Origin: a virus
Taxonomy: Duplodnaviria; Heunggongvirae; Uroviricota; Caudoviricetes
Virus record (IMG/VR): IMGVR_UViG_2579779007_000007
DNA length: 35,575 nucleotides
Strand: one strand, 5' to 3'
Part shown: one piece after another, positions 1 through 35,575 of the stretch
How positions within the stretch are numbered: position 1 is the first letter of the stretch
Layout of the letters: the number at the start of each line of letters is the position of its first letter
Translations under genes and position numbers: made by a program
Notes under the pieces: generated by a model
The model's input: the letters and a program-made list of their open reading frames with translations, nothing else
Database searches by the model: none
Told to the model about the DNA's origin: nothing

Positions 1-21
1 ATGCGAGAGACAGTCGAAATT

Positions 22-351
22 ATGCGTTATCCCGTCACTCTTACACCCGCGCCGGAAGGCGGTTATATGGTTTCTTTTGTGGATATCCCTGAAGCGTTGA
101 CCCAGGGCGAAACTGTCGCTGAAGCGATGGAAGCGGCAAAAGATGCTTTACTGACCGCATTTGATTTTTATTTTGAAGATAACGAGCTTATCCCGTTACC
201 TTCGCCATTAAATAGTCATGATCACTTTATTGAAGTACCTTTGAGCGTCGCCTCTAAGGTATTGCTGTTAAATGCTTTTTTACAGTCAGAAATCACTCAG
301 CAAGAGTTAGCCAGGCGAATTGGCAACCCGAATGTAGTCAACCCAAAATAA
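22..351 (+). CDS. hicB: HicB-family antitoxin, N-terminal domain only; ORF ends after 8 unrelated codons, apparently disrupted by the AT-rich element
   Basis: Translation MRYPVTLTPAPEGGYMVSFVDIPEALTQGETVAEAMEAAKDALL... matches the enterobacterial HicB N-domain as recalled. Start of an Xre-like HTH (ITQQELARRIG) is cut off near nt 331. GC drops from about 50% to about 35% after nt 340. Confidence 0.6.
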   Translation: MRYPVTLTPAPEGGYMVSFVDIPEALTQGETVAEAMEAAKDALLTAFDFYFEDNELIPLPSPLNSHDHFIEVPLSVASKVLLLNAFLQSEITQQELARRIGNPNVVNPK

Positions 352-583
352 CTAAAAATTTTGCAATAAAAAGCCCCATCTCAAGGACAAGGCTTAGAAA
401 TCAACTAATTAACATAGTTTCCAGATCAAAGGGGTTATAATGAAATCCATAAAAGGTGATCTGTTAGCTGGGTGCTGTATATCTAAAATGTTACTTAATT
501 AATATCGTTCTGGTGGTTAGCTTTCATCGCATCCCACCATTTTTGAGTAATCTTCATGCTATTGAATTGCATCATTTCACCTC

Positions 584-1363
584 TTACTCTGCGTCTACCA
601 TGTCACATGCAAATTGAGTGTGTTTATATTCAGAATCAAATTTTGGTTCAATTACTTCAAGACGCATGTCACCTTTTTTGCTTACCCAGATGTTATAAGT
701 GTTAACACGTCCAATAGCATCCTGTTTGGATTTACCTTCCATTGCGTTTGGATTCTCTTTAGATGGCTTGAGACTTGATTTATAAACATCATACTTGTCG
801 GAATACACAAAAGATACAGGAACATCGTCTACCATTTTGATCTTAAGTTTACCGCCGTTATTATCAAAAGTTTTGTTTCCGTAGAGTTTATCTTTTACAG
901 CTTCTGTTTCCTCACCATCGATAACTTTCCATGTAAATTTTGTAGTACATGCGTAAATCGCGGTAACATTCAGTTTCTTTACTTCTTCCTGTTTCGGTTG
1001 TTCTTCTTCAATCTTCGCAGAAGTCTCTGAATCGCTCTCTGACGCGGTTTCTTCTTTAGATAATACATTCATCAAGTTTTGGATTTGAGCGTTGTATACA
1101 GCCTCCAGTGGCTGAATCTGCCCGATATTGATCATTGTATCACGAACAGTTTTATTCCAGTTGCGTTGCTCTTGTTTAAGAGACGGATCAATCTTAACAG
1201 CCTTAACATATACTTCATGAAGTTTAGAATCCAGTGCGGAGATTGACTCATTAGCACAAATAAACTTCTCTGATTTGGTTATAGCCTTAGTGCAATCAAA
1301 GGACGCAGCATCAGCACCGAAAGCAGTAGCAGAAAGCACGATAGCAGCGATAATGTTTTTCAT
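584..1363 (-). CDS. secreted protein with N-terminal DUF1311 (LprI-like, lysozyme-inhibitor family) domain and an unknown C-terminal domain
   Basis: 259 aa ORF with signal peptide MKNIIAAIVLSATAFGADAA. Motif C..A.T..E..IC...L..LD..L...Y followed by QR.W...RD is typical of DUF1311. RBS AGAGG upstream. Confidence 0.5.
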   Translation of the reverse strand: MKNIIAAIVLSATAFGADAASFDCTKAITKSEKFICANESISALDSKLHEVYVKAVKIDPSLKQEQRNWNKTVRDTMINIGQIQPLEAVYNAQIQNLMNVLSKEETASESDSETSAKIEEEQPKQEEVKKLNVTAIYACTTKFTWKVIDGEETEAVKDKLYGNKTFDNNGGKLKIKMVDDVPVSFVYSDKYDVYKSSLKPSKENPNAMEGKSKQDAIGRVNTYNIWVSKKGDMRLEVIEPKFDSEYKHTQFACDMVDAE

Positions 1364-1721
1364 TTTATACCTCTTTTGGTATGGACTGACTTTTAGATGC
1401 TTACTTTATTGATTTTTGATATTTTTTCAATTATTGGGATGAGATTTAGTAATTAAATTAAGAAATTAATGCTTGACAAATTAAAAAGGTACTGTTCCAC
1501 GGATGAAATAAAGGGAGTTTTCGGCACCCCGGTATTTGATACGCGTGTGAGATTTTAAAACGTGATCAGTGCAGTCCTAGCGCGGTTGCTACGCGACTAT
1601 TAACCCACTTCCTAGCCCTTACCATTACTGGATCTTTCCCTTCGTTAGAATGCGATTTAGGCGCTTAGATTGTGCGTAAAACCAATAAATAAAATTACGC
1701 AAATTTAATGGAGGATAACCA

Positions 1722-2276
1722 ATGAAAGAAGAATTAACCCTTACAGAAATTTCCCGTTTATACGGCTATTCATTGAATGGTGGCGCTAAGCGATGGATAG
1801 AAAGGGGATTGCCATTTAACACCAATACCCGCCGCGTGCCAGCCAAAGAAGGAACAGAATGGGTCTTGAAAAATATTATCAACCCGCTTAAACAAACTTC
1901 TATCAAAGAACAAATCGATGTAGAGAAATTACGCCGTGAACGTGCTTTGGCAGATGCAGCCGAACGAGAGAACCAGGAAAAAATGAATCTCCTGATTCCT
2001 GTCGGTTATGTAGAACAGGAACTAGCGGAATATTGCGGGAAAGTGAAGCAGACTATTTTGCAGATCGCCACAATTGACGTTTTGGAAGTTCTCGAATCTG
2101 CCACCGACCAGAAAACATTGAAGAACAAATTAAGGGAGATCATCGAGCGTCGTTTAAATGAAGTAGGGGACTTGTTCGAAAATGCTGATTTGGGAGAAGA
2201 CGAGGAAGAAGAATTACCATTAATGGATGAACCGGAAGAAGAACCAGAAGAAGACGATGAATTTGATGTGTCTTAA
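1722..2276 (+). CDS. lambda Nu1-like terminase small subunit (putative)
   Basis: 184 aa. N-terminal winged-HTH-like segment, central EKLRRE..AL.DA segment resembling lambda Nu1, acidic C-terminus. RBS GGAGG. Pairs by family with the gpA-type large terminase at 8493. Confidence 0.5.
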   Translation: MKEELTLTEISRLYGYSLNGGAKRWIERGLPFNTNTRRVPAKEGTEWVLKNIINPLKQTSIKEQIDVEKLRRERALADAAERENQEKMNLLIPVGYVEQELAEYCGKVKQTILQIATIDVLEVLESATDQKTLKNKLREIIERRLNEVGDLFENADLGEDEEEELPLMDEPEEEPEEDDEFDVS

Positions 2277-2327
2277 AATTTCTATACTAAATACATATGT
2301 GAAAGATGTTGAGCTGGTCAACGTCTA

Positions 2328-2363
2328 CGGGGGAGAACATCCCCCGCTTAACCTTTTTCTTAT
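2328..2363 (+). terminator. putative intrinsic terminator after the Nu1-like gene
   Basis: CGGGGG-agaacat-CCCCCG hairpin followed by a T-rich tract that begins 7 nt after the stem. Confidence 0.35.
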
Positions 2364-2377
2364 TTGAGGATTTACCT

Positions 2378-2479
2378 ATGGTTGAATTTTTGATTTATCT
2401 TACTGTAGGATTAACTATCGTATATTCACTGGCACATATTGGCATTTCTGCTGTGTGTAACGCTTTCAAGTATCATTAA
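2378..2479 (+). CDS. small hydrophobic peptide (33 aa, one predicted TM helix)
   Basis: Manual translation MVEFLIYLTVGLTIVYSLAHIGISAVCNAFKYH, with GAGGA about 8 nt upstream. Below the 60-aa ORF-track cutoff. Confidence 0.3.
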   Translation: MVEFLIYLTVGLTIVYSLAHIGISAVCNAFKYH

Positions 2480-2532
2480 TTAAATCGATGAATTGAACTA
2501 TAGATGATGGTCGTGTTCAAAGAGGATTATCT

Positions 2533-2706
2533 ATGGATCTTTTTGTCTACTTTGCTACTCTGCTGTTTTTGACTATCGTCGCTGGCATTAAATTGATTTT
2601 TATATCGCTGGTGGTGTTTTTCAAATTTCTAATCGGTACGCCTTACGGCTGGGTATGCTTCTTTTTGTTTATTCTTTTTAGTTGCTGTAAAAAGGATACT
2701 AAATAA
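2533..2706 (+). CDS. small membrane protein (57 aa, two predicted TM helices)
   Basis: Manual translation MDLFVYFATLLFLTIVAGIKLIFISLVVFFKFLIGTPYGWVCFFLFILFSCCKKDTK, with AGAGGA 7 nt upstream. Confidence 0.35.
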   Translation: MDLFVYFATLLFLTIVAGIKLIFISLVVFFKFLIGTPYGWVCFFLFILFSCCKKDTK

Positions 2707-2864
2707 TAGTGTAATCTGCCTTTTCTCCTTATGGTTATTAACAGGGGATCTTCTTTGAGGATTCCCGATTAAAAGCCATAAAACACACTCCAGTACAGTG
2801 TTTTCATAGTCAGTGATCTATACAACACAAAAACATAACAAGTATAGATTGAGTATTAATCCTC

Positions 2865-2890
2865 CCGCCCCTTCGGGGCGGTTATTTTTC
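2865..2890 (+). terminator. intrinsic terminator
   Basis: CCGCCCC-ttcg-GGGGCGG hairpin followed by TTATTTTT. Confidence 0.6.
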
Positions 2891-2966
2891 TGGCTTTAAA
2901 GAATAATGTAGCATTATGTTCATTATAACCTCATCTTTGTTGTGCAAACCTAACCTAAACTTACTA

Positions 2967-2992
2967 GGGACTCTTCGGAGTCCCTTTTTTTT
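2967..2992 (+). terminator. intrinsic terminator, possibly bidirectional
   Basis: GGGACTC-ttcg-GAGTCCC hairpin followed by eight T. It abuts the stop codon of the minus-strand gene 2991..3233. Confidence 0.6.
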
Positions 2993-3233
2993 ATGCAACA
3001 ATTCGAAGTGTAAGTTTCTTATGTTGTGTAGGTTTAGTTTCATTTCGCCACTCAGGGAATACATGATCCATCATAACCGCATTAGTCTCATCAATCAGCT
3101 TTAAGGACTTTCTCAACGCCTTATTATCAGCTTTAAGAGTTTTAATCTCTGATTCCATCGCTACCATTCTTTCTTTCATTTTGGTAATTTCTAACATCAG
3201 ATTACCCAGAAATTCTTTGTTTTGATTCATCAT
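2991..3233 (-). CDS. hypothetical coiled-coil protein (80 aa)
   Basis: ORF with RBS GAGGGGTGAA. Heptad-rich sequence. Lies 16 nt downstream of the 333-aa gene on the same strand. Confidence 0.45.
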   Translation of the reverse strand: MMNQNKEFLGNLMLEITKMKERMVAMESEIKTLKADNKALRKSLKLIDETNAVMMDHVFPEWRNETKPTQHKKLTLRIVA

Positions 3234-3248
3234 AGATTCACCCCTCTA

Positions 3249-4250
3249 TTAAGCTGCGTATGCGTAGGCGCTGTAGTTGGTGTCGTAGATAGCGTCATGC
3301 AGTGCCATCTGTGCTTCGCGGATCTCGTCTTCGTTTACTTCAATCTCTTCTTGTTCTTCTTCGGTATCTTCCCAAGTGGTTTTGAATTTAGCCATAAAGT
3401 TATTGCGCAGGGATTCAAAGTTAGTAACAGGTGCGGATTTTTCTTCAACCGGAACTACTACCGGATCAGCTTCTTTCTGTTCTTCCTGTTCTACTTTTTC
3501 ACCATTACCCCAGCGATAGTTAAGGAGTTCTTCCAGTTCTTCATCAATGGATTTTTCTTCAACTGCTTCAACTTCAACCGCTGCTACTTCGAAAGTGGTT
3601 TCCTGTGCTGCCAGTTCAGCTTTCAGAGATGCGTTTTCAGCTTCCAGTTCAGCAATGCGTGCTTTCAGTGCTTCAACTTCGGAAGATTCAACCACTGCAA
3701 CTTCTTCTTTAACTTCTTCAACTACTACCGGAGCAACTTCTTTCTGTGCTTCTTTTTTGCAGAAGAAGGAGGAAGTAACCTGTAATGCGTGGTTGTAGAA
3801 GGAACCGCCTTTAGCGGTGTTAACAGTACCAGAAACATCCTTTACAGTGGATTCGGTAGCAACAGTACGGAAGCGTTTTGCGACTTCCTGGGTCTCTACG
3901 CCGTATTCGTTACGCTTGCTCTTGTGATGCATTACAGCACGGAAGCCGGAAGCAGTTTTAACAACAGCCAGATAGTAAGTTTCATCGGCTTTAACAGCAC
4001 GAGCGAAGCAATAAACGGATTCACCTTCTACCAGTGTAGGTTTAACGTGACGTTTGTCGAAACGGTTAGTGATCTGCCATTCAGCACCGTCTTTGATGCC
4101 AGCATTCTGACGCATTTCGGTCAGAGTCTTACCGGATACTACTTCAAAGGATTTGTCTTGTTTGCTTGCTTTACCTTCCATGACGGTAATGTTCAGTTTG
4201 CCGTTGGATTTAATAAACAGGTTGAAGGTGATGCGCTTAGAATTTTTCAT
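3249..4250 (-). CDS. hypothetical protein: N-terminal globular domain, central coiled coil (EALKARIAELEAENASLKAEL), acidic C-terminal region
   Basis: 333 aa ORF with RBS GGAG. Coding-like composition. No family recognised. Confidence 0.6.
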   Translation of the reverse strand: MKNSKRITFNLFIKSNGKLNITVMEGKASKQDKSFEVVSGKTLTEMRQNAGIKDGAEWQITNRFDKRHVKPTLVEGESVYCFARAVKADETYYLAVVKTASGFRAVMHHKSKRNEYGVETQEVAKRFRTVATESTVKDVSGTVNTAKGGSFYNHALQVTSSFFCKKEAQKEVAPVVVEEVKEEVAVVESSEVEALKARIAELEAENASLKAELAAQETTFEVAAVEVEAVEEKSIDEELEELLNYRWGNGEKVEQEEQKEADPVVVPVEEKSAPVTNFESLRNNFMAKFKTTWEDTEEEQEEIEVNEDEIREAQMALHDAIYDTNYSAYAYAA

Positions 4251-4295
4251 TTATAAATACTCCTGAATGCTGTGTTAGTTTTAATTGTTCATATC

Positions 4296-4330
4296 AAAAG
4301 CCTCCTTGCGCCAACAGGGAGGCTTTTTTA
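4296..4330. terminator. bidirectional terminator-like hairpin between the 60-aa and 333-aa genes
   Basis: AAAA-GCCTCC-ttgcgccaacag-GGAGGC-TTTTTT: an A-run before and a T-run after the stem. Confidence 0.4.
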
Positions 4331-4367
4331 TTTTTAAAGCCATCATATAATTCTCAGTGAAAGGTTA

Positions 4368-4550
4368 TTACCAGACCTCGGCGGTAATCTTTACTTTAAT
4401 ATCATACTTCTTTAAGAGTTTGTGGAAGGTTGATTGATCAATACCTTCACCTTTAAACCATTCACCCATCACTACATCAGGTGTCAGTTCAAAATAACGC
4501 TTTGCCATTTCTAAAACGATTTCACGAGTGAACTTAACAGGTCGTGCCAT
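4368..4550 (-). CDS. small HTH DNA-binding protein (60 aa)
   Basis: Strong RBS AGGAGGA. Pattern FTREIVLEMAKRY...GIDQSTFHKLLKKY resembles IS/phage-type HTH. Confidence 0.5.
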   Translation of the reverse strand: MARPVKFTREIVLEMAKRYFELTPDVVMGEWFKGEGIDQSTFHKLLKKYDIKVKITAEVW

Positions 4551-4907
4551 CTTATATCCTCCTAAATCTGGAATAATGATTTCTTAAAAAAGAGCTTTTC
4601 GCTCTGAACAATTCTATTTATAAAATGTTTTTCGAAAAACCCTGTAAAACCACTGTATATCCGATCAGTGGGAGCACGAATTGCTAAAGAGAAGATTAAT
4701 AATTAATCAATTCGTACATTATTCAATCGAATAAGCACTGTATGTTTAGCCAGTTCTGTATGAATTAACAGTGAGTCAGGGGATTTTCAGAAGTGAACAA
4801 TCATTTCATGCATGTATTTATACACGAAAAAATCTTGCGTATCATCAATATGGGGATTGTTTCGAAAATTTCAACCCCTACCAACGAGAAAAAGCATAAA
4901 ATAATCC

Positions 4908-4921
4908 TTGACAGTTGTCAA
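4908..4921. promoter_or_regulatory. palindrome TTGACA-gt-TGTCAA (back-to-back -35-like hexamers or operator)
   Basis: Perfect 6-bp arms. A leftward -10 candidate TATGCT lies 17 bp away on the minus strand, positioned to drive the 4550-to-2991 cassette. Confidence 0.3.
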
Positions 4922-4946
4922 TACACTTGATCTAAGCGAGAAATGA

Positions 4947-4969
4947 CTATCAAAATTTTTGTGTGAAAA
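4947..4969. repeat. direct repeat copy 1: CTATCAAAATTTTTG-TGTGAAAA
   Basis: Near-identical 22-23 bp copy at 5096..5117. A DnaA-box-like TTATCAACC sits between them at 4983..4991. Confidence 0.5.
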
Positions 4970-5095
4970 TGGCGGATAACGATTATCAACCTTTATAACC
5001 TATTATAGCACGGCGACCTTTTGATAATTCTTTTTAAATCATGCATTTACGGCGGTTTTTGGTGATTTTCTGGTTAAATAATATACAAGAATTTT

Positions 5096-5117
5096 CTATC
5101 AAAATTTTTGATGAAAA
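5096..5117. repeat. direct repeat copy 2: CTATCAAAATTTTTG-ATGAAAA
   Basis: See copy 1. This copy directly abuts the iteron array. Confidence 0.5.
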
Positions 5118-5118
5118 A

Positions 5119-5239
5119 CCTACACTACAAACCTACGCTTTAAAGGGATTGGCCTACACTACACTAGCCAGTAAACCTACACTATAACACCCTCAAACCT
5201 ACACTATGAAACCTACACACCTACACTAACCCTACACTT
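5119..5239. repeat. iteron array: about 8 direct copies of CCTACAC(T/G)(A/T) in about 120 bp
   Basis: Copies start at 5119, 5132 (variant), 5153, 5176, 5198, 5212, 5220 and 5231. Several spacings are 21-23 bp. Preceded by an AT-rich tract, inside a 1.27-kb stretch with no ORF of 60 aa or more. Confidence 0.7.
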
Positions 5240-5584
5240 CAATCTCATAAGTGTATGATCTTGAAAGACATTTCACCCCACAGACCATAGAATATAAAAT
5301 TCGAACTAACGTTCTCCTTTTTGCTCGTTTTCTCTCACTACGTTCAAGAAAGATCTCGCAAAAAGAATACGGCGTAGCCGTGCGCGAAGCGCCCATCAAC
5401 ACCTTCTAAGACCTGCAAGCAGGATTCGAAAGGGATTGGATAGTTCGCTTCGCTCACGTTCACGCCTACGGCGTTCACTCGCTTTTGAAAGGATTTTCTT
5501 AGAAAGGGATTTAATACTAGTTACTAACTGATTCTAGTAAACGAACGAAGTGAGTAACAATCACTTTCTAGAAAGGTATTGGTT

Positions 5585-5613
5585 ATCCCTTCGGGATTGC
5601 AACCTTCGGTTGC
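5585..5613 (+). other. two tandem GC-stem hairpins with TTC(G) loops (candidate structured RNA element)
   Basis: ATCCC-ttc-GGGAT immediately followed by GCAACC-ttc-GGTTGC. No clean T-run follows. Confidence 0.35.
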
Positions 5614-5817
5614 TAAATTGCTTCCTGATTATTATTTCTCCAAAAGAAAGATTCTTATATTCTAAAGATACTTCTTCGTTTTGATGATGATTTAATCAAA
5701 CCATGAAGGAGGGCTTTAGCCCGACTGAATACAATCACCTTTCATAATAACAAGAATTTTCTCTTTATAAATAATAGTGAACTTACTTGATTCACTTTCT
5801 TTTAGAGGATTTCCACT

Positions 5818-6285
5818 ATGAACCATAAAATGACTACCACTACTCCTTTTATCCTTCTGGGTCTGGATTCTGATAGCTTCCACAATGACAAGTTAATGAA
5901 GATGTTCCGTGAACGTGGTTATAACATCCTTTTCAACTCTGATGAATCCCATTTCTCTAGTGCATGGTATGCGTTTTACCGTAATAAGAAGCCGACCATT
6001 GTAGTTAACTGCTTCACCGATGAAGAACGCTTAAAGTACCAGGATCTACCAGCAATTATTGTCCGTGATGATCTGCCGTTTCAAGTCCGTTCCGGTGACA
6101 TTGATCTGGGTAGCTTCGTTACTGTCTATGAACTGGATGAAGCAATGTTTAACTACGGCAAAGAAACCGCTCAGGAAGCCCCAGAAGAAGATGAACAAGA
6201 CGAAGATGACGACGACTACGCACCAATCTGTTTTTCTTCTCAGAATGGCTTCTACGGTTACGACGAAGGCTTAGATATGCTGTAA
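5818..6285 (+). CDS. hypothetical acidic protein (155 aa)
   Basis: RBS AGAGGA. N-terminal alpha/beta-like segment (PFILLGLDSDSF...), then a strongly acidic stretch EEDEQDEDDDDY. Confidence 0.55.
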   Translation: MNHKMTTTTPFILLGLDSDSFHNDKLMKMFRERGYNILFNSDESHFSSAWYAFYRNKKPTIVVNCFTDEERLKYQDLPAIIVRDDLPFQVRSGDIDLGSFVTVYELDEAMFNYGKETAQEAPEEDEQDEDDDDYAPICFSSQNGFYGYDEGLDML

Positions 6286-6320
6286 GTTAGGTCAACCCTT
6301 TGGCGTCTTGTCAAGGGGTA

Positions 6321-6349
6321 TTGACAAAAATTTCTGACTTTTTTATGAT
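6321..6349 (+). promoter_or_regulatory. sigma70-like promoter TTGACA-17 bp-TATGAT
   Basis: Consensus -35, 17-bp spacer, 5/6 match at -10. An inverted TTGTCAA lies just upstream (6309..6315). Positioned to drive the 6408 ORF and the Rha gene. Confidence 0.5.
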
Positions 6350-6407
6350 TGTCGCACTTGACAACTTTAAACCTATTTGACCTAGATTTGTAAATGGGAT
6401 GTTAATT

Positions 6408-6554
6408 ATGAACACTACTAAGAAAATTGATGGACGTAAAACCCCGAACCGCAAACCGTGGACCCCAAACCTGAATTTCTCAATGGTTGACTTCCATGAA
6501 CGCCAGCGTCGCATTCAAGAAGAAATTGATCGCGCGATTGCTGAATCTAAATGA
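6408..6554 (+). CDS. small basic protein (48 aa), hypothetical
   Basis: Manual translation MNTTKKIDGRKTPNRKPWTPNLNFSMVDFHERQRRIQEEIDRAIAESK. Its start region resembles the Rha start (ttaattatgaaYact...). Confidence 0.3.
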   Translation: MNTTKKIDGRKTPNRKPWTPNLNFSMVDFHERQRRIQEEIDRAIAESK

Positions 6555-6580
6555 GATAAAAACTTCTTATAAATAAAATT

Positions 6581-6602
6581 GTTCCGGTGATGCTGCCGGA
6601 AC
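6581..6602 (+). promoter_or_regulatory. perfect hairpin GTTCCGG-tgatgctg-CCGGAAC just upstream of the Rha RBS
   Basis: 7-bp perfect stem with no T-run after it, so possibly an attenuator, processing site or protein-binding palindrome. Confidence 0.3.
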
Positions 6603-6651
6603 TAGGAGGATCAATATCATTATCGCAAAACCGTTTAAGGGGAATTTAATT

Positions 6652-7458
6652 ATGAATACTGTTACTGCTATGAATACTACTAAAACCGCTTCCGTGTCTC
6701 TGGTTGTTGATAACACCAAACCGCTGACCATGTCTTCTCGTCAGATCGCTGAATTTACCGGAAAGAAACACTTTCACGTAAAACGCGACATTCGCGAAAT
6801 GCTGATTACCTTAGAATTAGATGAATCCAAATTTGGATGCATCTTTTTTGATCAATATGGACGCGAGCAAACAGAATATCACTTGAATGAAGAACTGACT
6901 CTGACTCTTGTCACTGGTTACAATATCCAGATGCGAAACGCGGTTATTCAGGAATGGAAGCGACTGAAAGAAGAAAATGAAAAACTTCGCTCTACTCCGG
7001 TTAACCCGTATGCAGACTTTGAAGAAACCGACTGGATCGAACTGGCGTTAAAGAAAACTCGCGAGAACAAGCAACTGATTACTCTACATCATCGCAAATC
7101 CGTAGATAGCCATTCAATGACGCGTTTGTTAGGTGCTAAAAAGGGCGCTACGAAGGTTAAAGAAGCACTGACGGCCTTACGTACTGCCGGATACATTGAG
7201 CGCGTCTATGATGAAAATAACAAGCCGTGTGGGTATGTTGCTAATGATTCCGCGATACCGTTTTGCAGCATGAACGCTCACTATCAACTTTCTTTCACTG
7301 TTGATGTGCTTCCGGTGCTGGTTGAATTGGGTGTTCTTGAAGAAGAACAAAAAGCAGCTTTGACACTGCCTAAACCGAATAACACGATCATGATTCAGAA
7401 TAAAGCGACTATCATGATTCGTCAGAATGTTGGATCGCTAGAACACTTCGGACTGTAA
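6652..7458 (+). CDS. rha: Rha-family phage regulatory protein (antirepressor-like)
   Basis: 268 aa. N-terminal SSRQIAEFTGKKHFHVKRDIREM matches the Rha-domain signature. RBS AAGGGG. Confidence 0.7.
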   Translation: MNTVTAMNTTKTASVSLVVDNTKPLTMSSRQIAEFTGKKHFHVKRDIREMLITLELDESKFGCIFFDQYGREQTEYHLNEELTLTLVTGYNIQMRNAVIQEWKRLKEENEKLRSTPVNPYADFEETDWIELALKKTRENKQLITLHHRKSVDSHSMTRLLGAKKGATKVKEALTALRTAGYIERVYDENNKPCGYVANDSAIPFCSMNAHYQLSFTVDVLPVLVELGVLEEEQKAALTLPKPNNTIMIQNKATIMIRQNVGSLEHFGL

Positions 7459-7466
7459 TAATTTTT

Positions 7467-7491
7467 GCCCCTGAATTTCAGGGGCTTTTTT
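7467..7491 (+). terminator. intrinsic terminator after rha
   Basis: GCCCCTGAA-(a)-TTCAGGGGC followed by TTTTTT. Confidence 0.7.
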
Positions 7492-7503
7492 GTATCTGTA
7501 GGT

Positions 7504-7532
7504 ATAAAAAAAGCCAACCCCGAAGGATTGGC
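7504..7532 (-). terminator. intrinsic terminator for the minus-strand 85-aa gene
   Basis: On the minus strand: GGCCAATCC-ttcg-GGGTTGGC followed by seven U. Convergent with the rha terminator. Confidence 0.5.
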
Positions 7533-7540
7533 CTAGAGAA

Positions 7541-7798
7541 TCAAATTCCTGTTGCTTCTACCATTTCACCATCAACCTGAACAAAGAATTTCAAATCAAC
7601 TTTATGAAGGGATTTGTATAGCTGGGCTATGGATAAGCCATGCTCATTTAATACCCGCTCTTTGTTCTCTTTACCTTTCGGTGCTTGATAGTACGCTTTT
7701 ACAATCGCTGCCAGTTGTTCACGATTAAAACGGGCAGGGCGACCGCGAGTAGCTTTAGTAGTCATAGTCATTTTCTCCAAATTAAAGTGAATGTTCAC
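7541..7798 (-). CDS. small DNA-binding protein (85 aa), HTH-like
   Basis: TRGRPARFNREQLAAIVKAYY...GLSIAQLYKSL pattern. Starts 2 nt after the stop of the upstream 201-aa gene. Confidence 0.5.
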   Translation of the reverse strand: MNIHFNLEKMTMTTKATRGRPARFNREQLAAIVKAYYQAPKGKENKERVLNEHGLSIAQLYKSLHKVDLKFFVQVDGEMVEATGI

Positions 7799-7800
7799 CT

Positions 7801-8406
7801 TTATTTAGAGGACTTACATTTTATCGGAAAAAGTTCTCCATCGTCAACCGACATAAAGAACTCTGCCTTAATCCCGTACTTCTTCAACCGTGAATAATAT
7901 GTACCCCGACTAATATCAACCTTGCGCAGCACTTCGAAGAACTCTTTAGGATTCCTGTAATAGTGGCTATATCGCACGTTAGCGAGTTCTACAAACAATT
8001 CCCTTGTATCACCATAGCCTTTCTTGAAAGCCACGTTACGATAGCGTGTAATGGCATGATTCAATCTCTTCTGTTTAAGCACTTCCCTGATCGGCTTCCA
8101 CTGCAACCGATAGATAGGACCGTCATCAATGCGATAATAACGCTTGATATCAAAATCAAACCAATCTCGGACTCTCCGAAACTCTGTATGTGATGTTCTA
8201 TGCTTCTTAAAGAAGTTGTGAACGTCTCTATAGCCATTATCACGGTAAAATTCTATTAAAATCTCTTTCGCTTCCTCACGGCTAAACCCAGATGTTGTGT
8301 AATCGGTCTTTAAGTGCTTATGTTTTACTGGCAAACGATATTCATGATCGGTACAACAAGACAAGGCTAATTCTACTTCATCTCTTTGTTGCTGATTAAT
8401 TAGCAT
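7801..8406 (-). CDS. hypothetical basic protein (201 aa) with C-terminal HTH-like segment
   Basis: Rich in R/K/Y. C-terminal ISRGTYYSRLKKYG is HTH-like. Divergent from the large terminase gene. Confidence 0.55.
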   Translation of the reverse strand: MLINQQQRDEVELALSCCTDHEYRLPVKHKHLKTDYTTSGFSREEAKEILIEFYRDNGYRDVHNFFKKHRTSHTEFRRVRDWFDFDIKRYYRIDDGPIYRLQWKPIREVLKQKRLNHAITRYRNVAFKKGYGDTRELFVELANVRYSHYYRNPKEFFEVLRKVDISRGTYYSRLKKYGIKAEFFMSVDDGELFPIKCKSSK

Positions 8407-8492
8407 ACACCCTCCTTAAATCTTAATACCGTATTTATCAAAATATCAACAATTTAATAAATACCTTCATATTTCGTAATGAGGGTAATTAC

Positions 8493-10400
8493 ATGAAACT
8501 GATTTCTAATAAGGCAAAATTAAAAAAGATTCTCAGAAATGCAGCCAAATATATTACGCCACCGCCTAAACTCCTTCCATCGGAATGGTGCGAAGCGAAT
8601 CTAACGCTAGTCGATGGTCCTCGTGCTGGGGATAAAGTTAAATTGCTGTCATTTCAGAAAGGCATGATTGATGCTCCTTTCCTTGAGAAGAAAAAGAAGT
8701 ACGTTTTTTGTACGAGTGCGCAGATCGGAAAGACGACCATCATGTCAGGGATCATGTTTAACCAGATGGCAAACGATCCGTGTAATATCATTATCGGGCA
8801 AAGTACCGCTAAAGAAGTGGCTATGTACTTGAATACTAAGATCCGTCCTTCTATTGAAGCATGTCCGGCATTACAGGAAGTGGTAACAGATAAGAATGAT
8901 CGTAATGCGGTAAACAACAATAACCAGATTCAGCTAAAAACAAACCATTTCCTTTACATGGTTTCTTTGACCAGTCCTTCAAGTTTGCGCGGGCGTACTG
9001 CCAAGTTAGGGATTGTAGACGAATGCGACGCAGCAACAATCACCGAAGAAGGTTGCCCGGTGGCACTAACTGCAAACCGTTTAACTACCTTTGGTGATGA
9101 AGCTCGATTGATTGTTTCTAGTACCCCGACCAATAAGCTGGGAATCATTAACCAGCAATGGTTATCAAGTGATATGCGTATGTTTTTTGTTCCGTGTCCT
9201 CATTGCGGGGAACACCAGGTGATCGAGTGGGAAAACGTTCAATTTGAATGGCGTAACATTGATGGTAAGAACTTACCCGATCCTGATACCGCTCGTTATA
9301 TTTGCCCCCACTGTAAGAACGCATGGACAGAAGGGGAACGAATCAGGGCAGTAGCGCAAGGCGAGTGGAGAGCAACCCGTGAAAGTGAAGTAGCAGGATT
9401 CTGGATCAGTCGTCTGTATTCACCTTTCAGCACGATCCGCGCTTGTGTGGTTGATTTTAGTCATGCGTGGCAATCCTTTGATTTACAATCCTTTTTTAAC
9501 ACCGTGTTAGGCAAGGTATACGACGATCAGGACACGGCAGTAGAAGCAAATGAACTGGAACAACTCAAAACAGATGTTTCTATCGAGAATATCCCTGATG
9601 ACGTGATTTTCTTGTGTGCGGGTACTGACCAGCAATTAGATCGCGCAGAAACTACGATCATGGGCGTGGCAAAGGATAAGATTTATATTCTGGATCACCG
9701 CAGCTTTTACGATCATAACTGTGAACGATATGAATCACCTGTATGGGATAGATTAATCAACTTCCATAAAACCAAATTTACTACTGTATCGGGTGATCGT
9801 GTTCCTATGCTCGCCAGCTTCCTTGATACATCGAACGGTCGATTCACTCAAGCTGGATACCGTATTTGCGGCAAGTGGAAGAACTTACACGCTATCAAAG
9901 GTAGTTCTGCTGGTAACGCTCCGATCATTCCGGTTAAACCTACCCGCACAGGTGGTCATGAATTGCTTATGCTGGGCGTTAACGTTGGGAAATCCGCTGT
10001 TCGTGAAATGCTGGTTAGAAACCTGAAAGATAATCCTCATATTGGCTTAGAAATATCAGAAACCATTCCTGATGATTATCTCGATCAGCTTTTGAGTGAA
10101 TCCATCAAGCGTACTACTACTGGCGTGCGTTGGGTGAAAAATCCAGGTAGTACCCGAAACGAGGCTCTCGACTGTCTGGTTTATAGCTATGCTGCTTCTC
10201 GCTACGTTCTTTCAAAAATGTCATGGGATAAACTCATTGCAATGAAAGACAGCTTAAACCGTGTTGTCGAAGAATCCGTAGAAGCTCCTAAATCGCAATC
10301 TGACGAGCAAATCGAAGAAAATAAGCCAATCACACGACCACAACGTAAAAACATCGCCAGACGCCCAAATAGAGGCCGTAGCTGGGTAACATCGTTCTAA
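8493..10400 (+). CDS. terL: terminase large subunit, lambda gpA family
   Basis: 635 aa. Recalled gpA-family blocks: [45 protein letters not shown]. Confidence 0.9.
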
Positions 10401-10472
10401 TAACTCGCCGTCCTTCGGGGCGGCTTACTCCTAAATATTGTTAATCCAATAACAATTAAATAAGGGGTAATT

Positions 10473-10967
10473 ATGAGTTTAGAACTAATTCCCTTAGTAA
10501 TTCGTAAAGGTGAAAAAATCACGCTGGCGAATGAAGAGGGTGTAACAATTCAGGTAGGAAATAGTAAAGGTATCATTTATCAGGTTGATGATACTCCGGC
10601 TAATCATGAGATTAAAACCTTAGATTTTGCCGAAGGTAAATATACCATCGTAACCACTTTGGAAGAAGAACTGGTATCAATGCAGGAATTAACTGTTTTA
10701 CCAGTATTCGCCAAACAATCCAAAAAAGAATATCTGCGGGAAACTATCGCCTTAATCGAGCAAGTTATTTTCGCCCGTTTATCTGGGGACGAAGCCGCAT
10801 TATCTCAAATGACAGTGAAAGGGAATACTTTCGCCTATGAGTCATTAGGTGTTCTCCAGCAATTAAAGACTGATTATGAACGTCAGTTATCAAAATTAAT
10901 TCAAGCCGAACGACGTAAACAGGGAATTAGCCCGATTAAAAATATTAAAGTACGTCTTACGCGATAA
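10473..10967 (+). CDS. hypothetical head-associated protein (164 aa)
   Basis: Sits between terminase and portal, with the AAGGGGTAAT-type RBS common to the late genes. Confidence 0.55.
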   Translation: MSLELIPLVIRKGEKITLANEEGVTIQVGNSKGIIYQVDDTPANHEIKTLDFAEGKYTIVTTLEEELVSMQELTVLPVFAKQSKKEYLRETIALIEQVIFARLSGDEAALSQMTVKGNTFAYESLGVLQQLKTDYERQLSKLIQAERRKQGISPIKNIKVRLTR

Positions 10968-10977
10968 GGGGTAAATC

Positions 10978-12489
10978 ATGTTTAATCTTTTTCGACGCAA
11001 AAAGGCGGTAGAAACTCCAGTTAAAACTAATCACCGCCAACAACAACCAAAAATTTTCATCGACAAACAAGTAGAAAAATTTCAGAAAGATTTGTCTAAG
11101 CGTTCTTTGGGCTTAGTCGGTGATCGAATTGATGGGCAGCTTCAACAAGATACTATCACCGGAACGTTCAATAAGGCTCTCAAATCGAACGGTAAGCGCC
11201 TTTATGATCAGGGTCGTACTCTGGCCTTAAACACTTCCGTAGGCAGTCGATACACGCAATACATCACCGATATGGTGGTAGGTACTGGCCTAGATCCGAA
11301 GCCGTCAATCGTTAAATCAAATGGCAAACTTGATAGCGCACTGAATAAGCAGATCGAGAATGCTTTCTGGAAGTGGGCGCAGAATGCTAAACGCTTCTCT
11401 CGTAACGGTCGCTTTAACTTCCGTGAATTGCTGGTAATGGCTGAACGTGAGCGCGTTATGGGTGGTGAGTGTTTCATCGTTTTAACTAAAGAAAACAATG
11501 AGTTAAATGTTTCTATCCTGTCTGCTGATAAGTGCGACTGGACTCTCAACCGTGAAGTGAGCAAAGAACGTGCGATATATCAAGGTGTGGAGTATGCCGT
11601 AGAAACGATGAAGCCCGTGGCATACTGGTTTCGTAAAGTCAACCTACTGACTCAGACCTACACTGGTGATAACTATCGCGTCGATGCTTCGCAAGTATGC
11701 CATTATTATCAACCGCTTACCGCCGAATCCCTGCGTGGTGTGACTGACTTCCTGCCAGTGATTAAGGATATCGCACATCAAGATGCATTCCGCGAAACTG
11801 CGATCATCCAGAAACGCATTGCAGCTAGCTCTATGGGCTTTATCGAACGTCCGAAAGATTCTGGTGACGATTTTGATACTGGTGAAGAGGATGAACAATA
11901 TCAAGCGCCGGAAGTAGTACAGGACTTTGCACCGGGTACTATTCAGGAATTGCCGGAAGGGGCAACGATTAAGTCAATTCAGAGCGCCCAAAGTGGCGAT
12001 GACTTTAACAGCTTCAATGATGCGATGTTTACTAGCGTATCAATGGGCTTAGGCGTGTTTAAACAGGGCTTAACTGGTGATACCAGCCAGATCAACTACA
12101 GCGCAGCCCGCTACGGCGAATTGCTTCAACGCACACGAGTTAAAGCACTGCAAAACAAATTAATTGAAACAGTGGTATTGCCAATTTTTGAAGCATATCT
12201 ACGCCATTATTCCGCGCGTGGTATTGTTCCGATTCGTATTACTGCAATTCCGCATATTATCGACAACACTACTATTATTCGTCCGCGTTTTGAATCCGTC
12301 GATCCTATTAAAGACGTAAACGCTGATATTGCTTTAATTGATAAAGGACTTAAATCACGTACTGCCGTTATATTAGAACGTGGTGATGATCCTGAAAAAG
12401 TATTCTCAGAGATTCAAGCCGAAAAGAGCGCACTAAATATTATCGTTGATGGTGAGGGTGAAGAAAAAAATTCCCCAGCCGATCCCTAA
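10978..12489 (+). CDS. portal protein (lambda gpB-like)
   Basis: 503 aa, position after terminase, C-terminal block resembling lambda-type portals. Confidence 0.8.
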   Translation: MFNLFRRKKAVETPVKTNHRQQQPKIFIDKQVEKFQKDLSKRSLGLVGDRIDGQLQQDTITGTFNKALKSNGKRLYDQGRTLALNTSVGSRYTQYITDMVVGTGLDPKPSIVKSNGKLDSALNKQIENAFWKWAQNAKRFSRNGRFNFRELLVMAERERVMGGECFIVLTKENNELNVSILSADKCDWTLNREVSKERAIYQGVEYAVETMKPVAYWFRKVNLLTQTYTGDNYRVDASQVCHYYQPLTAESLRGVTDFLPVIKDIAHQDAFRETAIIQKRIAASSMGFIERPKDSGDDFDTGEEDEQYQAPEVVQDFAPGTIQELPEGATIKSIQSAQSGDDFNSFNDAMFTSVSMGLGVFKQGLTGDTSQINYSAARYGELLQRTRVKALQNKLIETVVLPIFEAYLRHYSARGIVPIRITAIPHIIDNTTIIRPRFESVDPIKDVNADIALIDKGLKSRTAVILERGDDPEKVFSEIQAEKSALNIIVDGEGEEKNSPADP

Positions 12490-12534
12490 TAACCAACGGG
12501 GGCGCAATGCCCCCAATTAATTAAAGGTGATTAA

Positions 12535-14547
12535 ATGCTTAAATTTCGCCGCGATCTTAACGGTTACGGTGGAGTTATTAATGAAGGGCATAACGATCAA
12601 TACGAATTTGAAATTGCTTTCTCAAGTACACAGCCTTATCAGCGCCAATTTTGGGATGAGCAAAATCAAGAAATGGTGGTATTAGATGAAATTCTGGTAC
12701 ATACACCGGAAGCGGTTGATCTGTCTCGTCTGAATAATAACGCTCCGTTGCTGTTCAATCACAATTTCGATAATCACATTGGTGTAGTTTGTAACGCTCG
12801 AATCGATGCGGATAACGTAGGTCGTGCTCTGGTTAAGTTCTCCAAGCATGGGACTTTGGCTAATGATATTCGTAATAAAGTCATTGAAGGTACGATGGAA
12901 AAAATTTCGGTCGGCTATGACATTAAAGAATATCACATCGACTACACCAAAGGACAATTGATTGTTACTAAGTGGGCACCCTATGAACTCTCATTTGTCA
13001 CCGTTCCCGCAGACGATACGGTCGGTTTAAATCGCTCTCTAAATACTATCACAGTTAATTTGGAGGCTAAACGCGATATGACTAAAGAACAAATCGAAGA
13101 AATCAAAGAAGAACAAGAACCCGCTCAGGTTGAAGAAACTCCGGTAGAAGAAAATAAAGAACCGGAAGTTGAAGAAACTCAAGAGCGCCAAGTTGAAGAG
13201 AATAAAGAAGATGAAAATCTCGAAGACGGAAAAGACGCTGAACATCCTGAAAGTGTTGATGATGATAGTTCAACTGTTCGGGAAACAGAAGAAGTAAAAG
13301 AAGAACGTGAAGCTGCTCCGGTTGAAGAAGAAAAAACCGAGGAAGTGGCTGAACGTTCCGAAGAAGACGAATTAGAAATTCGCGAAATTGCACGCGAGTT
13401 AAATATTAACGAAGACGATGAAGAATTTAAACGCGCATTGGCAAATAAAGAAATTACGCCGGAAGCATTCCGCACTAAGGCACTAAATAACATTACCAAT
13501 GCTCAACGTAATAACGAACAAATTAATAAGGAACAAATCATGGAAAAAACTTTCGATCTTAATAACGTAATCCGCTCCCTGGTAGATGGCGACGTGCTCG
13601 GCGCTAACGAAGCTGAATATTCCGCAATGGCTGCTACTGCAACTATGCAGCGTGGTCGTGCTGCTCGTGGTGGCTCTGTATTCGTTCCGGCTGCTGCTAT
13701 GCGTGCTGCTGCTGATGGCAACACCAAAGCTAATCTGGTTGCTATCACTGACGAAAAACTGATGACTGAATCCTACATCGAAATGCTGATGCCTCAGAGT
13801 GTTTTAGGCCGCCTCGGGGTGACTGTTTATAGTGGCTTGACTTCTCCGACCGCTATTCCAAAAATGACTAAATCCAGCGTTGACGCTTTCGGATTCGTAG
13901 ATGAAAATGGCGCTGCCCCCGAGTCACATGCGGAATTTTCGAACGTGAAACTGTCTCCGAAAACTTTTGCTGGTGGCAACCCGATCAGCCGTCAGTCGCT
14001 GAAAACCGTTCCGGGCATCGCTACCCTGATCACCGATCACATTAACAAATCTGTTCGGATCAAACTGGAACAACTGATTCTGTCTGATAAAGAAAATGCT
14101 CGTGGTCCGGCTGGTCTGGTTAAGCAACTGGTAGACGCTAGCCGCGTTACCAAGAAAGCTGCTTTCTCTTATAAAGATTTCCTCAAGGAGATTGCTCAGC
14201 TTACGGACGCTGGCGTTCCTGCTCAGGCGATCAAGTTTGCGATGAGCGGTGCAACTGCTGCTGAACTGGAATCTACCCTGAAAGATAACGGCGTTTCCGG
14301 TTATATCATCGAAAACGGCAAACTGGCTGGTTACGAAGTAGTTACTTCTGGCGTTATTCCGGCAGATCACATCGTTCTGGGTGACTTCTCCGGTATTACC
14401 ATCGGTGAGTGGGGCGGTCTGGAACTTGACATGGATCTAACTACATATCGGGATCGTGGGGCGGTAGTGCCTAGAATCTTTGTAGATTTGGACTACGTTG
14501 TAGCACAGCCGGAAGCGCTGAAAGTTCTTCACATCTCCGCTGACTGA
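12535..14547 (+). CDS. fused prohead protease (HK97/S78-like) - acidic scaffold-like linker - HK97-fold major capsid protein
   Basis: 670 aa. Residues 1-170 match the S78 prohead protease pattern, residues about 180-330 are E-rich, the C-terminal 340 aa are HK97-MCP-like. Ends with TGA. Confidence 0.8.
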   Translation: MLKFRRDLNGYGGVINEGHNDQYEFEIAFSSTQPYQRQFWDEQNQEMVVLDEILVHTPEAVDLSRLNNNAPLLFNHNFDNHIGVVCNARIDADNVGRALVKFSKHGTLANDIRNKVIEGTMEKISVGYDIKEYHIDYTKGQLIVTKWAPYELSFVTVPADDTVGLNRSLNTITVNLEAKRDMTKEQIEEIKEEQEPAQVEETPVEENKEPEVEETQERQVEENKEDENLEDGKDAEHPESVDDDSSTVRETEEVKEEREAAPVEEEKTEEVAERSEEDELEIREIARELNINEDDEEFKRALANKEITPEAFRTKALNNITNAQRNNEQINKEQIMEKTFDLNNVIRSLVDGDVLGANEAEYSAMAATATMQRGRAARGGSVFVPAAAMRAAADGNTKANLVAITDEKLMTESYIEMLMPQSVLGRLGVTVYSGLTSPTAIPKMTKSSVDAFGFVDENGAAPESHAEFSNVKLSPKTFAGGNPISRQSLKTVPGIATLITDHINKSVRIKLEQLILSDKENARGPAGLVKQLVDASRVTKKAAFSYKDFLKEIAQLTDAGVPAQAIKFAMSGATAAELESTLKDNGVSGYIIENGKLAGYEVVTSGVIPADHIVLGDFSGITIGEWGGLELDMDLTTYRDRGAVVPRIFVDLDYVVAQPEALKVLHISAD

Positions 14548-14676
14548 ACTAGCGTAGAACCTTCTGAACCTTCCCCCGATTTGGGGGAAGAAAATCTGAT
14601 TCCATCTCAGGAAGAAGAAGTTCAAGAGGTTACGGCGAAAGCCACAGTTAAAAAACAACGTAAAACTAAAGAATAA
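14548..14676 (+). other. in-frame 42-codon extension after the capsid TGA (candidate readthrough segment)
   Basis: Same frame as 12535..14547, no ATG. Encodes TSVEPSEPSPDLGEENLIPSQEEEVQEVTAKATVKKQRKTKE, then TAA. Confidence 0.45.
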
Positions 14677-14681
14677 TAATT

Positions 14682-14710
14682 AGCCCTGCCTTAACGGTGG
14701 GGCTTTTTTG
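14682..14710 (+). terminator. intrinsic terminator after the capsid extension
   Basis: AGCCCTGCC-ttaac-GGTGGGGCT followed by TTTTTT. Near-identical copy at 20632..20660. Confidence 0.7.
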
Positions 14711-14739
14711 TATGTAAATACTCCATAAAGGGGGTAACT

Positions 14740-15030
14740 ATGTTCAAATTATCAGAATCACAATTATCAAGAATGTTTAAGAGTGCTCCTGTATTTTCGG
14801 TGGAAGGTGGTAAATCAATTCGTGCTTATCATGAAATTACCACTACCGACGAACAAGGGGTAATTACAGAATCAGAATTTCTATTTTGTCGTGAGGGAGA
14901 CTTAAATCAGGGTGATGTTGTCATTGTAGACGGTGAACGCTTCAAAGTTCAATACGTTAAGCGCAATGGTGATAATACTTCTGATTGCTTTATTGCTCGT
15001 GCAGGGGGTACACATGCTCGCTACCGTTAA
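14740..15030 (+). CDS. head-tail connector/adaptor protein (putative, 96 aa)
   Basis: Position after capsid gene, RBS AAGGGGGTAA. Confidence 0.55.
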   Translation: MFKLSESQLSRMFKSAPVFSVEGGKSIRAYHEITTTDEQGVITESEFLFCREGDLNQGDVVIVDGERFKVQYVKRNGDNTSDCFIARAGGTHARYR

Positions 15031-15439
15031 TAATATGCCTAGACTGAAAATCAAACGCGCCTTGCAGGATATTATCGAACAAGATTTAGGTCTGGCTTTA
15101 AACGTAGAACAAACTCAGCAAGGCTTTATTAGTGATGACGTGGTTTGTTGGATTACCGGAATGAATGAGACTTACAATAGGGTCCGTGGTGGTAATGCAA
15201 TGCAAGCTGAATGCGTTATCGAAATGCAGTTGTATTCTCAGAATCATGAAACCAAAATTCATGAGGGTATTTGCCAGATAATCCAGATTCAGCCAGATAA
15301 CCCACGTTTTAAAGATTTGGGCTTCTCAATTTCAGATATCACTCCAGTAGCCTCTAATACCGATTATGACGATGATTCTAGTGATGGGGGTATCGTTGGG
15401 ACACTTAGCCTTAAATTTTCTTATCTAGCGCGTTTTTAA
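15014..15439 (+). CDS. head-tail joining / tail completion protein (putative, 141 aa)
   Basis: Start chosen at the ATG preceded by AGGGGG, overlapping the upstream stop. The ORF-track start at 14933 is probably too far upstream. Confidence 0.5.
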   Translation: MLATVNNMPRLKIKRALQDIIEQDLGLALNVEQTQQGFISDDVVCWITGMNETYNRVRGGNAMQAECVIEMQLYSQNHETKIHEGICQIIQIQPDNPRFKDLGFSISDITPVASNTDYDDDSSDGGIVGTLSLKFSYLARF

Positions 15440-15448
15440 GGGGTAATA

Positions 15449-16282
15449 ATGAATATTACACAAGATAACTTAGATATTTTCACTGGATCACATGTTGAAG
15501 TGTCGATCTCTAACCAGATAGACAATCAGGTCGACTTTTTCGATCCTAGCTTTAGTTCTATGGAGAACATCGCAGCATTCCCTACGCTAACCGAATCCAC
15601 AGAGATAGAAACTCTGGAAGAGTACGATCAGGACGCTACGGGGAAACTTGCTGGTTATCGTAGACTGGAACCGACAACACTCACATTAAACCGTGTTCTT
15701 GACGATGAACATCAAGCAATGTTGATGAAAGCGGTAGAGGATAAAACACCTTTACGCTTCCGTATGTTCTATGTTGTGAACTCTGGCTATAGTGCTGCTA
15801 ACACTGGTTACTATGTCATCTATGACGCTTATGTCACTAGTCACAAAACCCGTGGCGCAGATAACAAAGCTGTAACACTGGAATTTAAACTTGAACCAGA
15901 TGGCGGGATTTTGGCAAGGGGTATAGCGACCGAGGGAAAAATTCTGCGACAAGGGGATTATGGCGTAGGTGCAGGTGTACATCCATTCACGGGTCCAATT
16001 GATAGTGATGCTTTAGCAGGAAACCGTTTCGTAACTTACAAGGGAACTGCTAGCGGTAATCCATACTCAGCCGACACATCATTAATTCACCTTCAAGCTA
16101 ATGAGCATGGCGCATGGCAATTAACCTGTAATACTTCCGGTGCACCACGTTTACGTGTCCGAAATATTCAGGAAAACGGTCGCTCTGAATGGATCAAGGT
16201 ATATTCCACCAATGAGAAACCGACACCTAGCGAAATTGGCGCAGTGGCTAAGACTGACCGGATCGATTTCGGCGAATACTAA
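15449..16282 (+). CDS. tail-tube-like protein with C-terminal fibre-like extension (paralog of the 20030 gene)
   Basis: 277 aa. N-terminus (NLDIFTGSHV...GKL...LTLT) aligns with the 156-aa protein at 20030. C-terminus carries KPTPSEIGA, also present in the tail fibre. Confidence 0.55.
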   Translation: MNITQDNLDIFTGSHVEVSISNQIDNQVDFFDPSFSSMENIAAFPTLTESTEIETLEEYDQDATGKLAGYRRLEPTTLTLNRVLDDEHQAMLMKAVEDKTPLRFRMFYVVNSGYSAANTGYYVIYDAYVTSHKTRGADNKAVTLEFKLEPDGGILARGIATEGKILRQGDYGVGAGVHPFTGPIDSDALAGNRFVTYKGTASGNPYSADTSLIHLQANEHGAWQLTCNTSGAPRLRVRNIQENGRSEWIKVYSTNEKPTPSEIGAVAKTDRIDFGEY

Positions 16283-16315
16283 AGGATTCTCCTACCTAAA
16301 TAAAACATGAACGTT

Positions 16316-16346
16316 GGGAGGTTAACGCCTCCCTTATTCCTGTTTT
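16316..16346 (+). terminator. putative intrinsic terminator
   Basis: GGGAGG-ttaacg-CCTCCC followed by a T-rich tract. Confidence 0.45.
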
Positions 16347-16364
16347 ATAGTGAGGTGATTCTAG

Positions 16365-19300
16365 ATGCAATCAATCCAATTTAAACGCACACAAACGGCT
16401 GGTAAAAAGCCGACGCCGGAACAATTATCACAGGGTGAGATCGCCTTACAACTGGCGGACCATGTGATTTACACCAAAGACAAAAATAATAACGTAGTCC
16501 AAATTAGTGTTTCTCCAGAAAAACACGCTGAACTTAACACTAAAGTAGACAATAACAAAACTAGCACTGACCGTGTTATTGCTTCCAACAAACAAGAGGC
16601 CGCTAATAATCTGGCTAGTGCTAAAGCTGAACTGAATCAGACTATTACCACGAAAGATACAGCGACCAATAAGCGCATTGATGCTACCAACACCACTGTT
16701 AGTAACTTAACCCAGACAGTTACGGCAAATAAAACCGATGCCGACACTAAGATCAATAACCTTACGGGGACCGTATCTGCGAATAAGACCGCAATTGAAA
16801 GAACCGTTGCCGCAAACAAATCTGATGCAGATAGCAAACATGCAGCTTTAACGAAAACGGTCACTGACAATAACACCGCGATTAACAACAAGGTTAATAC
16901 CACTAACACCAACGTTAGCAACTTAACTAAAACTGTTACTGCAAATAAAACCGATGCAGATAACAAAATTTCTAGCTTAACTAGCGCGGTTGCAGCTAAC
17001 AAGACAGCGATCGAAAAGACTGTTTCCGACAATAAGAAAGACGCGGATACTAAGATTACCAATCTTACTGGCACTGTTAATAGCAACCATACCGCAATTA
17101 ACAACAAGGTAGACCAGAATAAATCTTCTACTGATGCCGCAATTGCAGCCGCTAACAAACGAATTGATGGTATTGAAGGTAGCAATGATGCTCTTTACAT
17201 CAAGAAGAATACCAATACTAAGCATGGTGGGTATCTGTTAAGCAAGACAGCTAACTATCTGGAAGACCAGACATCACGAGATCTTAACTACTTTGGTGCT
17301 TTCCGTACCAATGGTCAAGATGGACTCATGGATCTAACTCTTAACGTTCCTCACTCTTCCGGTAAAGCGCACGGTCGCGGATTTACTTTCCGTTATGCGT
17401 CTGGTGGATCTCGTGTTGAAACCTATGGTTTTGATAGAGAAGGACAGAAGAACTTTAGCTATAAGATGTATCACGAAGGTGATAAACCGACTCCTGCTGA
17501 AATTGGCGCATATACCAAAGGCGAAATTGATAAGATGTTTATTAAAAATGTCACAATGTCTGTTCCTTCTGGTAGTGAATCCCGTGCTTATTTCAAGATT
17601 GCTACGGCTACGATCCCACAAAATGGTCGTATGGTAATGCTTCGTATCTTCGGTGGTAATGGTTATAACGTTAACTCCTATGATCAGGTTGATTTCCTTG
17701 AAATTGTTATCCGTAGTGGTAACGATAGACCTAAAGGTGTTAGTGTTGCTGCATATCGTCGAAATGCTCTTAACGTTCATCAAGTATTTGCGGTTAATAC
17801 TTCCGGTGATAACTACGACATTTACGTTAACTACGGTCGTTATACTGATAACGTTATTGTCGAATATGGTAAGACTAGCGGTGTTTCACTGACTGTTCAT
17901 GACACCCCAGATATGACTAACGTTAAGCCGTCTACTGGTGTTACAGATGGACGTGTTATTACAATGTTCAATACCGAAAACAAGGCCGGAACGTTGATGT
18001 TTGATAATAACGGTCAGGGAACATATGATATTGTCAGTTTGAATAACGATTCAGGTACTGGTAAAAAATATCTGCGTAAATTCCGTAGTAAAGCCGCAGA
18101 AACAATCTGGCATGAAACTGTTCAAGGTAACGTATATCGTTTAGCGACTGGCACTACCGATTCTAGCGAAGTTCTACGAATCACTGGTCGCACTATGTAT
18201 ACTGGTAAAGCTGTTTTTGATGCCGGATCTAATACTATTCGTATGCAGCGACCGAATGGTCAAAGTAACTATTTGGAATATTGGGATAACCGTAACGGTG
18301 CAAATAAACGTCAAGGTTGGATCGGTTATGGAAATGCCGATACTAACGCTATGCAGATGTATAACGATAGCGGTACTAACAATATTGGCTTAGAACAAAG
18401 CGGTCAAATCTCTCTGAATACTGGATCTACTAAAGTAGTTTATACCAACGGCGAGTATGTATCTGCTAACTCAAATGCATTCCGTATGATTTACGGTAAC
18501 TATGGTGCATTCTGGCGTAATGATGGTCAAAACGTATATTTTCTGTCTACTGCCGAAAATGATAAATTTGGTGGTTGGAACGGCTATCGTCCATTCATTT
18601 ACAATCTGGGTAGCGGTAATGTTACTTTGGGTGGTGATGGTAACGAAGGTGCATTAGTCTTAGAACGTGCAAGTCGTGCAGCTCGTTTTGCTGGAAACGC
18701 TTTCATCAAAGGTCAACATTTAACACTTGATGCTGGTGCTGGACAATCCCGCGACTATTTCCGTTTTAACCATTGGGGTGATAGCAATAACGCTCGCGAC
18801 AACATTCTATATCTCGAAGACAGCAAAGGACGCCATTTCAGCACCGAACGTAATATGGCTACAGGTGCATTAAAAGCATACTTCTTAGGAGATCTTGAAG
18901 TTGCTGGTCAAATGCGATGGGGTAAGAATACCGGACAATCTAGCTTCAATATTCGTGCATGGGGTAATGATACTCGTAAACAAGTATTAGAATGCGCAGA
19001 TGAAAGCGGCTGGCATTTCTACACACAGCGTGCTGGCGGTCCTGATACTACCGCAATCGAGTTTAGCGTAAACGGTAAAATTAACGCTCCCCGACTGTCT
19101 ATTAGTCAGGATGCAACCATTCCTAAGTTTAATAGCGGTTTTGGTGTTGGTGTTGCTAACGGATTGGGTGGAAATTCTATTGTTTTAGGCGATAGTGATA
19201 CTGGATTTAAACAAAACGGTGATGGTGTCCTTGATACCTACGCTAATAACGTTAATGTTGTTCGCCATACGTCAGGCGGTGTTACATTTAACCGTCGTGT

Positions 19301-19973
19301 TGTTGTTGCTAACAAAAATGGTTTAGGTTATTCCGATATCTCTGATGTAACTCGTGACCGTGCTCCATTCCTGGTTAACATGGATAGTATTAAGGGGTCT
19401 GCTGCATATTTCCCGATCATCGCTGGTTACAGTAACTTAGGTGATGTTGGTTATCGTCAGTCCTTCGAGTTTGGTTGGACGGGTAGCGGGTCGAATAGCA
19501 CATGGCGTACTGGTATTATCCGTATGCGTGGCGATAACGCCAACGGGCAGCAAGCACGCTGGGAATTTACTATGGATGGTGATTTTACCTGCCCCCGTAA
19601 CGGTAGCTTTAACGATGTTTACATTCGCTCTGACTCCCGTTTGAAGATTAACAAGGAAGAATTACAGGACGGCGCATTAGAGAAAGTAAACTCCCTGAAA
19701 GTCTACACCTACGATAAAGTTAAATCTCTTTCAGATGACACAGTGGTTAAACGCGAAGTAGGTATTATTGCTCAGGATCTGGAAGAAGTGTTGCCGGAAG
19801 CAGTAGGTATTCAATCCACCGAAGATCCAGAACAACCGGAAGCAATTAAGACTATTTCTAACTCTGCTGTTAATGCCTTGATTATTAAAGCGATTCAGGA
19901 AATGGACGCCAAATATCAAGCTAAGATTGAAGCATTGACTAAAGAGATTGCCGAACTCAAAGCAACTAAATAA
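16365..19973 (+). CDS. long tail fibre with C-terminal S74 intramolecular-chaperone domain
   Basis: 1202 aa. Repetitive shaft, KPTPAEIGAY motif, C-terminal YIRSDSRLKINKEEL... matching the autoproteolytic chaperone domain of T5 pb1 and endosialidase-type fibres. Confidence 0.85.
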   Translation: MQSIQFKRTQTAGKKPTPEQLSQGEIALQLADHVIYTKDKNNNVVQISVSPEKHAELNTKVDNNKTSTDRVIASNKQEAANNLASAKAELNQTITTKDTATNKRIDATNTTVSNLTQTVTANKTDADTKINNLTGTVSANKTAIERTVAANKSDADSKHAALTKTVTDNNTAINNKVNTTNTNVSNLTKTVTANKTDADNKISSLTSAVAANKTAIEKTVSDNKKDADTKITNLTGTVNSNHTAINNKVDQNKSSTDAAIAAANKRIDGIEGSNDALYIKKNTNTKHGGYLLSKTANYLEDQTSRDLNYFGAFRTNGQDGLMDLTLNVPHSSGKAHGRGFTFRYASGGSRVETYGFDREGQKNFSYKMYHEGDKPTPAEIGAYTKGEIDKMFIKNVTMSVPSGSESRAYFKIATATIPQNGRMVMLRIFGGNGYNVNSYDQVDFLEIVIRSGNDRPKGVSVAAYRRNALNVHQVFAVNTSGDNYDIYVNYGRYTDNVIVEYGKTSGVSLTVHDTPDMTNVKPSTGVTDGRVITMFNTENKAGTLMFDNNGQGTYDIVSLNNDSGTGKKYLRKFRSKAAETIWHETVQGNVYRLATGTTDSSEVLRITGRTMYTGKAVFDAGSNTIRMQRPNGQSNYLEYWDNRNGANKRQGWIGYGNADTNAMQMYNDSGTNNIGLEQSGQISLNTGSTKVVYTNGEYVSANSNAFRMIYGNYGAFWRNDGQNVYFLSTAENDKFGGWNGYRPFIYNLGSGNVTLGGDGNEGALVLERASRAARFAGNAFIKGQHLTLDAGAGQSRDYFRFNHWGDSNNARDNILYLEDSKGRHFSTERNMATGALKAYFLGDLEVAGQMRWGKNTGQSSFNIRAWGNDTRKQVLECADESGWHFYTQRAGGPDTTAIEFSVNGKINAPRLSISQDATIPKFNSGFGVGVANGLGGNSIVLGDSDTGFKQNGDGVLDTYANNVNVVRHTSGGVTFNRRVVVANKNGLGYSDISDVTRDRAPFLVNMDSIKGSAAYFPIIAGYSNLGDVGYRQSFEFGWTGSGSNSTWRTGIIRMRGDNANGQQARWEFTMDGDFTCPRNGSFNDVYIRSDSRLKINKEELQDGALEKVNSLKVYTYDKVKSLSDDTVVKREVGIIAQDLEEVLPEAVGIQSTEDPEQPEAIKTISNSAVNALIIKAIQEMDAKYQAKIEALTKEIAELKATK
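16640..17170 (+). repeat. intragenic tandem repeats encoding two ~69-aa shaft repeats
   Basis: Repeated NLT.TVTANKTDAD.KI..LT..V.ANKTAIE.TV. The low-complexity repeats create the spurious antisense ORF 16637..17185. Confidence 0.6.
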
Positions 19974-19980
19974 TAAAAGT

Positions 19981-19999
19981 CGGGGGACTAGTTCCCCCG
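19981..19999 (+). other. stem-loop after the fibre gene (weak terminator candidate)
   Basis: CGGGGGA-ctagt-TCCCCCG with no clean T-run. Confidence 0.3.
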
Positions 20000-20029
20000 T
20001 AATAACAATTTTAATTAAGGGGTAATTCT

Positions 20030-20500
20030 ATGTCTCAATTTAATGATATTTTTACTGGTGGTCTGGTAAGTCTGTTCTATCACGCTGATACCACTAACAC
20101 CGCTCTCGATCACTCCGGTTACGAAGAAATTAAAGAGTGTGCTGGTTTTCCTGAAACTGGTATCGAGCGCGGTACTGTAGAAGTTAAATCCTTCTCTTCT
20201 CAGTATAACCGTAAGCTGGTAGGGAAGCTGAACGTTCCTGATCTGACTCTTACGGTGAATTACATCCCCGGGGAGAGTGTCCATGAGAAGCTCATAAAGG
20301 CTGCCGAAGACGGTACTCGAATTCAGATTAAGATTGAATACTATGTTGATGCAGCAAAACAGACTGGTATTCGCACCGCTTTCAACGGCTTCATTTCTAA
20401 AGTTGCTATGAACGGTGGCGATGAAGAAGTGGTAACTAAAGAGTTTACCTTCGCGGTGGACGGAAAGCCGATCAAACAGGAAATCTTCACTGCCGGATGA
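20030..20500 (+). CDS. major tail tube protein (putative)
   Basis: 156 aa, upstream of the chaperone and tape-measure genes. Paralogous to the N-domain of 15449..16282. Ends with TGA. Confidence 0.6.
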   Translation: MSQFNDIFTGGLVSLFYHADTTNTALDHSGYEEIKECAGFPETGIERGTVEVKSFSSQYNRKLVGKLNVPDLTLTVNYIPGESVHEKLIKAAEDGTRIQIKIEYYVDAAKQTGIRTAFNGFISKVAMNGGDEEVVTKEFTFAVDGKPIKQEIFTAG

Positions 20501-20626
20501 ACTAACGAAGAACTTCCTTTAATAGAACCGGAACCACTACCGGAACATGAAGCGGTGGTGATTCCAGAAGTAGAAGAAGTTACGGCGAAAGCCACAGCAA
20601 AACGAGGCCGCAAGGCTAAGAATTAA
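20501..20626 (+). other. in-frame 41-codon extension after the tail-tube TGA (candidate readthrough segment)
   Basis: Same frame as 20030..20500, no in-frame ATG. Encodes TNEELPLIEPEPLPEHEAVVIPEVEEVTAKATAKRGRKAKN, then TAA. Confidence 0.45.
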
Positions 20627-20631
20627 TTTTA

Positions 20632-20660
20632 AGCCCTGCCTTAATGGTGGGGCTTTTTTA
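20632..20660 (+). terminator. intrinsic terminator after the tail-tube extension
   Basis: AGCCCTGCC-ttaat-GGTGGGGCT followed by TTTTTT. Confidence 0.7.
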
Positions 20661-20674
20661 TTGGAGTAATCAAA

Positions 20675-21181
20675 ATGGCAAATGTCGTTAAAGTTCCTGG
20701 CTGGATCGGGTCATCTGCTGTATCGGTGACGGGTAAGCGATGGATGAAAGAAGCACTAACAGCTTTAAAAGTTCCGGCTCCGCGTAATATGTCGGCAATG
20801 GCTGGTCGTGGTATGGATACGGTTGTAGCTACTGCTGCATGGTCTACTTCATTGGGTAATAACTGGGGGGTAACTGCTTCAAACTATCCTGTTTCCGGTA
20901 TGCAAAGCAAAGGATCTATGGAGAACCCCGAAAACGTGGGCGTAGGGCGTCTGATTGGCGTTATCGTTGGTCAATTCAATGGCGGTACTCCTACTATGGC
21001 TGTATATCTCCAGAACGGTAGAGCGGGGAATATAACCGTTAATTTGGGTGGTGCTACTGTCACTGTTCCTTATAACAGTATGCAAAGTGGTTTTCATTAC
21101 TATTGGTTAAGCAATCCTCCGGCTGCTTTCCTCAATAACATTAAGAAGACTGGCACTAAGCAGACTTTGAAAATCTCTTAA
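20675..21181 (+). CDS. hypothetical tail-associated protein (168 aa)
   Basis: ORF with RBS GGAG, located between tail tube and chaperone genes. Confidence 0.5.
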   Translation: MANVVKVPGWIGSSAVSVTGKRWMKEALTALKVPAPRNMSAMAGRGMDTVVATAAWSTSLGNNWGVTASNYPVSGMQSKGSMENPENVGVGRLIGVIVGQFNGGTPTMAVYLQNGRAGNITVNLGGATVTVPYNSMQSGFHYYWLSNPPAAFLNNIKKTGTKQTLKIS

Positions 21182-21223
21182 ATTCTAAATAAACATATCG
21201 AATTAACTTAAGAGGAAACAAGA

Positions 21224-21532
21224 ATGAATATTAATGAAATGCTGAAAGCTCTTTCTCCGAAACGCGAATCTCTGACCATCGGTGGATTCACTTTCTATGC
21301 TCGCCCTATGTCAGTAAAAGAATTTAACGAACATGTTTTCAATACCGATAAAGATGACCGTGATGAACGTTCTATTCTTCGTTGTATTGAAGATGAAGAC
21401 GGTAAACCAGTATTTGAATCTATGGAACAAGTTAAGGCACTGTATACTAACGTCCGCAGTGAATTAATCGGTTTGGTTGCTCAAGCGTCATTGATGCAAG
21501 ATCCGGCAGTAATTGAAAACGAGGTAAAGTAA
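21224..21532 (+). CDS. tail assembly chaperone (gpG-like, putative)
   Basis: 102 aa acidic protein immediately upstream of the tape measure region. Confidence 0.5.
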   Translation: MNINEMLKALSPKRESLTIGGFTFYARPMSVKEFNEHVFNTDKDDRDERSILRCIEDEDGKPVFESMEQVKALYTNVRSELIGLVAQASLMQDPAVIENEVK

Positions 21533-21561
21533 ACCCGCTTCTGTGTTTCTATTTCCGGCAA

Positions 21562-21903
21562 ATGATGAGATCGGGGCTTAGTAAAGATGAAATGGATAAT
21601 ATGCCAATCACTCTGTTTTGGAAATTATATATTTTCGACACCTACTTAGAACCACAAAGCCCCGCGTTTCATGATATGCAGAATGCGATGTTGCAATATT
21701 CCATGTATATGACGTCGCAAGGAATGACACGCGAAACTGCACGCAAACTCAAGCCTAGCCAATTCCAATTAATTAGAGAAGAAAAACTCTTTAAAACTAA
21801 AGAAGAACTGGAAGAAATTGCACGCAAGAAAGAAGAAGAACGTAAAGCGGCAATGCTGAACATGTTTGATCCATCTTTGCTTGAGAAACTCAGAAGCGGT
21901 TAA
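21562..21903 (+). CDS. tail assembly protein (gpT-like position, putative)
   Basis: 113 aa. Its frame is open from 21517, overlapping the end of the previous gene by about 15 nt, but no canonical slippery heptamer is visible. Confidence 0.4.
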   Translation: MMRSGLSKDEMDNMPITLFWKLYIFDTYLEPQSPAFHDMQNAMLQYSMYMTSQGMTRETARKLKPSQFQLIREEKLFKTKEELEEIARKKEEERKAAMLNMFDPSLLEKLRSG

Positions 21904-21914
21904 AGGGGTAATTT

Positions 21915-24347
21915 ATGACAAAACATATAGTAACAATAGAAGGGGATAATAAAGGTCTAAGGAGAAGTACCAATGAAGCCGCCGACCTTCTCGATAGTTT
22001 GTCTGAAAAGGCAAGTAATATTGATTTTGGTGGTGGCTTATCTGGTCTGACTGGATCTCTTCGTGGGATCGCTGGCTCTGCTGGTTTGGCTGCTGGTGGT
22101 ATCGGCTTAGTTGCGACCGCAGTGGTTGCAGCCGCTAAAGCTGGCGCGGAATACGTTAAACAATATTCAGAAGTATCTAAGGCGACCGGACTCTCGATTG
22201 AATCCCTTCAAAGACTGGAAAAGGAATTTTCTGGTACTGGCCTAACAGTTGAAAAATTCGGTGATATCAACAAAGACACCTTAGATAAGATGGGTGATGC
22301 ATGGGCTAACGGTGGTGGTATTGCTGATGACTTAGAATCGGTTGGTCTTAAGTTAGAAAACTATGCTCACTTCATGACTGATCCGCAAGGTGGTATGAAA
22401 GCGGCGATCCAAGTGTTCTATGACATGAAGAAAGCCGGAAAATCAATGGCTGAAATCAAGTTCATGATGGAATCTTTAGCCAGTGATTCAAGTCATATGA
22501 CCAGCCAGCTTGAGAAATATAATAGTGCTCAAGAGGCGATGATCGCTATTCAGAATCAATCTGTTAACGTCACCGAAGAAAACGCTAAAAAATATGATAA
22601 ATTTTCTCAGAATATTAATAAGCTGGAAAATAACCTGAAAGGCGCAGCCATGACCATTTCTGGTCCTTTGGTTGATAGCTTAAACTGGTTATTTGACTGG
22701 TTTAATATTGATTGGGAAAAGAGTTCTCTATTCAGGGCATTAGATCGACTGAATAAAGAAGGCAAGACCGCAACTGGTGGTATTCTTAACGCCAACCATA
22801 AAGACGCTCAAAAGATTATTGACAAGTACAATAAAGAAAAGCGTTGGAATAATCTGGCAGATTGGGAAAAGGCCGCGATACGTGGTGCTGGTGTCGACCC
22901 TCGTACTGCTGGCTTTGATGTTGAAGGATTTAAGAAACGTTTTGGTGGGTCTTATAAAACTTCAAGTGGTGCTCTGATTGTCGTAGATGCAGGTGAACAT
23001 CTAACACGCAAGGCAGATCCTAACACTGATTTGACTATACCAAATAAACCAGTAAGACCAGAATCATTGGGTAAATCTGGCAACGAGAAGAAAGCCGAGG
23101 AAGAAGCCAAAAAGAAAGCGGAAGAGGCAGCTAAAAAGGCTAAGGAAGCCGCAGAAAAAGCACAGAAAGCACGCGAGGATGCAATCAAGCGACTGAATGC
23201 ACTTGATGTTAAATTGCAAGGGCAAGTTGCAGCGTCTATCACTTCTCAAAATAGCCAGTTGCAAAACAGCTTAAAAGATGTGAACGACGCGTTAGCTCTG
23301 GGCTTAATCTCTCAGGAAGACGCAGCCGCGAAACGCCAGGCGCTAATCGATCAGAATACTGAAAACGTTTATAAAATGATGTTGGGTGCTGATCCGATTG
23401 ATGCTCTGAATGCTTTAACACAATTGCAACAAATCAGGGACAACGAGCTAGAAAGCCATAAACGTTTACTTGATGGTAAAGCTATCTCCTACGAAGAATA
23501 TATGCGTCGTGTGAACGATACCGAGCAAAACTATTCTCAGATTGAAAATTCTTTACAGGGAATGGATGGTTATAAAACCAATCAATTAACTAGTGGTTAT
23601 GATTATCAAGACTCAAATAATCCGTTTGCTAAATTTAATGCAATCGATAAAGAGAAATCGGATGCTGAACAAGATTATAAGACCGATAAACTCAAGATTG
23701 ACGGTATTAATGATCCGGCTAAACGGATGGCTGCATTAGAAAAACTCAATGAAAACCATCAAAAACGGATGGCTGCAATTGAAAAGAAATATGCTGATGC
23801 TCGTCAGTCAATAGCTGATGATATGTATGGCGGTTTTGCTGCTGCAATGACTCTCTTCGGGCAGGAAAACACTAAAGCTATGCAGATGGCTTTCAATGCT
23901 CATAAGGCATTCTCCATTGGACAAGCGACGGTGAACATGTGGACGGCTGCTACCGATGCATGGAACGATCCGACCAACGTCACCACAGGTCAAAAAATTG
24001 CTGCTGCTGCATTGGCTGTTTCTCAGAACATGGGGAACATCGCAAACATCAAGTCTACTAACGTTAGCGGTATGGCTCATGATGGTATCGATAACATCCC
24101 TCGTGAGGGTACATGGTTGCTTGATAAGGGTGAACGAGTAGTTGATCAGCGTACTAACGGTGATTTGAAAGACTTCTTATCTGCTCAAAAATCAGGCGGT
24201 GGTAACTCTCAGCCGATTGAAGTTAATGCGCCTTTGAACATTAACGGCAATGTTAATAGCTCAGACAAGATGGTTATGGATGCTATCAAACGTCACGCTA
24301 AGTTAGTTGCTCAGGCGGTAGAAGACGCACAGCGTCGTAAGATGTAA
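21915..24347 (+). CDS. tail tape measure protein
   Basis: 810 aa. N-terminal Gly/Ala-rich hydrophobic segment, long coiled-coil and K/E-rich regions, position before tail-tip genes. Confidence 0.85.
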   Translation: MTKHIVTIEGDNKGLRRSTNEAADLLDSLSEKASNIDFGGGLSGLTGSLRGIAGSAGLAAGGIGLVATAVVAAAKAGAEYVKQYSEVSKATGLSIESLQRLEKEFSGTGLTVEKFGDINKDTLDKMGDAWANGGGIADDLESVGLKLENYAHFMTDPQGGMKAAIQVFYDMKKAGKSMAEIKFMMESLASDSSHMTSQLEKYNSAQEAMIAIQNQSVNVTEENAKKYDKFSQNINKLENNLKGAAMTISGPLVDSLNWLFDWFNIDWEKSSLFRALDRLNKEGKTATGGILNANHKDAQKIIDKYNKEKRWNNLADWEKAAIRGAGVDPRTAGFDVEGFKKRFGGSYKTSSGALIVVDAGEHLTRKADPNTDLTIPNKPVRPESLGKSGNEKKAEEEAKKKAEEAAKKAKEAAEKAQKAREDAIKRLNALDVKLQGQVAASITSQNSQLQNSLKDVNDALALGLISQEDAAAKRQALIDQNTENVYKMMLGADPIDALNALTQLQQIRDNELESHKRLLDGKAISYEEYMRRVNDTEQNYSQIENSLQGMDGYKTNQLTSGYDYQDSNNPFAKFNAIDKEKSDAEQDYKTDKLKIDGINDPAKRMAALEKLNENHQKRMAAIEKKYADARQSIADDMYGGFAAAMTLFGQENTKAMQMAFNAHKAFSIGQATVNMWTAATDAWNDPTNVTTGQKIAAAALAVSQNMGNIANIKSTNVSGMAHDGIDNIPREGTWLLDKGERVVDQRTNGDLKDFLSAQKSGGGNSQPIEVNAPLNINGNVNSSDKMVMDAIKRHAKLVAQAVEDAQRRKM

Positions 24348-24352
24348 TTAAA

Positions 24353-24397
24353 AGCCCTCATAGTGATAAATAATCATAAAACTATGGGGGCTTTTTC
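24353..24397 (+). terminator. long-stem hairpin plus T-run between tape measure and tail-tip genes
   Basis: 11-bp stem AGCCCTCATAG...CTATGGGGGCT with an 18-nt loop, then TTTTT. Confidence 0.4.
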
Positions 24398-24398
24398 T

Positions 24399-24959
24399 AT
24401 GTTCAAATCCAAGAATATTAAAATCACAGATTTTACTCTTAAATCAAAACAACCTTTCTTCAAGGCGCAATCTATCTCCGGTAAGTTCCAGCGTCGCTTT
24501 ACTGGCATCCATTTTTACGAAGCAGAATTTACCGCGAATTACATGGCTCAGGATATTAACGAAGTAAAAGAATTTGTAGCACGTCACCTTTTTGGTCGTC
24601 CTTTTAGTGTGCCACTGTCTTACTTTTCAAAATATACAGGTGATGTACGCCAGATGGTAACGGCTGCTGCTGGTACTGCTCGCGGTGGGCGTAAGGTGAG
24701 AATCTCCAACTTCACCGGAACACTGAAAGCGGGAACTGTCATCCAGTTTGAGAACCACAAGAAAATCTACACGATCACCGAAGACGTGAAATCAGGTGGT
24801 GAAATGAAACTCTTCCCTAACTTGCGTCAGAACGTCCTGGCGGGTGAGGTGATCAAGTATCAGAACGTAGAAGGTGAATTTGTTCTCAAAACTGAAAATA
24901 TCGATTGGAAGATCGCCCAGATTGGCAAGATGAAATTCGAATTAGTGGAGAATGTATAA
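24399..24959 (+). CDS. minor/distal tail protein (gpM-like position)
   Basis: Start placed at the ATG after the hairpin (MFKSKNIKITDF...). The ORF-track start at 24363 lies inside the hairpin. Confidence 0.5.
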   Translation: MFKSKNIKITDFTLKSKQPFFKAQSISGKFQRRFTGIHFYEAEFTANYMAQDINEVKEFVARHLFGRPFSVPLSYFSKYTGDVRQMVTAAAGTARGGRKVRISNFTGTLKAGTVIQFENHKKIYTITEDVKSGGEMKLFPNLRQNVLAGEVIKYQNVEGEFVLKTENIDWKIAQIGKMKFELVENV

Positions 24960-25612
24960 TGGCAACTATTCAGGAATCATTCAGCAAACTATGCACTAAT
25001 CTTGACTTCATCGAGGTCTACAACGACCAGACAGGTCAGAACGTGTCTAGATTGACGCTACCGCAGCTTTTTTCCACTGGATCGATGTTTCACATTATCG
25101 AAGTGATTACAGCGTCAGGGGACGTTCTACGGCTTACTGATGGGTATTTCGATTTGGACTATAACGGATTTACGTATCTCGCAACGGGTGATTTTCTTCA
25201 AATCTCATCGAATACCGAAGAGAAGGAGATCAACAACAACGGGATCAACGTAACCGTTTCTAACGTTCGCGAAGAATACATTACTCTCATTCGAAACAAG
25301 CAATTCGATAAATCAGATGTGAAAATCGAGATGGTGTTCCTGAACCCCAACACGGGCAAAGTTGAAACCACTTACCCTGTTTTCCGTGGGGTAGTCGATT
25401 CCATCGGGATTAACATCGAACATGAAGATGATGAGTGTAAAAACGAATCAGAATTTCAGCTTAATAGTATCTGGGAAGTTCTAGATAAAAACGCTCGTAG
25501 TCATGCCTCCGATGGTATCCACCGATCCTATGTTGGAAACGAGAACGATCTATTCTTCTCTCGTGCCGGGAAGTGGCAAAGCGAGTCGAAGTGGTTTAGC
25601 TCTAAGAAATAA
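24959..25612 (+). CDS. minor tail protein (gpL-like position)
   Basis: ATG overlaps the upstream TAA (TAATG) and gives MATIQESF... Call is by gene order. Confidence 0.5.
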   Translation: MATIQESFSKLCTNLDFIEVYNDQTGQNVSRLTLPQLFSTGSMFHIIEVITASGDVLRLTDGYFDLDYNGFTYLATGDFLQISSNTEEKEINNNGINVTVSNVREEYITLIRNKQFDKSDVKIEMVFLNPNTGKVETTYPVFRGVVDSIGINIEHEDDECKNESEFQLNSIWEVLDKNARSHASDGIHRSYVGNENDLFFSRAGKWQSESKWFSSKK

Positions 25613-25658
25613 TCCCTTCTCCCTAAGCCTAGTAAATAACAGCATGGAGGTATTCAAC

Positions 25659-26078
25659 ATGCTAAAAACTAGGCTTATCACCGATTACATCAATTCTTTA
25701 ATAGGTCAGGAGTTCGTTCAGGGTGAGAATGATTGCAATCTCATTGCATGTAAGATCATCGATATTCTCGCTGGTACTGACCTATATAATTCTCTTTATA
25801 AAAAATATTCAACTAAAGAAGAAGGCTTGAAAATCTGCAAAGAATTAAGCGGGTATTCAAATATCCTTCAACCAATTAAGAAACATTTCAAATTAGTCAC
25901 TGATGATTTACAGGACGGCGACTTACTGGTCACAGCCCACAAATTAGGAAACCGTAATTATTATTCCGTAGTTCCTCATTATTCCGGTTATGGCCTCGTT
26001 GAAGAAGATGGTATCTGGATGACCATTCCTGTTTCAGACATTGACTATGAACAAGTTTATAGATTCGGGGGTGAATAA
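25659..26078 (+). CDS. tail assembly protein with NlpC/P60-like Cys-His motif (gpK-like)
   Basis: Start at the ATG preceded by GGAGG. Motifs QGENDCNLIAC and VVPHYSGYG. Stop overlaps the next start. Confidence 0.5.
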   Translation: MLKTRLITDYINSLIGQEFVQGENDCNLIACKIIDILAGTDLYNSLYKKYSTKEEGLKICKELSGYSNILQPIKKHFKLVTDDLQDGDLLVTAHKLGNRNYYSVVPHYSGYGLVEEDGIWMTIPVSDIDYEQVYRFGGE

Positions 26079-29000
26079 TGGGATTTGAAATATTAGTAGG
26101 CGCGGTTATTGCTGGTGCGTCTGCTGGGATGGCTGCTGCTGCAACATTTTCTGTTATGACCGCAGTCGCTATCGGTATGGCTGCTGGTGCAATGACCTTG
26201 ATCGCTTCCACTGTAGGCGCACCAAAAACACCGAAAGTACAAAGCCCAGATAATGCGGTGACACTAGGAACATCAAACGATCCGAAGACAGTATTACCCG
26301 TTCTTTTCGGTACTACCCGCACGGGTGCAATCTGCGTTTACAAGGCAATTTCTAAGCAAGAAAACAATAAGTTAGTGCAAATCTTCGCTATTGCCGAGGG
26401 TGAAATCGACCATTACAAAGCACTCTTTATTGATAATAAAAATGTTCTTGTTGGTAAGAACATGACGATCCGTGATGGTATTCTCGATAAGGGCAACATT
26501 AAAGAAGAATATCGTAAAGTATTAGAAGTCGAGTTCCGCACGGGCAAGAATCCTAACACCGCTTTGTCGCTGGCAAAACGTCACTTAGGGTCAGACTGGA
26601 ACGACAACTACAAAGGCAATGGTATTGCAACCATGTGTATTGTGTTACGTCGTGATGACAAATCTCTTGCTGCTGGTGTTGATATTCTCCAGCCTAATAG
26701 CCAGGTGGCAGTAGACGTTTGCGGGTTAAAGATTCGTAACCTTGAAACCAATGCTATTGAGGCTAGCACTAACGGCGTGGACCAGATTTTCCATTATCTG
26801 ACAAATACAAAATATGGTCTTAGTGTACCAATTGAAAACATCAACGTTGATTCATTCCTGAAAGTACGTAAACAAGTACGCCAGATGGACCTACATTCAA
26901 ACGGTGCATGTGATCCGAACGCCAGCTTTAAAGAGAACTTGACCAGTCTTATGCAGACTTTCGGCGGGGTGATGTTCGAATCCTTCGGAAGAATTACCCT
27001 GAAACTGGATGCTCCTGATATTGTTAAGCATACCTTCAATGAAGACAATATTATGATGGGTAAGGTATCACTGAAAACAGGTGGCACTAACGGTTATTTC
27101 AATACCATTAACGCGATGTATCAAGAACCATCAATCGACTATTCAGAGCAAATGCTACGTTATCCGGCTGATGCTGAAAACGATGCTACTATTCGTCAAG
27201 ATGGTCGAATTATCGCTAAAGATATTGAATATCGTTTTGTTAAGTCTAAAGCCCAGATTGATAAACTTGCGAGTATTGAACGAAATAAATCTCGTATCAC
27301 TCAGGTTATCAGCTTTATGACTACTGACGCATTCACTGCCGAAGTTTGGGATGTTATCAGCGTAACCTATGATGAATTGAAACTGAATAATTCCTTATGG
27401 CGTATTACTGCAATTGATCGCTCGATTGATTCTGGTATTGCTGGGATGATGACTATCACCGCTACAGAATATAATTCTCAGGTTTATACTGACCTGAACT
27501 ATGCGGCTAACCCAGATAACCGACCAAGTGGTTTACCGGATTCAATGACAGTACAGAAGCCTACTAATTTCAGAATTAAGGCAACTGGCGAGACGATTTA
27601 CGGTAAAAACGTTACTTTGACATGGGATGCGCCGGAAGATTTTAACCGTTATGGTTTTCAGATTGATTACCGTGTAAGCGGATCACCTAACTGGATTAAG
27701 CTGGGACAGACTTCACAGCAAATTTTCAGTGTCAATGCACTGGCAAAAGATCGTTCTTATGATTACCGAGTTTGTGCTTTCGGTATCATCGCTCGATCCG
27801 ATTGGGTAGAACTGGTTAACCAGAATCCGACTGTTACCTATGAATTGCCGACTCCGGTTATTCGAATCAAAAATCAGGGTAGCACGCCTGGTACTTTCGA
27901 AGGCAATGATCTGATTATCGAATGGGAAAATCAGCAACAATTAGATGTTGAGATCAACGGTGAAACTAACAAGTTTAGTGACCTGTTTGAAGCATACATT
28001 ATCAAGGTGACTAACAAGGCTGGTAAGTCTATTCAGTACCGTACCCGCGATCCTGAATCATGGACTTATACGCTTGATATGAACCAGTTTAACGGCCTTT
28101 CGCGTCAACTGACGGTAGAAGTATCAGCTAAGGGCTATAACAACTCAGAGAGCGCCCCAGCGCGTTTAGTGGCTATCAACCCACAACATAAGCCAATGAA
28201 AGGTTTTAGTGCGCGTGGTGGCTTTAATACTGCGTTTGTTAGCTGGGCGGATGACGTAGAACATGACTATGCAGGGTCAATCATCCAGTATGCAACCGAC
28301 AACACTTTCTCAGATGCAAGGGCAGTAAGTACGAATAGTGTTAGCCATACTTCCTTTGATATTGCTGACGGTGATTATTATATCCGTGGTGCTCACTACG
28401 ATATTTTCGGTATGGATGATGCTGTTTGGTCTGAACCGTATTTCATGCAAATGAAATCTACCATTAGCTGGGACGATCAGGACAAAGAAGCACTGGAAGA
28501 TCTGATCGGTTTACAAGATCGCTTAGATGAAACTATCGCGGATGCTATTAAGCAAGCTGGCGCTAATGCCGATGCTAAAATTGATGCAATGCATAAGCAA
28601 ATCACTACCGAGACGGGTAAAACTGTTCAAGCCTCAGCCGATACCTTAAAGAGTCTGATTGCTTCTGGTGATAAGGCAAGTTCAACTAAGATTGATCAGG
28701 TTAAAGCTGAACTGAAAGGCGATATCACCAAAGAAGTTAGCGCCTCCGCTACAACCCTGAAACAAGCTATTGCTACCAGTGAAGCAGCAAGCGCAAGTAA
28801 GATTGACCAAGTTCGGGTAGAAATGGATGGCAAGATTGCTGGTGTGAATCAGGAAGCGGACGTTAAGATCGATGCTTTGAAAGGAACCATTAACAGCAAA
28901 TACAATCTAGCGGTTAATGCAGATGGTCGCGTGGCTGGTATTCACATGAGCGCAACTAACGATCCGGCACAACCGACTAAAATCATCTTTACGGCTGATA

Positions 29001-29854
29001 AAATTGCTGTAGCTCCGCAGAACGGGACCGATGTTTGCCCGTTTGGTATCGAAGGTAACAAGGTTTATCTCGATAATGCGATGATTCGTAATGCTGCAAT
29101 TGGCACAGCCCAGATTAATGATGCGGCAATTACTACCGCTAAGATCGGCAATGCTGCAATTAACAGCGCGAAGATTCAGGACGGGGCGATCACCAATGCG
29201 AAGATCGTAAACGGTGCTATTGATAACGCCAAAATTGGTAACTATATCCAGTCTTCCAACTGGAACGGATCAACCGGATGGCATATCAACAAGAACGGGT
29301 CCGCTACGTTCATGAACGCTACCGTTAAAGGTAATATCACGGCTGATTCTGGTACTCTGAACAACGTCACGATTAACTCTAGCTGTGTTATTAAGGGTAT
29401 GCTTGAAGCTACTCAGGTTAAGGGTGATTTCGTTAAGGTGATTGGTCGTAAGTTCCCACACCGTGATGTTAACGTTGATAATGGTTATGGCGGCTATCCG
29501 CAAGGTACAGTAACCGTTCGCGTTGAAGATGATCACAAGTTCGATCGTCAAATCGTTATTCCGGCGATTAGTTTTGGTGGATTGCGAGCGCGTGAAGGGT
29601 CGAACAATAATACCTATTACGACACCTGTCGCCTGATTGTTCGTAAGAATGGGTCAGAGTTGTATAATAGGGCGTATGGCGGTAATACTGGTCTTTACTC
29701 AGGTGTTATTGATATGCCAGCGGGTAAAGGTGCTGTGACCTTGACCTTTGAAGTGCAATCAAGCGCAATCAACAACTGGACGCCTAGCACATGGATCAGT
29801 GATTTAACTGTAATGGTAACTAAAAAAGCCACTACGGGTATTACTGTTTCTTAA
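26078..29854 (+). CDS. central tail fibre / host specificity protein: gpI C-domain-like N-terminus fused to gpJ-like body
   Basis: 1258 aa. N-terminal Gly/Ala-rich hydrophobic segment plus PVLFGTTRTG resembles the lambda gpI C-terminal half. FN3-like repeats. C-terminal DDHKFDRQIVIPA...VIDMPAGKGAVTLTF...VMVTKKATTGITVS resembles the lambda J receptor-binding domain. Confidence 0.85.
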   Translation: MGFEILVGAVIAGASAGMAAAATFSVMTAVAIGMAAGAMTLIASTVGAPKTPKVQSPDNAVTLGTSNDPKTVLPVLFGTTRTGAICVYKAISKQENNKLVQIFAIAEGEIDHYKALFIDNKNVLVGKNMTIRDGILDKGNIKEEYRKVLEVEFRTGKNPNTALSLAKRHLGSDWNDNYKGNGIATMCIVLRRDDKSLAAGVDILQPNSQVAVDVCGLKIRNLETNAIEASTNGVDQIFHYLTNTKYGLSVPIENINVDSFLKVRKQVRQMDLHSNGACDPNASFKENLTSLMQTFGGVMFESFGRITLKLDAPDIVKHTFNEDNIMMGKVSLKTGGTNGYFNTINAMYQEPSIDYSEQMLRYPADAENDATIRQDGRIIAKDIEYRFVKSKAQIDKLASIERNKSRITQVISFMTTDAFTAEVWDVISVTYDELKLNNSLWRITAIDRSIDSGIAGMMTITATEYNSQVYTDLNYAANPDNRPSGLPDSMTVQKPTNFRIKATGETIYGKNVTLTWDAPEDFNRYGFQIDYRVSGSPNWIKLGQTSQQIFSVNALAKDRSYDYRVCAFGIIARSDWVELVNQNPTVTYELPTPVIRIKNQGSTPGTFEGNDLIIEWENQQQLDVEINGETNKFSDLFEAYIIKVTNKAGKSIQYRTRDPESWTYTLDMNQFNGLSRQLTVEVSAKGYNNSESAPARLVAINPQHKPMKGFSARGGFNTAFVSWADDVEHDYAGSIIQYATDNTFSDARAVSTNSVSHTSFDIADGDYYIRGAHYDIFGMDDAVWSEPYFMQMKSTISWDDQDKEALEDLIGLQDRLDETIADAIKQAGANADAKIDAMHKQITTETGKTVQASADTLKSLIASGDKASSTKIDQVKAELKGDITKEVSASATTLKQAIATSEAASASKIDQVRVEMDGKIAGVNQEADVKIDALKGTINSKYNLAVNADGRVAGIHMSATNDPAQPTKIIFTADKIAVAPQNGTDVCPFGIEGNKVYLDNAMIRNAAIGTAQINDAAITTAKIGNAAINSAKIQDGAITNAKIVNGAIDNAKIGNYIQSSNWNGSTGWHINKNGSATFMNATVKGNITADSGTLNNVTINSSCVIKGMLEATQVKGDFVKVIGRKFPHRDVNVDNGYGGYPQGTVTVRVEDDHKFDRQIVIPAISFGGLRAREGSNNNTYYDTCRLIVRKNGSELYNRAYGGNTGLYSGVIDMPAGKGAVTLTFEVQSSAINNWTPSTWISDLTVMVTKKATTGITVS

Positions 29855-29873
29855 AAATTTAATTTTAATAATT

Positions 29874-29916
29874 AATCCCGCTTAATTCTTTTGAGTTAGG
29901 CGGGATTATTTTTATC
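29874..29916 (+). terminator. strong intrinsic terminator after the J-like gene
   Basis: Roughly 15-bp stem (AATCCCGCTTAATTC...GAGTTAGGCGGGATT) followed by TATTTTTAT. Confidence 0.65.
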
Positions 29917-29958
29917 TAAATAATTCTGCCATTAAATTATAAAAATATCGGGGGCGTA

Positions 29959-30237
29959 ATGACTGAAATTATATATGGCGGTATCGGTGTTATCGCCTTA
30001 ATTTGCGGTGGTCTTTGGAGACTTCACCGAAATCAATTAGCAACTGAAAATAGATTGTCGAAATTGGAATCCAGCGACGCATTGTTAAACCAGAAGTTTG
30101 AGACGATGCAGAATAACCATACTCAGATTGCTGAACGTGTTTACCAAATGGAACAAACACTACACGGTATAGAGAAGAAAGTGGTTGCGATGGACGCCAA
30201 ATTTGACCAAGTTCTCGACATACTCAAACAAAAATAA
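29959..30237 (+). CDS. membrane protein with N-terminal TM helix and coiled coil (holin- or i-spanin-like)
   Basis: 92 aa: IIYGGIGVIALICGGLW followed by a heptad-rich region. RBS GGGGG. Confidence 0.5.
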   Translation: MTEIIYGGIGVIALICGGLWRLHRNQLATENRLSKLESSDALLNQKFETMQNNHTQIAERVYQMEQTLHGIEKKVVAMDAKFDQVLDILKQK

Positions 30238-30255
30238 TAATAAAGGGGTGAATAT

Positions 30256-30426
30256 ATGAAGAATAAACTTAAGAAATATTTTGGTTATCTCTTGATTGTC
30301 GCCCTCACTTATAACGTAGCTATTAGACCTCTGCTAACGTCCTTTGGGCTTGAACTCCCGGCTATGACCGTGGATGAACAATTGCTAAGGACACTGGCGG
30401 GGGTCTTTTCGTTATTAGGGGGCTAA
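30256..30426 (+). CDS. small membrane protein (56 aa), holin-like candidate
   Basis: Manual translation MKNKLKKYFGYLLIVALTYNVAIRPLL... RBS AGGGGTG. Stop is 1 nt before the next start. Confidence 0.4.
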   Translation: MKNKLKKYFGYLLIVALTYNVAIRPLLTSFGLELPAMTVDEQLLRTLAGVFSLLGG

Positions 30427-30427
30427 C

Positions 30428-31111
30428 ATGGCAACCAGTACCAATAAACGAAACGCTCTAAGGACTAAGAAAGCGTTACGGCAATGGTCTGAAAAGGCAA
30501 CCGATACATTCGAAAAGGCACTAGGGGAAGGGGCGATCTTTGCTTCCAGAGCACTCCAGAAGAAGATTAACAAGAATGTTGATAGACCTACTCGATGGAC
30601 TCAGCAAGCTGTAGGTAATACCAACTACAAGAACCGATCAGGGACGAGACACCAAATCTTCATCAAGGGCGCAAGGGATAAGGACAAGAAGATCGGCAGT
30701 CAGGATGACTATCTGAAACACTATTTCGATGGGGGAAAAATCAATAAGCTAGTTCCAATCGCCAACGGTAAGGTCTTAGACGCCCACGGGAACATTAAGG
30801 CCATCAAAGGCGGTAAGATGATGCGTAACATCGAAAACGGCAACTTCATCAAGGTAGAGAACAAGGAAGGGACTTTTATCATGAAGAAGTACAAGCCTAA
30901 GAAATCCCGAACCAAACGCGCTAAGAATGGATCGGCGGTGGCAAAACGTCGCTTAGAGAAACGCATACAGAAACAGAGTAAGCGAATCGTTGCCGTTAAA
31001 TCGGATAAAATTTCTACTCGTTATTCGACGCTAGGATCGTGGGAAAGCAACGAGGAAATGATGCTTAAGAACATTAATAAGCACATTAAATCGCGCATGA
31101 GATACGTTTAA
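30428..31111 (+). CDS. hypothetical highly basic protein (227 aa)
   Basis: Very K/R-rich ORF with no family recognised, placed among the lysis genes. Confidence 0.6.
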   Translation: MATSTNKRNALRTKKALRQWSEKATDTFEKALGEGAIFASRALQKKINKNVDRPTRWTQQAVGNTNYKNRSGTRHQIFIKGARDKDKKIGSQDDYLKHYFDGGKINKLVPIANGKVLDAHGNIKAIKGGKMMRNIENGNFIKVENKEGTFIMKKYKPKKSRTKRAKNGSAVAKRRLEKRIQKQSKRIVAVKSDKISTRYSTLGSWESNEEMMLKNINKHIKSRMRYV

Positions 31112-31149
31112 TCCATAAATACCCTCATAGAATCTTATGGGGGTATAAC

Positions 31150-31497
31150 ATGGCTAAAAATATTTTCACTGAATTTCCTACTTATCCGGTCGATCAGCTT
31201 TCCGGTATTTTTATTAATGGCATTAGTCCAGAATCAATGACTTATGATTTTGAGGCGAAGAGAGTTAAACATAAACAATATAAAGAATGTATCCGTGACC
31301 ATGAAAAGGGGACCGTGTTTTGTGTCGCTACATTGGCTAAACGTCCTAAGTATCGTTTTCGTGTCGGGCAAGAAGTCGATGTAGTTAATCCTTATAGCTT
31401 TAATTGTCTGGGCGATGCACGCGCGGTGTGTGTAGGTACTGCTCCTTATTATATCAAGGGTATGCGCTTTATTGGTTATATCTTCGAAATGATCTAA
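31150..31497 (+). CDS. hypothetical protein (115 aa)
   Basis: ORF with RBS GGGGGTATAA. Confidence 0.55.
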   Translation: MAKNIFTEFPTYPVDQLSGIFINGISPESMTYDFEAKRVKHKQYKECIRDHEKGTVFCVATLAKRPKYRFRVGQEVDVVNPYSFNCLGDARAVCVGTAPYYIKGMRFIGYIFEMI

Positions 31498-31506
31498 GGG
31501 GGTAAT

Positions 31507-31860
31507 ATGTTAAGCAAACATTTTTCTCGCAAGGAATTTAAATGTAAATGCGGAAAATGTGATTATGATACAATCGACGCTGAATTACTGGTAATTCTTG
31601 AGGATGTACGAGAGCACTTCGGTAAACCAGTGATTATTAACAGTGGCAACCGTTGCCCGACTCATAACAAGAATGTAGGCGGGGCAGCCAATAGCTATCA
31701 CGTTCGAGGCCGTGCGGCTGACATTGTTATCAAGGGTGTCTCACCTGATATTGTTCATGCTTATCTTGATGGGAAATATCCTACTCAATACGGCTTAGGA
31801 AAATATAAAACATTTACGCATATCGATTCCAGATCAAAAAAATCACGGTGGAATGGATAA
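31507..31860 (+). CDS. peptidase M15-family peptidoglycan peptidase (putative endolysin)
   Basis: 117 aa. SYHVRGRAADI and a downstream His match the M15 zinc-peptidase H..G.A.D pattern, the class that includes T5-type endolysins. Confidence 0.65.
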   Translation: MLSKHFSRKEFKCKCGKCDYDTIDAELLVILEDVREHFGKPVIINSGNRCPTHNKNVGGAANSYHVRGRAADIVIKGVSPDIVHAYLDGKYPTQYGLGKYKTFTHIDSRSKKSRWNG

Positions 31861-31864
31861 AACA

Positions 31865-31892
31865 AAAGCGCCTCTGGTGGGCGCTTTTTTGT
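31865..31892 (+). terminator. intrinsic terminator after the endolysin
   Basis: AAAGCGCC-tctggtg-GGCGCTTT followed by TTTTTT. Confidence 0.65.
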
Positions 31893-32071
31893 TAGAATAT
31901 GCTGGCGACGTTAGCTATATTTCTGACCATTTTTTCATTATAGACAAATATACCGCAGACGATAAAGTCGTTTTTGACGAAGTAGATCCGTCTCTGGTTG
32001 AAGTAATGAAAGAACCGGAAGACCTAGAGCTTGATTTAAGCCAATTATAGACTCTCTAACGCAATTAAATT

Positions 32072-32100
32072 AAAAAGGGGTACGGATGTACCCCTTAAAG
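32072..32100. terminator. bidirectional hairpin between convergent transcription units
   Basis: AAAAA-GGGGTAC-ggat-GTACCCC-TTAAAG. Confidence 0.45.
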
Positions 32101-32132
32101 CGTTTGGTTCGTTATACGGCGATTTAGGCCGC

Positions 32133-32390
32133 CTATGATTTATTTTCTTGTTCTATGAAAATCTTTCTCACCTCATCAGAATAAATGTCTAGTGATTCCT
32201 CATAACATTTTCTGTATTCATCGTAATTACTGGTGGTCTTTTGACATAGCAATTTCAATGTCTTATGTGCTCCATCAATGAAAGCATCTTCTCTATAGGT
32301 TAGCGGTCTACGCATTTCTTGGTCTACGGTTGCCAATGCCAAGCAAGAATTCATAGATAAAATCAAACCTAAAATCTTAATCATCTTCAT
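32133..32390 (-). CDS. small secreted protein (signal peptide, about 85 aa)
   Basis: MKMIKILGLILSMNSCLALA-TVDQ... Begins 4 nt after the recombinase stop on the same strand. The ORF-track start at 32405 is a TTG. Confidence 0.5.
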   Translation of the reverse strand: MKMIKILGLILSMNSCLALATVDQEMRRPLTYREDAFIDGAHKTLKLLCQKTTSNYDEYRKCYEESLDIYSDEVRKIFIEQENKS

Positions 32391-32394
32391 TAGC

Positions 32395-34074
32395 TTAAAT
32401 TCCAAATTCTTGTAATGGACCTGGTATTTCTTCTTCTGGTTTCCAGTTCTTATCTGTCAGCATGTCTAAACATGGATGCAGAACAAGCCCGTTACTCTCC
32501 AGAATCTGCCTATCATTGATAGTCTTCAAATCAACGAAGATCCGGCCTTTCCTCGGTCCTCTTGAATTTTCTATTACAACTCTCTGGGTCTTGCCATCGA
32601 TGTATTCCAGTACAAACAAGTTTTTGTACTTGTCAATCCTGCTACACCCGATCCGTTTTAGAGCTTGCTTAATCTTAAACCGGACCTTAATGCGATCCTC
32701 GTTGTAAACATCTTCTAAATCAAATTCTGCGAGCTTCTCCCAGCCTTGAGAGTCAACAGAATACATTTCCTCTTCTGCCATCTTAAGTTGATTGTAGAGT
32801 GTTTCACGCTCGCTATTGAGGGTAGTAATCTGATCGGCTAGCTCCTTCGTTGCTCCTGTCATAGCAGAAAGGGTAATCAGGTTATCAATCTTGCGTGATA
32901 TTTCATCAATCTGTACTTTCAAAGCCGGAACCGGATTAGCCTTATCTTCAGCAATCCAGATTTTATCAGCCAGCAATTGCAATACAGCTTTCTCTAATTG
33001 GTCGCCGCGAAAACTCCAGTTTGTATGCACACATTCAATACGACTAGAGCGCATTGCATCGCATGAATAACGATATTGGTTAGGCCGTCTGTTTGTTCCT
33101 TTCACCTTAACCATAGCGGAACCGCAATGTTCACATTTCAATAGACCAACACCACTAAGCAAGGGAATAGGTTTAGCTTCTTCTTTGTCTCCAAAGTTAC
33201 ATGCTCTAACACCAATGCTTTTCTTAAGGTGATAAAACTCAGCGTCATCTAGCACACGAGGATAATAATCCTTTAACTCATACTTAACGCCATCTACAGA
33301 GATTTCCTTGATACCAATCAAAGCGCGGGTATGGAACAACCTTTCAATCATTGCCCGTGACCAGTTTGAATGCCTCTTGTGACTTGCGGCTGGTGGTGGT
33401 GTGTATGTCGCGTTAAGGTGATCCAGTATCTCGGCGGTTGACCGTCCATTCCTGCGTAATTCCACAACTTCCTGAACAATAGGGAAGAAGACCGGATGAG
33501 GAAGCACATAACCAGATGTGGTATCAGTCCACCACATATTCTTTCCAATTTCCTCGATTGCAACAGCCGGATTTTGTGGATTTTCTTGATGAGCTTTAAT
33601 CTTAATCAGTGCGCTTGAGTTAGTACGATTGCGCTTAGTCTGGCTTTCCTCATTACCACGGATGAATAAAAGGATGGAGAACATCAGGTCCATCGGGTTA
33701 GCGGTAACAGTATCAAGCGAGTAGATCTTGTTATCCATGCCAGTAACAATGGTTATCCCCCTACGGATGATTGAAAGGAATAACTCCTGCGCACTGACAA
33801 TATCGGCACGGGATAAACGGTCCAAGTTTTCGATGAATAGCCAGCTACCAACAGGAACGGATCTACCTATTGCATCAAGGAAACGAGATAGCGCCCCTGT
33901 TTTGGAGTTAGCACCCTTAAACGCAGATACACCCAGATCCTGATAATCATTTACCAGTTCAAGGTCATACTTTACCGCAATCTCTCTAGCCATCCTGATT
34001 TGTCGTTCATAACTCGAACCATCATTCTGACGCATAGACGAGAAGCGAATATACGAATACAGTTTAGTTTTCAT
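32395..34074 (-). CDS. large serine recombinase (candidate integrase)
   Basis: About 560 aa. N-terminal resolvase-type motif YIRFSSMRQ, recombinase domain, zinc-ribbon cysteines (CEHCGSAM...YRYSC), C-terminal coiled coil. ATG start at 34074; the ORF track uses a TTG at 34089. Confidence 0.85.
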   Translation of the reverse strand: MKTKLYSYIRFSSMRQNDGSSYERQIRMAREIAVKYDLELVNDYQDLGVSAFKGANSKTGALSRFLDAIGRSVPVGSWLFIENLDRLSRADIVSAQELFLSIIRRGITIVTGMDNKIYSLDTVTANPMDLMFSILLFIRGNEESQTKRNRTNSSALIKIKAHQENPQNPAVAIEEIGKNMWWTDTTSGYVLPHPVFFPIVQEVVELRRNGRSTAEILDHLNATYTPPPAASHKRHSNWSRAMIERLFHTRALIGIKEISVDGVKYELKDYYPRVLDDAEFYHLKKSIGVRACNFGDKEEAKPIPLLSGVGLLKCEHCGSAMVKVKGTNRRPNQYRYSCDAMRSSRIECVHTNWSFRGDQLEKAVLQLLADKIWIAEDKANPVPALKVQIDEISRKIDNLITLSAMTGATKELADQITTLNSERETLYNQLKMAEEEMYSVDSQGWEKLAEFDLEDVYNEDRIKVRFKIKQALKRIGCSRIDKYKNLFVLEYIDGKTQRVVIENSRGPRKGRIFVDLKTINDRQILESNGLVLHPCLDMLTDKNWKPEEEIPGPLQEFGI

Positions 34075-34081
34075 ACCATTT

Positions 34082-34123
34082 CCAAACAAAAACGCCCCTA
34101 CCGCGTATTATAACGATAGGGGC
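34082..34123 (-). terminator. minus-strand terminator upstream of the recombinase
   Basis: On the minus strand: GCCCCTATCG-loop-CGGTAGGGGC followed by GUUUUUGUUUGG. The loop contains TATAAT. Confidence 0.4.
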
Positions 34124-34137
34124 TAGGTGATTAAAGA

Positions 34138-34557
34138 TTAAAGAATTTCACGGCAGCTAATCAGGGAATAAGACGTATCACCTTTTTTAACATCAAATAT
34201 AGGCGCGCCATCTACAGAATGCAGATATTTGATGTAGGATTTACCATCTTCGGAACCATAATATTCTTCTTTCTCGTTCTTATCTTCTTTCAGTTTTGGG
34301 CTTTTGATTGTTTTATCAAATACCGGATCGTTGAAAGCAAATTGACTATTATCATCATTCACTCGAACCTTTACACCGATAAAACCACGGTATTTGCCAG
34401 ACGGCGCATGATAATAACGGTCGCCATCACTCAGGTAGCGTGTATCATCTCCTTTATATTCGAAGTAGGAATTGCACACATAATAGGTATAGGTATTAGC
34501 ATTCGCAGCACCAACCAAACCCAGAGCAAGAACAACACCAGCGATAATCTTTTTCAT
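34138..34557 (-). CDS. secreted hypothetical protein (139 aa)
   Basis: Signal peptide MKKIIAGVVLALGLVGAANA. RBS AGAGGA. Confidence 0.6.
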   Translation of the reverse strand: MKKIIAGVVLALGLVGAANANTYTYYVCNSYFEYKGDDTRYLSDGDRYYHAPSGKYRGFIGVKVRVNDDNSQFAFNDPVFDKTIKSPKLKEDKNEKEEYYGSEDGKSYIKYLHSVDGAPIFDVKKGDTSYSLISCREIL

Positions 34558-34602
34558 AGTAGAATTTCCTCTTGTTGTTTGAATTACGATATATTTATAT
34601 CA

Positions 34603-34725
34603 TTAAAAGTTAATGCTAATAATCAGACCAAACACAACCGCACCAATCAAATCAATCCAGTTAATACACAGCGAATATTCTTTCTTGAATGTCTTAGATG
34701 AAATGCCATCATGAAATTGTTTCAT
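34603..34725 (-). CDS. possible small membrane peptide (40 aa)
   Basis: Manual translation MKQFHDGISSKTFKKEYSLCINWIDLIGAVVFGLIISINF. RBS-like GGGGTGA very close to the ATG. Confidence 0.2.
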   Translation of the reverse strand: MKQFHDGISSKTFKKEYSLCINWIDLIGAVVFGLIISINF

Positions 34726-34865
34726 TGCTCACCCCATACTAACGACAATATAAGAAAGACTAATCATGGTTGTGAGACTACCTCCCACGAATGAGATAAA
34801 AGCTAACATGTTTGATTCTCCATTTAAAAAGCGGTGGGAATTACACCCACCAAATTAGAAATTAA

Positions 34866-35303
34866 TTAAGCGCGAACGATGGTCAGAGTATCCAGCAAAC
34901 CTTTTTCGTATAATTCGAAACACGTTTTATATTGCTCAATCTTCCAACCGTAGCGGGTGATCTTATTCAGTAGAATAATCACGGTATTCTCATCTAGGTA
35001 TTGTCCTTGCTTACCAATTACATATGACTCGCGGGATAGTCTCAGCTTACGGAAACCTTTAACACCTAATTCCTTAGCCACCGCTTTAACCTCGTTAATC
35101 TCACCTTCTGCGGCTACATATTCAGCGTCGATAATCTCAGTTGATGATCTCAGTGCTACCAGAACTAAGGCCATTGCTTCTTCTTCGGTACGAGCAACAC
35201 CAGCTTTCTCGAAAGTCATCTCACCAAATTTACGAGTCATAATATTGAACATTGTCTGTATTCCGTTTAAATCGGCGGGAATAGTACCCGCCAAATTAGA
35301 CAT
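34866..35303 (-). CDS. hypothetical protein (145 aa)
   Basis: ORF whose start overlaps the upstream stop (TAATG). Confidence 0.55.
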   Translation of the reverse strand: MSNLAGTIPADLNGIQTMFNIMTRKFGEMTFEKAGVARTEEEAMALVLVALRSSTEIIDAEYVAAEGEINEVKAVAKELGVKGFRKLRLSRESYVIGKQGQYLDENTVIILLNKITRYGWKIEQYKTCFELYEKGLLDTLTIVRA

Positions 35304-35575
35304 TACTTCTTGCTGATAAACTCTTTAGCGATAAAGTTGATTACTTCTTTCAGCTTCTTGTCTGTATCGATGCACGCTGGTAATTCTTCTTTAATATCCT
35401 GCGGCAGATACACATTGCCTTTAAAGTGGAGGAAACCATCATTACCAATCATGTAGGAGAACATCCATTCACAATCGTTATCCGCTTCCCAGAACGCCAC
35501 GGTCTCATCCCCAATCAAGGTAATGTCCATGTTGCGACGCGCTGCGTAGTTGATGATTGCTTTACCGATGTTCAT
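35303..35575 (-). CDS. hypothetical protein (at least 90 aa; may extend beyond the window edge)
   Basis: ORF reaches the window boundary. Confidence 0.45.
   Translation of the reverse strand: MNIGKAIINYAARRNMDITLIGDETVAFWEADNDCEWMFSYMIGNDGFLHFKGNVYLPQDIKEELPACIDTDKKLKEVINFIAKEFISKK

Follow-up and report, generated by a model that had tools for sequence, protein, structure and literature searches.

The split hicB gene at the left end

The window analysed here, which is the whole stretch of 35,575 nucleotides, opens on the plus strand with a hicB′ open reading frame (1–351; 116 aa in its longest-ORF form, confirmed in the window) that carries HicB residues 1–101, then NPNVVNPK and a stop. The HicB start as annotated and crystallised (MRYPV...) falls at window base 22, and from this start the stub comprises 101 native and eight new residues, its tail reading ...ARRIG before the eight unrelated codons, as an earlier note on this DNA had described. 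The part belonging to chromosomal hicB (22–324, plus strand) runs through the N-terminal domain, which neutralises HicA, and into the HTH as far as G101. Escherichia coli K-12 hicB together with its 21 upstream bases matches window 1–326 with two mismatches only, both differences in hicB being silent, and the identity is lost from base 327 onward, where phage DNA is found.

Against Pfam, the 1–351 ORF gave a HicB_lk_antitox match (PF15919, E 5.5e-08, residues 10–74) above the curated cut-off and no HTH match, and intact K-12 HicB gave HicB_lk_antitox at residues 3–67 and HTH_3 at residues 88–134. This Pfam match and the K-12 match over 1–326 bear out the earlier identification of a truncated HicB. 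The break follows G101 (K-12 numbering) and lies inside the HTH_3 domain, in the turn of the HTH; the note was right that the DNA-binding part is lost, but the cut is within HTH_3 and not before it. When the HTH helices are assigned by reading the protein against the usual HTH pattern, the stub keeps the helix ‘TQQELARRI’ and the turn glycine and lacks the second (recognition) helix, the rest of HTH_3 and the dimerising beta-strand that follows the HTH. Compared with the K-12 HicB antitoxin (b1438; PDB 6HPB, 6HPC, 6U0I), the stub is protein-identical over residues 1–101 and shares the N-terminal HicB fold, whereas residues 102–138 are absent and NPNVVNPK stands in their place. GC content is 44.5% in 1–326, 35.6% in 327–1000 and 41.5% in the whole element; the drop to about 35% had been reported correctly, the value of about 50% before the junction had not. 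The junction was placed by homology with thousands of genomes and not by composition, and chance is therefore no issue.

The right end and the limits of the window

The attR site lies outside the window, and its sequence was taken from related genomes. Among complete genomes, that of E. coli CE0007a, of bovine origin from New Zealand, is closest to the window: there are 23 differences over 35,575 positions, 16 in hicB′ (114–315, about 200 bp) and seven in the 35-kb prophage. These counts suggest that the two prophages were acquired separately, and the window's strain can be read as carrying practically the CE0007a prophage beside a different hicB allele. Upstream of hicB′ in CE0007a are hicA, yncJ and rlhA, and the order yncJ–hicA–hicB–ydcR, which lies beyond the window, is seen in CE0007a, in other lysogens and in K-12. 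The displaced hicB 3′ end (117 nt) starts in CE0007a 39 nt past the right end of the window and adjoins ydcR, as in K-12. Joining window 22–326 to the sequence right of attR gives a HicB identical to the 138 aa of K-12.

The whole element, 35,293 bp in length, runs 44 nt past the window, whose last phage gene (35303–35575, minus strand) leaves the attR junction and the hicB 3′ remnant just outside. About 28 IMG/VR proviral contigs carry this integrase, and most of them share the gene boundary at which the window stops; three (L008, L030 and L033) continue into the hicB 3′ end and show the same junction as CE0007a. The limits of the window coincide with the first ATG of the hicB′ ORF (position 1) and the start codon of the last phage gene (position 35575), and IMG/VR proviral contigs of 35.0–35.6 kb share these ends. 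The window appears to be a provirus call whose ends were set by gene boundaries, with 326 host bases included and the last 44 bases of the element left out.

Attachment sites and crossover

The attL junction reads …GCGAATTGGCAA on one side and CCCGAATGTAG… on the other, attR correspondingly …GATATTTGGCAA and ACCTAAACAGG…, and the reconstructed attP junction …TACATGATATTTGGCAACCCGAATGTAGTC…. Comparison of attL, attR and attB maps the breakpoint to TTGGCAA (320–326), which is common to attB and attP. Junction comparisons and dyad analysis place the P′ arm of attP (CCCGAATGTAGTCAACCCAAAATAAC) at 327–352, and this arm gives the last base of the stub's codon 102, seven further codons and the TAA stop (349–351). 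The att core shared by serine integrase sites is usually tiny; the matching core that the earlier note had expected is present, but only as a 2-bp crossover inside the 7 bp shared.

We infer that the crossover dinucleotide is AA at 325–326, because the junctions of sister prophages inserted in ycdX share only AA with their target and because the dyad of the reconstructed attP centres there. About AA, 18 of 26 dyad positions match, a value reached by none of 20,000 shuffles; in a register test AA scored 16/24, the adjacent CA 10/24 and the other seven shifts 4–7/24. In the ycdX sister prophages of UTME-9 and GN4741, attP and target agree at the exchange point in AA alone. The attR copy in other lysogens is TTAGGCAA, TTAGTGAA or TTAGGGAA and attL stays TTGGCAA, which marks the repeat as belonging to attP and not as duplicated target.

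IMG/VR and metagenome contigs were each searched for an excised or free attP, once with an exact 30-mer and once with a degenerate 34-mer; no such form was found, and a control search with the attL pattern found six proviral contigs. A sigma-70-like hexamer pair (TTGGCA, 18-nt spacer, CAAAAT) at 320–349 (plus strand) spans attL and faces the prophage; it matches at 9 of 12 positions, and such sites are no commoner here than in shuffled sequence.

The prophage body and its relatives

The prophage body (327–35575) was characterized from the RefSeq annotation of the near-identical CE0007a prophage and from PHROGs matches. It holds a full set of phage structural genes, and among its genes are those for small and large terminase, portal, capsid, tail tube, tail fibre, tail tip, an endolysin-like peptidase and a Rha-type regulator. 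Just inside attL, at 584–1363 on the minus strand, comes the first phage gene, which encodes an LprI-family (lysozyme-inhibitor-like) protein and is probably an accessory gene carried by the prophage. It has about 80–87% DNA identity to a gene of RB49-group T4-like phages (PHROG 14799) and is likely shared between temperate and virulent phages. A terminator-like hairpin at 371–395 (minus strand), detected by consensus scan only, lies 3′ of this gene and points towards hicB′. Between 2300 and 8400 the ORFs are mostly small or unassigned, and repressor or replication genes were not recognised there; a Rha/anti-repressor-like gene is located at 6652–7458.

The major capsid family protein (12535–14547, plus strand, 670 aa) has its best isolated-phage match in Escherichia phage DCP80 (141 kb) at 43%, and phiHAP-1 and Rhodobacter phages are among those whose capsid matches at about 30%. 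Part of the tail-fibre gene (16365–19973, plus strand, 1202 aa) matches DNA of the T4-like long tail fibre distal subunit, and the gene 3′ of it (20675–21181, plus strand, 168 aa) is annotated as ‘receptor recognizing protein Gp38’. A T-even-type receptor-binding module appears, from these matches, to be lodged inside a 35-kb temperate phage. By DNA, isolated phages covered at most 9% of the query, the coverage coming from the T4-like tail-fibre and LprI-like genes; by protein, they reached at most about 30% identity for the integrase and 43% for the capsid. No isolated phage close enough to confirm the structure of the free genome was found in the phage collection searched.

One lysogen carries a shorter element (L001, EC7072022BGR, 4330–8307), in which the integrase lies about 2.3 kb from attL, directly after a small-terminase-like gene. 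This element seems to be the prophage with about 30 kb deleted, a remnant that still splits hicB.

Integrase types and target choice

The large serine integrase is encoded on the minus strand at 32398–34074 (559 aa from the annotated start; longest ORF 32395–34089). Its N-terminus includes YIRFSSMRQ, and its Resolvase (PF00239), Recombinase (PF07508) and Zn_ribbon_recom (PF13408) domains all score above the Pfam cut-offs. Large serine integrases that place a prophage within a host gene are known from Listeria A118-type phages (in comK), Bacillus SPbeta (in spsM), Streptomyces phiC31 and mycobacteriophage Bxb1. The element shares with these a Resolvase, Recombinase and Zn-ribbon integrase near one prophage end, a short dyad attP with probable exchange at a central dinucleotide and almost no identity between attP and attB, and a target in coding sequence that excision would rebuild. 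It differs from them in that the target is the antitoxin gene of a toxin–antitoxin module, with the toxin-neutralising domain spared, and in its integrase, for which identity to the integrases of isolated phages in the collection reaches about 30% at most.

Three integrase types were told apart by comparing three representative integrases, the loci concerned being window 32398–34074 (minus strand), L007 14318–15997, L037 7211–8890 and L038 1111–2790. Between the window's integrase and a second hicB-targeting type (ETEC1717) there are 37 residue differences, and 30 of 32 residues specific to the ETEC1717 type fall in the catalytic domain (15–140). The two hicB-targeting types have near-identical Recombinase and Zn-ribbon domains and diverged catalytic domains. 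Integrases that target ycdX are set apart from both hicB types by 38 residues, and 29 of these lie in 196–351, the Recombinase and Zn-ribbon region. The attP is the same or nearly the same across all three types, and target choice tracks the DNA-binding domains of the integrase.

The ycdX sister prophages likewise split their target gene and differ from the hicB prophages in attB. The UTME-9 prophage aligns with 75% of window 325–25000, at 93% identity; its attP equals that of the window's element, GN4741 has a very similar one, and the sister integrases equal the window's integrase in length and are 92% identical to it. The insertion position in ycdX was checked in these two genomes, and the remaining integrases at 92–94% identity are presumed to sit in ycdX as well. 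The presence of prophages at both hicB and ycdX in UTME-9 prompted the idea that ycdX is a fallback when hicB is occupied, which was judged less likely, the ycdX integrases forming a clade of their own. A second match recorded for GN4741, which suggests that hicB is still present there, likewise speaks against the fallback.

Distribution in E. coli

A 301-nt empty-site probe across the K-12 site was run against 5426 complete E. coli genomes and found an uninterrupted hicB site in 5281 of them. The corresponding lysogen probe, 240 nt across the window's attL with at least 80% covered, detected the hicB::phage attL junction in 37 of the same 5426, and integrase DNA was present in 57. The hicB::phage arrangement is a minority insertion at a fixed position. 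A search of open-access text for hicB or ycdX as a phage attachment site returned nothing relevant; the insertion site and the phage family appear undescribed, the mechanism itself being ordinary.

Integration mechanism

Taken together, the locus is best read as a complete 35.3-kb prophage that was integrated inside hicB by its own large serine integrase, hicB being a tolerated landing site, and we put the probability of this reading at about 0.9. On this reading the integrase recombined a dyad-symmetric attP of roughly 50 bp with an attB inside chromosomal hicB, the strands being exchanged at the central AA (window 325–326). The attL product joins hicB codons 1–101 to eight phage-derived codons, with the stop within the attP arm, and the attR product leaves hicB codons 102–138 beside ydcR. 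Precise excision would restore hicB. Integration inside hicB was also what the earlier note had preferred, and each check that it proposed (the exact breakpoint, the displaced hicB 3′ end with an att core, and the intact gene in strains without the element) gives support. Neither of the findings that it named as refuting turned up, for the 3′ remnant is present and the truncated gene occurs in no deposited phage genome.

Consequences for HicAB

The N-terminal domains of HicB proteins neutralise HicA by masking its active site, and in E. coli HicB the HTH binds DNA and the strand after it serves for dimerisation (PMC11594946). The hicAB promoter P2 is repressed by HicB and yields an antitoxin-only product, and loss of the C-terminal domain leaves Yersinia HicB3 able to complex HicA3 (PMC11594946). 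The stub retains the HicA-masking N-terminal domain and is without recognition helix and dimerising strand. With these two elements lost, the stub should no longer repress P2; its synthesis would become constitutive, and neutralisation of HicA could persist (predicted from PMC11594946), which would explain why hicA is intact in most lysogens. A stub that contains only part of the HTH domain may also be unstable.

Among the 35 lysogens listed, hicA is annotated as intact in 27, and the other eight have a pseudogene allele about 22 nt shorter and annotated as frameshifted (e.g. L001 3822–3976). Non-lysogens whose hicB is intact, O104:H4 among them, have the short allele too, and enrichment of hicA pseudogenes in lysogens is unconvincing (8/35 versus roughly 13% of all genomes; rough Fisher p = 0.13, phylogeny-confounded). 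The short allele appears to be inherited with the lineage and not prompted by the prophage, and the intact hicA of most lysogens fits a working stub. The viability of the lysogens is no proof of such a stub, because a full deletion of ydcQ (hicB) is viable in K-12, where it suppresses rpoE lethality and lowers envelope stress responses (PMC2215328).

Alternative explanations

An improbable explanation is that the insertion is a reversible switch from which the phage benefits: lysogeny would make HicB monomeric, non-repressing and still HicA-neutralising, and excision would return the wild type. HicAB, a proposed anti-phage defence, would be rewired or disarmed in the lysogen, or envelope-stress physiology would be altered as it is by hicB deletion. 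The cut does spare the toxin-neutralising domain exactly, removing only the DNA-binding and dimerisation part; the gene is rebuilt exactly; and the site is used by two integrase clades whose catalytic domains have diverged around near-identical DNA-binding domains. Serine integrases commonly land in genes without known benefit, which counts against a switch. A close lineage, moreover, uses ycdX, which has no toxin–antitoxin link, so that target choice looks like a matter of DNA sequence, and hicA pseudogenes are not enriched among lysogens. The genomic contexts of HicA, which suggest a role in defence (PMC10865869), and the lowered envelope stress responses and suppressed rpoE lethality of the ydcQ (hicB) deletion (PMC2215328) are in keeping with a benefit. 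We regard as unlikely the broader proposal that hicB integration is a selected reversible switch and, separately, that the hicB and ycdX integrases are a natural attB-retargeting pair. The simplest view is still that hicB is a tolerated landing site, and not a target chosen for its function.

The alternative raised in the earlier note, namely that hicB′ is borne by the element and acts as an antitoxin decoy against host HicA, can be rejected. The stub does keep the HicA-binding domain, and IMG/VR proviral contigs, like the window, begin with hicB′; those contigs end at gene boundaries, and a terminal hicB′ looks like an effect of boundary calling. Against the decoy, hicB′ lies outside the crossover and the att boundary and is continuous with hicA, yncJ and rlhA upstream; the complementary 3′ half of hicB is at the other end; the hicB′ allele follows the host; and where hicB′ would be, relatives inserted in ycdX that share the P′ arm have ycdX′. 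The truncated gene was found in no deposited phage genome, a search that gave only weak 69% matches to a hypothetical gene in Moraxella phages.

Mu-like transposition with TTGGCAA as a 7-bp target-site duplication has next to no chance of being correct and was rejected on the attR variants (TTAGGCAA, TTAGTGAA, TTAGGGAA): the heptamer is at both ends in CE0007a, but attR varies among lysogens whose attL keeps it, ycdX insertions share only AA, the position is the same in 37 genomes, and the CE0007a RefSeq annotation lists a serine recombinase and no transposase for the element.

Implications

The first 326 bases of the provirus call are host DNA, and the ‘truncated HicB’ is a split chromosomal gene and not a phage gene. 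The gene hicB, and ycdX in the sister lineage, are added to the genes that serve as prophage attachment sites in E. coli, here for a prophage family without an isolated relative in the phage collection searched. The most useful by-product is the set of three integrase clades, which offers a ready comparison for the residues that set attB specificity. If the retargeting proposal were true, roughly 30 residue changes across the Recombinase and Zn-ribbon domains would retarget attB with attP nearly unchanged, a guide to reprogramming serine integrases. If the switch were real, the stub would soak up HicA and so disarm or retune a HicA-based defence or stress module for as long as the phage is resident, and excision would restore the module. 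Lysogens, most of which have an intact toxin gene, are left with an antitoxin from which the repressor half is missing, and so provide a testable case of toxin–antitoxin modules tolerating the loss of autoregulation.

Follow-up and report, generated by a model that had tools for sequence, protein, structure and literature searches.

The described proteins closest to the one studied here carry the same DUF1311 domain (Pfam PF07007, now named LprI). In LprI of M. tuberculosis (Rv1541c), the domain is combined with an MliC domain, and the MliC domain suffices for lysozyme resistance (PMC7933661); the view that the LprI domain is itself an inhibitor is, according to the authors of the ScwA study, without experimental support (PMC7933661). 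ScwA, a soluble periplasmic DUF1311 protein of Salmonella, has DsbA-dependent disulfides and no role in lysozyme resistance; it raises the level of the lytic transglycosylase MltD, and its overproduction leads to lysis (PMC7933661). Etsi4, a stand-alone DUF1311 protein, protects E. coli against Etse4, a periplasm-toxic T6SS effector that its authors describe as cell-wall-targeting (PMC12981562), and lysozyme-like T6SS effectors are adjoined by DUF1311/LprI genes (PMC9796082, PMC12135965). The tie between DUF1311 and periplasmic cell-wall enzymes is recurrent but loosely defined. Among phage proteins, the point of comparison is Spackle of T4 (gp61.3), which inhibits the gp5 tail lysozyme (PMC7677548).

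Here, we compare with these systems a two-domain protein encoded at one end of an E. coli prophage, in a stretch of DNA of 35,575 nucleotides that we call the window. Like LprI, the protein is exported and has an N-terminal DUF1311 domain (PF07007) followed by a small beta-barrel; the order of helical N-domain, linker and beta-domain therefore recalls LprI. However, LprI is a lipoprotein, whereas the phage protein has an SPase-I signal, and the phage barrel comprises ~125 aa compared with ~90 in the MliC domain of LprI. The phage protein is also polymorphic and phage-borne, and its barrel has neither detectable sequence homology to the MliC/PliC/PhiA family nor the conserved inhibitory loops. 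Etsi4-type immunity proteins and ScwA are periplasmic, have the same DUF1311 domain and are tied to cell-wall enzymes. The cited T6SS immunity proteins, though, are described only as DUF1311-domain proteins, chromosomal and encoded beside an effector gene, and ScwA has its DUF1311 domain at the C-terminus, the remainder of the protein being unrelated; phage-borne copies or an exchangeable second domain are reported for neither. Spackle resembles the phage protein in being the small, secreted, disulfide-bonded, helical-bundle product of an early-type gene of T4-like phages, and phage RB49, which has a homologue of our gene, is without it. Spackle is a single, well-conserved domain of 75 aa with demonstrated activity, whereas the phage DUF1311 protein adds a variable barrel.

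The literature contained no functional study that we could find of this protein or a close homologue; in a 2006 comparative paper, the RB49 ORF is listed solely as a weak DUF1311 match (PMC1524935). The domain annotation was already known; the new elements are the near-identity of the 5' half to a Krischvirus gene, the predicted barrel, and barrel cassettes that virulent and temperate phages exchange.

The prophage and its outermost gene

The window is a segment of an E. coli chromosome that consists of the 5' part of hicB (1-326) and a prophage of ~35.3 kb, with prophage DNA from 327 onward. The same 7-bp sequence, TTGGCAA, is present at both junctions; attR and the 3' part of hicB lie ~37 nt past the end of the window (L003, ~17,610). 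A 564-aa large serine recombinase is encoded at the opposite end of the prophage (32395..34089). The prophage is siphovirus-like, with a terminase, a portal, an S78-protease/capsid fusion and a GpJ-like tip protein. Its side fibre is of the T-even type and combines Gp34_trimer, S74 chaperone and Gp38_N modules. The endolysin is an M15 peptidase (31507..31860), and the lysis cassette is ~30 kb from the DUF1311 gene. At the DNA level, the prophage resembles no sequenced phage beyond two short modules.

Several details of the element can be noted in passing. The product of the major capsid gene (12535-14547; 670 aa) joins an S78 prohead protease domain to an HK97-type capsid domain. The side tail fibre (16365-19973; 1,202 aa) has the Gp34_trimer and S74 chaperone modules, the Gp38_N adhesin (20675-21181) comes after the fibre and the tail-tube gene, and the GpJ-type tip is at 26078-29854; the fibre region is highly mosaic across related prophages. 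At the attachment site, the truncated HicB is a 116-aa ORF (window 1-351) that has lost its C-terminal part and has a phage-coded NPNVVNPK ending, and the upstream toxin gene hicA is intact beside the disrupted hicB. The disruption may alter HicAB regulation in lysogens.

The DUF1311 gene lies on the minus strand, with its ATG start codon at 1363 and its stop codon at 584-586. The gene, its location and its description agree with the preliminary description and are confirmed by the ORF list, PF07007, PHROG 14799 and PGAP. The PF07007 match (24.7 bits, against a gathering score of 22; E = 3.2e-5) covers aa 24-76 and profile positions 1-71 of 106, and is marginal but reproducible: the relatives RB49p262 and Marfa gp026 score 26.0 and 22.4 bits, respectively. 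PHROG 14799 (‘unknown function’) matches over the full length (E = 8.5e-114) and PHROG 4675 matches the first 128 residues only; searches with PADLOC and NCBIfam returned no match. In a 99.5%-identical genome, NZ_CP119011, PGAP names the product ‘lysozyme inhibitor LprI family protein’ (WP_028132401.1). The features of the locus and of related loci are collected in Table 1.

Table 1. Features of the DUF1311 locus and of related loci (window coordinates unless an L number is given)
Feature	Position	Strand	Basis
attL core TTGGCAA inside hicB	320..326	.	alignment of window 1-600 and the attR side (L003) to intact K-12 hicB
Intrinsic-terminator-like hairpin, 10-bp stem then TTTTATT	371..395	-	consensus scan
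26-aa ORF (MMQFNSMKITQKWWDAMKANHQNDIN), strong SD (TAAGAGGTGA)	495..575	-	ORF list, sequence
Secreted DUF1311 + beta-barrel protein, complete gene, 259 aa	584..1363	-	ORF list, PHROG, PGAP, purifying selection
Variable C-terminal domain, aa 131-259, predicted 8-stranded antiparallel beta-barrel, Cys139 + Cys253	587..973	-	
Acidic disordered linker, aa 106-130, recombination breakpoint inside (983/993)	974..1048	-	pLDDT, charge, megablast
DUF1311/LprI helical-bundle domain, aa 20-105, Cys24-Cys36 pair	1049..1306	-	
Signal peptide, aa 1-19 (MKNIIAAIVLSATAFGADA, predicted cleavage ADA|AS), non-lipoprotein	1307..1363	-	sequence features
Shine-Dalgarno AAGAGG, 6 nt 5' of ATG	1370..1375	-	sequence
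Sigma-70 promoter-like site, TTGAAA-16-TAAGT-type (TTGAAA / TAAAGT, 9 of 12)	1403..1430	-	consensus scan
Alternative slot ORF, 101 aa, E. coli PigCaeca_2	L017 4649-4954		
Alternative slot ORF, 101 aa, E. coli strain 06-00048	L018 4648-4953		
Tad2-like ORFs	L006 8511-8759; L032 2863-3111; L034 2933-3178; L036 6906-7154		
Marfa loci	L019 144-425 and 2501-3259		
ev099 locus	L020 3001-3699		

The product is probably a soluble periplasmic protein, judging from its export signal. The SPase-I signal peptide was assigned by reading the sequence, which bears out the earlier claim of export; it is near-invariant across 21/21 homologues, and pLDDT is <50 there, as expected for such a peptide. A lipobox with a +1 Cys is absent: the residues S-F-D precede the first Cys, and a lipobox does not tolerate D at -1. 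The N-domain resembles solved DUF1311 structures in its predicted helical bundle and its N-terminal Cys pair, and the Cys pairs 24/36 and 139/253 are conserved among barrel-type homologues. The linker has a net charge of about -4.6, with pLDDT <50 for residues 105-129.

Control signals around the gene are of unequal quality. The promoter-like site (read 1430->1403) sits ~40 nt before the start codon and is a weak candidate; a consensus scan finds seven such sites in the region against 6.3 expected from shuffles, i.e. chance level. Terminator-like sites number five against 1.9 expected from shuffles, and the hairpin between the gene and attL (read 395->371) would end a transcript just inside attL. 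Taken together, the terminator-like hairpin and the weak promoter-like site suggest that the gene is an independent transcription unit. The 26-aa ORF starts 8 nt past the DUF1311 stop codon, 5' of the hairpin, and is possibly co-transcribed with the DUF1311 gene. It is kept in prophages with one of the other alleles (L028 type) and replaced in those with another (P0015 type).

The gene is the outermost of the prophage, with its stop codon 258 nt from attL, so its placement at the edge of the element in the preliminary description was correct. The moron position proposed there also holds up. A conserved backbone (window 1400-4300) is found in 64 of 5,426 complete E. coli genomes, 26 of which have the DUF1311 gene, and backbone relatives integrated at ycdX or codB carry an unrelated 101-aa ORF in the same slot and in the same orientation. 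The 101-aa ORF has neither a signal peptide nor a family match and is described as cytoplasmic. Because relatives at other sites have a different small gene there, the slot beside attL is a cargo slot. The moron features of the DUF1311 gene are thus its presence or absence against a conserved backbone, its place at the end of the element, a good terminator-like hairpin and a weak promoter-like site.

Constant N-domain and exchangeable barrel

In an alignment of 22 sequences, residues 1-125 are almost invariant, whereas invariance in the C-terminal ~125 residues is confined to Cys139, Gly150 and Cys253. Codon-level comparisons of the N-domain and most of those of the linker give dS of 0.07-0.26 and dN/dS of about 0.02-0.36, a range that excludes the divergent homologue from contig P0021. 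The exceptions are the linker compared with the P0015 allele (dS 0.41-0.54) and the 28-codon linker of the window compared with that of P0004 (dN/dS 1.17). Between allele types of the C-domain, synonymous sites are saturated (pS 0.70-0.86). There is purifying selection in each compared pair of C-domains, and dN/dS is 0.10 between the window and its nearest allele (P0004 type). Altogether, there are about eight types of C-domain, with 22-54% amino acid identity between types.

Saturated synonymous sites together with low dN/dS rule out hypermutation in situ or positive selection of the C-domain; the pattern is one of cassette exchange without rapid local evolution. From these comparisons, the C-domains are old, separately conserved versions attached to a recently shared 5' half. 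The breakpoints are sharp. Among prophages in hicB, similarity to other alleles breaks at window position 983 or 993, within the linker, and returns either at 576, which is 7 nt past the stop codon, or at 411. The 26 E. coli genomes with the gene divide into 12 with this allele and 14 with another. All three prophage alleles (3/3) have counterparts in Krischvirus; for example, prophage allele L028 and Krischvirus contig L034 are 93% identical in nucleotides across the C-domain.

The domain structure was modeled with AlphaFold2 using the family alignment. The model has a helical N-domain (aa 24-105) and an eight-stranded beta-domain (aa 132-258; pLDDT ~88-92), and the C-domain is predicted to be an 8-stranded, disulfide-clamped beta-barrel, with the conserved Cys139 and Cys253 as the clamp. 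The most compact matches of the barrel in the PDB are hydrolase inhibitors of the PhiA/PliC type, but its fold scores are shared with unrelated barrels, and the 8-stranded OmpW, Cap15, NHBA and TbpB match equally well.

A possible homology to MliC, read by eye from motifs (YxC, VSFVY, Y.W.KGD and a C-terminal Cys), was rejected, because profile, Pfam and hhalign comparisons were all negative. None of 15 C-domains matches MliC (PF09864) or any other Pfam family at E <= 10, a C-domain profile run against PDB sequences finds neither MliC nor PliC, and hhalign of the C-domain against the MliC alignment gives a probability of 3.4%. The lysozyme-contact loops of MliC (SxSGAxY and xKG), invariant in the MliC alignment, are not conserved in the C-domain. 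Since these sequence tests fail, the barrel is to be described as an MliC/PliC-like fold outside the family. A deep search with the C-domain alone among 1.84 billion representatives gave four matches, two of which are short repeats in large unrelated proteins.

Relatives in virulent phages and plasmids

Megablast aligns the 381 nt at window 983..1363, which encode the signal peptide, the DUF1311 domain and the greater part of the linker, to a gene of the virulent T4-like genus Krischvirus at 95-97% nucleotide identity, with matches that include RB49, Phi1, JSE and GEC-3S. The RB49 protein, RB49p262 (252 aa), is 58% identical overall, near-identical to residue ~125 and divergent beyond. Full-length homologues are found with tblastn in 57 phage records and a truncated one in JSE; for comparison, searches with the gp5 tail lysozyme give 60 Krischvirus-level records, including one gp5 gene-only entry and several duplicates. 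The gene is essentially universal in this virulent genus. Thus, its function must pay during lytic infection too. Reading the gene as a bacterial one acquired as a lysogenic-conversion factor does not survive the comparison: the closest relatives are in virulent Krischvirus, at ~96% nucleotide identity over the 5' half. Rather than ‘lysogenic conversion’, the label should be a phage accessory gene that virulent phages also carry. Its role probably lies in competition between phages or in defence of the cell wall.

In Krischvirus, the gene always occupies the same block, which runs from topoisomerase gene 52 to holin t and consists of small genes in the early orientation; holin t is ~2.3 kb away, and the distal tail-fibre genes are no more than ~6 kb away. 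An early-type promoter (TTGACA-17-TAAGAT) stands before the RB49 gene, and its neighbours likewise have their own. Nucleotide similarity between the prophage and Krischvirus genes stops ~6 nt 5' of the ATG (query end 1363-1369), and the upstream control region is therefore the prophage's own. At the DNA level, the prophage is linked to sequenced phages by one further gene only, that of the tail fibre, which is 73-84% identical in nucleotides to Krischvirus gp37. With both the fibre and the DUF1311 modules in common, these two kinds of phage evidently encounter each other in shared hosts, where modules pass between them. In several Krischvirus contigs, a Tad2-like ORF (anti-Thoeris family, weak Pfam match) lies ~1.3-2 kb downstream of the DUF1311 gene. 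The block from gp52 to holin t looks like an accessory or counter-defence region.

In other phages, the signal peptide, DUF1311 domain and low-complexity linker are joined to quite different C-terminal domains. Such phages include Klebsiella phage Marfa (gp026), T4-like phages of Aeromonas, the lambdoid ev099, where the gene sits between exo and xis, and the Krischvirus-like metagenomic contig P0021. Judging by sequence, the C-terminal domains in the other phages are unrelated and helical. DUF1311 proteins with 35-48% identity to the N-domain are also encoded on plasmids (hits H121-H147), namely ~110-kb non-mobilisable plasmids of Enterobacter and E. coli and 400-500-kb megaplasmids of Pseudomonas.

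Candidate roles

The preliminary description had assigned the N-domain to the DUF1311/LprI family, as the PF07007 score supports, and had called this a lysozyme-inhibitor family. Membership in DUF1311 stands; the inhibition does not carry over with it, as it is credited to the MliC domain and ScwA is negative for lysozyme resistance (PMC7933661). For this protein, ‘lysozyme inhibitor’ is an inherited domain label. Protection from peptidoglycan hydrolases had also been put forward. Protection from the prophage's own endolysin is unlikely, that enzyme being an M15 peptidase and not a muramidase, and protection from foreign peptidoglycan hydrolases is our best guess.

We tentatively propose, by analogy with Spackle, that the protein is a periplasmic binder or inhibitor of incoming peptidoglycan hydrolases, which would make it a factor for superinfection exclusion or for protection against lysis from without. 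It would bind and neutralise peptidoglycan-degrading enzymes that enter the periplasm from outside, most likely the tail-associated lysozymes of superinfecting contractile-tailed phages. Early synthesis in virulent Krischvirus would protect the infected cell, and synthesis from the prophage's own promoter would protect the lysogen. In this scheme, the N-domain, being constant, would recognise an equally constant partner; the barrel cassette, of which virulent and temperate phages exchange roughly eight ancient versions, would confer a second specificity that varies. The variable specificity would not concern the phage's own tail lysozyme. Co-evolution of the barrel with gp5 was considered and rejected, as gp5 identity across the Krischvirus records is 98.8% or higher throughout; since gp5 is invariant whatever the barrel allele, the variable domain must address something else. 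Old alleles, purifying selection and sharing across phage types would fit an interaction with polymorphic competitors.

Polymorphism of old alleles is also typical of effector/immunity pairs, and so the gene might instead provide orphan immunity against T6SS effectors or lysozyme-like bacteriocins, its alleles matching different effectors. In the literature searched, T6SS immunity (Etsi4 against Etse4) is the only experimental role of a stand-alone DUF1311 protein, DUF1311/LprI genes are predicted orphan immunity genes in T6SS islands, and protection of the host benefits a prophage. We nevertheless consider immunity unlikely: the gene occurs throughout a virulent genus whose infection cycle is short and for which protection from T6SS seems to be of little value, an adjoining effector gene is absent from all contexts seen, and the cited known immunity proteins are single-domain. 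Allelic diversity weighs differently on a ScwA-like modulator of host lytic transglycosylases or envelope proteins, which would tune the sacculus, for example lysis timing or envelope integrity, as the conserved murein enzymes of E. coli do not explain about eight ancient barrel alleles. The location of the gene is ambiguous here, near holin t in Krischvirus but far from the lysis cassette in the prophage. ScwA itself offers a precedent, with its effects on MltD and on lysis and unchanged lysozyme sensitivity, and a YecT/DUF1311 gene is among the beta-lactam resistance determinants of a Tn-seq study; the ScwA domain is C-terminal, however, and joined to an unrelated remainder, and we regard such a modulator as improbable.

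A variable domain could also mirror varied receptor use, which raises the possibility that a receptor or outer-membrane protein is masked from the periplasmic side in the manner of T5 Llp or Cor, with alleles following receptor type. The prophage and Krischvirus do have tail-fibre modules as well as this gene in common, and the distal tail-fibre genes of Krischvirus are nearby. Llp and Cor are lipoproteins, though, and the phage DUF1311 protein is without a lipobox. In E. coli prophages, moreover, the barrel allele is not linked to tail-fibre or gp38 type, and tracking of the receptor-binding protein by the barrel allele was rejected for prophages: of the 12 genomes with this allele, just CE0007a and, partly, 14EC029 match this fibre region, and HCP5S3_I4 has a 94%-identical fibre region yet a different barrel allele. 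Masking is thus very unlikely.

Exclusion of incoming hydrolases is in keeping with the signal peptide and Cys pairs, the DUF1311 precedents, the LprI-like architecture, the cargo slot and the gain that a prophage would have from defending its host; the absence of the MliC motifs from the barrel counts against it. It also agrees with several properties of the Krischvirus gene. With its early-type promoter and its place in a block of early genes, its expression class matches that of Spackle. RB49 has a gp5 tail lysozyme, and a Spackle homologue was not detected in RB49, where the best tblastn match (E = 0.049) is inside gene 41. No sequence homology or specific fold link was found between Spackle and the phage DUF1311 protein. 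A simple complementary distribution of the two holds for RB49 and fails in Marfa, in which a Spackle homologue and the DUF1311 gene are 2 kb apart; because Marfa has both, they are not simple substitutes.

A broader claim, which we regard as rather doubtful, is that the locus would be the first case of an exclusion factor of the periplasm that is both modular and polymorphic: a constant DUF1311 domain, joined by a recombination-prone acidic linker to one of ~8 swappable barrels, would circulate between virulent T4-like phages and temperate siphophages that have hosts and tail-fibre modules in common. The prophage would have borrowed the exclusion gene of a lytic phage for defence of the lysogen, the constant module disarming a conserved incoming hydrolase and the cassette a variable one. 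If the proposed exclusion function holds, Krischvirus and its relatives protect an infected cell from the tail lysozymes of later phages, which is the Spackle problem, by means of a two-domain protein unrelated to Spackle, and the same gene serves a temperate phage as a host defence. The locus would then also be a compact natural case of virulent and temperate phages exchanging domain cassettes at a defined breakpoint. E. coli phage-therapy collections commonly contain Krischvirus phages, and roughly 0.5% of complete E. coli genomes carry the prophage copy, which could then be a phage-resistance determinant worth screening. Should the function prove different, caution would still apply to the PGAP name ‘lysozyme inhibitor LprI family protein’, which is a domain label only.

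RB49 also lyses its host with an M15-type peptidase (p102, L012 4719-5108). With M15 lysis in both RB49 and the prophage, a muramidase inhibitor would therefore not block the phage's own lysis. The occurrence of M15/D-Ala-D-Ala-carboxypeptidase-type endolysins in both phages may be either a coincidence or a correlate of a putative muramidase inhibitor.

Follow-up and report, generated by a model that had tools for sequence, protein, structure and literature searches.

Among described packaging systems, the closest to the locus reported here is that of phage lambda, with its cosQ-cosN-cosB site and its terminase of gpNu1 and gpA. In lambda and phage 21, cosB and the N-terminus of Nu1 together determine packaging specificity. 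Terminases of the gpA type are, as a family, associated with cos packaging; in the well-studied headful phages the pac site usually lies inside the gene for the small terminase subunit (TerS), terS. A more distant example of the gpA type is found in Burkholderia phage Mica, whose large subunit (TerL) is 28% identical to the one described below and for which PhageTerm gives a cos site with a 13-nt overhang (PMC7883832).

Our study concerns a stretch of 35,575 nucleotides, analyzed as a whole and referred to here as the window, in which a conserved non-coding block of 250 bp lies directly upstream of a remote relative of nu1. On balance, we think it probable that this block (positions 1472-1721) combines the terS promoter with a lambda-like cosN/cosB terminase recognition region. 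We infer three things in this reading: that TerS binds there, that it binds for packaging and not for autoregulation, and that the DNA is cut at 1519-1530.

The prophage family and its small terminase

The window is essentially one prophage of ~35.3 kb inserted in the E. coli gene hicB, the 5' part of which occupies positions 1 to ~330; the 3' remnant of hicB lies beyond the far end of the prophage in NZ_CP119011, where the same prophage is found at 4297608-4332892. The first gene from attL encodes an LprI-like moron (584-1363, minus strand) and is separated by an intergenic stretch (1364-1721) from ORF184, the small terminase gene terS (1722-2276, plus strand). Next come two small membrane ORFs with terminators, a group of minus-strand genes (2991-4550), a gene-free stretch of 1.27 kb (4551-5817) and plus-strand genes that include one for a Rha-like protein. 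Two minus-strand genes (7541-8406) then stand just before terL (8493-10400, plus strand), whose product is of the lambda gpA type (Pfam GpA_ATPase, PF05876, 1.9e-55; GpA_nuclease, PF20454, 2.7e-44). Genes for a lambda-type portal, a protease-capsid fusion, tail and lysis lie downstream of terL, and a large serine recombinase is encoded at 32395-34089 on the minus strand. The window contains no tRNA genes and, at Rfam gathering thresholds, no Rfam match.

Relatives were found in E. coli (64 of 5426 complete genomes), in Salmonella, in Proteus and in a few metagenome contigs, with TerS identity falling to ~52% and an identical gene order in all of them. They make up an unstudied family of temperate phages of ~35 kb that is present in ~1% of complete E. 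coli genomes. The family integrates by means of the large serine recombinase, either into hicB, as in the window, or into ycdX, with the core of the att junction near CCCGAA(T/C)GTAGTCAACCC (window ~320-352; loci L038, L027-L031 and L039); one Logan contig (L039) preserves the un-integrated order of recombinase, a 190-aa gene, 400 nt and terS. A search of the literature on hicB or ycdX prophages returned nothing relevant, known phages gave no DNA match to the intergenic DNA, the phage collection searched held no cultured relative, and a scan of GTDB genomes with a TerS profile yielded no confirmed locus. The only protein-level relative among known phages is DCP80 (PQ671644; TerL 43% identical), which we dropped from the comparison as a mixed record. 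This 141-kb GenBank record (loci L002/L032), classified as a T4-like Gaprivervirus, has the look of a chimeric assembly; it opens with ~22 kb of genes of the present siphovirus type and carries rIIA twice in opposite orientation. Its apparent ORF184 homolog (E=5e-3) sits among T4-like genes and was not used.

The initial annotation had flagged DNA 100-200 bp upstream of a Nu1-like ORF as a possible cos or terminase-binding region, and both the position and the assignment of the ORF were borne out. ORF184 matches the PHROGs family phrog_57, 'terminase small subunit', over residues 2-169 (E=1.5e-11), and a profile of 13 ORF184 sequences aligns with lambda Nu1 (NC_001416 191-733) over residues 4-92 with an hhalign probability of 95.4% (E=1.7e-8) and 25% identity over 88 columns. 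The same profile gives weak PDB matches to 1j9i, the DNA-binding domain of Nu1, and to 6hn7; Pfam and NCBIfam returned no match to ORF184. Its AlphaFold model (pLDDT 73, pTM 0.35) shows a small N-terminal helix-strand unit, a helix of 50 residues and a helical bundle, followed by a tail that is acidic and disordered; a Foldseek search of the PDB with this model gave no significant match. The predicted layout is that of Nu1, with a winged-helix region at the N-terminus, then a long coiled helix, and a tail of this kind. From these profile matches ORF184 is accepted as a remote Nu1 homolog and the putative small terminase.

Downstream of the terS stop codon lie a conserved GC hairpin (~2329-2347), two ORFs for hydrophobic proteins of 57 residues (2306-2479 and 2533-2706) and two strong terminator-like hairpins (2865-2881 and 2966-2985), which a terminator scan also called (2865-2985). 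With this hairpin and these terminators, terS makes up a short transcription unit by itself, which converges on the minus-strand group.

The conserved block upstream of terS

The homology that relatives share upstream of terS has a sharp left edge at 1472, at the sequence CTTGACA, in 61-64 E. coli genomes and in the IMG/VR and Logan loci. To the left of this position the DNA differs, with at least four unrelated upstream contexts meeting the same start of homology. The block so delimited by comparison (1472-1721, plus strand) is linked to terS and keeps its length, the distance from CTTGACA to the ATG being 239-254 nt in 12 divergent relatives with TerS identity down to 52%. Its identity to the window is 62% in Salmonella and 60% in locus L028, as against 41% and 39% at the four-fold degenerate sites of terS; for the distal part (1472-1562) the corresponding values are 59% against 32% in locus L040 and 57% against 16% in Proteus. 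Judged by this comparison, the block is evidently a functional element under purifying selection. Satellites that might borrow the site were considered and set aside, the block being found solely with this phage (61 genomes). A metagenome scan with GCGGTCGCTACGCGAC, a motif of the block discussed below, gave 120 matches, mostly due to chance, and the two real ones were uninterrupted.

What had drawn attention to this DNA was its description as a GC-rich island, and this did not survive measurement. The GC content of segment 1535-1620 is 47.7%, where windows of 86 nt average 41.5% (sd 5.9), and since 17% of all such windows match or exceed it, the trigger of the finding is no more than would be expected by chance. 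The wider segment 1490-1720 is ordinary at 42.9% GC, a value reached by 41% of windows, and a contrast exists only with the adjacent AT-rich DNA at 1364-1500 (25.5% GC). Both of the strings that had been quoted as GC-rich exist, with coordinates partly off: AGCGCGGTTGCTACGCG is at 1579-1595, and CACCCCGG is at 1525-1532, some 10 nt to the left of the quoted range 1535..1620. A GC content that can be classed as within about 1 sd of the window mean would suit the view that nothing functional resides here and that the DNA is ordinary spacer fluctuating by chance. This view is contradicted by conservation above synonymous sites, the fixed length, the sharp edge and motifs invariant across genera, and we find it hardly credible.

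At its left edge the block holds a perfect -35 hexamer, TTGACA (1473-1478, plus strand), after an A-rich tract. This hexamer, part of a probable terS promoter, is kept in all enterobacterial relatives except Proteus. At a spacing of 17 nt the downstream hexamer reads TCCACG, AATTAC, TAGGGG, TAGGCA or TAGACG according to the relative, never with a T at position 6, and a promoter scan called no consensus promoter at the left edge of the block. From these sequences we read TTGACA as part of a promoter whose class is specific to the phage and whose -10 element is weak, and the block as a promoter followed by a leader of ~210 bp that would hold recognition sites. The window has five copies of CTTGACA, of which four lie in intergenic DNA of the early region (1472, 4907, 6309 on the minus strand, and 6357). 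Near these copies, TTGACAGTTGTCAA at 4908-4921 is a perfect 14-bp palindrome of operator-like appearance, and the copies at 6309 (minus strand) and 6357 flank a consensus-like promoter, TTGACA-N17-TATGAT (6316-6344).

These features bring in the main rival to our reading, namely that the block is purely regulatory, a promoter, operator and leader on which TerS or another phage regulator acts, with cos lying elsewhere, for example upstream of terL. We regard this as possible though doubtful. The perfect, conserved -35 hexamer with its A-tract, whose CTTGACA type recurs at three intergenic sites of the early region, fits such a role, as does the self-contained nature of terS, closed by the conserved hairpin and the terminators. 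So does an inverted repeat, TGCGTAA-N15-TTACGCA (1673-1701, plus strand), which is conserved in all relatives and lies just 5' of the conserved ribosome-binding site GGAGG of terS (1710-1714, plus strand); it overlaps a TAAATA -10-like element and the ribosome-binding region, and may be either an operator or an RNA hairpin. Against a purely regulatory role, 250 bp under constraint would be long for a promoter and operator, and the positions of the -10 hexamer, with its missing T at position 6, are not conserved.

Another alternative is that the block is a structured 5' leader or a small RNA transcribed from the TTGACA promoter and acting on terS translation or stability. A conserved leader of ~210 nt and a hairpin beside the ribosome-binding site (TGCGUAA-N15-UUACGCA) that tolerates G-U pairing in Proteus are in keeping with this idea, which we nevertheless consider very unlikely. 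The fold energy of the block is no better than that of shuffled sequences (z=-0.26), and RNAalifold on 12 sequences returned a single helix of 7 bp (1673-1701) with little covariation, only one of its seven pairs showing a two-sided change that preserves pairing. A search of 1400-1800 at E<=1 gave no Rfam match, and the elements under constraint, being tandem direct repeats, are better suited to contacts between protein and DNA than to helices. None of the small ORFs within the block is conserved, and the ATG of one of 29 aa falls in a variable part. As neither a conserved ORF nor an Rfam family nor an RNA fold accounts for the block, the constraint looks like protein-DNA recognition.

Co-variation of the block with the TerS DNA-binding domain

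The proximal half of the block (1563-1721, plus strand) is a candidate cosB and is swapped in one piece along with the N-terminal half of TerS. This is seen in E. coli phages of class C (L036-L038), which resemble the window in the distal half (1472-1562, 75-87% identical) and in the C-terminal half of TerS (89-93%), and which diverge jointly in 1563-1721 (52-57%) and in the N-terminal half of TerS (nucleotide identity 62-64%). Three elements follow one another at the junction of the two halves. TTTTAAAA at 1553-1560 belongs to a tract that reads TTTYAAAA in every relative, directly 5' of a motif that is specific to the class of TerS. In the window this motif is a tandem half-repeat, CAGTG-CAGTC (1567-1576, plus strand), a candidate R-like binding site for TerS. 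The third element, AGCGCGGTTGCTACGCGAC (1579-1597, plus strand), contains both AGCGCGGTTGCTACGCG and an inverted repeat, GTTGC-TAC-GCGAC; this element hardly varies in the NAAKKW and NGGAKRW classes and is replaced in the PAV(T/Q/N)KW classes.

The tandem motif is replaced by GTGCAGTGCAG, CACTTCACT or GTTWAGTTAAG depending on the class of the TerS recognition helix, and in each of the 33 distinct haplotypes the predicted helix class goes with its motif, which lies ~150 nt before the ATG. Helices of the class T(L/I)NAAKKW go with GGTGCAGTGCAGCC, and GGTGCAGTGCAGCC and the adjacent GCGGTCGCTACGCGAC are invariant in E. coli, Salmonella and locus L028, between which synonymous sites are ~40% identical. 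The window's own class, SLNGG(A/G)KRW, goes with GATCAGTGCAGTCC or GATCACTTCACTCA, in which both half-repeats change together, and the class S(L/I)(P/Q)AV(T/Q/N)KW, which includes Proteus, goes with GGTT(T/A/C)AGTT(A/C)A(G/C)C. The site thus matches the DNA-binding domain of TerS, as would be expected of a cosB that confers specificity, in the form of an association. A search for R-like repeats between the candidate cosN and terS found no clear multi-copy set; the same test misses the R sites of lambda and is therefore uninformative.

The co-variation makes binding of TerS at 1565-1600 reasonably supported on comparative grounds. The suggestion in the initial annotation of a terminase-binding region has accordingly fared well, resting now on a conserved block of fixed length under purifying selection whose motif tracks the TerS helix class; the accompanying, stronger suggestion of a cos cut site draws on analogy with lambda, on a gpA-type TerL with one distant relative reported to package by cos, and on the four clustered contig boundaries described below. 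The association of helix and motif could also stem from physical linkage or from autoregulation of terS. Small winged-helix proteins often regulate their own genes, which would produce the same association and lends weight to the purely regulatory alternative.

Candidate cohesive end and comparison with known cos systems

The speculative candidate for a cohesive end or cosN core is TTTCGGCACCCC (1519-1530), which varies among relatives and shares 1525-1530 with CACCCCGG. This GC-rich core is bracketed by a direct repeat, GGAGTTT (1514-1520) and GGTATTT (1531-1537), on the plus strand (1514-1537 in all), with the consensus GGWGTTT-N9/10-GGTGTTT among relatives; GGTGTTT was tried as a genome-wide motif and proved too degenerate to be meaningful. 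Inspection of 1507-1542 and its homologs showed no two-fold symmetric nick site, as had been observed initially, and around 1519-1530 a count gave 2 symmetric positions out of 12, both for the window and for locus L050. The IHF consensus WATCAANNNNTTR has no match in 1472-1721, the conserved TTTYAAAA tract being present instead.

Boundaries of assembled contigs gather at or near this core. Two Logan contigs from different samples start at aligned window positions 1519 (L051) and 1517 (L044), in phages whose TerS is 91% and 57% identical, respectively, to that of the window. In an ENA contig (L052), unrelated DNA of 59% GC meets phage DNA at 1531, which is 12 nt beyond the L051 start, and another of 17.8 kb (L049) starts with a fold-back whose junction is at 1538-1542. 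The first 100 nt of L049 are an inverted copy of its own positions -98 to -1 relative to the terS ATG; L049 and L052 (the latter in its segment 1-305) are MEGAHIT contigs from a single ENA study, artefactual at the phage ends, and their two junctions are no more than 12 nt apart. Of the six boundaries seen in the 400 nt before terS, four thus fall within 25 nt (1517-1542), a clustering with p ~0.015 by a rough scan statistic calculated by hand, in which three of the four contigs are of one phage lineage (same TerS), two of these are from one study, and the stretch itself is a hotspot of micro-diversity able to break assemblies. The candidate end would be 203-205 nt before the terS ATG, and the left end of lambda is 190 nt before nu1. 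Cleavage at ~1519-1530 is only suggested by these boundaries.

Among contigs of phage length, one of 35,485 bp (L033) is bounded by att and host sequence, another (L198) carries the phage integrated mid-contig, and none ends in the block; a further contig (L199) reaches 1.6 kb to the left of terS. Prophage calls in IMG/VR are cut at gene boundaries, so that their ends say nothing about the ends of the phage.

The spread of the boundaries over ~25 nt, instead of at one base, bears on a further alternative, a pac-type site at which TerS binds and headful packaging begins from an imprecise cut that leaves no cohesive ends. The evidence for TerS binding fits a pac site equally. This TerL, with both the gpA ATPase and the gpA nuclease domains, belongs to a family associated with cos, however, and a site 200 bp upstream of terS is unlike the usual pac inside the gene. 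We judge a pac site quite unlikely.

The position of terL bears on the search for cos, as it lies 6.2 kb downstream of terS with early-type genes between, so that a site next to terS is not necessarily next to the nuclease gene. Otherwise near-identical phages carry either of two TerL alleles that are ~57% identical (loci L005, L017, L037 and L030) and share just the first 14 residues and the last ~80; the same TerS and block occur with both, so nothing in the block tracks TerL. The purely regulatory alternative finds a possible home for cos in the 86 bp upstream of terL (8407-8492), which are 89% identical to Salmonella and 79% to Proteus, the best-conserved non-coding DNA that we compared; they lie between terL and a divergent gene for a 201-aa protein and contain the IHF consensus TATCAACAATTTA at 8444-8456. 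This alternative is weakened by the fact that the available space, ~65 bp, is already largely filled by a promoter-like pair (TTATCA-N17-TAAATA) and two ribosome-binding sites. It also leaves the contig-end cluster at 1517-1542 unexplained, and L049, of which we read the first 3.8 kb, starts in the block and must, by its length and the gene order, run through the region upstream of terL.

Three small proteins encoded on the minus strand lack a family match (7801-8406, 7541-7765 and 4368-4550); those of 74 and 60 residues begin with a (G)RP-x-(K/R)F motif of the kind typical for small proteins that bind DNA, and the 201-aa protein (7801-8406), divergent beside terL, may be a late-gene regulator. 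A gene-free gap of ~1.2-1.5 kb is kept at the position of 4551-5817 in all relatives, and in the window it holds an iteron-like array (5119-5237) of seven exact copies of (A)CCTACAC(TA) on one strand, with about three degenerate copies recognized by eye. The window has 11 exact matches to this motif against 1.9 expected, and none of 100 shuffles reaches 11. The array is likely a replication origin or a regulator array; no replication protein was recognizable near it. The gap was also considered as another location for cos, and its array gives it more the look of an origin.

The combined promoter and cosN/cosB reading that we prefer suggests a model for packaging in this family. The A-tract and TTGACA (1473-1478) would drive the free-standing terS. 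The GC-rich core of ~12 bp (1519-1530), between the GGWGTTT direct repeats, would be nicked by the gpA-type TerL, and ~35-40 bp further on the winged helix of TerS would bind the motif at 1567-1576 and the GC-rich element at 1579-1597. Binding of TerS would anchor the enzyme, so that packaging proceeds rightwards through terS.

A bolder extension of this model, which we think unlikely, treats terS and the 250-bp block as an autonomous, exchangeable packaging-specificity cassette with an asymmetric, direct-repeat cos that is served by two TerL alleles. Such a cassette would sit beside attP, split from the remaining packaging machinery by the whole early region; the TerL alleles would be coupled to it through their short conserved basic N-terminus and the acidic tail of TerS, and the GGWGTTT-N9/10-GGTGTTT repeats would take the place of a symmetric cosN. 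It would amount to a variant of the lambda type in which recognition of the site and cutting are unusually uncoupled.

If the preferred promoter and cosN/cosB reading is confirmed, the block provides the packaging site and the TerS specificity determinants of an uncharacterized temperate phage family, together with three natural specificity classes in which to study how Nu1-type winged helices read DNA. The general picture of cos packaging would be unchanged, the arrangement being an ordinary lambda-like one in an unstudied family. As in lambda, TerL is of the gpA type and TerS is Nu1-like, with a winged helix at its N-terminus; a conserved block of ~200 bp adjoins terS on its upstream side, the candidate end lies at a similar distance from the ATG (~203 nt here, 190 in lambda), and two boundaries are offset by 12 nt (12 nt in lambda); the first candidate TerS site lies ~35-40 bp from the candidate nick, as R3 does in lambda. 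In contrast to lambda, 6.2 kb separate terS from terL, and terS is furnished with a promoter and terminators of its own. The similarity of TerS to Nu1 is only remote, TTTCGGCACCCC as the candidate core bears no relation to GGGCGGCGACCT, and the block has neither an IHF consensus, nor two-fold symmetry at the nick, nor an obvious R1-R3 triplet.

The relation of the family's members to one another recalls that of lambda and phage 21, in that the proximal DNA is swapped along with the N-terminal domain of TerS, the distal DNA and the C-terminal domain staying constant, and in that each of the three helix classes has its own motif; it differs in that specificity is read here from sequence association alone. 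The cos sites of the P2/186 type offer a precedent for terS and terL that are separated or in different transcription units, and hence for a cos that need not adjoin terS. The terminase proteins of P2 belong to families other than those described here, however, and the conserved block of the present family lies beside terS, and not beside the portal gene or terL.

Follow-up and report, generated by a model that had tools for sequence, protein, structure and literature searches.

In phage lambda, the packaging site cos and the genes Nu1 (small terminase subunit, TerS) and A (large subunit, TerL) are contiguous, Nu1 overlaps A, and the N-terminal segment of gpA binds Nu1. Three elements sharing the TerL family studied here (28–38% identity), Escherichia phage ep3 (Jilinvirus), Pseudomonas phage Persinger and a prophage of Rouxiella sp. 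T17, also have terS directly before or overlapping terL, with no intervening replication or regulation module; in ep3 and Persinger a lysis cassette lies just upstream. A precedent for separated packaging genes is provided by phages P2 and 186, in which P (TerL) and M (TerS) are non-adjacent and belong to separate transcription units. In P2 the two genes belong to other protein families and are divergently oriented, and nothing but capsid genes of the late region lies between them.

The DNA analysed here, a stretch of 35,575 nucleotides referred to as the window, is an essentially complete, compact temperate siphovirus-type E. coli prophage (~35.2 kb). In contrast to lambda, its terS lies upstream of terL in a terminated unit of its own. 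The distance is 6,216 bp on the same strand (1722..2276 to 8493), in agreement with the ~6.2 kb given in a preliminary description of the locus. This layout is unusual yet conserved, and the operon is not disrupted. We consider it probable that the 184-aa Nu1-like protein is the phage's real TerS, encoded as an independent unit, and that the interval is the phage's own early module. The separation from terL would thus consist of an early region, unlike that in P2/186.

Small terminase gene

The terS transcription unit comprises the following features.

1722..2276, + strand, Nu1-family small terminase (TerS-like, 184 aa), assigned by PHROG 57 and by hhalign against Nu1
2306..2479 and 2533..2706, + strand, two 57-aa hydrophobic small ORFs after terS
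2865..2881 and 2966..2985, + strand, two intrinsic-terminator-like hairpins closing the unit

The terS ORF is preceded by a GGAGG ribosome-binding site 8 nt upstream. Its designation as Nu1-like in the preliminary description was borne out by profile searches. The protein matched PHROG 57 ("terminase small subunit") with an E-value of 1.5e-11, residues 2–169 aligning with profile positions 10–190 of 199 (lambda Nu1 itself, 1.3e-76). In hhalign comparisons with lambda Nu1, the close 184-aa family gave 95.4% and the 68-member family profile a probability of 99.1% (E 5.6e-19), with residues 4–128 placed on Nu1 2–144. The protein itself did not reach Pfam or NCBIfam thresholds. Pfam PF07471 (Phage_Nu1) is matched by 39 of the 68 family members and DUF1441 by 15, and membership of PF07471, as judged from sequence, is transitive via these relatives.

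As in lambda, the homology covers a winged helix-turn-helix and the helices that follow it. The N-terminal domain, the homolog of Nu1 residues 1–68, was recovered both by hhalign and in an AF2 model, which shows the winged helix-turn-helix at residues 1–40 (helix-helix-strand elements at 7–40), a long helix at 41–89, a helical bundle at 94–154 and a disordered acidic tail at 158–184. A helical self-association region after the DNA-binding domain is indicated by the alignment reaching Nu1 residue 144, by the extent of the PHROG 57 match (2–169) and by the helices at 41–154. Past residue ~128 (Nu1 ~144), hhalign found no homology to Nu1, and the C-terminal segment by which Nu1 binds gpA therefore lacks a detectable equivalent; the acidic disordered tail takes its place.

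Across the family the terS ORFs are intact and residues are conserved, which argues for a functional gene. A scan of most of the element's other ORFs of ≥90 aa yielded no second small-terminase candidate, consistent with the earlier statement that the Nu1-like gene is the only one. A divergent relative of lambda Nu1, the 184-aa protein most likely serves as the phage's real small terminase, a function that we infer from the homology. The two 57-aa ORFs that follow have no family match, are missing in many relatives and are dispensable. Terminators had been noted after terS; the two hairpins are strong, the one at 2865–2881 having 7 GC pairs ahead of a T run. Terminator-like sites in the region number 18 against 6.7 expected.

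The same protein could be seen as a Nu1/MerR/Xis-fold protein put to other work, as the preliminary description had also considered. It would then regulate transcription or act on the serine integrase as a recombination directionality factor, with packaging specificity supplied by some unrecognized protein, for instance the tandem helix-turn-helix-like 201-aa protein encoded beside terL, or by TerL alone. Structure searches returned weak matches of the MerR, Xis, BldC and RdfS types, non-significant for Xis and RdfS, and one weak TerS match, so the predicted fold cannot separate TerS from excisionase-like proteins. The TerS entries 1j9i, 6hn7 and 7lw0 in the PDB were weak sequence matches, and the N-terminal domain of lambda Nu1 itself also matches excisionase and MerR-like PHROGs. 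Position is in keeping with an excision role as well, as terS is the first conserved gene beside the attachment site and excision factors usually lie near attP. Moreover, the same 184-aa protein accompanies two divergent TerL types, and lineage-conserved, DNA-binding-like 201-aa and 85-aa proteins are encoded directly upstream of terL. Nevertheless, the Nu1 homology spans the helical oligomerization region in addition to the helix-turn-helix, more than half of the family members are Pfam Phage_Nu1 proteins, and the Rouxiella homolog occupies the canonical terS position, overlapping terL. The gene for the 201-aa protein is oppositely oriented, and searches matched its product to no TerS family. 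A length of 184 aa also exceeds the ~50–120 aa of small excisionases and recombination directionality factors. Recruitment to such a role in place of packaging is considered unlikely. Less likely still is a bifunctional protein, acting both as the terminase recognition subunit and as a directionality factor or regulator of the serine integrase; if real, it would couple prophage excision to packaging, and the conserved GC island upstream of its gene would be cos-like. On this same improbable reading a terS/cos cassette, being unlinked, could be exchanged independently of terL; the same TerS already occurs with two TerL types.

Large terminase and late genes

8493..10400, + strand, gpA-type large terminase TerL, 635 aa (PF05876, PF20454)
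10473..12489, + strand, head-tail joining protein (164 aa) and lambda-type portal (503 aa) (phrog_5774, 8e-9; phrog_21, 1.6e-66; PF05136)

TerL carries the GpA ATPase (PF05876, 1.9e-55) and GpA nuclease (PF20454, 2.7e-44) domains in one polypeptide (phrog_15, 8.4e-133), as does lambda gpA, and its initial classification as gpA-type holds. The N-terminal 40 residues, a basic segment, can be aligned with the N-terminus of lambda gpA. The gene heads the late structural operon, which continues with the head-tail joining and portal genes; lambda has the same two genes after terL, and the order is shared with ep3, Persinger and the Rouxiella prophage. TerS proteins of 88–97% identity occur with two TerL types that are ~57% identical to each other (~63% in the first 40 residues), so that clean TerS/TerL co-variation is absent.

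Prophage context

1..351, + strand, 5' part of host hicB (antitoxin), cut by integration; left prophage junction
584..1363, − strand, LprI-like secreted protein (PF07007, 3.2e-5; phrog_14799, 8.5e-114)

The element is integrated inside hicB, and a large serine recombinase is responsible. In the PGAP annotation, hicB is represented by a fragment "missing C-terminus" at the left and by one "missing N-terminus" just past the right end of the window; the host neighborhood is tehAB-ydcL-benE-ydcN-ydcP-yncJ-hicA. The LprI-like gene is swapped for other small genes in relatives. It is variable att-proximal cargo (a moron) and lies outside the packaging system.

The odd gene order might reflect scrambling without functional meaning in a decaying or domesticated prophage. 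No phage of this lineage has been cultured (TerL identities to members of the phage collection do not exceed 43%), and no recognized repressor or replication gene was found in the element. The copy in E. coli strain 06-00048 is apparently truncated on its right side. Against decay, the element has a full complement of head, tail, lysis and integrase genes with intact long ORFs, and its gene order is the same in different genera and at different insertion sites, a pattern implying that it is still mobile. We regard decay as a very improbable explanation.

Conservation of the split

The split was kept in 45 of 45 related loci from E. coli, Salmonella, Proteus and uncultured sources, with both genes on the same strand, a gap of 5.7–8.6 kb and TerS-like identity down to 51%. 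These loci occupy at least three integration sites: hicB, codB and a site beside a PHP-domain gene. A more distant locus, with 39% TerS identity (L053), already has genes resembling those for the 333-aa and 60-aa proteins of the window downstream of terS. Only in the Rouxiella outgroup was a Nu1-type gene found adjacent to and co-transcribed with terL, as expected beside cos; in the window a gap and terminators intervene. In Rouxiella, the TerS homolog (35% identity; PHROG 57, 1e-19) overlaps the start of the TerL homolog (38.5%), and a head-tail joining gene and a portal gene follow. This direct abutment ties the 184-aa family to this terminase. The comparison suggests that the split arose later than the adjacent layout.

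The preliminary description was right about the gene identities and the unusual separation, but its proposal that inserted accessory DNA had split the packaging operon did not stand as a recent event, given the conservation of the split in these loci. Although adjacency in Rouxiella, ep3 and Persinger implies that a rearrangement happened at some point, and the interval is partly mosaic with exchangeable parts (the 333-aa gene, Rha and small ORFs), recent insertion of accessory or foreign DNA into a contiguous Nu1–A operon of this element is largely refuted and hardly credible, because the gap persists across several genera and integration sites, L053 already has part of the interval, the interval GC content (33–45%) is no different from that of the rest of the element, and the element has no candidate functions for replication and regulation outside the interval. 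The split is thus the conserved arrangement among the relatives, with functions for its genes that we infer.

Genes and control regions between terS and terL

The small, mostly unrecognizable genes reported on both strands of the interval number about 11, small or unannotated, and are accompanied by a 1,267-bp gene-free stretch (4551–5817). The main features are as follows.

2991..3233, − strand, 80-aa coiled-coil protein (weak coiled-coil type matches only)
3249..4250, − strand, 333-aa protein, candidate repeat-binding replication initiator
4368..4550, − strand, 60-aa helix-turn-helix (HTH)-like protein, paralog of the 85-aa protein and the 201-aa modules
5116..5242, + strand, direct-repeat array, 6–7 copies of (AAA)CCTACACTA with 11/22-bp phasing, candidate replication origin
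5369..5817, + strand, conserved non-coding control region, ~450 bp, with operator-like sites and hairpins
5818..6285, + strand, 155-aa protein with an acidic tail
6652..7458, + strand, Rha/antirepressor-family regulator (PF09669, 8.9e-13; phrog_8235, 5.9e-19)
7541..8406, − strand, 85-aa (PGAP: 74 aa) and 201-aa proteins, divergent from terL
8407..8492, unstranded, divergent control region, 86 bp, between the 201-aa gene and terL

Rather than foreign cargo, the interval most likely represents an early module of the phage itself, for replication and regulation. Iteron-type origins are known from lambda (ori/O), P1 and plasmid Rep–iteron systems. As in those origins, the CCTACACTA repeats of the window are short, direct and clustered, lie in one orientation with 22–23/11-bp spacing, and adjoin AT-rich DNA (5040–5129, 23–30% GC). 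Matches to CCTACACTA number 14 against 4.6 expected and cluster at 5116..5242. The array combines at least four same-orientation direct repeats, helical phasing and an AT-rich neighbor. Arrays of 5–13 copies are present in relatives.

The repeat sequence follows the type of the adjacent ~310–390-aa protein and not TerS, a co-variation with the neighboring gene that is also a property of iteron origins. The window and locus L016 have CCTACACTA and the 333-aa protein type in common (56% identity). Loci L015, L014 and L013 have other repeats, next to proteins that are unrelated or very distant; L015 and L016 have identical TerS and different repeats. The 333-aa protein begins with a domain of ~165 aa, which an acidic coiled-coil linker joins to a short C-terminal domain. 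Its homologs are all "hypothetical" and, in contrast to iteron systems, it matched no Pfam, PHROG or NCBIfam family, including those of known initiators (Rep/O), and no DnaA boxes were found near the array. The lambda ori is located inside O, whereas the repeats here lie outside the 333-aa gene. From the architecture of the repeats, the array is a probable origin and the 333-aa protein its candidate initiator. The gene for the 80-aa coiled-coil protein, with counterparts by position in L015 and L016, is co-transcribed with the 333-aa gene.

The right half of the gene-free stretch is 70–90% conserved and contains operator-like sites. A long imperfect hairpin (5369–5477), four operator-like TAGAAAGGGATT sites including a palindrome (5426–5580) and tandem cUNCGg hairpins (5586–5615) are found in the 5369..5817 region, as well as the 155-aa gene's promoter and leader. 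The 155-aa protein was detected in all relatives' loci but one (32–100% identity). The Rha gene is replaceable, being absent from the Proteus locus L013.

The 60-aa, 85-aa and 201-aa proteins are three paralogous HTH-like proteins: the 60-aa protein matched the 85-aa protein with an E-value of 1.5e-4 and residues 134–187 of the 201-aa protein with 0.004. The 60-aa protein is conserved in all relatives, the other two within the lineage. Two tandem modules, each of three helices and a β-hairpin, make up the 201-aa protein, for which solved structures gave no match. The 86-bp region between its gene and terL is highly conserved: the E. coli, Salmonella, L014 and Proteus sequences align with a mean column identity of 82%.

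Proposed organization of the locus

In the arrangement that we propose, terS would be transcribed as a unit of its own at the left, att-proximal end of the prophage. A leftward operon would encode the 60-aa HTH-like, 333-aa and 80-aa coiled-coil proteins, and a rightward operon the 155-aa protein, a 51-aa protein and Rha. Between them, the 1.27-kb control region would hold the repeat array, a probable origin recognized by the 333-aa protein, together with operator-like sites and hairpins, and the leftward HTH-like pair (85 aa and 201 aa) would face terL. Because terS and terL are separately transcribed, the terminase holoenzyme would assemble in trans. If the lambda model applies, the N-terminal winged helix-turn-helix of TerS would contact a cosB-like site, and TerS would recruit TerL for cutting at cos.

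Candidate cos sites

1470..1721, unstranded, conserved non-coding DNA before terS; first cos candidate and/or terS promoter, from composition and conservation

Comparison with the lambda cos site located a lambda-like GGCGACCT 8-mer at 5012–5019, which is not conserved in relatives. Candidates for cos are the conserved hairpin region at 5369–5480 or a GC-rich island upstream of terS. The island, at 1500–1620, has 47–57% GC between flanks of 17–27%. The surrounding 1470..1721 region has conserved blocks common to Salmonella, L014 and, in part, Proteus, and is 80–100% identical in the E. coli loci.

Identity of the 184-aa protein

The two genes under consideration are:

1722–2276, + strand: terS-like ORF of 184 aa with a GGAGG ribosome-binding site
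8493–10400, + strand: terL, gpA-type large terminase gene, with both gpA domains present

PGAP labels the 184-aa gene 'hypothetical' in nearly all genomes, and the window protein itself falls under every Pfam and NCBIfam threshold. The Nu1-like character noted in the preliminary description was nevertheless borne out by profile searches. The protein matched PHROG 57 'terminase small subunit', which includes lambda Nu1 (1.3e-76), at 1.5e-11 across almost its full length, and a profile of 15 close homologues matched Nu1 with 95.4% probability. Searching 1.84 billion representative proteins with a profile identified 210 relatives. Among 68 full-length relatives, 39 matched Pfam Phage_Nu1 and 15 matched DUF1441; the 68-member profile aligned residues 4–128 with Nu1 residues 2–144 (99.1%, E 5.6e-19).

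In the AF2 model of the protein (pLDDT 72), long helices accompany a small winged helix-turn-helix (HTH) domain, and the acidic tail is disordered. Structure searches of the PDB and BFVD with this model returned nothing significant, and fold searches were uninformative. The full 184-aa query gave 'no match' in tblastn against the phage collection, whereas removal of the acidic tail revealed a homologue of 31% identity in the 'phage DCP80' record. Real hits can thus be hidden by low-complexity tails.

Probable pairing with TerL

Three lines of evidence indicate that the 184-aa protein is probably the terminase partner of TerL. It is the sole small-terminase candidate among the scanned products, as no other scanned product of the element matched a small-terminase family. 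The first ~40 residues of TerL can be aligned with the N-terminus of lambda gpA, the region that binds Nu1 in lambda. Most tellingly, the TerS and TerL families are linked by their adjacency in a more distant prophage of Rouxiella sp. T17, where a TerS homologue (35% identity; PHROG 57 at 1e-19) is encoded directly upstream of, and overlapping, a TerL homologue (38.5% identity), with head-tail joining and portal homologues next. Since this prophage has the canonical terS–terL layout, the comparison suggests that the separation in the lineage of the window arose after canonical adjacency.

The main rival explanation is an excision or regulatory factor with a Nu1/Xis fold. In its favour are the att-proximal position of the gene and the ambiguous fold of its product; against it are the homology to Nu1, which runs past the HTH domain, and the adjacency to TerL in Rouxiella. 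As the partner of TerL, the 184-aa protein would assemble with it in trans into a lambda-like holoenzyme. Its winged HTH domain would recognize a cosB-like site, while the basic N-terminal helix of TerL may be the docking site of the acidic tail.

Co-variation of TerS with the TerL N-terminus was considered and set aside as not clean. It was suggested by two Salmonella loci with identical TerS, L015 and L016, but not by the E. coli loci, in which near-identical TerS proteins occur with two TerL types whose N-termini are just ~63% identical. For the rest, the N-terminal likeness of the Salmonella pair is explained by linkage to flanking DNA. The gene at 8493–10400 is itself a mosaic: the L015 and L016 proteins are 90% identical over residues 1–40 and 97% over the last 61, as against 59% in the ATPase/nuclease core, and the core of the L016 protein is similar to that of the Proteus type. 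TerL types of ~92% and ~57% are found among the E. coli relatives, with C-termini conserved in both.

Conservation of the split

The Nu1-like gene had been described as lying apart from terL and being followed by terminators. In agreement, two strong terminator-like hairpins were found after terS, and 6,216 bp separate it from terL, whereas terS abuts terL in the gpA-type phages ep3 and Persinger. The loci compared (n = 45) came from E. coli, Salmonella, Proteus columbae, IMG/VR and read-archive assemblies. In all 45 the terS-like gene and terL are on the same strand, 5.7–8.6 kb apart. The split is kept at TerS identities as low as 51–57% and at differing integration sites (hicB, codB and beside a PHP-domain gene). 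The arrangement is a conserved one, with one gene of the Nu1 family and one of the gpA family placed in separate, terminated units.

The proposal that inserted accessory DNA had split the operon was therefore not supported as a recent event, as the gap persists in 45/45 loci from several genera and integration sites, and synteny points instead to the split as the conserved arrangement in relatives. A recent insertion between terS and terL is unlikely on the same grounds. Prophage decay is also unlikely, the layout being conserved across genera and insertion sites.

More divergent sequences were also found. One contig with a 39%-identical TerS has genes like those of the 333-aa and 60-aa proteins of the interval downstream, on the opposite strand. 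In the chimeric DCP80 record, the 31%-identical TerS-like gene follows the lysis genes; it and TerL lie at opposite ends of a siphovirus segment of ~26 kb. This record (L044; PQ671644, 'Escherichia phage DCP80') appears to be a chimeric assembly, in which T4-like genes (motA, ndd and two inverted copies of rIIA) are fused to ~26 kb that carries siphovirus genes for structure and lysis together with the terS-like gene.

Annotation pipelines and phage biologists expect terS immediately upstream of terL. In the literature that could be searched, no description of unlinked terS/terL, an unlinked Nu1/gpA pair, a hicB-integrated prophage or this element was found. The unlinked terminase genes M and P of phage P2 are a loose precedent. 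Provided that the phage is active, this lineage shows that the subunits of a lambda-type terminase can function when encoded in separate transcription units, which may differ in temporal control, and that cos need not adjoin terL. This has consequences for small-terminase and pac/cos site searches and for the prediction of packaging type and transduction potential. The split, being real and conserved, calls for caution in annotation and packaging-site prediction; it overturns no mechanism.

Candidate cos sites

Two regions are candidates for cos: a conserved GC-rich island 100–220 bp upstream of terS, and a conserved hairpin region at 5369–5480. The sequence GGCGACCT at 5012–5019 matches the lambda cohesive end over its final 8 nt. 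As a lambda-like cosN it is conserved in no relative and was taken as chance. Contig ends were rejected as a proxy for cos because IMG/VR entries, being predicted prophages, are trimmed to gene or host boundaries, and a conserved 16-mer was not found at contig ends. One 35.5-kb Logan contig stops 388 bp upstream of terS; other contigs read through.

Gene content of the interval

Features of the interval between terS and terL
3249–4250, − strand: 333-aa protein
4368–4550, − strand: 60-aa protein with a three-helix plus beta-hairpin module
5116–5242: direct repeats CCTACACTA, 6–7 copies in one orientation at 22–23/11-bp spacing, beside AT-rich DNA
5369–5477: long imperfect hairpin (folding z-scores −3.3 and −5.0 for the two strands)
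Within 5380–5817: four TAGAAAGGGATT sites, a palindrome among them
5586–5615: pair of tandem hairpins, the tetraloops being cUNCGg (UUCG, UGCG and UACG in relatives)
7541–7798: 85-aa protein with the same module
7801–8406, − strand: 201-aa protein with the same module

Taken together, the repeat array, the control region and the HTH-like proteins make the interval look like an early replication and regulation module, not cargo. Its core genes occur in nearly all relatives, with one or two undetected in a few divergent loci. The core set comprises terS, a protein of ~310–390 aa (− strand), the 60-aa protein, a gene-free stretch of 1.3–1.5 kb, a 155-aa protein, and 74/85-aa and 201-aa proteins facing terL. 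Rha, two 57-aa hydrophobic ORFs, a coiled-coil protein and the LprI-like gene vary among relatives.

Weak paralogy links the 60-aa protein, the 85-aa protein and the C-terminal half of the 201-aa protein. As modelled by AF2 (pTM 0.63), the 201-aa protein contains two tandem modules, each of three helices and a beta-hairpin, and a search of the PDB with the model gave no significant match to a solved structure. In all three proteins the module, of which the 201-aa protein has two copies, is preceded by a (R)GRP/ARP-x-x-F motif. The 201-aa family is limited to this lineage, and the 60/85/201-aa family as a whole seems restricted to it, with no annotated relative. The 86 bp at 8407–8492, between the divergent 201-aa gene and terL, have 82% column identity with Proteus included, higher than most coding DNA of the element, which points to a late promoter or a regulator site under tight constraint. 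No Rfam family was found in 1–9000 at E<=1.

Repeat array and candidate initiator

Every relative carries such an array at this position, phased at 11/22 bp, and the repeat sequences differ among them.

Repeat arrays in four related loci
L013 (Proteus), 12921–13220: ATCCCTAG, 13 copies at 11-bp multiples
L014, 6785–6925: CCCCGGATTCCAC
L015 (Salmonella), 13316–13490: TTGCCCCTGAAA
L016 (Salmonella), 13303–13480: repeat sequence as in the window

The array was excluded as a set of cosB/TerS sites because L015 and L016, with identical TerS, carry different repeats. The repeat sequence changes instead with the adjacent protein of ~310–390 aa; L016 matches the window in repeat sequence and also in the type of the 333-aa protein (56% identity). 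All these adjacent proteins have one layout: an N-terminal domain that varies, then an acidic coiled-coil, then a short C-terminus whose last residues are usually Ala-Ala. Because the repeats co-vary with the adjacent protein, the two may constitute an iteron-type origin with its initiator, a candidate new specificity module. No known family was found for the 333-aa protein, a homologue search returned near-identical hypothetical proteins only, and no DnaA boxes were found near the repeats. This compact unannotated early region, with its candidate new initiator/origin pair and conserved hairpins, is where replication and lysis–lysogeny control should be sought.

Conserved control region

Across 32 distinct sequences, conservation is 70–90% in the right half of the gene-free stretch (5380–5817). 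In Salmonella and in two further loci, L014 and L042, the stems of the tandem hairpins have different yet complementary sequences. As the stems change with pairing kept, they suggest that a structured RNA or leader on the + strand precedes the 155-aa gene. A third small hairpin at 5709–5724 changes from GGGC/GCCC to GTGC/GCAC.

The non-coding first 1.25 kb of the DCP80 record, upstream of TerL, contains several exact matches of 13–15 nt to window 5444–5637, for example TTCGCTTCGCTCA, which occurs twice. Overall homology between the two regions was not supported, as nhmmer with a 32-sequence profile found nothing significant.

The element, its host site and its relatives

The 35,575-bp window starts inside host hicB. 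In public genomes the upstream neighbours are tehAB-ydcL-benE-ydcN-ydcP-yncJ-hicA, identifying the host as Escherichia coli. In the complete genome NZ_CP119011, annotated by PGAP, ~35.2 kb of DNA with a low GC content (~41%) is flanked by hicB fragments, one lacking the C-terminus and the other the N-terminus; the window therefore amounts to essentially one complete element that has inserted into hicB. It encodes a recombinase:

32395–34089, − strand: large serine recombinase (phrog_95, 2.9e-58)

The late region is full and of siphovirus type, with the gpA-type TerL, a head-tail joining protein, a lambda-type portal, a fused protease/major capsid protein, a head closure protein, major tail proteins, tape measure, distal tail and tip proteins, and an endolysin.

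The phage collection contained no nucleotide match to the interval or to the whole left arm, and its closest TerL was 42.7% identical, so that no cultured phage is near. Among complete E. coli genomes, ~11 carry 80% or more of the left 12 kb. The lineage, though uncultured, is widespread: the exact 184-aa protein appears in 53 indexed blocks of the collection, and homologues were found in E. coli, Shigella, Salmonella and Proteus.

The insertion (window 1–351; right end just past 35575, at 9492–9608 of locus L012) spares hicA, and the retained 5' part of hicB runs into ~10 phage-derived codons (…ARRIGNPNVVNPK). By comparison with K-12 HicB, it would take off the C-terminal DNA-binding part and spare the toxin-neutralising N-terminal domain, so hicAB may be deregulated by integration.

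Near each end of the prophage there is a cargo gene whose product is probably secreted or a lipoprotein. That at 584–1363 is LprI-like, of the lysozyme-inhibitor family, and is replaced by unrelated small genes in relatives; that at 34138–34557 encodes a 139-aa protein with a signal peptide. Within the siphovirus-type tail module, the stretch 16365–21181 encodes a T4 gp37-like long tail fibre distal subunit of 1,202 aa (phrog_1699, 9.7e-127) and a gp38-like adhesin (phrog_1121, 2.9e-35). The fibre gene is flanked by two paralogous major-tail-protein genes (15449–16282 and 20030–20500), with the adhesin gene placed after the second of these.

Follow-up and report, generated by a model that had tools for sequence, protein, structure and literature searches.

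Organization of the region downstream of the small terminase gene

The window (the whole stretch of DNA that was analysed, 35,575 nucleotides) is a prophage of about 35 kb integrated in hicB of E. coli, and the phage is a temperate siphophage with lambda-like packaging. It is far from any sequenced phage: the best match to its TerL in a set of 50,697 phage records is only 42.7% identical, and neither megablast and blastn searches of these records with positions 1700-4400 nor tblastn searches with TerS and ORF-B returned anything useful. A literature search for hicB-integrated prophages likewise yielded nothing relevant, and the prophage belongs to an uncharacterised lineage of Enterobacterales. 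Two small open reading frames, ORF-A and ORF-B, lie directly 3' of terS on the same strand, in the following arrangement:

1722..2276, + strand: terS, Nu1-like small terminase, 184 aa (PHROG phrog_57 'terminase small subunit', E 1.5e-11, residues 2-169)
2304..2326, + strand: hairpin Ha (AGAUGUUGA-GCUGG-UCAACGUCU), just 3' of the terS stop (MFE fold)
2328..2346, + strand: hairpin Hb, GC-rich (CGGGGGA-GAACA-UCCCCCG), with a delayed U-rich tract (MFE fold)
2366..2370, + strand: Shine-Dalgarno (SD) sequence of ORF-A, GAGGA, 7 nt 5' of the ATG
2378..2479, + strand: ORF-A, 33 aa, MVEFLIYLTVGLTIVYSLAHIGISAVCNAFKYH; ATG at 2378, stop at 2477-2479; a single hydrophobic helix
2480..2532, + strand: leader of ORF-B, including the SD GAGGA at 2522-2526, 6 nt before the ATG
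2533..2706, + strand: ORF-B, 57 aa; two-helix hairpin with the turn GTPYGW and the basic C-terminus KKDTK
2737..2773, + strand: hairpin H1 (RNAalifold consensus; both partners altered in 7 of 14 pairs)
2800..2811, + strand: unpaired conserved motif GTTTTCATAGTC between H1 and H2 (from the alignment)
2815..2850, + strand: hairpin H2, 9-bp stem and 18-nt A-rich loop (folds at the same place in 11 of 11 sequences)
2865..2891, + strand: intrinsic terminator T1, stem 2865-2881 with 7 G-C pairs, then TTATTTTTCT
2946..2960, + strand: pair of AAACCTA(A/C) boxes between T1 and T2; the iteron array at 5116-5237 has this motif too
2966..2993, + strand: intrinsic terminator T2, stem 2966-2985 with 8 pairs, then T8
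2991..3233, - strand: convergent gene for an 80-aa coiled-coil protein, the last of a leftward operon that also comprises 3249..4250 and 4368..4550

Some TerS homologues are also named terminase small subunit by PGAP. The GC content of the cassette that carries the small ORFs is 32-35%, compared with 42% in terS and 41.5% in the whole element. The adjacency to terS, the allelic, modular nature of the locus and the long, conserved and structured 3'UTR had all been missed in an earlier note, which described the region as two tiny membrane peptides insulated by tandem terminators.

ORF-A and ORF-B encode two very small inner-membrane proteins

Both ORFs are genuine genes, whose products are very small proteins of the inner membrane. 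The description of one ORF of 33 aa with one transmembrane (TM) segment and another of 57 aa with two, each preceded by an SD sequence, was borne out by the GAGGA boxes 6-7 nt upstream of the starts and by hydropathy: the GRAVY values are 1.22 for ORF-A and 1.56 for ORF-B, with one hydrophobic stretch in the former and two in the latter, separated by the GTPYGW turn. The AlphaFold2 model of ORF-B (helices 2-35 and 37-55, mean pLDDT 80) corresponds to a helical hairpin. According to the positive-inside rule, the only criterion used for orientation, ORF-A is probably N-out/C-in and ORF-B probably N-in/C-in.

Both reading frames are intact in 14 of 14 E. coli haplotypes, and the substitutions within E. 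coli are clearly biased towards synonymous ones. The expected synonymous fraction is 0.22-0.23 for both ORFs; we observed 8 synonymous versus 3 nonsynonymous changes in ORF-A (p ~7e-4) and 12 synonymous changes out of 22 in ORF-B (p ~8e-4). The dN/dS ratio is ~0.55, with the strongest conservation at second codon positions. The two Salmonella relatives L045 and L046 encode a 60-aa homologue of ORF-B followed by a 33-aa homologue of ORF-A, i.e. in swapped order and each with its own SD. The alignment z-score is 9.4 for the ORF-A homologue (a value reached in 0 of 2000 shuffles) and 3.1 for the ORF-B homologue, whose tail is strongly basic (GKGNKGKRNK). The ORF-A homologues of Salmonella and of L049 retain a TTTGAGGAT box in front of them. 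The leader of ORF-B varies less than any other segment of the region, at only 2 of its 53 nt, and is still recognisable ahead of the Salmonella homologue. Thus, lack of conservation in relatives, which the earlier note had named as grounds for dismissing the ORFs, is the opposite of what we found: they are conserved and under purifying selection.

These data also bear on the view that the ORFs are incidental and that what matters are the RNA or DNA signals around them (Ha/Hb, H1/H2, T1/T2 and the AAACCTA boxes), serving terS expression, packaging or termination at the convergent junction. It could be argued in its favour that the structured non-coding parts outlast the ORFs between genera, with a mean column identity of 64% in the 3' region versus an amino-acid identity of 39% for ORF-A and 28% for ORF-B, and that PGAP annotates neither ORF in a genome identical to the window. 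We nevertheless consider it very unlikely, given the excess of synonymous changes within E. coli, the retention of ORF length, SD and hydrophobicity in Salmonella despite the swapped order, and the presence of at least one SD-preceded hydrophobic ORF at this position in every relative examined.

ORF-B was seen only in this lineage, and a phmmer search against 1.84 billion representatives retrieved ORF-B itself only; the sole annotation found for ORF-A is 'Uncharacterised protein'. On the other hand, at least 1000 public contigs carry the exact sequence of ORF-B, among them contigs of the pathogenic E. coli lineages O55:H7, O121:H19 and O145:H28; PGAP still skips it, together with ORF-A, in the genome identical to the window, which illustrates how systematically small membrane proteins are missed in annotation.

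A modular slot between terS and the 3'UTR

Comparison of the relatives revealed that the flanks of the small genes (2288-2356 and 2698-2991) are 90-97% identical between them, while the middle differs, comprising 341 bp where it encodes ORF-A and ORF-B or 292 bp where it encodes a single 94-aa protein. Among terS variants with 88-97% identity, these two alleles occur interspersed. At least five different contents were found between the conserved flanks: A followed by B, B followed by A, A alone (a 32-aa ORF-A-like peptide), a three-helix protein of 92-95 aa (with variants of 92, 93 and 95 aa in addition to that of 94 aa) and, in Proteus, an unrelated protein of 74 aa with a long basic loop. 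In this rapidly changing slot, related prophages swap cassettes, each of which consists of a leader, an SD sequence and a small hydrophobic ORF. The left border of the slot is the hairpin pair Ha/Hb after terS, and the right border is the junction at the stop codon (TAAATAAT), followed by the structured 3'UTR (H1 and H2) and T1. The slot thus offers a tractable system, in which natural alleles (A+B, B+A, A alone and a protein of fused size) are found between near-identical flanks and could be swapped and compared with respect to exclusion, lysis timing and toxicity.

The 94-aa allele is predicted by AlphaFold2 to form three helices. The possibility that A+B represents a split form of this protein was rejected at the sequence level, as BLASTP, shuffled Smith-Waterman alignments and hhalign detected no significant similarity, and only the topology and the position match. 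Nonetheless, A and B jointly would have three helices arranged like those of the single 92-95 aa protein, from which we infer that they probably act together in the membrane.

In hairpin Ha of the left border, a compensatory change (GTTG/CAAC to GGTG/CACC) distinguishes L045 from L046. Hb is kept as a hairpin in all relatives with an altered stem and loop, and in L010 an IS4-family element has inserted into it. Hb may act as a leaky terminator or an attenuator that separates terS from the small ORFs. A search for sigma-70 promoters between terS and the ORFs gave no consensus site, and none with at least 9 of 12 matches occurs consistently across the relatives. A TATAAATA(C) box after the terS stop is conserved in most of them.

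Structured RNA and terminators downstream of ORF-B

The T1 and T2 stems are conserved with compensatory changes in E. coli, Salmonella, Proteus and metagenomic relatives. For T1, T2 and H1 taken together, pairing is retained in 94.7% of cells versus 82.7% in shuffles and at most 61% in slid controls, and 16 pairs change on both sides, a number reached by 0 of 500 shuffles. The two strong terminators in a row reported earlier are therefore genuine, with coordinates good to 1-2 nt; a scan of 3 kb gave 5 terminator-like sites versus 2.5 +/- 1.7 expected. The notion that they insulate the small genes covers the situation only in part: T1 ends the unit of terS and the small ORFs, and T2, which lies 5 nt past the stop of the convergent 80-aa gene and reaches into that stop codon with its T-run, marks the convergent junction. 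On the minus strand, T2 has no good U-tract.

The 160 nt from ORF-B to T1 form a conserved structured RNA with the hairpins H1 and H2 and, with its covarying pairs, are a candidate for a new phage RNA motif. H2 occurs with at least five different stem sequences, and its G.U pairs fit only an RNA of the + strand; the support for H2 comes from folds of individual sequences, not from pair counts in the alignment. Rfam 15 covariance models gave no match at gathering thresholds in positions 2250..3050, those with E<=10 being sub-threshold chance matches, and a pattern scan of IMG/VR for the 3'UTR motif returned the same lineage only, in addition to approximately the number of matches expected by chance. 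The region resembles the 3'UTR-derived, terminator-proximal sRNAs of enterobacteria, since it comprises stem-loops, an unpaired conserved 12-mer and a GC-rich terminator hairpin with a U-tail, on the mRNA strand past a stop codon. Unlike those sRNAs, the candidate considered here belongs to no Rfam family, and no target was found for it. In particular, GTTTTCATAGTC was rejected as an sRNA seed, as the window contains no enriched or convincing complementary start region and no ORF could be tied to the motif.

Possible functions of the slot proteins

ORF-A and ORF-B constitute new families of a known kind of protein. In searches of Pfam, PHROGs, NCBIfam and PADLOC, no family, including those related to defence, was found for any slot allele, and Foldseek comparison of the AlphaFold2 models of ORF-B and of the 94-aa allele with BFVD gave no significant match. 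The earlier note had listed superinfection exclusion, injection blocking, type I toxins and holin/antiholin modules as typical roles of such peptides; its description of small phage membrane ORFs stands, while none of the family models for holins, toxins or defence supports any of these assignments. A core role in the virion or in replication seems unlikely for the cassette. We infer that its most likely role is an accessory one in the membrane, for instance in blocking other phages or in timing lysis, with superinfection exclusion as our leading guess and lysis control by a holin/antiholin pair as its main rival.

It is known that HK97 gp15 and T4 Imm cause superinfection exclusion by blocking DNA entry. 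The explanation that we find best, and put forward tentatively, is that the real genes in the modular slot perform such an accessory, moron-like function in the inner membrane, i.e. exclude superinfecting phages by blocking the entry of their DNA. With morons defined as in PMC3594210, which also describes HK97 gp15 as a precedent for superinfection exclusion, the cassette displays moron-like traits, namely its own terminator (T1, with T2 behind it), a deviant GC content, content that varies among relatives, and restriction to a lineage. As in gp15, small inner-membrane protein(s) of a prophage are encoded in an add-on unit with its own terminator and deviant GC that is variable among related phages. 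However, gp15 resides in the tail operon, where a promoter of its own has been demonstrated, and possesses YebO homologues (PMC3594210), whereas the cassette described here follows terS, has no promoter that we could find and no homologues outside the lineage, and exhibits no sequence similarity to gp15; more generally, no likeness in sequence or fold to known exclusion proteins was found. Transcripts of the ORFs could arise by read-through if Hb is leaky, or could start weakly at the conserved TATAAATA box, and each ORF would be translated from its own SD. Transcription would end at T1, with T2 as a backup that would also close the convergent leftward operon. Since no sigma-70 promoter separates the ORFs from terS, they may be late genes, unlike what is expected of an exclusion factor that protects the lysogen.

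Alternatively, the slot could encode a lysis-timing module, in which ORF-B (class II-like) or the 94-aa allele (class I-like) would be the holin and ORF-A an antiholin or co-holin; all would be produced late along with terS and would permeabilise the inner membrane for the soluble M15 endolysin. We regard this as possible, if rather doubtful. Lambdoid phages likewise carry non-homologous holins at one genomic position; S-lambda (class I, 3 TM) and S21 (class II, 2 TM) resemble the slot alleles in being non-homologous small membrane proteins of similar size (57-95 aa). The sizes and topologies fit class I (3 TM, N-out/C-in) and class II (2 TM, N-in/C-in) holins as defined previously (PMC9636201), with the orientation derived from the positive-inside rule only, and two-protein holin sets composed of a 2-TM and a 1-TM protein have precedent (PMC13056207). 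The ORFs adjoin terS on the same strand without a promoter of their own, and the Salmonella ORF-B homologue has the strongly basic tail mentioned above. Moreover, the endolysin (31507..31860) lacks a signal or SAR sequence and therefore needs a holin; no protein encoded near it matches a holin family, and no firm holin was identified elsewhere in the phage.

On the other hand, the holin models of Pfam, PHROGs and NCBIfam do not match ORF-A, ORF-B or the alleles of 94, 60, 33 and 74 aa, even at a cutoff of E<=10. Unlike lambdoid holin genes, the ORFs are not adjacent to the endolysin gene, and excision into a circle would still leave ~5 kb between them, with genes on the opposite strand; the ORFs have no second in-frame start near the N-terminus and thus no dual-start motif, and in E. 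coli the charged C-terminal tail is very short. A relative with only the 32-aa single-helix peptide in the slot, as well as the unrelated 74-aa protein of Proteus, argue against an essential holin at this position. Genes for membrane proteins of 92 aa and 56 aa are conserved upstream of the endolysin with both allele types: a prophage that carries the 94-aa allele shares both of them, and the endolysin, with the window. Covariation of cassette type with endolysin type was accordingly rejected, in contrast to what the comparison with lambdoid and two-component holins would suggest.

We consider it unlikely that the products are toxin-like peptides of the kind represented by type I toxins or GhoT/OrtT, which would be kept in check by the 3'UTR, an sRNA derived from it or convergent antisense read-through, and would act in prophage maintenance or abortive infection. 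They resemble Hok, TisB, Ldr, Zor and GhoT/OrtT (57 aa, 2 TM) in their length, in being extremely hydrophobic and in being associated with mobile elements and structured RNA: the peptides of 33-60 aa are phage-borne, ORF-A and ORF-B (33 and 57 aa) fall below the limit of ~60 aa for such toxins, and the conserved structured RNA and terminator follow directly on the same strand. Invariant TCCTCCC (2860-2866), preceding T1, is complementary to both SD boxes (GAGGATT), and the convergent operon, on whose strand T2 has no good U-tract, ends only ~285 nt away. Yet the Pfam and NCBIfam models for Hok/Gef, Ldr, TisB, Ibs, ShoB, Zor, DinQ and GhoT/OrtT gave no match, and the 92-95 aa alleles exceed the typical size of type I toxins. 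The sole antisense promoter-like site (2624..2596, 9 of 12 matches) was rejected as being at chance level and not conserved, and no credible antisense RNA partner was detected. An anti-SD role of TCCTCCC was rejected as well, since the MFE fold of transcript 2277-2892 pairs it with neither SD and the window shows no enrichment of GAGGATT.

A more speculative scenario, which we consider quite improbable, combines these elements. The slot would be one functional unit, encoding either a single three-helix protein or split one-helix and two-helix chains in either order, and a new structured RNA (H1, GUUUUCAUAGUC, H2 and T1) would control its synthesis or act in trans as a phage sRNA. Such an RNA-gated, membrane-disrupting module would be new to science, would be attached to a packaging gene and serve as a lysis clock or as a toxin for prophage maintenance or abortive infection. 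Should the function turn out to be ordinary, the main benefit of these results would be that an uncharacterised lineage of Enterobacterales prophages can be annotated better.

It may be added that the AAACCTA(A/C) motif, present twice in the T1-T2 spacer, has 21 matches versus 8.35 expected (0 of 100 shuffles).

Genomic context of the small ORFs

The DNA comes from E. coli: it is a prophage of ~35.2 kb that agrees with NZ_CP028733.1 at 100% identity. Its large serine recombinase inserts it in hicB, a host antitoxin gene that it splits, with the 5' part at the window start (40-351) and the 3' part beyond the window end (beyond 35575). Of 5426 complete E. coli genomes, 64 contain the region; it has no DNA match to any sequenced phage, among which the best TerL match shows 42.7% identity. 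In close relatives, whose serine recombinase is related, the integration site is ycdX, adjoining ghrA (locus L055), and the cargo near the integrase is different, e.g. a DEAD/DEAH helicase.

Features of the prophage relevant to ORF-A and ORF-B
1722-2276, Nu1-like small terminase (terS), directly upstream of the ORFs (phrog_57, E 1.5e-11)
2304-2326, hairpin Ha, right after the terS stop
2328-2346, GC-rich hairpin Hb, right after Ha
2366-2370, +, Shine-Dalgarno GAGGA of ORF-A, 7 nt before ATG
2378-2479, +, ORF-A, ATG 2378, stop 2477-2479, 33 aa, MVEFLIYLTVGLTIVYSLAHIGISAVCNAFKYH
2522-2526, +, Shine-Dalgarno GAGGA of ORF-B, 6 nt before ATG
2533-2706, +, ORF-B, 57 aa, MDLFVYFATLLFLTIVAGIKLIFISLVVFFKFLIGTPYGWVCFFLFILFSCCKKDTK
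2737-2773, hairpin H1
2800-2811, unpaired GTTTTCATAGTC between H1 and H2
2815-2850, hairpin H2, A-rich loop
between H2 and T1, invariant TCCTCCC
2865-2881, stem of terminator T1 (terminator scan), seven G-C pairs, then TTATTTTTCT
2966-2985, stem of terminator T2 (terminator scan), then T8
downstream of T2, convergent, leftward operon of 80 aa, 333 aa and 60 aa genes
8493-10400, gpA-like large terminase, 6 kb further on from terS
31507-31860, endolysin (M15 peptidase), away from the ORFs
32395-34089, -, large serine recombinase

ORF-A and ORF-B as genes

The sequence matches the description in the earlier note of two small hydrophobic ORFs (33 aa and 57 aa), each preceded by a Shine-Dalgarno sequence, with terminators downstream. 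Hydrophobicity is extreme in both (GRAVY 1.22 for ORF-A, 1.56 for ORF-B), and AlphaFold2 models ORF-B as a helix pair (2-35, 37-55) broken by a Pro-Tyr-Gly-Trp turn (pLDDT 80). Neither ORF is annotated by PGAP in the identical genome. Conservation in related elements had been set beforehand as a test of their reality, and both frames are open in all 14 E. coli haplotypes (distinct IMG/VR sequences). Synonymous changes account for 8 of 11 in ORF-A and 12 of 22 in ORF-B, against an expected fraction of 0.22-0.23 under random change (binomial p ~7e-4 and ~8e-4, respectively), with no synonymous excess in the two other reading frames.

Among more distant prophages, gathered via TerS homologues, those of Salmonella (TerS ~70% identical) contain both ORFs in reversed order, each with its own leader and Shine-Dalgarno sequence: first the ORF-B homologue (60 aa, MFEFIFLV...FPGWIILL...GKGNKGKRNK), then that of ORF-A (33 aa, MFDFLIYLTGLLTVSYLVSYIVIKFICHFLFNK). 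In alignments against composition-preserving shuffles, the E. coli-Salmonella pair scores z 9.4 (0/2000) for ORF-A and z 3.1 (13/2000) for ORF-B. For each ORF dN/dS is ~0.55, and conservation is highest at the second codon position, the one that determines hydrophobicity. A lone 32-aa ORF-A-like peptide occurs in one metagenomic relative, behind the same TTTGAGGAT box. Judged by these comparisons, ORF-A and ORF-B are genuine, conserved genes, and the view that they are incidental seems very improbable.

A slot with exchangeable alleles

Among IMG/VR relatives, the flanks of the slot occupied by the two ORFs (2288-2356 and 2698-2991) are 90-97% identical and enclose one of two cassettes: A+B (341 bp), or an unrelated one of 292 bp that encodes a single 94-aa protein (MATFITYAV...FVFKQTK). 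Both alleles occur scattered through terS variants that are 88-97% identical, which shows exchange by recombination. Further alleles encode a 92 aa protein (L065, L091), 93 and 95 aa members of the 94-aa protein's family (L054, L048, L053), and, in Proteus, an unrelated 74-aa two-helix protein. Except for the Proteus gene, nearly all cassettes end with ...[T/N/S]K followed by TAAATAAT, which places the right-hand junction at the stop codon. In L010/L036 (IMGVR_UViG_2877285697_000006), an IS4-family transposase gene (1778-3019, 413 aa) lies between terS and ORF-A, inserted in the loop of Hb (the GGGGG..CCCCC hairpin), equivalent to window ~2333-2338.

The 94-aa protein is predicted to form three helices, 2-21, 26-64 and 66-92 (pLDDT 65). 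By the positive-inside rule it would be N-out/C-in, as would ORF-A, and ORF-B would be N-in/C-in, so A+B would reproduce the membrane arrangement of the single protein. BLASTP, shuffle-calibrated alignment and hhalign detected no significant similarity of A or B to the 92-95 aa family.

Possible functions of the cassette

None of the alleles matches a model in Pfam, PHROGs, NCBIfam or PADLOC. A search of 1.84 billion representatives gave no relative for ORF-B, and a fold search gave no match. In public collections all these proteins are named only "hypothetical", "uncharacterised" or "putative membrane protein". There is thus no support for placing them in holin, type I toxin or defence families. 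The interpretation in the earlier note holds in part: the genes that it proposed are real and conserved, but none of its suggested functions gains a family match. The mechanism therefore has to be inferred from anatomy, and we regard ORF-A, ORF-B and their alleles as new small-membrane-protein families of a known general kind.

We tentatively favour an accessory, moron-like or exclusion function. The cassette has a GC content of 0.32-0.35 versus 0.42 for terS and its own terminator, is restricted to this lineage, and undergoes fast allelic replacement between near-identical flanks; moreover, one relative manages with the 32-aa peptide alone. The small inner-membrane exclusion protein gp15 of HK97 provides a precedent of this kind (PMC3594210). 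On the other hand, the stretch from terS to the ORFs yielded no consensus promoter, just a conserved TATAAATA(C) box.

The main rival, control or timing of lysis, appears rather unlikely. The predicted topologies fit class I/II holins (PMC9636201), and the soluble M15 endolysin needs a holin, none of which was found by homology. However, the ORFs lie outside the lysis region, and no co-variation is seen between the kind of cassette and the endolysin or the genes beside it. Two genes that are conserved with either cassette allele separate the tail-tip gene from the endolysin and encode a 92-aa membrane protein with an N-terminal TM and coiled coil (29959-30237) and a 56-aa membrane protein (30256-30426); neither has a family match, and both are candidate holin or spanin components. 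Improbable, too, are type I-toxin-like peptides, for which no antisense partner was detected; an anti-SD variant of this idea failed the folding test. The rest of the probability falls to other explanations. The natural allele series, gene-order swap included, makes function directly testable, and is the main source of interest.

RNA structures flanking the cassette

Ha and Hb are kept in all relatives, as compensatory or inverted variants, and the delayed, variable U-rich tract 3' of Hb makes the latter look like a leaky terminator or attenuator. The 160 nt from ORF-B to T1 form a conserved structure. In an 11-sequence alignment, 94.7% of cells in H1, T1 and T2 pair versus 82.7% in shuffles, and 16 pairs are changed on both sides, which 0/500 shuffles reach; slid controls give <=61%. 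In per-sequence folds H2 forms at a constant position throughout the set, its stem taking at least five different forms, and its G.U pairs fit + strand RNA only. No Rfam family matches the region, a new candidate RNA motif whose general kind is already known. The tandem terminators reported earlier were recovered and their stems covary. Insulation of the peptides is only part of their role: T1 closes the terS/small-ORF unit, and T2, whose T-run shares positions with the stop codon (2991-2993) of the convergent 80-aa gene, marks the convergent junction.

Other observations on the prophage

Around T2, the AAACCTACAC motif occurs in inverted orientation (2946-2960, +; 3008-3035, -), and again at 4034-4043 (-); seven direct repeats of it (iterons 5116-5237) lie in a 1.2-kb ORF-poor region (4570-5800). 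With <=1 mismatch, it has 21 matches in the window versus 8.35 expected (0/100 shuffles), and is only partly conserved in relatives. An origin is one possible role of this repeat region; another is to bind a phage DNA-binding protein. Proteins encoded at 4368-4550 (-), 7541-7798 (-) and 7801-8406 (-) share an N- or C-terminal R-G/A-RP-x-(K/R)F-(T/N)RE module, which gives them the appearance of paralogous DNA-binding proteins; nowhere in the element was a recognisable repressor or replication gene detected.

At the left end, divergent from terS, lies a gene for an LprI (lysozyme inhibitor) family protein (584-1363, -; phrog_14799, E 8.5e-114; Pfam LprI above cutoff). Upstream of terS (1570-1700), a palindromic CGCGGTTGCTACGCG and three TTAGA(A/T)TG(C/T)GCG-like repeats can be read, in an arrangement reminiscent of lambda cosN-cosB ahead of Nu1. 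The gene for a 670-aa head protein (12535-14547) may be a protease-capsid fusion, given the protein's matches to 'major head and protease' PHROGs, and a T4-like long-tail-fibre homologue of 1202 aa (16365-19973) is located between two major-tail-protein-like genes.

Follow-up and report, generated by a model that had tools for sequence, protein, structure and literature searches.

A minus-strand cassette of 3 genes (2991–4550) is a conserved core module, probably a control unit, of an uncharacterized Enterobacterales prophage family and not an optional add-on. The whole stretch of DNA analyzed here, a window of 35,575 nt, is a complete 35 kb E. coli prophage inserted in hicB. Its family consists of prophages of ~35 kb with a serine integrase, integration in hicB or ycdX, and a lambda-gpA-type terminase, and is found in ~1% of complete E. 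coli genomes as well as in Salmonella, Proteus, and Edwardsiella. Across this family, the large protein of the cassette falls into at least 6 N-domain types, each with its own array of direct repeats. We give about even chances to the explanation that the cassette encodes a regulator that would bind these repeats in a type-specific manner, as an immunity repressor or as a replication initiator, and would be under programmed ClpXP turnover.

The 3 ORFs are located on the minus strand and encode proteins of 60 aa (p60; 4368–4550), 333 aa (3249–4250), and 80 aa (p80; 2991–3233). The initial annotation had described 3 co-oriented minus-strand genes, and their exact coordinates are reproduced here. 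The same 3 CDSs are annotated as hypothetical proteins in an E. coli chromosome that is 99.9% identical. None of these proteins has a match in Pfam, PHROG, PADLOC, NCBIfam, or PDB sequences, consistent with the earlier view that they belong to no recognizable family. Searches of phage and plasmid collections with both DNA and protein found nothing; the same was true of Rfam searches covering the cassette region and the whole window, and of literature searches for the proteins' accessions or for phage SspB-like adaptors. On the plus strand, 2 ORFs (3222–3785 and 3789–4256) run antisense within the large gene, and these are treated as by-products of biased codon usage.

In every relative examined from E. 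coli, Salmonella, Proteus, and Edwardsiella, a 60-aa gene followed by a gene of 305–394 aa occupies the same place. Specifically, p60 and the large gene lie between the TerS-like gene and a 1.2-kb noncoding region in 27 of 27 E. coli loci, and likewise in all the Salmonella, Proteus, and Edwardsiella loci that were fetched. The TerS-like, Nu1-like gene itself is found at 1722–2276 in the window (PHROG 57, E = 1.5e-11), and Phage_Nu1 gives a faint match in Edwardsiella. The cassette had initially been viewed as an independent, moron-like unit. It does have its own promoter; it has no coding-strand terminator of its own, and its presence in every relative across 4 genera means that it is not sporadic. 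The module is also tied to a repeat array positioned 600–900 bp upstream—i.e. beyond the cassette coordinates that were first considered—and the moron-like reading is thus not sustained. Elsewhere in the prophage, no recognizable repressor or replication gene was found.

In the window, this array (5116–5238, minus strand; type A) comprises ~8–9 direct repeats of (A)GTGTAGG(T/G)T, with spacings that are multiples of ~11 bp. The window contains 8 copies of AGTGTAGG where 0.52 are expected, with 6 of the 8 located inside the array, and GTGTAGGTTT, allowing up to 1 mismatch, is found 14 times against 2.05 expected. Inverted copies of GTGTAGGTTT are also present inside the 333-aa gene (4034–4043) and the 80-aa gene (3026–3035). 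These intragenic copies were rejected as sites because they are not kept in the Salmonella type-A genes; they probably arise by coincidence from KPT codons. Across the family, the arrays hold 5–19 direct copies, phased at ~11 or 22 bp and located upstream of the cassette promoter. The spacer between array and promoter measures ~200 bp in type A and ~550 bp in Proteus, and type B has none (0 bp).

The pairing between N-domain type and repeat array is perfect in ~40 loci, among which truly independent recombination events are modest in number; the array and the N-domain lie only ~1 kb apart, so that linkage contributes to their association. Type A (GTGTAGG) is represented by 13 E. coli loci and Salmonella L040–43, type B (CAGGGGCAA) by 12 E. 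coli loci and Salmonella L044 and L047, and type D (CTAGGGAT, 14–19 copies) by Proteus L037 and Salmonella L045/46. Type C carries 13 copies of CGGGGA, type E (TTCRRATGCY) is found in Edwardsiella, and type F has GTGGAATCCGG-like repeats at L048. Alleles of TerS, TerL, o155 (ORF 5818–6285), Rha, and p60 show no co-variation with repeat type. For example, the TerS-like protein keeps at least 88% identity among types A, B, and C, and the 2 TerL alleles, with 58% identity between them, assort independently of repeat type. The p60 gene is placed between the repeats and the large gene, and its DNA is 98.9% identical between one type-A and one type-B locus; in L043 (type A) and L044 (type B), the p60 proteins are identical. 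The leader recombines independently as well, as in locus L020, where both the repeats and the protein are of type A but the leader is of type B, and in L047 and the type-D loci specificity tracks the N-domain, not the C-terminal half.

We infer that the basic N-domain binds the type-specific repeats, with 5116–5238 as its putative site in the window. The 1–3 GTGTAGG copies that type-B loci carry at their own promoter are unaccounted for by this pairing model. Type-A and type-B prophages are present together in genome UTME-9, the only such genome identified, and in genome BS74R-D 2 places match the type-B gene, the second of which could represent a homotypic double lysogen.

The 333-aa protein is split by charge, with a net +13 for residues 1–170 and −33 for residues 171–333. 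Its layout consists of a basic, beta-rich N-domain (1–170), a leucine zipper (~189–220), and an acidic disordered region, and its C-terminal part contains a conserved LHDxxYDTNY motif and an ssrA-like end (...SAYAYAA). Residues 191–217 have bZIP-like matches that are sub-threshold, and AlphaFold predicts a helix at 189–247. The charge split, the bZIP-like matches, and this helix agree with the initial description of a globular N-domain, a zipper-like segment, and a long acidic tail. In the structural check proposed for this protein, using AlphaFold and Foldseek, the overall model is poor (pLDDT 46.8) and has no fold match. Only 6 clusters match the protein among 1.84 billion representative proteins. 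The N-domains of types A and C match each other with an hhalign probability of 87%.

The codon adaptation index (CAI) of the type-A large gene is 0.70, the highest in the prophage, compared with 0.44 for the capsid gene and 0.21–0.50 for other prophage genes. Elsewhere in the family, the large gene has a CAI of 0.62–0.71 in type B and B-like loci, 0.56 in type C, and 0.59–0.61 in type D. Judging from this codon adaptation and from near-consensus or consensus promoters, the large gene is apparently made for very high expression. Repressors and initiators are normally low-abundance proteins, neither of which commonly reaches a CAI of 0.70.

A consensus scan places the cassette promoter, a sigma-70-type TTGACA-17-TATGCT, at 4893–4921 on the minus strand. 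The initial annotation had proposed that the cassette has its own promoter at a palindrome, and this is confirmed; the minus-strand half of the palindrome TTGACAGTTGTCAA (4908–4921) is the −35 element. The position is conserved, and its −10 element is better in relatives: they carry TTGACA-17-TATACT at the homologous position, the Salmonella promoter is a perfect consensus (TTGACA-17-TATAAT), Proteus has TTGACA-17-TAAAAT, and type-B loci contain 2 tandem perfect consensus promoters (TTGACA-17-TATAAT). The palindrome TTTCTAGAAA was ruled out as a p60 operator by its lack of enrichment in the window (30 matches vs. 33.5 expected). In E. coli and Salmonella type A, a weak promoter-like site that points rightward (TATGAT) has the last repeat of the array (CCTACA) at its −35 position. 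In Salmonella, one repeat is found immediately downstream of the cassette promoter, and type B has no equivalent promoter overlap.

The promoter is followed by an untranslated leader of ~335 nt (4551–4886, minus strand). A LexA-box-like sequence, CTGTTAATTCATACAG (CTGT-N8-ACAG; 4756–4771), is confined to the leaders of types A and C, where it does not coincide with a promoter. All E. coli and Salmonella leaders share a conserved block, CTCTTTAGCAATTCGTGCT, that includes an rrn-boxA-like 13-mer (4681–4693), and in this 13-mer TTCTCTTTAGCAA matches rrn boxA at 11 of 13 positions. An rrn or nut boxA role is kept as a lead only, given that 1.45 matches are expected by chance, that the neighboring hairpin has only −2.2 kcal/mol, and that the element is absent from Proteus and Edwardsiella. 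A 27-nt box (4606–4632) is common to the leader and the Rha gene, with 2 occurrences in the window against 0 expected.

The sole hairpin with a U-tract on the cassette strand is a small one upstream of the 60-aa gene (4605–4585), which is weak (−6.7 kcal/mol, followed by U6) and is kept together with its T-run in 4 genera with differing stem sequences. The strong bidirectional hairpin previously reported between the HTH gene and the large gene is real: this GC-rich structure (4296–4327) is stable on both strands (minus strand: −17.8 kcal/mol, z = −3.0; plus strand: −19.9 kcal/mol, z = −4.2), and its 24 sequence variants include compensatory stem changes, e.g. T-A to C-G between Salmonella L040 and L041. 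Its suggested role in attenuating the cassette, however, is not borne out. In all relatives, the upstream A-run is invariant and the downstream U-run of the cassette strand is variable, short, or absent; since that A-run is the T-run of the opposite strand, the hairpin makes a poor attenuator for the cassette. We consider that it mainly terminates plus-strand (antisense) transcription, for which it has the canonical form, and that it is weak or nonterminating on the cassette strand.

A further hairpin just past the p80 stop codon (2966–2985; T8 on the plus strand, −14.1 kcal/mol) terminates convergent transcription arriving from TerS and small ORFs, and a second hairpin with a plus-strand T-run is found at 2865–2881 (−13.7 kcal/mol). 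The T-runs of 2966–2985, 2865–2881, and 4296–4327 are on the plus strand only, which makes these hairpins canonical terminators of antisense transcription and not of the cassette; as such, the claim that terminators of the cassette are present at both its ends does not hold. For the structured noncoding region, the covariation test was limited by sequences that are too alike.

The first gene of the operon encodes p60, a small protein that had been called an HTH protein. AlphaFold predicts 3 helices (9–20, 28–35, and 39–48; pLDDT 79.9), and the best Foldseek matches are all HTH domains (NtrC4, DeoR, LsrR, Fis, and sigma region 4; TM ~0.45–0.5), but with E > 2 these are not significant, and Pfam gives no match. 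On the predicted model, p60 is plausibly a tri-helical HTH protein. All 38 of its homologues come from Enterobacterales prophages, and a GTDB genome scan with p60 patterns found nothing. The idea that p60 acts as an autoregulated gatekeeper gains no specific support, and the distribution of p60 alleles is independent of both repeat type and large-protein type.

The last gene encodes p80, a coiled-coil protein with a conserved VFPEWR motif and the C-terminus ...KKLTLRIVA. Products of this second gene after p60 invariably end in P-x-L-R-[ILV]-V-[AGS]-COOH across more than 20 distinct sequences with 47–100% identity. The tail with which SspB binds the ClpX N-domain is RGGRPALRVVK-COOH (PMC3983244), and the phage tails share its register from the C-terminus; for example, L047 ends in RPALRIVA and L020 in PTLRVVA, compared with RPALRVVK-COOH in SspB. 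The small proteins are also predicted coiled coils and probably dimeric, as SspB is. By contrast, they have no SspB fold or similarity outside the tail (for p80, there is no Pfam or NCBIfam match beyond sub-threshold coiled-coil noise), they are phage-encoded and 67–97 aa long (333 aa in type C), and their presumed substrate is the DNA-binding protein of the gene immediately upstream and not tagged translation products.

The ssrA end ALAA binds the ClpX pore (PMC8512704), and the partner proteins have a comparable apolar-A-A end (...TNYSAYAYAA vs. ...ENYALAA in ssrA). Large proteins with a small-gene partner, in E. coli and Salmonella types A, C, and D and in L047, end in -AA (YAYAA, DFAA, LKAA, or RRAA), the tail families other than that of type A being ...DFAA, ...ILKAA, ...IRRAA, and ...VRRAA. 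Those without a small-gene partner end in CQ, MQ, VA, or FA, e.g. ...SYCQ in type B and ...SFMQ in L044. The exception is L048, where the small partner has a weak motif (...TMRLSVA) and the large protein ends in ...RRFK, not -AA, which puts this locus outside the tail pairing rule. The small protein is missing in type B, in the Proteus type-D locus, and in type E, so that the adaptor is not essential to the module. The link with ClpX consists of short C-terminal motifs, by which the p80 tail would be an SspB-XB-like tether for the ClpX N-domain and the apolar-Ala-Ala end of the large protein a putative ssrA-like ClpX degron.

Under the regulator model, the large protein would bind type-specific direct repeats via its basic, hypervariable N-terminal domain, at an array flanked by the leftward cassette promoter on one side and, on the other, by the rightward arm of Rha and the structural genes. 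It would oligomerize via the leucine zipper, its long acidic tail would end in the ssrA-like -AA degron, and the p80 tail would tether the resulting complex to ClpX(P). We propose that, through this tethering, the DNA-bound regulator would be continuously degraded or remodeled. The high synthesis suggested by ribosomal-protein-level codon adaptation and consensus-grade promoters may exist because of this turnover, which explains it only indirectly. The role of the regulator is most likely that of a type-specific (heteroimmune) lysogeny/lysis switch, and an origin/initiator pair is nearly as plausible.

Such a switch would resemble known phage systems in several respects. In imm-lambda, imm434, and imm21, a short segment is likewise hypervariable among mosaic, near-identical phages, a protein and its cognate sites change together, and the sites lie between divergently transcribed arms; the genome with 2 types also has its parallel there. 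Unlike in these immunity regions, no cassette protein has an HTH_3 or S24 domain, no Cro-like partner was identified, 5–19 direct repeats replace 3 dyad operators, and the promoter overlap of the repeats is marginal. The Mu repressor (Repc) consists of an N-terminal DNA-binding domain, a zipper-like oligomerization region, and a C-terminal tail governing ClpXP sensitivity. From established knowledge, the large protein would be similar to it in domain order and in a putatively ClpXP-linked C-terminal tail, and the arrays would be similar to the Mu operators, which comprise ~9 repeated sites in ~200 bp between divergent promoters. By contrast, the large protein has no sequence similarity to Repc, is bigger, and shows a long acidic disordered region and extreme codon adaptation, and the present phage has a serine integrase, a cos-type terminase, no transposition, and a dedicated adaptor gene.

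An alternative that we rate as somewhat unlikely, though a serious contender, is that the array is the phage replication origin and the large protein its type-specific initiator, which ClpX(P) recruited by p80 would remodel or degrade; this differs from the regulator model in biological role only. The prophage has no other recognizable replication gene, the 5–19 phased direct repeats are beside the gene of their presumed binder, and the leucine zipper resembles Rep dimerization motifs. The classical pattern of lambdoid O/ori is an initiator N-domain that co-varies with its repeats, and the type-specific N-terminal domain and direct repeats of the cassette co-vary as they do in lambda O/ori and in the Rep proteins of iteron plasmids. 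These systems also have related, noninterchangeable types among mosaic relatives, and ClpX(P) remodels or degrades lambda O, TrfA, and P1 RepA, a turnover that is putative here. However, the large protein has no similarity to Rep_3, lambda O, or other initiator families, and the repeats are placed ahead of the operon instead of within the gene. No DnaA box could be recognized (the best candidate, TTATCCGCC, has 2 mismatches), nor a conserved AT-rich unwinding element by the array, where the spacer varies between types. The very strong expression signals also fit poorly; very high codon adaptation is atypical of initiators, and a promoter of consensus strength that is apparently constitutive would be dangerous in a lysogen unless repressed.

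That the cassette is a moron, lysogenic-conversion, or anti-defense unit, with the acidic half acting, for example, as a DNA mimic against a DNA-binding defense or nucleoid protein of the host and the repeats being only autoregulatory, seems improbable to us. This would agree with a strong own promoter, an orientation opposite to that of the structural genes, and a setting among accessory genes, which include an LprI-like gene and, close by in relatives, insertions of RT-TIR or mcr-1; the extreme acidity, dimerizing coiled coil, and high expression capacity of the large protein recall Ocr-type or Gam-type mimics, and the hypervariability of the N-domain could stem from an arms race. Yet the module is present in every relative of 4 genera, its GC content does not differ from that of the remaining prophage, it has no PADLOC or anti-defense family match, and its variation is coupled one-to-one with cis-acting repeats and not with host background. 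Far less probable again is a cosB- or pac-like packaging site, with the large protein as a TerS-analogous packaging-specificity factor. The domain order (N-terminal DNA binding, central oligomerization, and a C-terminal partner-binding tail) does resemble TerS/gpNu1, the array is in a large noncoding region flanked by TerS-like and TerL genes, and a lambda-cosN-like CGGCGACCT is found at 5011–5019, ~100 bp from the array, but the separate Nu1-like TerS gene (1722–2276) and both TerL alleles show no co-variation with the repeats, and the packaging/structural operon and the large gene are encoded on opposite strands. Although CGGCGACCT agrees with cosN at 10 of 12 positions, the 12-mer is not kept in relatives and is missing from type B, and at a tolerance of up to 2 mismatches chance alone would give ~2.7 matches per window (an estimate from 12-mer match frequencies) against 2 found. 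A lambda-like cos beside the cassette, which would make these the first genes to enter the cell, was rejected on these grounds. A GC-rich stretch at ~1500–1640, upstream of the Nu1-like TerS gene, is a better cos candidate.

Returning to the type-specific regulator under ClpXP turnover, a more specific version is possible and is put forward only tentatively: the system may be a phage-evolved, nonhomologous analogue of SspB/ssrA, in which a tiny coiled-coil protein, its tail mimicking SspB, would hand a hypervariable, repeat-bound master regulator, its end mimicking ssrA, to host ClpXP. The decision circuit of the phage, for immunity or for origin firing, would thereby work as a high-flux synthesis–degradation timer that reads the ClpXP capacity of the host, with a regulator that comes in at least 6 orthogonal DNA-specificity types. 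If the model is true, the large protein would define a new family of DNA-binding domains that has at least 6 natural, apparently orthogonal protein/site pairs, which would be useful for studies of specificity evolution and as synthetic-biology parts. The small protein would be a phage ClpX tether that imitates SspB in its short tail alone, and a clear case of a virus regulator wired to a host protease by a linear motif. The model would also explain how the life cycle is controlled in a 35-kb temperate phage without recognizable repressor or replication genes. More generally, the case illustrates that core regulators can be found among the "ORFan morons" near prophage ends, with cis-acting partners located outside the coding cassette.

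The prophage, a single complete element of ~35.2 kb inserted in hicB, carries an LprI-like gene, a Nu1-like TerS (PHROG 57), the three-gene cassette, a 1.27-kb non-coding region, o155 (155 aa; 5818–6285), a 48-aa ORF, Rha, two leftward ORFs, a gpA-type TerL, portal, protease-capsid fusion, tail genes, endolysin and a large serine recombinase, followed by a few small ORFs. Neither a CI-like repressor nor a replication gene is recognizable anywhere in the prophage. Of 5426 complete E. coli genomes, 63 carry the locus, in each case on the chromosome; it has no match by DNA or protein in phage and plasmid collections.

The cassette consists of three minus-strand ORFs—i.e. p60 (60 aa; 4368–4550), the large gene (333 aa; 3249–4250) and p80 (80 aa; 2991–3233)—placed as in the initial annotation, and the chromosome of E. 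coli CE0007a has a stretch of 99.9% identity in which all three are annotated as hypothetical proteins. The reported palindrome TTGACAGTTGTCAA is present at 4908–4921, and the −35 of a minus-strand promoter-like site (TTGACA-17-TATGCT) falls inside it. The products had been described as lacking a recognizable family, and comparisons of all three with Pfam, PHROGs, PADLOC, NCBIfam and PDB sequences indeed return only sub-threshold coiled-coil noise; among 1.84 billion representative proteins, no more than six clusters match the 333-aa protein. Its layout is also as claimed: the first 170 residues are basic (net +13), there is a zipper-like helix, and the C-terminal half is acidic (net −33). An operon with its own promoter and novel proteins is therefore retained from that earlier interpretation, whereas "moron" and "hairpin gatekeeper" are not.

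Relatives gathered with p60 as anchor comprise 26 IMG/VR prophage loci, several E. coli chromosomal loci, and loci from Salmonella, Proteus and Edwardsiella (handles beginning with L). In all fetched loci, p60 is followed after ~115 nt by a gene of 305–394 aa, in many a small gene comes next (67–97 aa; 333 aa in one type), and the module lies between a TerS-like gene and a long non-coding region. Because p60 and the large gene hold this one position in every locus, across four genera, the module is, judging from these comparisons, core to the phage family rather than the independent moron first proposed.

The large proteins fall into discrete types that share a layout of N-domain, zipper and acidic region, with N-domains unalignable or barely alignable between types. 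Types A and C have the second half of the N-domain in common (hhalign probability 87%, E = 3.7e-6), and what types A and B share is limited to a C-terminal motif, LHDxxYxTN[YF]S. Short direct repeats, all in cassette orientation and spaced by multiples of ~11 bp, lie in the non-coding region on the upstream side of the cassette promoter. In the window, this type-A array (5116–5238) has ~8–9 copies of (A)GTGTAGG(T/G)T, and AGTGTAGG occurs 8 times against 0.52 expected.

Repeat sequence tracks N-domain type, with no exception among the relatives compared. Specifically, type A has GTGTAGG (13 E. coli loci and four Salmonella loci with A-like proteins 66–75% identical), type B CAGGGGCAA (12 E. coli loci and Salmonella L044 and L047), type C 13 copies of CGGGGA (2 E. 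coli loci), type D 14–19 copies of CTAGGGAT (Proteus L037 and Salmonella L045/46), type E TTCRRATGCY (Edwardsiella L039) and type F a GTGGAATCCGG-like repeat (Salmonella L048). Neighboring genes are independent of repeat type: across types A, B and C, identity of the TerS-like protein stays at 88% or more, and two TerL alleles (58% identical) assort freely relative to the repeats, as do those of o155, Rha and p60. Three cases of natural recombination are most telling. The p60 gene, which lies between repeats and large gene, has 98.9% DNA identity between a type-A and a type-B locus, and its protein is identical in Salmonella L043 (A) and L044 (B). Locus L020 is a natural recombinant that joins a B-type leader to type-A repeats and a type-A protein, L047 combines a B-like N-domain and AGGGGCAA repeats with a quite different C-terminal half, and the type-D proteins of Proteus and Salmonella share N-domain and repeats but not the C-terminus. 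From this covariation we infer that the basic N-domain binds DNA sequence-specifically and recognizes the array; the AlphaFold model of the large protein is too poor (pLDDT 46.8) to speak for or against this.

The type-A repeat GTGTAGG is also kept in type-B prophages, where 1–3 copies are located at and within the tandem consensus promoters (e.g. 9490–9535 of locus L009), one copy sitting in the first promoter's spacer. Such copies may serve in cross-regulation or be scars of recombination, and the L020 recombinant looks to have arisen at them. Exact inverted copies of GTGTAGGTTT occur on the plus strand within the 333-aa gene (4034–4043) and the 80-aa gene (3026–3035), both encoding Lys-Pro-Thr; they are kept in E. 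coli type A but not in Salmonella type-A genes, and as sites are probably coincidental.

The second-gene products, otherwise divergent coiled coils, all end in P-x-L-R-[ILV]-V-[AGS]-COOH, the motif being weak in L048. For example, p80 ends ...KKLTLRIVA, its close variants ...KKPTLRVVA, the type-C 333-aa second protein ...ARPTLRLVA, and the Salmonella proteins ...KKPSLRLVS, ...IPKLRLVG, ...IPKLRIVA and ...KRPALRIVA. E. coli SspB docks on the ClpX N-domain by its C-terminal peptide, RGGRPALRVVK-COOH (PMC3983244), which has the same motif in the same register from the C-terminus; from amino-acid frequencies, we estimate the chance of a match at any given C-terminus at ~4e-6. Large proteins that precede a small gene end apolar-Ala-Ala (...TNYSAYAYAA, ...LLDFAA, ...VQILKAA, ...EAIRRAA), and those without one end ...SYCQ, ...SFMQ, ...KNVA or ...SMFA. 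The exception is L048, where the small protein has the weak motif ...TMRLSVA and the large protein ends ...GIRRFK. The ssrA tag, AANDENYALAA, binds the ClpX pore through its ALAA end (PMC8512704; PMC9963277). In L047, the pairing of putative degron and small protein is independent of the N-domain. Given the match to the SspB tail in motif and register, and partner proteins ending Ala-Ala, we propose that p80 is a phage-encoded analogue of SspB without being homologous to it. Its role would be to tether to ClpX either the large protein or the complex of that protein with DNA, which would then be degraded or remodelled. The C-terminal Tyr-Ala repeat (3249–3270) differs in length among strains (AYAYAA, AYAYAYAA, AYAYAYAYAA; comparison sequences P0020 and L028) and indels of heptad size (+7 or −18 residues) occur in the zipper, so that putative-degron spacing and zipper length both show microsatellite-like variation.

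In codon adaptation (CAI) the large gene, at 0.70, stands far above the rest of the prophage, the other 28 ORFs ranging from 0.21 to 0.50 with capsid and tail-tube genes at 0.44 each; the weights are those of Sharp and Li for E. coli, and the ranking is sturdier than the individual CAI values. In other types, too, the first large gene has a high CAI (B 0.62–0.64, B-like 0.64–0.71, C 0.56, D 0.59–0.61, Salmonella A 0.59–0.71), and p60 and second genes are ordinary (0.23–0.38). The homologous promoter is TTGACA-17-TATACT in most type-A and type-C loci, a perfect consensus TTGACA-17-TATAAT in Salmonella, two perfect consensus promoters in tandem in type B, and TTGACA-17-TAAAAT in Proteus. A high-flux, short-lived large regulatory protein would account for this synthesis capacity.

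The ~335-nt leader ends in a small hairpin and U-tract directly before the p60 ribosome-binding site, found in all four genera with differing stem sequences and energetically weak in the window (−6.7 kcal/mol). A 27-nt box, AAAAACWTYTTATAAATARAATTGTTC, lies in the same orientation upstream of p60 (4606–4632, minus) and Rha (6558–6584, plus) and at no other site (0 expected). It contains a −10-like element (TAGAAT or TAAAAT), which suggests a second, co-regulated promoter, and is probably a promoter or operator common to both arms that couples them. The leader also holds a LexA-box-like CTGTTAATTCATACAG (4756–4771) and a second box with one mismatch (4740–4755), ~115–150 nt downstream of the promoter, kept in types A, C and Salmonella type A and absent from type B. 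Since these belong to a larger inverted repeat, CACTGT...ACAGTG, an RNA hairpin is an alternative reading.

The hairpin between p60 and the large gene (4296–4327) is real; it folds stably on either strand (−17.8 kcal/mol on the minus, −19.9 on the plus) and is conserved with compensatory stem changes. It does not look like the proposed cassette attenuator, because the U-run after the stem on the cassette strand varies from four U to none, and the invariant part is the A-run before the stem—i.e. a plus-strand T-run. With two plus-strand terminators behind p80, the hairpin looks like insulation against convergent transcription, and it may stabilize mRNA.

Between the array and the first rightward gene, 570 bp (5250–5817, plus strand) contain no ORF and no Rfam match, with dense short GC-rich hairpins (TCCCTTCGGGA, GCAACCTTCGGTTGC, GGGCTTTAGCCC) and AGAAAGGGATTGG repeats every ~70 nt. 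This stretch is in part conserved out to Salmonella and Proteus, and could be a structured leader or regulatory RNA. A similar hairpin-rich 1.3-kb region (1–1290) precedes the related TerL of Escherichia phage DCP80 (PQ671644; L006), the closest in the phage collection (43% identity). That TerL starts a 141-kb record classed as T4-like Gaprivervirus, and the presence of a gpA-type terminase in it points to a chimera, whether of the assembly or of the record.

Around the module, TerS and TerL are separated by an unusual 6.2 kb, and a GC-rich, imperfectly dyad-symmetric stretch (CTAGCGCGGTTGCTACGCGACTA; 1500–1640), directly upstream of TerS, is a candidate cos site. Two unannotated, very hydrophobic 57-aa plus-strand ORFs 3' of TerS (2306–2479 and 2533–2706), closed off by strong plus-strand terminators (2865–2881 and 2966–2985), may encode small membrane proteins. 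The 5' part (985–1369) of the LprI-like gene (584–1363, minus; LprI family, lysozyme-inhibitor-like) has 95–97% DNA identity with a hypothetical gene of the virulent, T4-type RB49-like phages (Krischvirus). It is the only phage-collection match within the first 12 kb of the window, and indicates recent exchange of genes between temperate and virulent phage. In Edwardsiella tarda, this prophage end holds instead a defence-like 543-aa reverse-transcriptase plus TIR-domain gene (L039, 9413–11044). In E. coli PE15 (L003, 1–3900), an ISApl1-mcr-1-pap2-ISApl1 colistin-resistance transposon adjoins the 3' side of a type-B large gene, with the TerS/LprI end replaced.

Two readings of what the module does agree with the observations. 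A repeat array with its large protein fits the data as an origin/initiator pair: the prophage has no other replication gene, the arrays are iteron-like, and lambda O is a precedent both for type specificity and for ClpXP turnover. We slightly favor a type-specific immunity/lysogeny switch: divergent arms flank the hypervariable pair of protein and site, and the prophage has no other repressor. Under this immunity reading, we also note that one genome, UTME-9, has both a type-A and a type-B prophage, that a weak rightward promoter-like site has the last repeat at its −35 position, and that the layout resembles that of the Mu repressor. A role in packaging specificity, or as a DNA-mimic or anti-defence moron, ranks below both in likelihood.

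We conclude that the cassette adds a new version to the phage control modules of known kinds, made of unrecognized protein families, and that it comes with a specific proposed link to ClpXP that is open to testing.

Follow-up and report, generated by a model that had tools for sequence, protein, structure and literature searches.

Among otherwise similar lambdoid phages, the type-specific N-terminal domain of the O protein covaries with the sequence of the iterons. The lambda origin is located inside the O gene, and O works together with the P helicase loader. In phage Mu the early operator comprises the repressor sites O1-O3 and an IHF site, located between the divergent promoters Pe and Pc. 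In the Mu repressor a DNA-binding domain at the N-terminus is combined with a coiled coil and with a C-terminal tail that is sensitive to degradation, and heteroimmune relatives of Mu swap repressor and operators together. In R6K and pSC101, IHF sites beside iterons or operators assist complex formation (PMC4980987), and for phage lambda the sequence of the cohesive end has been confirmed (PMC9611059).

Here we present the description of a locus in which two 22-bp direct repeats bracket an AT-rich segment next to an array of iterons, together with its comparison to the relatives of the prophage that carries it. The repeats are a conserved and probably architectural cis element of an ordinary kind in a so far uncharacterised prophage family.

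The prophage and its gene context

The window, i.e. the whole stretch of 35,575 nucleotides that was analysed, corresponds nearly exactly to one prophage of about 35 kb inserted in hicB of E. coli, and strains CE0007a and H2 share 99.8% identity with it. Relatives of this prophage are carried by 58 of 5426 complete E. coli genomes (about 1%), whereas deposited phages and plasmids contain no nucleotide-level match to the region and two scans of GTDB representative genomes delivered nothing. The family is undescribed in the literature searched by protein accession and integration site. Its members are integrated in hicB, with the antitoxin gene split, or, in other strains, in ycdX (window 1-351 plus the right end; L012 and L014), which indicates at least two serine-integrase specificities. 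The closest phage record is that of Escherichia phage DCP80 (PQ671644.1), with a large terminase 43% identical. This GenBank 'complete genome' is a chimeric scaffold, in which positions 1-30720 represent a circularly assembled relative of the prophage with a terminal overlap of 113 nt, followed by a run of N and a T4-like genome; being chimeric and circularly assembled, the record yields no information on genome ends.

The structural genes of the prophage are of the siphovirus type, and a large serine recombinase is encoded at the right end (32395-34089, minus strand). The small terminase TerS (184 aa; 1722-2276, plus strand) is Nu1-like and belongs to phrog_57 (E=1.5e-11), the family into which Nu1 of lambda itself falls at 1.3e-76. 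The large terminase TerL (8493-10400, plus strand) is of the gpA type with the ATPase and nuclease domains of gpA (PF05876 and PF20454). TerL occurs in two types with about 58% identity to each other, while TerS is 92-96% identical (L061, L063, L064, L011, L013, L016), indicating that the terminase pair itself is mosaic. In a sibling prophage of E. coli PE15 (L011; NZ_CP041628.1, 477-3272) an ISApl1-mcr-1-pap2 colistin-resistance unit in the left arm takes the place of the TerS region. An exact IHF consensus, TATCAACAATTTA, adjoining TTATCAAAA, is found at 8435-8456 in the 86-bp gap between the divergent genes for p201 and TerL. No recognisable replication gene was found in the prophage, and no non-structural gene of the family has a recognisable function.

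Repeats and iterons are housed in an ORF-free gap of 1267 nt (4551-5817). To the left of the gap lies a leftward operon that encodes p60, p333 and an 80-aa coiled-coil protein. To its right lies a rightward operon, whose first gene encodes an acidic protein of 155 aa (p155) and is followed by the gene of a Rha-like regulator. The first gene of the leftward operon (4368-4550, minus strand) codes for p60, a small HTH-like protein, the types of which track neither the iterons nor the adjacent core module described below.

The paired repeats and the module that contains them

Copy 1 of the repeat, CTATCAAAATTTTTGTGTGAAAA, is located at 4947-4969 on the plus strand, about 60-82 bp upstream of the transcription start predicted for the leftward promoter PL. 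Copy 2, CTATCAAAATTTTTGATGAAAA, at 5096-5117 on the same strand, carries the palindrome TCAAAA-T-TTTTGA (6+1+6). Both share an exact core of 15 nt, CTATCAAAATTTTTG, followed by a TG/A difference and by TGAAAA. The core occurs exactly twice in the window, at 4947 and 5096, with a start-to-start distance of 149 bp, and the exact 14-mer TATCAAAATTTTTG is confined to the two copies within the 35.6-kb window. When 4551-5117 was shuffled 300 times with its dinucleotides preserved, no exact direct repeat exceeded 13 nt, as compared to the 15 nt observed. Being unique in the window and not reproduced by the shuffles, the two repeats are confirmed at the positions and in the bracketing arrangement in which the original prediction had placed them. 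The contact of copy 2 with the iterons was also borne out, as the first iteron, ACCTACACTA, adjoins it directly at 5118.

The DNA between the repeats has a G+C content of about 30%. This spacer (4970-5095) is composed of conserved blocks at 4981-5007 and 5056-5095 and of variable patches at 4970-4980 and 5043-5055. Positions 5075-5115, which adjoin the iterons, belong to the least stable 0.08% of all 40-bp windows of the prophage. Neither phased A-tracts nor tandem repeats of the 13-mer type were detected in the segment.

The best match to a sigma-70 promoter in the region (10/12) is the predicted PL, TTGACA-17-TATGCT (4893-4921, minus strand), with the -35 hexamer at 4916-4921 and the -10 hexamer at 4893-4898, the latter being TATACT in most relatives. 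The -35 hexamer lies inside the palindrome TTGACAgtTGTCAA (4908-4921). PL is separated from the iterons by 196 bp (4922-5117), a spacer predicted to be untranscribed. The predicted PL leader of about 300 nt (4591-4886, minus strand) begins with a hairpin, GGGGATTG...CAACCCC (4852-4878), ends before p60 in a terminator-like hairpin (4591-4605) and folds with z values of -1.5 and -1.75. The leader is highly conserved, and rearranged blocks of it, namely AGCACGAATTGCTAAAG and the GGGGATTG...CAACCCC hairpin, are common to the alternative module core B described below; it is reminiscent of the RNA-based immunity leaders of P4, P1 and N15. Just past the iterons a rightward promoter, PR, is predicted from its consensus match TTCACC-17-TAAAAT (5272-5300, plus strand), in the part of the iteron module that is specific to the type (5118 to about 5370).

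To the right of this part, a block at 5371-5620 (plus strand) is common to all relatives irrespective of core and iteron type. It contains four direct copies of RAAAGG(G/T)ATT at 5428, 5487, 5502 and 5571, with a fifth copy at 5142, interleaved with short GC-rich hairpins of the tetraloop type (GCGCGAAGCGC, CCCTTCGGG and GCAACCTTCGGTTGC). A hairpin-rich analogue is located upstream of TerL in the DCP80 record. The block could be a true universal cis site, perhaps cos, or a structured leader RNA.

The PL leader, PL and the repeat-bracketed segment together constitute a module, core A (about 4599-5118), that is replaced as a unit in a part of the family by an unrelated module of about 480 nt, core B. 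Siblings with core B were obtained by a TerL-based search of IMG/VR. Among the complete E. coli genomes 31 carry core A and 27 carry core B, and one strain harbors two prophages, one of each kind. The swap is bounded on the left by the terminator-like hairpin at 4591-4605 and on the right by the exact point at which copy 2 meets the iterons. Core B has short blocks in common with the leader part of core A (4615-4880) only and nothing in common with 4923-5117. In the core-B phage L044 (4601-4657) two tandem minus-strand promoters, TTGACA-17-TATAAT, each following a TG and each matching the sigma-70 consensus at 12/12 positions, directly adjoin the iterons. The core-B siblings have the same TerS and a TerL with 91-97% identity, a range that applies to core-A siblings as well, and the segment is absent from their entire genomes. 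One of them, L054, possesses p333 of type 1 together with type-1 iterons, which indicates that the segment is not essential to the pair of p333 and iterons. No protein that covaries with the core allele was found among TerS, p60, p155, Rha, p85, p201, TerL and the products of the right-arm genes; the partner of the segment should thus come either from the host or from the conserved proteins of the phage. The segment is an allele-specific insert between the predicted leftward promoter and the iteron array.

For the comparison with related phages that had been proposed as a check, 23 distinct versions of 4551-5130 were gathered from E. coli chromosomes, IMG/VR and metagenomes. All 23 contain both repeats, at a spacing of 149 bp in 21 sequences and of 148 bp in two, and the distance from PL to copy 1 is also essentially invariant. 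The segment is nearly free of indels despite a substitution divergence of 2-15%. Variable columns amount to 5 of 23 in copy 1 and 3 of 16 in copy 2 (19-22%), compared to about 30% region-wide and about 55% in the two variable patches, and the repeat cores are the least variable blocks. The clustering of variable columns in the segment is not significant (P=0.28), so that the footprint-like pattern is a weak one. Relatives share 85-98% identity with the window in 4923-5117, while identity at the fourfold-degenerate sites of p201, TerS and TerL amounts to 65-92% for most of these pairs of genomes. As it diverges less than these neighboring sites, the segment appears to be under purifying selection. 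Its interior has no further copy in E. coli genomes, which argues against a mobile element.

Iterons, p333 and the role of the segment

The iteron array contains eight direct copies of (A)CCTACAC(TA) (5118-5239, plus strand) with spacings of about 11 or 22 bp. Three unrelated types of array occur to the right of copy 2 among the relatives: type 1 is the ACCTACACTA of the window, type 2 is TTTTTGCCCCTGAAA, and type 3 is (T)ATCCCCG, arranged in two clusters. The iterons of the window are C-rich and G-poor on the plus strand; all three types are C-rich on this strand and have repeated spacings of about 11, 13 and 21-23 bp. Type-3 phages have two tandem genes for proteins of about 335 aa along with their two iteron clusters, and in some core-B arrays two leading iterons of type 1 precede those of type 2.

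The type of the array covaries perfectly with p333 (WP_000798183.1; 3249-4250, minus strand), which is 94-100% identical within an iteron type and 20-27% identical between types. No such covariation is seen for TerS, p201, p60, p155 and Rha, and TerS is 88-97% identical across all three types. Because the iteron type follows p333 and not TerS, we firmly infer that the iterons are the sites of p333. These predicted binding sites would constitute either an origin, with p333 as initiator, or an operator, with p333 as repressor. The protein is built of a variable, beta-rich N-terminal domain, an acidic coiled coil and a short C-terminal tail (...YAYAA), and the N-terminal domains of types 1 and 3 show marginal homology. 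No match to p333 was found in Pfam, PHROG, NCBIfam or the sequences of the PDB, nor were homologues found on plasmids; an exhaustive HMMER search of 1.8 billion representative proteins delivered only three true clusters of homologues, and two structure models of low confidence (pLDDT 51 and 59) gave no fold match. The C-terminus (window 3249-3290) reads ...NYSAYAYAA, and in strain C325 (L016) the AY dipeptide is expanded about tenfold. We take the resemblance of this ending to the ssrA degradation tag (...YALAA) as a hint at ClpXP-controlled turnover.

Most likely the repeats form a pair of binding sites for a protein that bends DNA or binds it as a dimer, and host IHF is our best guess for this partner. 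Both repeats agree with the IHF core WATCAANNNNTTR in 12 of its 13 positions. Sites with at most one mismatch are common in the window (73 one-mismatch matches, 61 expected); four of them lie within 162 bp (4948-5109), for which about 0.3 would be expected from the window-wide rate. An exact IHF consensus was not found in the segment. On this basis we tentatively favor a role of the segment with its repeats as an architectural spacer that links PL to the complex of p333 and iterons. From the anatomy, conservation, allele structure and covariation observed we infer protein binding, bending and an effect on PL as follows. The protein p333 would oligomerise on the phased iterons, and two bends at a fixed distance of 149 bp would fold the spacer, so that the p333-iteron complex could contact or influence PL, which would drive the p60-p333 operon, e.g. 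in autoregulation of p333. The very unstable 40 bp beside the iterons would serve as an easily deformed flank for the complex. In the core-B siblings the same coupling would be achieved without a spacer, the promoters being placed directly against the iterons. Most of the facts in favor of such a spacer suit a flank of an origin equally well.

It is possible, though on balance rather unlikely, that the p60-p333 operon, the core spacer and the iterons represent a previously undescribed phage control or replication module. In such a module an orphan-fold DNA-binding protein, p333, would exist in at least three interchangeable specificities with matching arrays and act either as the sole initiator or as a Mu-like immunity repressor. 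The spacer would then be one of two wirings of the module to its own promoter or to host factors for bending or unwinding.

The main rival of the architectural spacer, unlikely as it appears to us, is that the segment forms the host-factor and unwinding half of a p333-dependent iteron origin, in which p333 would fill the iterons, IHF-type bends would help to melt 5075-5115 and the host helicase would be loaded there. An origin of this kind would agree with the spacing of the direct iterons of about 11 or 22 bp in all three types, with a cognate type-specific protein whose gene lies close by and points away from the array, and with the position of the least stable DNA of the region next to the iterons. 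As the prophage lacks a recognisable replication gene, p333 is the candidate initiator, and the joint swapping of N-terminal domain and iterons is familiar from the lambdoid O proteins and their origins. The layout also resembles iteron-plasmid origins with an unwinding element and IHF sites (PMC4980987). Iteron origins have at least three direct repeats in helical phase, and the eight copies at 5118-5239 provide these; a known Rep-family initiator was not found in the searches of Pfam, NCBIfam, PHROG, PDB and folds with p333. The protein is unlike any Rep, winged-helix or other known initiator family, as far as its low-confidence models allow, and has no plasmid homologues. As for an unwinding element, 5075-5115 is unstable, yet there are no tandem 13-mers, and the segment is dispensable in the siblings with core B. 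Its absence from 27 siblings, including L054 with the same p333 and iterons, means that it is not an indispensable unwinding element; it could be one of two alternative origin flanks. The position of the iterons between two divergent promoter-like sites is equally apt for an operator array.

A DnaA-box-like site had been noted within the segment as a part of an origin-like or packaging-recognition architecture, although the match was called weak. The sequence in question, TTATCAACC (4983-4991, plus strand), is present with two mismatches, both of which fall into the critical CACA half. Matches of this quality to TTATCCACA number 140 in the window, compared to 124 +/- 10 expected, so that the site is not significant and its frequency is that of chance, and the region contains no match to the consensus TTATNCACA with one mismatch or less. 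The segment is without dependence on a DnaA box. The original prediction is thus partly supported, in that a conserved cis element is joined to genuine iterons with a cognate protein and may well be origin-like in its architecture, and is not supported for the DnaA box.

We regard it as improbable that the paired repeats are a functionless relic of the duplication or insertion that created core A and look conserved only because the allele is young. The segment is indeed allele-specific and dispensable in siblings, its variable columns show no significant clustering, and no partner protein was found. However, it diverges less than fourfold-degenerate sites in nearly every pair, it has kept its spacing nearly without indels at 2-15% substitution divergence, the repeat cores are its least variable parts, and an interior without other copies in E. 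coli does not indicate a mobile element.

Still less probable is a cohesive-end site, with cosN at the GC island GCACGGCGACCT (5008-5019, plus strand), which resembles the lambda sequence GGGCGGCGACCT, and with the flanking repeats and IHF-like sites serving terminase assembly in the manner of lambda cosB. The phage does encode a Nu1-like TerS and a gpA-type TerL, and CGGCGACCT, nine bases of the lambda end, occurs at 5011-5019 once in the window where 0.10 occurrences are expected. The island agrees with the lambda end in 9 contiguous bases and at 10 of 12 positions, and a partial dyad is centred near 5015 (8 of 14 positions symmetric). Three-mismatch matches to a 12-mer of the lambda end are at chance level, and in gapped alignment to lambda cos 13 of 500 shuffles scored as well as the segment, while other tiles of the window scored better. 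The island varies among core-A relatives, in which the 9-mer is replaced by GGAGATCT, GGTGACCT, GGCAACTT and others, and one and the same variant of it accompanies TerL types sharing only 58% identity. Iterons associated with cosB would be expected to track TerS; they track p333. In metagenomes and IMG/VR no contig terminus coincides with the site: pattern scans of these collections found only contigs that span the island, and contigs from the TerL-based locus search break at the iterons or further to the right. The 27 core-B siblings with the same terminase (TerS and TerL 91-97% identical) carry an unrelated allele in place of the segment and lack it anywhere in their genomes, which contradicts the recognition site for packaging that had been suggested. 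With the segment absent beside the same terminase, the island untied to the TerL type and the alignment not significant, a cos site was dropped as an explanation. The segment is almost certainly not a packaging site, and the identity of its island to the lambda end is judged coincidental or unrelated to cos; an annotation that was plausible but wrong is thereby removed. A further candidate for the position of cos is a conserved leader of about 250 nt upstream of the TerS gene (1470-1721), which starts at TTGACA and contains GC-rich dyads such as TAGCGCGGTTGCTACGCGACTA.

It is very improbable that a transcript of the segment serves as a small RNA or codes for a short peptide, e.g. from the 48-codon ORF 5041-5187, since in spite of that ORF and of a neighboring PL leader that looks like a conserved RNA, both strands fold less stably than shuffles (z +1.35 and +0.95), there is no Rfam match, no promoter-like site inside or pointing into the segment and no terminator inside, and the ORF has its first codons in the most variable patch and its 3' half in the swappable iterons. 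Non-conserved repeats or a small RNA would have spoken against the original prediction; the repeats are conserved, and by folding and Rfam neither strand looks like a structured RNA.

The control region consists of independently swappable cassettes, namely the p333 type, the iteron type, and core A or B. This structure, the specificity-matched p333 and the exclusion of cos make the family experimentally tractable, and the orphan protein offers a direct handle on the replication initiator or the immunity repressor of the family. The p333-iteron system and the cassette-like control region are a more interesting by-product of the analysis than the repeats.

Comparison with known systems

With lambda cos (cosQ-cosN-cosB, with the R sites of Nu1 and the IHF site I1) the locus shares the terminase type, the nine-base identity to the cohesive end and the setting in AT-rich DNA with IHF-like sites beside repeats. 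It differs in that siblings sharing the terminase lack the segment, that repeats and iterons do not track TerS, that the alignment to lambda cos is not significant, and that one terminase gene lies 2.7 kb leftward and the other 3.4 kb rightward instead of being adjacent.

The lambdoid O proteins and their origins resemble the present system in the type-specific N-terminal domain with a matching type of iteron, as in p333. Unlike those of lambda, the iterons are intergenic here, about 870 bp from the p333 gene, and a recognisable P-like or DnaB-like partner is lacking.

The iteron-plasmid origins R6K gamma ori and pSC101 ori (PMC4980987) likewise combine phased direct repeats with a replicon-specific protein encoded alongside, the binding of which is predicted in our case, and their arrays are adjoined by AT-rich DNA with IHF-type sites, which are candidate sites in our case. 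In contrast to these replicons, p333 has no similarity to Rep_3, pi or RepA, a DnaA box is missing and the AT-rich segment is an optional allele. The present element, moreover, belongs to an integrated prophage and not to a plasmid.

From the Mu operator the locus is set apart by the lack of sequence similarity or detectable fold similarity, by iterons that all point the same way and are positioned upstream of the two promoter-like sites instead of overlapping them, and by the long acidic region of p333. It corresponds to that operator in the multiple repeats between divergent promoters, which are predicted ones here, in the IHF bend, a putative one here, in the layout of the repressor, which that of p333 would resemble, and in the joint swapping of protein and sites.

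Follow-up and report, generated by a model that had tools for sequence, protein, structure and literature searches.

A type-specific repeat array in the non-coding gap of an Escherichia coli prophage family and its candidate protein partner

The DNA analyzed here, called the window throughout, is a stretch of 35,575 nucleotides that corresponds to one whole prophage of 35.6 kb in E. coli. Near its left end a first-pass annotation had described a 1.27-kb region free of open reading frames of 60 aa or more, holding about eight direct copies of CCTACAC(T/G)(A/T), several of them 21–23 bp apart, next to AT-rich DNA. It had found no initiator or ParB-like gene adjacent to these repeats and had left the binding protein open. 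The locus thus raises the question of which protein, if any, reads such an array, and what the two might do for a prophage in which no replication gene is recognizable.

The prophage and its repeat array

E. coli strain H2 is 99.8% identical to the window across the region of interest, and in this strain the element splits hicB, with the N-terminal part of the gene at the left end of the window and the C-terminal part just past its right end. The element encodes a large terminase of the lambda gpA type, portal, capsid, tail and lysis proteins, and a serine recombinase. The nearest isolate in the phage collection has a large terminase only 43% identical, so that there is no close phage isolate. 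Megablast matched the 1.27-kb gap in 58 of 5,426 complete E. coli genomes, all matches being chromosomal; integration in the chromosome was found at 61 of 61 places, and the plasmid collection gave no match to the gap or to the element. The family occurs in about 1% of the complete E. coli genomes, the type A block of the window (see below) in 18 of the 5,426 and the type B block in 33, and one family protein is present on more than 1,000 contigs. As regards double lysogens of one type, type A blocks occurred once per genome, and the two places recorded for type B may stem from repeats within the query itself. The family has no cultured representative and no recognizable replication or immunity genes. 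No replication genes were annotated in the window element and three other complete relatives, and no ParA/ParM/TubZ-type NTPase was annotated among the four complete elements.

At least two integration sites are used in the family, each within a gene: hicB (the window, L019 and L020) and, in L021, the PHP-domain phosphatase gene ycdX. The Salmonella copies (L022–L025) and L027 adjoin a PHP-domain gene that is probably ycdX, and integration site and array type are not coupled. In L019, a type B locus of E. coli PE15 (NZ_CP041628.1), positions 1–4470 hold ISApl1-mcr-1-PAP2-ISApl1 (colistin resistance) in place of the left arm, and this replacement reaches as far as the large leftward gene described below; with mcr-1 inside one relative, the replication and mobility of these prophages are of some practical interest. 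Megablast also showed patchy identity of 77–87% to the DNA of RB49-like phages at window positions ~983–19900, the patches falling under genes annotated as tail fibre, holin-adjacent hypothetical proteins and the like, which suggests gene exchange between a temperate siphovirus-like element and virulent T4-type phages.

Eight cores of the form CCTAC[AG]C, all on the same strand, start at positions 5119, 5132, 5153, 5176, 5198, 5212, 5220 and 5231. The spacings from core to core are 13, 21, 23, 22, 14, 8 and 11 bp, and the copies are thus phased at about one or two helical turns. Exact matches to CCTACACKW numbered six, all on the + strand within 5119–5239, against an expectation of 0.65 ± 0.81 for the whole window, and none of 100 shuffles gave six such matches. 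Elsewhere in the 35 kb of the window the CCTAC[AG]C core occurs three times on the + strand and six times on the − strand. The first description of the array was therefore sound in its copy number, with eight cores at 5119–5237, and in its spacing, with three of the seven distances at 21, 22 and 23 bp. It was also right about the adjoining DNA, which has a GC content of 0.30 at 4900–5118 and 0.36 at 5240–5370 versus 0.415 for the whole window.

The longest open reading frame within 4551–5817 is 56 aa, in agreement with the earlier account. PGAP annotation was absent from the gap across the 16 RefSeq genomes inspected, and Rfam searches at gathering and permissive thresholds returned nothing credible in it, nor was a tRNA or tmRNA found. 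A coding region was ruled out on the lack of any frame of 60 aa or more, the lack of a PGAP call and the wholesale swapping of the array sequence between types. Conservation in relatives, a check that the first-pass annotation had put forward, favored the array, as cores and spacing were kept in 21 type A loci; in L027, the most divergent of these, the cores were unchanged while the spacers differed. Judged by co-variation and layout, the array is a real and functional feature, best described as a type-specific binding array with a candidate partner. The features of the region and the array types are listed in Table 1.

Table 1. Features of the window in and around the non-coding gap, and array types found in the prophage family.
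Feature	Position	Strand	Description
80-aa coiled-coil gene	2991..3233	-	remainder of V1; C-terminus ...LTLRIVA
Variable block V1	2991-4250		80-aa and 333-aa genes; replaced in some relatives
333-aa orphan protein gene	3249..4250	-	beta-rich variable N-terminal domain of ~170 aa, coiled coil, acidic region, ...AYAYAA tail
60-aa gene	4368..4550	-	between array and 333-aa gene; not the specificity partner
Terminator-like hairpin and T-run in leader	4591..4605	-	~40 bp upstream of the 60-aa start codon
Sigma-70-like promoter, best in gap	4893..4921	-	TTGACA-17-TATGCT, 10/12; directed left to the 60-aa/333-aa operon
AT-rich block	4940..5118		GC ~0.30; abuts array; two AGAAWTKWCTATCAAAATTTTTG copies at its borders
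Variable block V2	5114..5478	+	array and type-specific right flank; swapped as a unit
Repeat array	5117..5239	+	8 direct repeats, unit AACCTACACTA
Two adjacent GC-rich hairpins	5369..5392	+	ACGGC-GTA-GCCGT and GCGC-GAA-GCGC; ~130 bp right of array
Second motif GAAAGGGATT, cluster within 5428..5580	5428-5437, 5502-5511, 5571-5580; 5559-5568	+ (first three); - (last)	
Array type A			AACCTACACTA; 8 copies; window
Array type A'			CCCTGCACTAA; ~6 copies; differs from type A by one base
Array type B			TTTTGCCCCTGAAA; 8 copies
Array type C			TCCCCG; 16-20 copies; 11-bp period; two clusters around AT-rich DNA
Array type D			ATCCCCAAGATTCCAC; 5 copies
Array type E			(A/G)TGTACAAG; 6 copies in main array and dispersed copies; 11-bp period; Salmonella
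Array type F			TCCCCCGGTATTAG; 8 copies; accompanies a type E array

In every relative inspected, an unannotated gap of 1.2–1.6 kb separates the leftward 60-aa gene from a rightward gene of ~155 aa. The −35 hexamer of the leftward promoter forms one arm of the palindrome TTGACAGTTGTCAA (4909–4922). In relatives this promoter matches at 11 of 12 positions, and in Salmonella it reads, by eye, TTGACA-17-TATAAT. About 280 nt after it, the hairpin of the leader is kept family-wide, the Salmonella loci included, and the leader between promoter and hairpin is one of the segments with alternative alleles. This arrangement suggests that the 60-aa/333-aa operon is under attenuation, antitermination or leader RNA control, and, because a terminator-like hairpin sits in the operon leader, the 333-aa protein is probably not made constitutively.

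The AT-rich block that abuts the array ends on the right in the palindrome ATCAAAAtTTTTGAT (5098–5112); it is 83–89% identical across types A–D and has another allele in L012, L013, L015, L017 and L018. To the right of the array, the paired GC-rich hairpins have three-base G-N-A loops (GTA and GAA) in the window, and DNA hairpins with such loops are unusually stable. In types B, C, D and E the stems of the corresponding hairpins are preserved despite base changes, and the loops differ. On the − strand of the window, a T-run follows the first hairpin, and the two together score as a terminator. The second motif, GAAAGGGATT, also has a copy within the array (5141–5150, + strand), and the gap holds five of the eight matches in the window. 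It was found in all array types, Salmonella included, often adjoining the palindrome CTTTCTAGAAAG (5564–5575), and it is probably the site of a family-wide conserved protein. Scans for DnaA boxes (TTATCCACA, at most one mismatch), the IHF consensus and GATC revealed no pattern conserved near the arrays.

At 5623–5701, just upstream of the 155-aa gene, 76 bp are ~82% identical to intergenic DNA of RB49-like T4-type phages (Krischvirus), and this stretch occurs at several places in some of the phage genomes. Two TTCG-loop hairpins precede it at 5585–5613. Mobile promoter-plus-stem-loop cassettes (PeSLs) have been described in RB49 and phi1 (PMC2839356), and the stretch in the window is probably a cassette of this kind.

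Array types and their pairing with a large leftward gene

We assembled ~52 related prophage loci from RefSeq, Salmonella, Logan and IMG/VR (21 of type A, one A', 20 B, four C, one D and five E). They keep the same gap, and the array at this position is of one of at least seven motif types. All types start at one junction, directly past a conserved ...TCTATCAAAATWTTTGAT or ...ACAAGAATTTTCTATCAAAATWTTTGAT, on the same strand and with similar spacings, those of the other array types being 11, 13, 21 and 22 bp. Mosaic borders were drawn from blastn alignment of the window to the loci of its relatives, and these delimited two variable blocks. Block V2 begins exactly at the first repeat (5114/5119), and similarity returns at 5479 in type B, 5571 in type C and 5679 in type D. 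Relatives in which V1 is replaced have V2 replaced as well. Between the two blocks, 863 bp (4251–5113) that comprise the 60-aa gene and the left portion of the gap remain 83–98% identical, and the segment 4599–5118 has an alternative allele of its own, which is independent of V1 and V2.

Stray sites of one type were seen among arrays of another. In type B arrays there are two or three units of type A together with one of type D, a type D unit also occurs in a single type A array, and type C arrays contain F-like units (TCCCCCGGATTAGG); the gap positions of stray sites are ~464–515 in L015 and L018, ~455–475 in L013, ~2095–2115 in L008 and ~2080–2230 in L010. They could be recombination scars or deliberate cross-talk of related prophages.

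Across the ~52 loci, which are not phylogenetically independent, the array type was never separated from the allele of a gene of ~313–371 aa. In the window this is the 333-aa gene, which lies beyond the 60-aa gene as seen from the array, ~0.9 kb to its left. The proteins encoded at the same position in type B, C and D elements (313, 340 and 320 aa, respectively) look unrelated to it, and the Salmonella protein has 366 aa. In tblastn searches of the complete type B, C and D elements the 333-aa protein found no similarity, whereas most other window proteins were 50–100% identical. Where the N-terminal domain was 77% identical the unit CCTACACTA was kept, and where it was 46% identical the unit was CCTGCACTA, with one base different. 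Locus L028, with two large paralogues, also carries two arrays, of types E and F.

The alleles of the 60-aa, 155-aa, Rha, 85-aa, 201-aa, TerS and TerL genes reassort against array type, and all seven were rejected as array partners; the 60-, 85- and 201-aa proteins, which had earlier been named as candidate binders, are thus set aside. For the 60-aa gene, the window allele, identical or nearly so, was found beside type A, type B and type D arrays, another of 56% identity beside types A and B, and type B arrays occur with at least three alleles. Because intervening and neighboring genes reassort in this way, the pairing of array and large gene is more than plain linkage. The 80-aa gene and the flank at 5240–5478 also co-vary with array type and are possible partners as well, which we counted against the assignment to the 333-aa protein. 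Given that the pairing of type and allele is unbroken while the DNA and genes between them reassort, we hold it to be highly probable (roughly 85%) that the array is a cis target, or docking site, of the 333-aa protein encoded at 3249–4250 on the − strand. Co-variation has thereby put a candidate, ~0.9 kb to the left, in the place that the first-pass annotation had left empty.

All variants of the large protein follow one plan, in which a variable N-terminal region of ~170 aa, predicted as largely beta structure, is followed by a coiled coil in the center, an acidic stretch and a short C-terminal tail. Between the N-terminal domains of types A, C and E hhalign detected a weak relationship (E ~5e-5 to 7e-5), and those of types B and D showed no similarity detectable in this way. 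Sequence searches of Pfam, PHROG, NCBIfam and PDB with the 333-aa protein and its type B–E counterparts gave coiled-coil noise only. Using phmmer against 1.84 billion cluster representatives, we retrieved three related clusters only, and tblastn searches of the phage and plasmid collections for the 333-aa family returned nothing. The one-genome-per-species collection yielded none in a scan with the 333-aa protein and in a profile scan with the 201-aa protein, and as both scans were empty, we found no relative whose corresponding position is taken by an initiator or repressor of a known kind. AlphaFold2 modeled the type A N-terminal domain with a pLDDT of 49.8 and the full type B protein with 46.4, and the coiled coil alone was confident. 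The C-termini of four types end in -AA (AYAYAA, DFAA, RKAA and DLAA), tails which we presume to resemble ClpXP recognition tags and treat as a lead rather than a result.

The 80-aa product that makes up the rest of V1 matches, in its own C-terminus, the tail (...PTLRLVA) of a full-length second large paralogue present in types C, D and E. This paralogue is located at 5121–6122 (−) in L020, 5627–6487 (−) in L021 and 8001–8921 (+) in L022, and in type A the 80-aa remnant is all that is left of it. The second paralogue is probably not the array reader, because its type C and type E copies are clearly alike and the arrays differ. The 60-, 85- (7541–7798, −) and 201-aa proteins (7801–8406, −) are likewise paralogues of one another, as judged by BLASTP (60-aa against 85-aa, E = 2e-5; 60-aa against the C-terminal module of the 201-aa protein, E = 1e-3). 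Their common GRPxKFT.E ... LKKY.IK pattern looks like a putative small DNA-binding module.

Possible roles of the array and its partner

The role that we favor for the array and the 333-aa protein is that of a prophage replication origin and its initiator, working in the manner of lambda O or SaPI Rep. The variable N-terminal domain would read one unit of ~9–11 bp per site, and copies one or two helical turns apart would place the bound proteins on the same face of the DNA, where they could form a multi-protein complex through the coiled coil. Loading of the 333-aa protein on the array would then open the adjoining AT-rich DNA and recruit host replication proteins, the latter being proposed because the element encodes no recognizable helicase, primase or polymerase. 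As no other replication gene is recognizable either, an iteron-type origin with its initiator is the most likely role, which we put at a little short of even odds.

Several properties of iteron origins were found at the locus. Where at least three phased direct repeats are expected there are eight, the region adjoining them is AT-rich by its GC content, and co-variation across ~52 loci and seven types points to a cognate protein encoded by the element. The presence of stable hairpins 130 bp from the array also speaks for an origin, as does an inverted pair of sites in L027 just downstream of the protein's own promoter; rep promoters of iteron plasmids have inverted site pairs likewise. The terminator in the operon leader, with the conditional expression that it suggests, and the precedent of the SaPI origins count on the same side. 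Against it, the 333-aa protein matched no known initiator family (Rep_3, lambda O, DnaA-like, RepB and similar), and neither DnaA boxes nor IHF sites were found conserved near the arrays, both of which lambda-type origins can do without. In addition, the array is 0.9 kb from the 333-aa gene and not within or beside the gene, as it is in lambda and the SaPIs. Extra sites beside central promoters in some relatives suggest that the 333-aa protein may additionally regulate transcription there.

These extra sites bear on a different role, in which the array would comprise the operators of a type-specific transcription factor, either an immunity repressor blocking rightward early transcription or an activator that works on a promoter close to the array on its right side. 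We regard this as possible, though less likely than an origin. The seven types could then, just as tentatively, be seen as immunity or switch specificities. The perfect co-variation of protein and site and the many specificities in one host species would fit diversifying immunity selection; co-variation of repressor and sites as in heteroimmune types was indeed found, and it is common to the origin model and does not discriminate. The position of the sites relative to promoters differs between loci. In type E loci of Salmonella three sites lie at ~+5 to +35 of the rightward central promoter, and in L026 a site overlaps −10/+1 of this promoter, so that types E and A' look operator-like. Promoter-like −10 elements follow the arrays of type A (TAGAAT, 5288–5293) and, read by eye, those of types B and D (TATAAA/TATAAT). 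In the window, however, there are no type A sites within ~180 bp of the central promoters, and the nearest good promoter, ~200 bp off, points away from the array. The strong promoter of the RB49-like cassette upstream of the 155-aa gene could not be blocked by the array, because the cassette lies downstream of it.

The protein itself offers arguments in both directions. Its coiled coil and protease-tag-like C-terminus recall the Mu repressor, but the -AA tails, together with the terminator-like hairpin before the operon, suggest an unstable and conditional protein and not a steady lysogenic repressor. On the side of immunity types, strain UTME-9 harbors a type A element together with one of type B. 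Eight to 20 phased direct repeats across 120–250 bp would be unusual for an immunity operator, and the family-wide GAAAGGGATT and CTTTCTAGAAAG motifs beside the early promoter are alternative candidates for such operators.

Base composition raised the idea that the array acts as RNA in a rightward transcript, either as a Rho-loading tract or as a binding platform for the 333-aa protein, which would control read-through into the early genes. The array strand contains 43 C versus 9 G (with 46 A and 25 T), C-richness on this strand extends to five of the seven types, and terminator-like hairpins are present within the gap. Type E (TGTACAAG) departs from this pattern, as it is not C-rich and has a palindromic core, and some sites in L022 and L027 are inverted, which fits recognition of duplex DNA. 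With no Rfam match and a rightward central promoter that is weak in the window, we judge an RNA role improbable.

A terminase recognition site of the cosB or pac type, for packaging by the lambda gpA-type machinery, was considered in view of the gpA family membership of the large terminase; lambda cosB carries repeated small-terminase sites. The TerS and TerL alleles reassort, to the extent that TerS of the type B locus L036 is 93% identical to that of the window and TerS identity among type A loci ranges over 70–100%. In addition, a distance of 2.8 kb separates the array from TerS and one of 3.3 kb from TerL, and the intervening genes are of opposite orientation; a packaging site is accordingly very unlikely.

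The first-pass annotation had grouped origins, partition centromeres and multi-site regulator arrays together. Its underlying claim of a multi-site protein-binding array is upheld by the conservation of the cores and the swapping of types, with both an origin and a regulator still in play. A centromere with a ParR- or ParB-like adaptor fares worst. Type C does resemble plasmid R1 parC in its 11-bp period and in its two clusters flanking AT-rich DNA, but the element was chromosomal at 61 of 61 places and without a plasmid match, has a serine recombinase, and showed no partition NTPase in four complete elements, so that we give this role hardly any weight.

Returning to the favored origin and initiator, a bolder version is possible, though less likely than not: these prophages may use an undescribed class of sequence-specific DNA-binding protein, with an orphan beta-rich N-terminal domain, a coiled coil and a protease-tag-like tail, that assembles on phased short-repeat arrays, fires or gates the only origin of the element and exists in at least seven mutually exclusive specificities within E. 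coli and Salmonella. An equally speculative extension is that, through the sites of other types, relatives that share a cell or superinfect it could sense, hijack or jam the replication of one another.

The pair of array and protein provides a first functional handle on the control region of the family and a testable role for an orphan protein family. It also makes available seven or more naturally occurring, orthogonal protein-DNA specificities, all built on a fold that escapes assignment by present tools. Should the pair be an origin with its initiator, the protein would represent a class of initiators not described before; as an immunity module, the pair would define the superinfection groups of the family.

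Comparison with known systems

The iterons of the lambda O/ori system (lambda, phi80, 82 and P22 gene 18) resemble the array in being direct repeats beside AT-rich DNA. In lambdoid O-type initiators the DNA-binding domain at the N-terminus is variable and, among related phages, changes along with the repeats; these proteins lack an enzymatic domain and need host replication proteins, and lambda O is rapidly degraded by ClpXP. In lambda, by contrast, the iterons lie inside the O gene, are ~19 bp long and have internal symmetry, whereas the units here are of 6–16 bp, asymmetric, 0.9 kb away from the gene and in non-coding DNA. The 333-aa protein also shares no similarity with O, Pfam and PHROG having given no match, and no P-like helicase loader is recognizable.

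In SaPI origins, six to twelve penta- or hexanucleotide iterons flank an AT-rich center, with specificity for the cognate Rep in each case (PMC9371898). Arrays of types C and E look very much like these, having 6–9-bp units, an 11-bp period and two clusters around AT-rich DNA. SaPI Rep has a winged-helix domain and acts as a self-loading helicase, and the ori follows rep directly on its downstream side; the 333-aa protein differs in having no ATPase domain, and the type A repeats of the window all run in one direction.

Iteron plasmids (F RepE, pSC101 RepA, R6K pi and P1 RepA) share with the window the direct repeats and the ~22-bp spacing, and the inverted motif pair at the protein's own promoter in L027 recalls autoregulation by Rep dimers. 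They differ from the present case, which is an integrated prophage with no DnaA boxes or IHF sites and no signal of a Rep_3-type fold.

The operators O1–O3 of the Mu repressor and the stoperators of mycobacteriophage L5 gp71 are likewise many, asymmetric and in one orientation, and their specificity types co-vary with the repressor. In the Mu repressor there is a leucine-zipper region, and the C-terminus is sensitive to ClpXP. Unlike the 333-aa protein, these repressors bind through helix-turn-helix or winged-helix domains of known kind, at sites that overlap defined early promoters or come after them.
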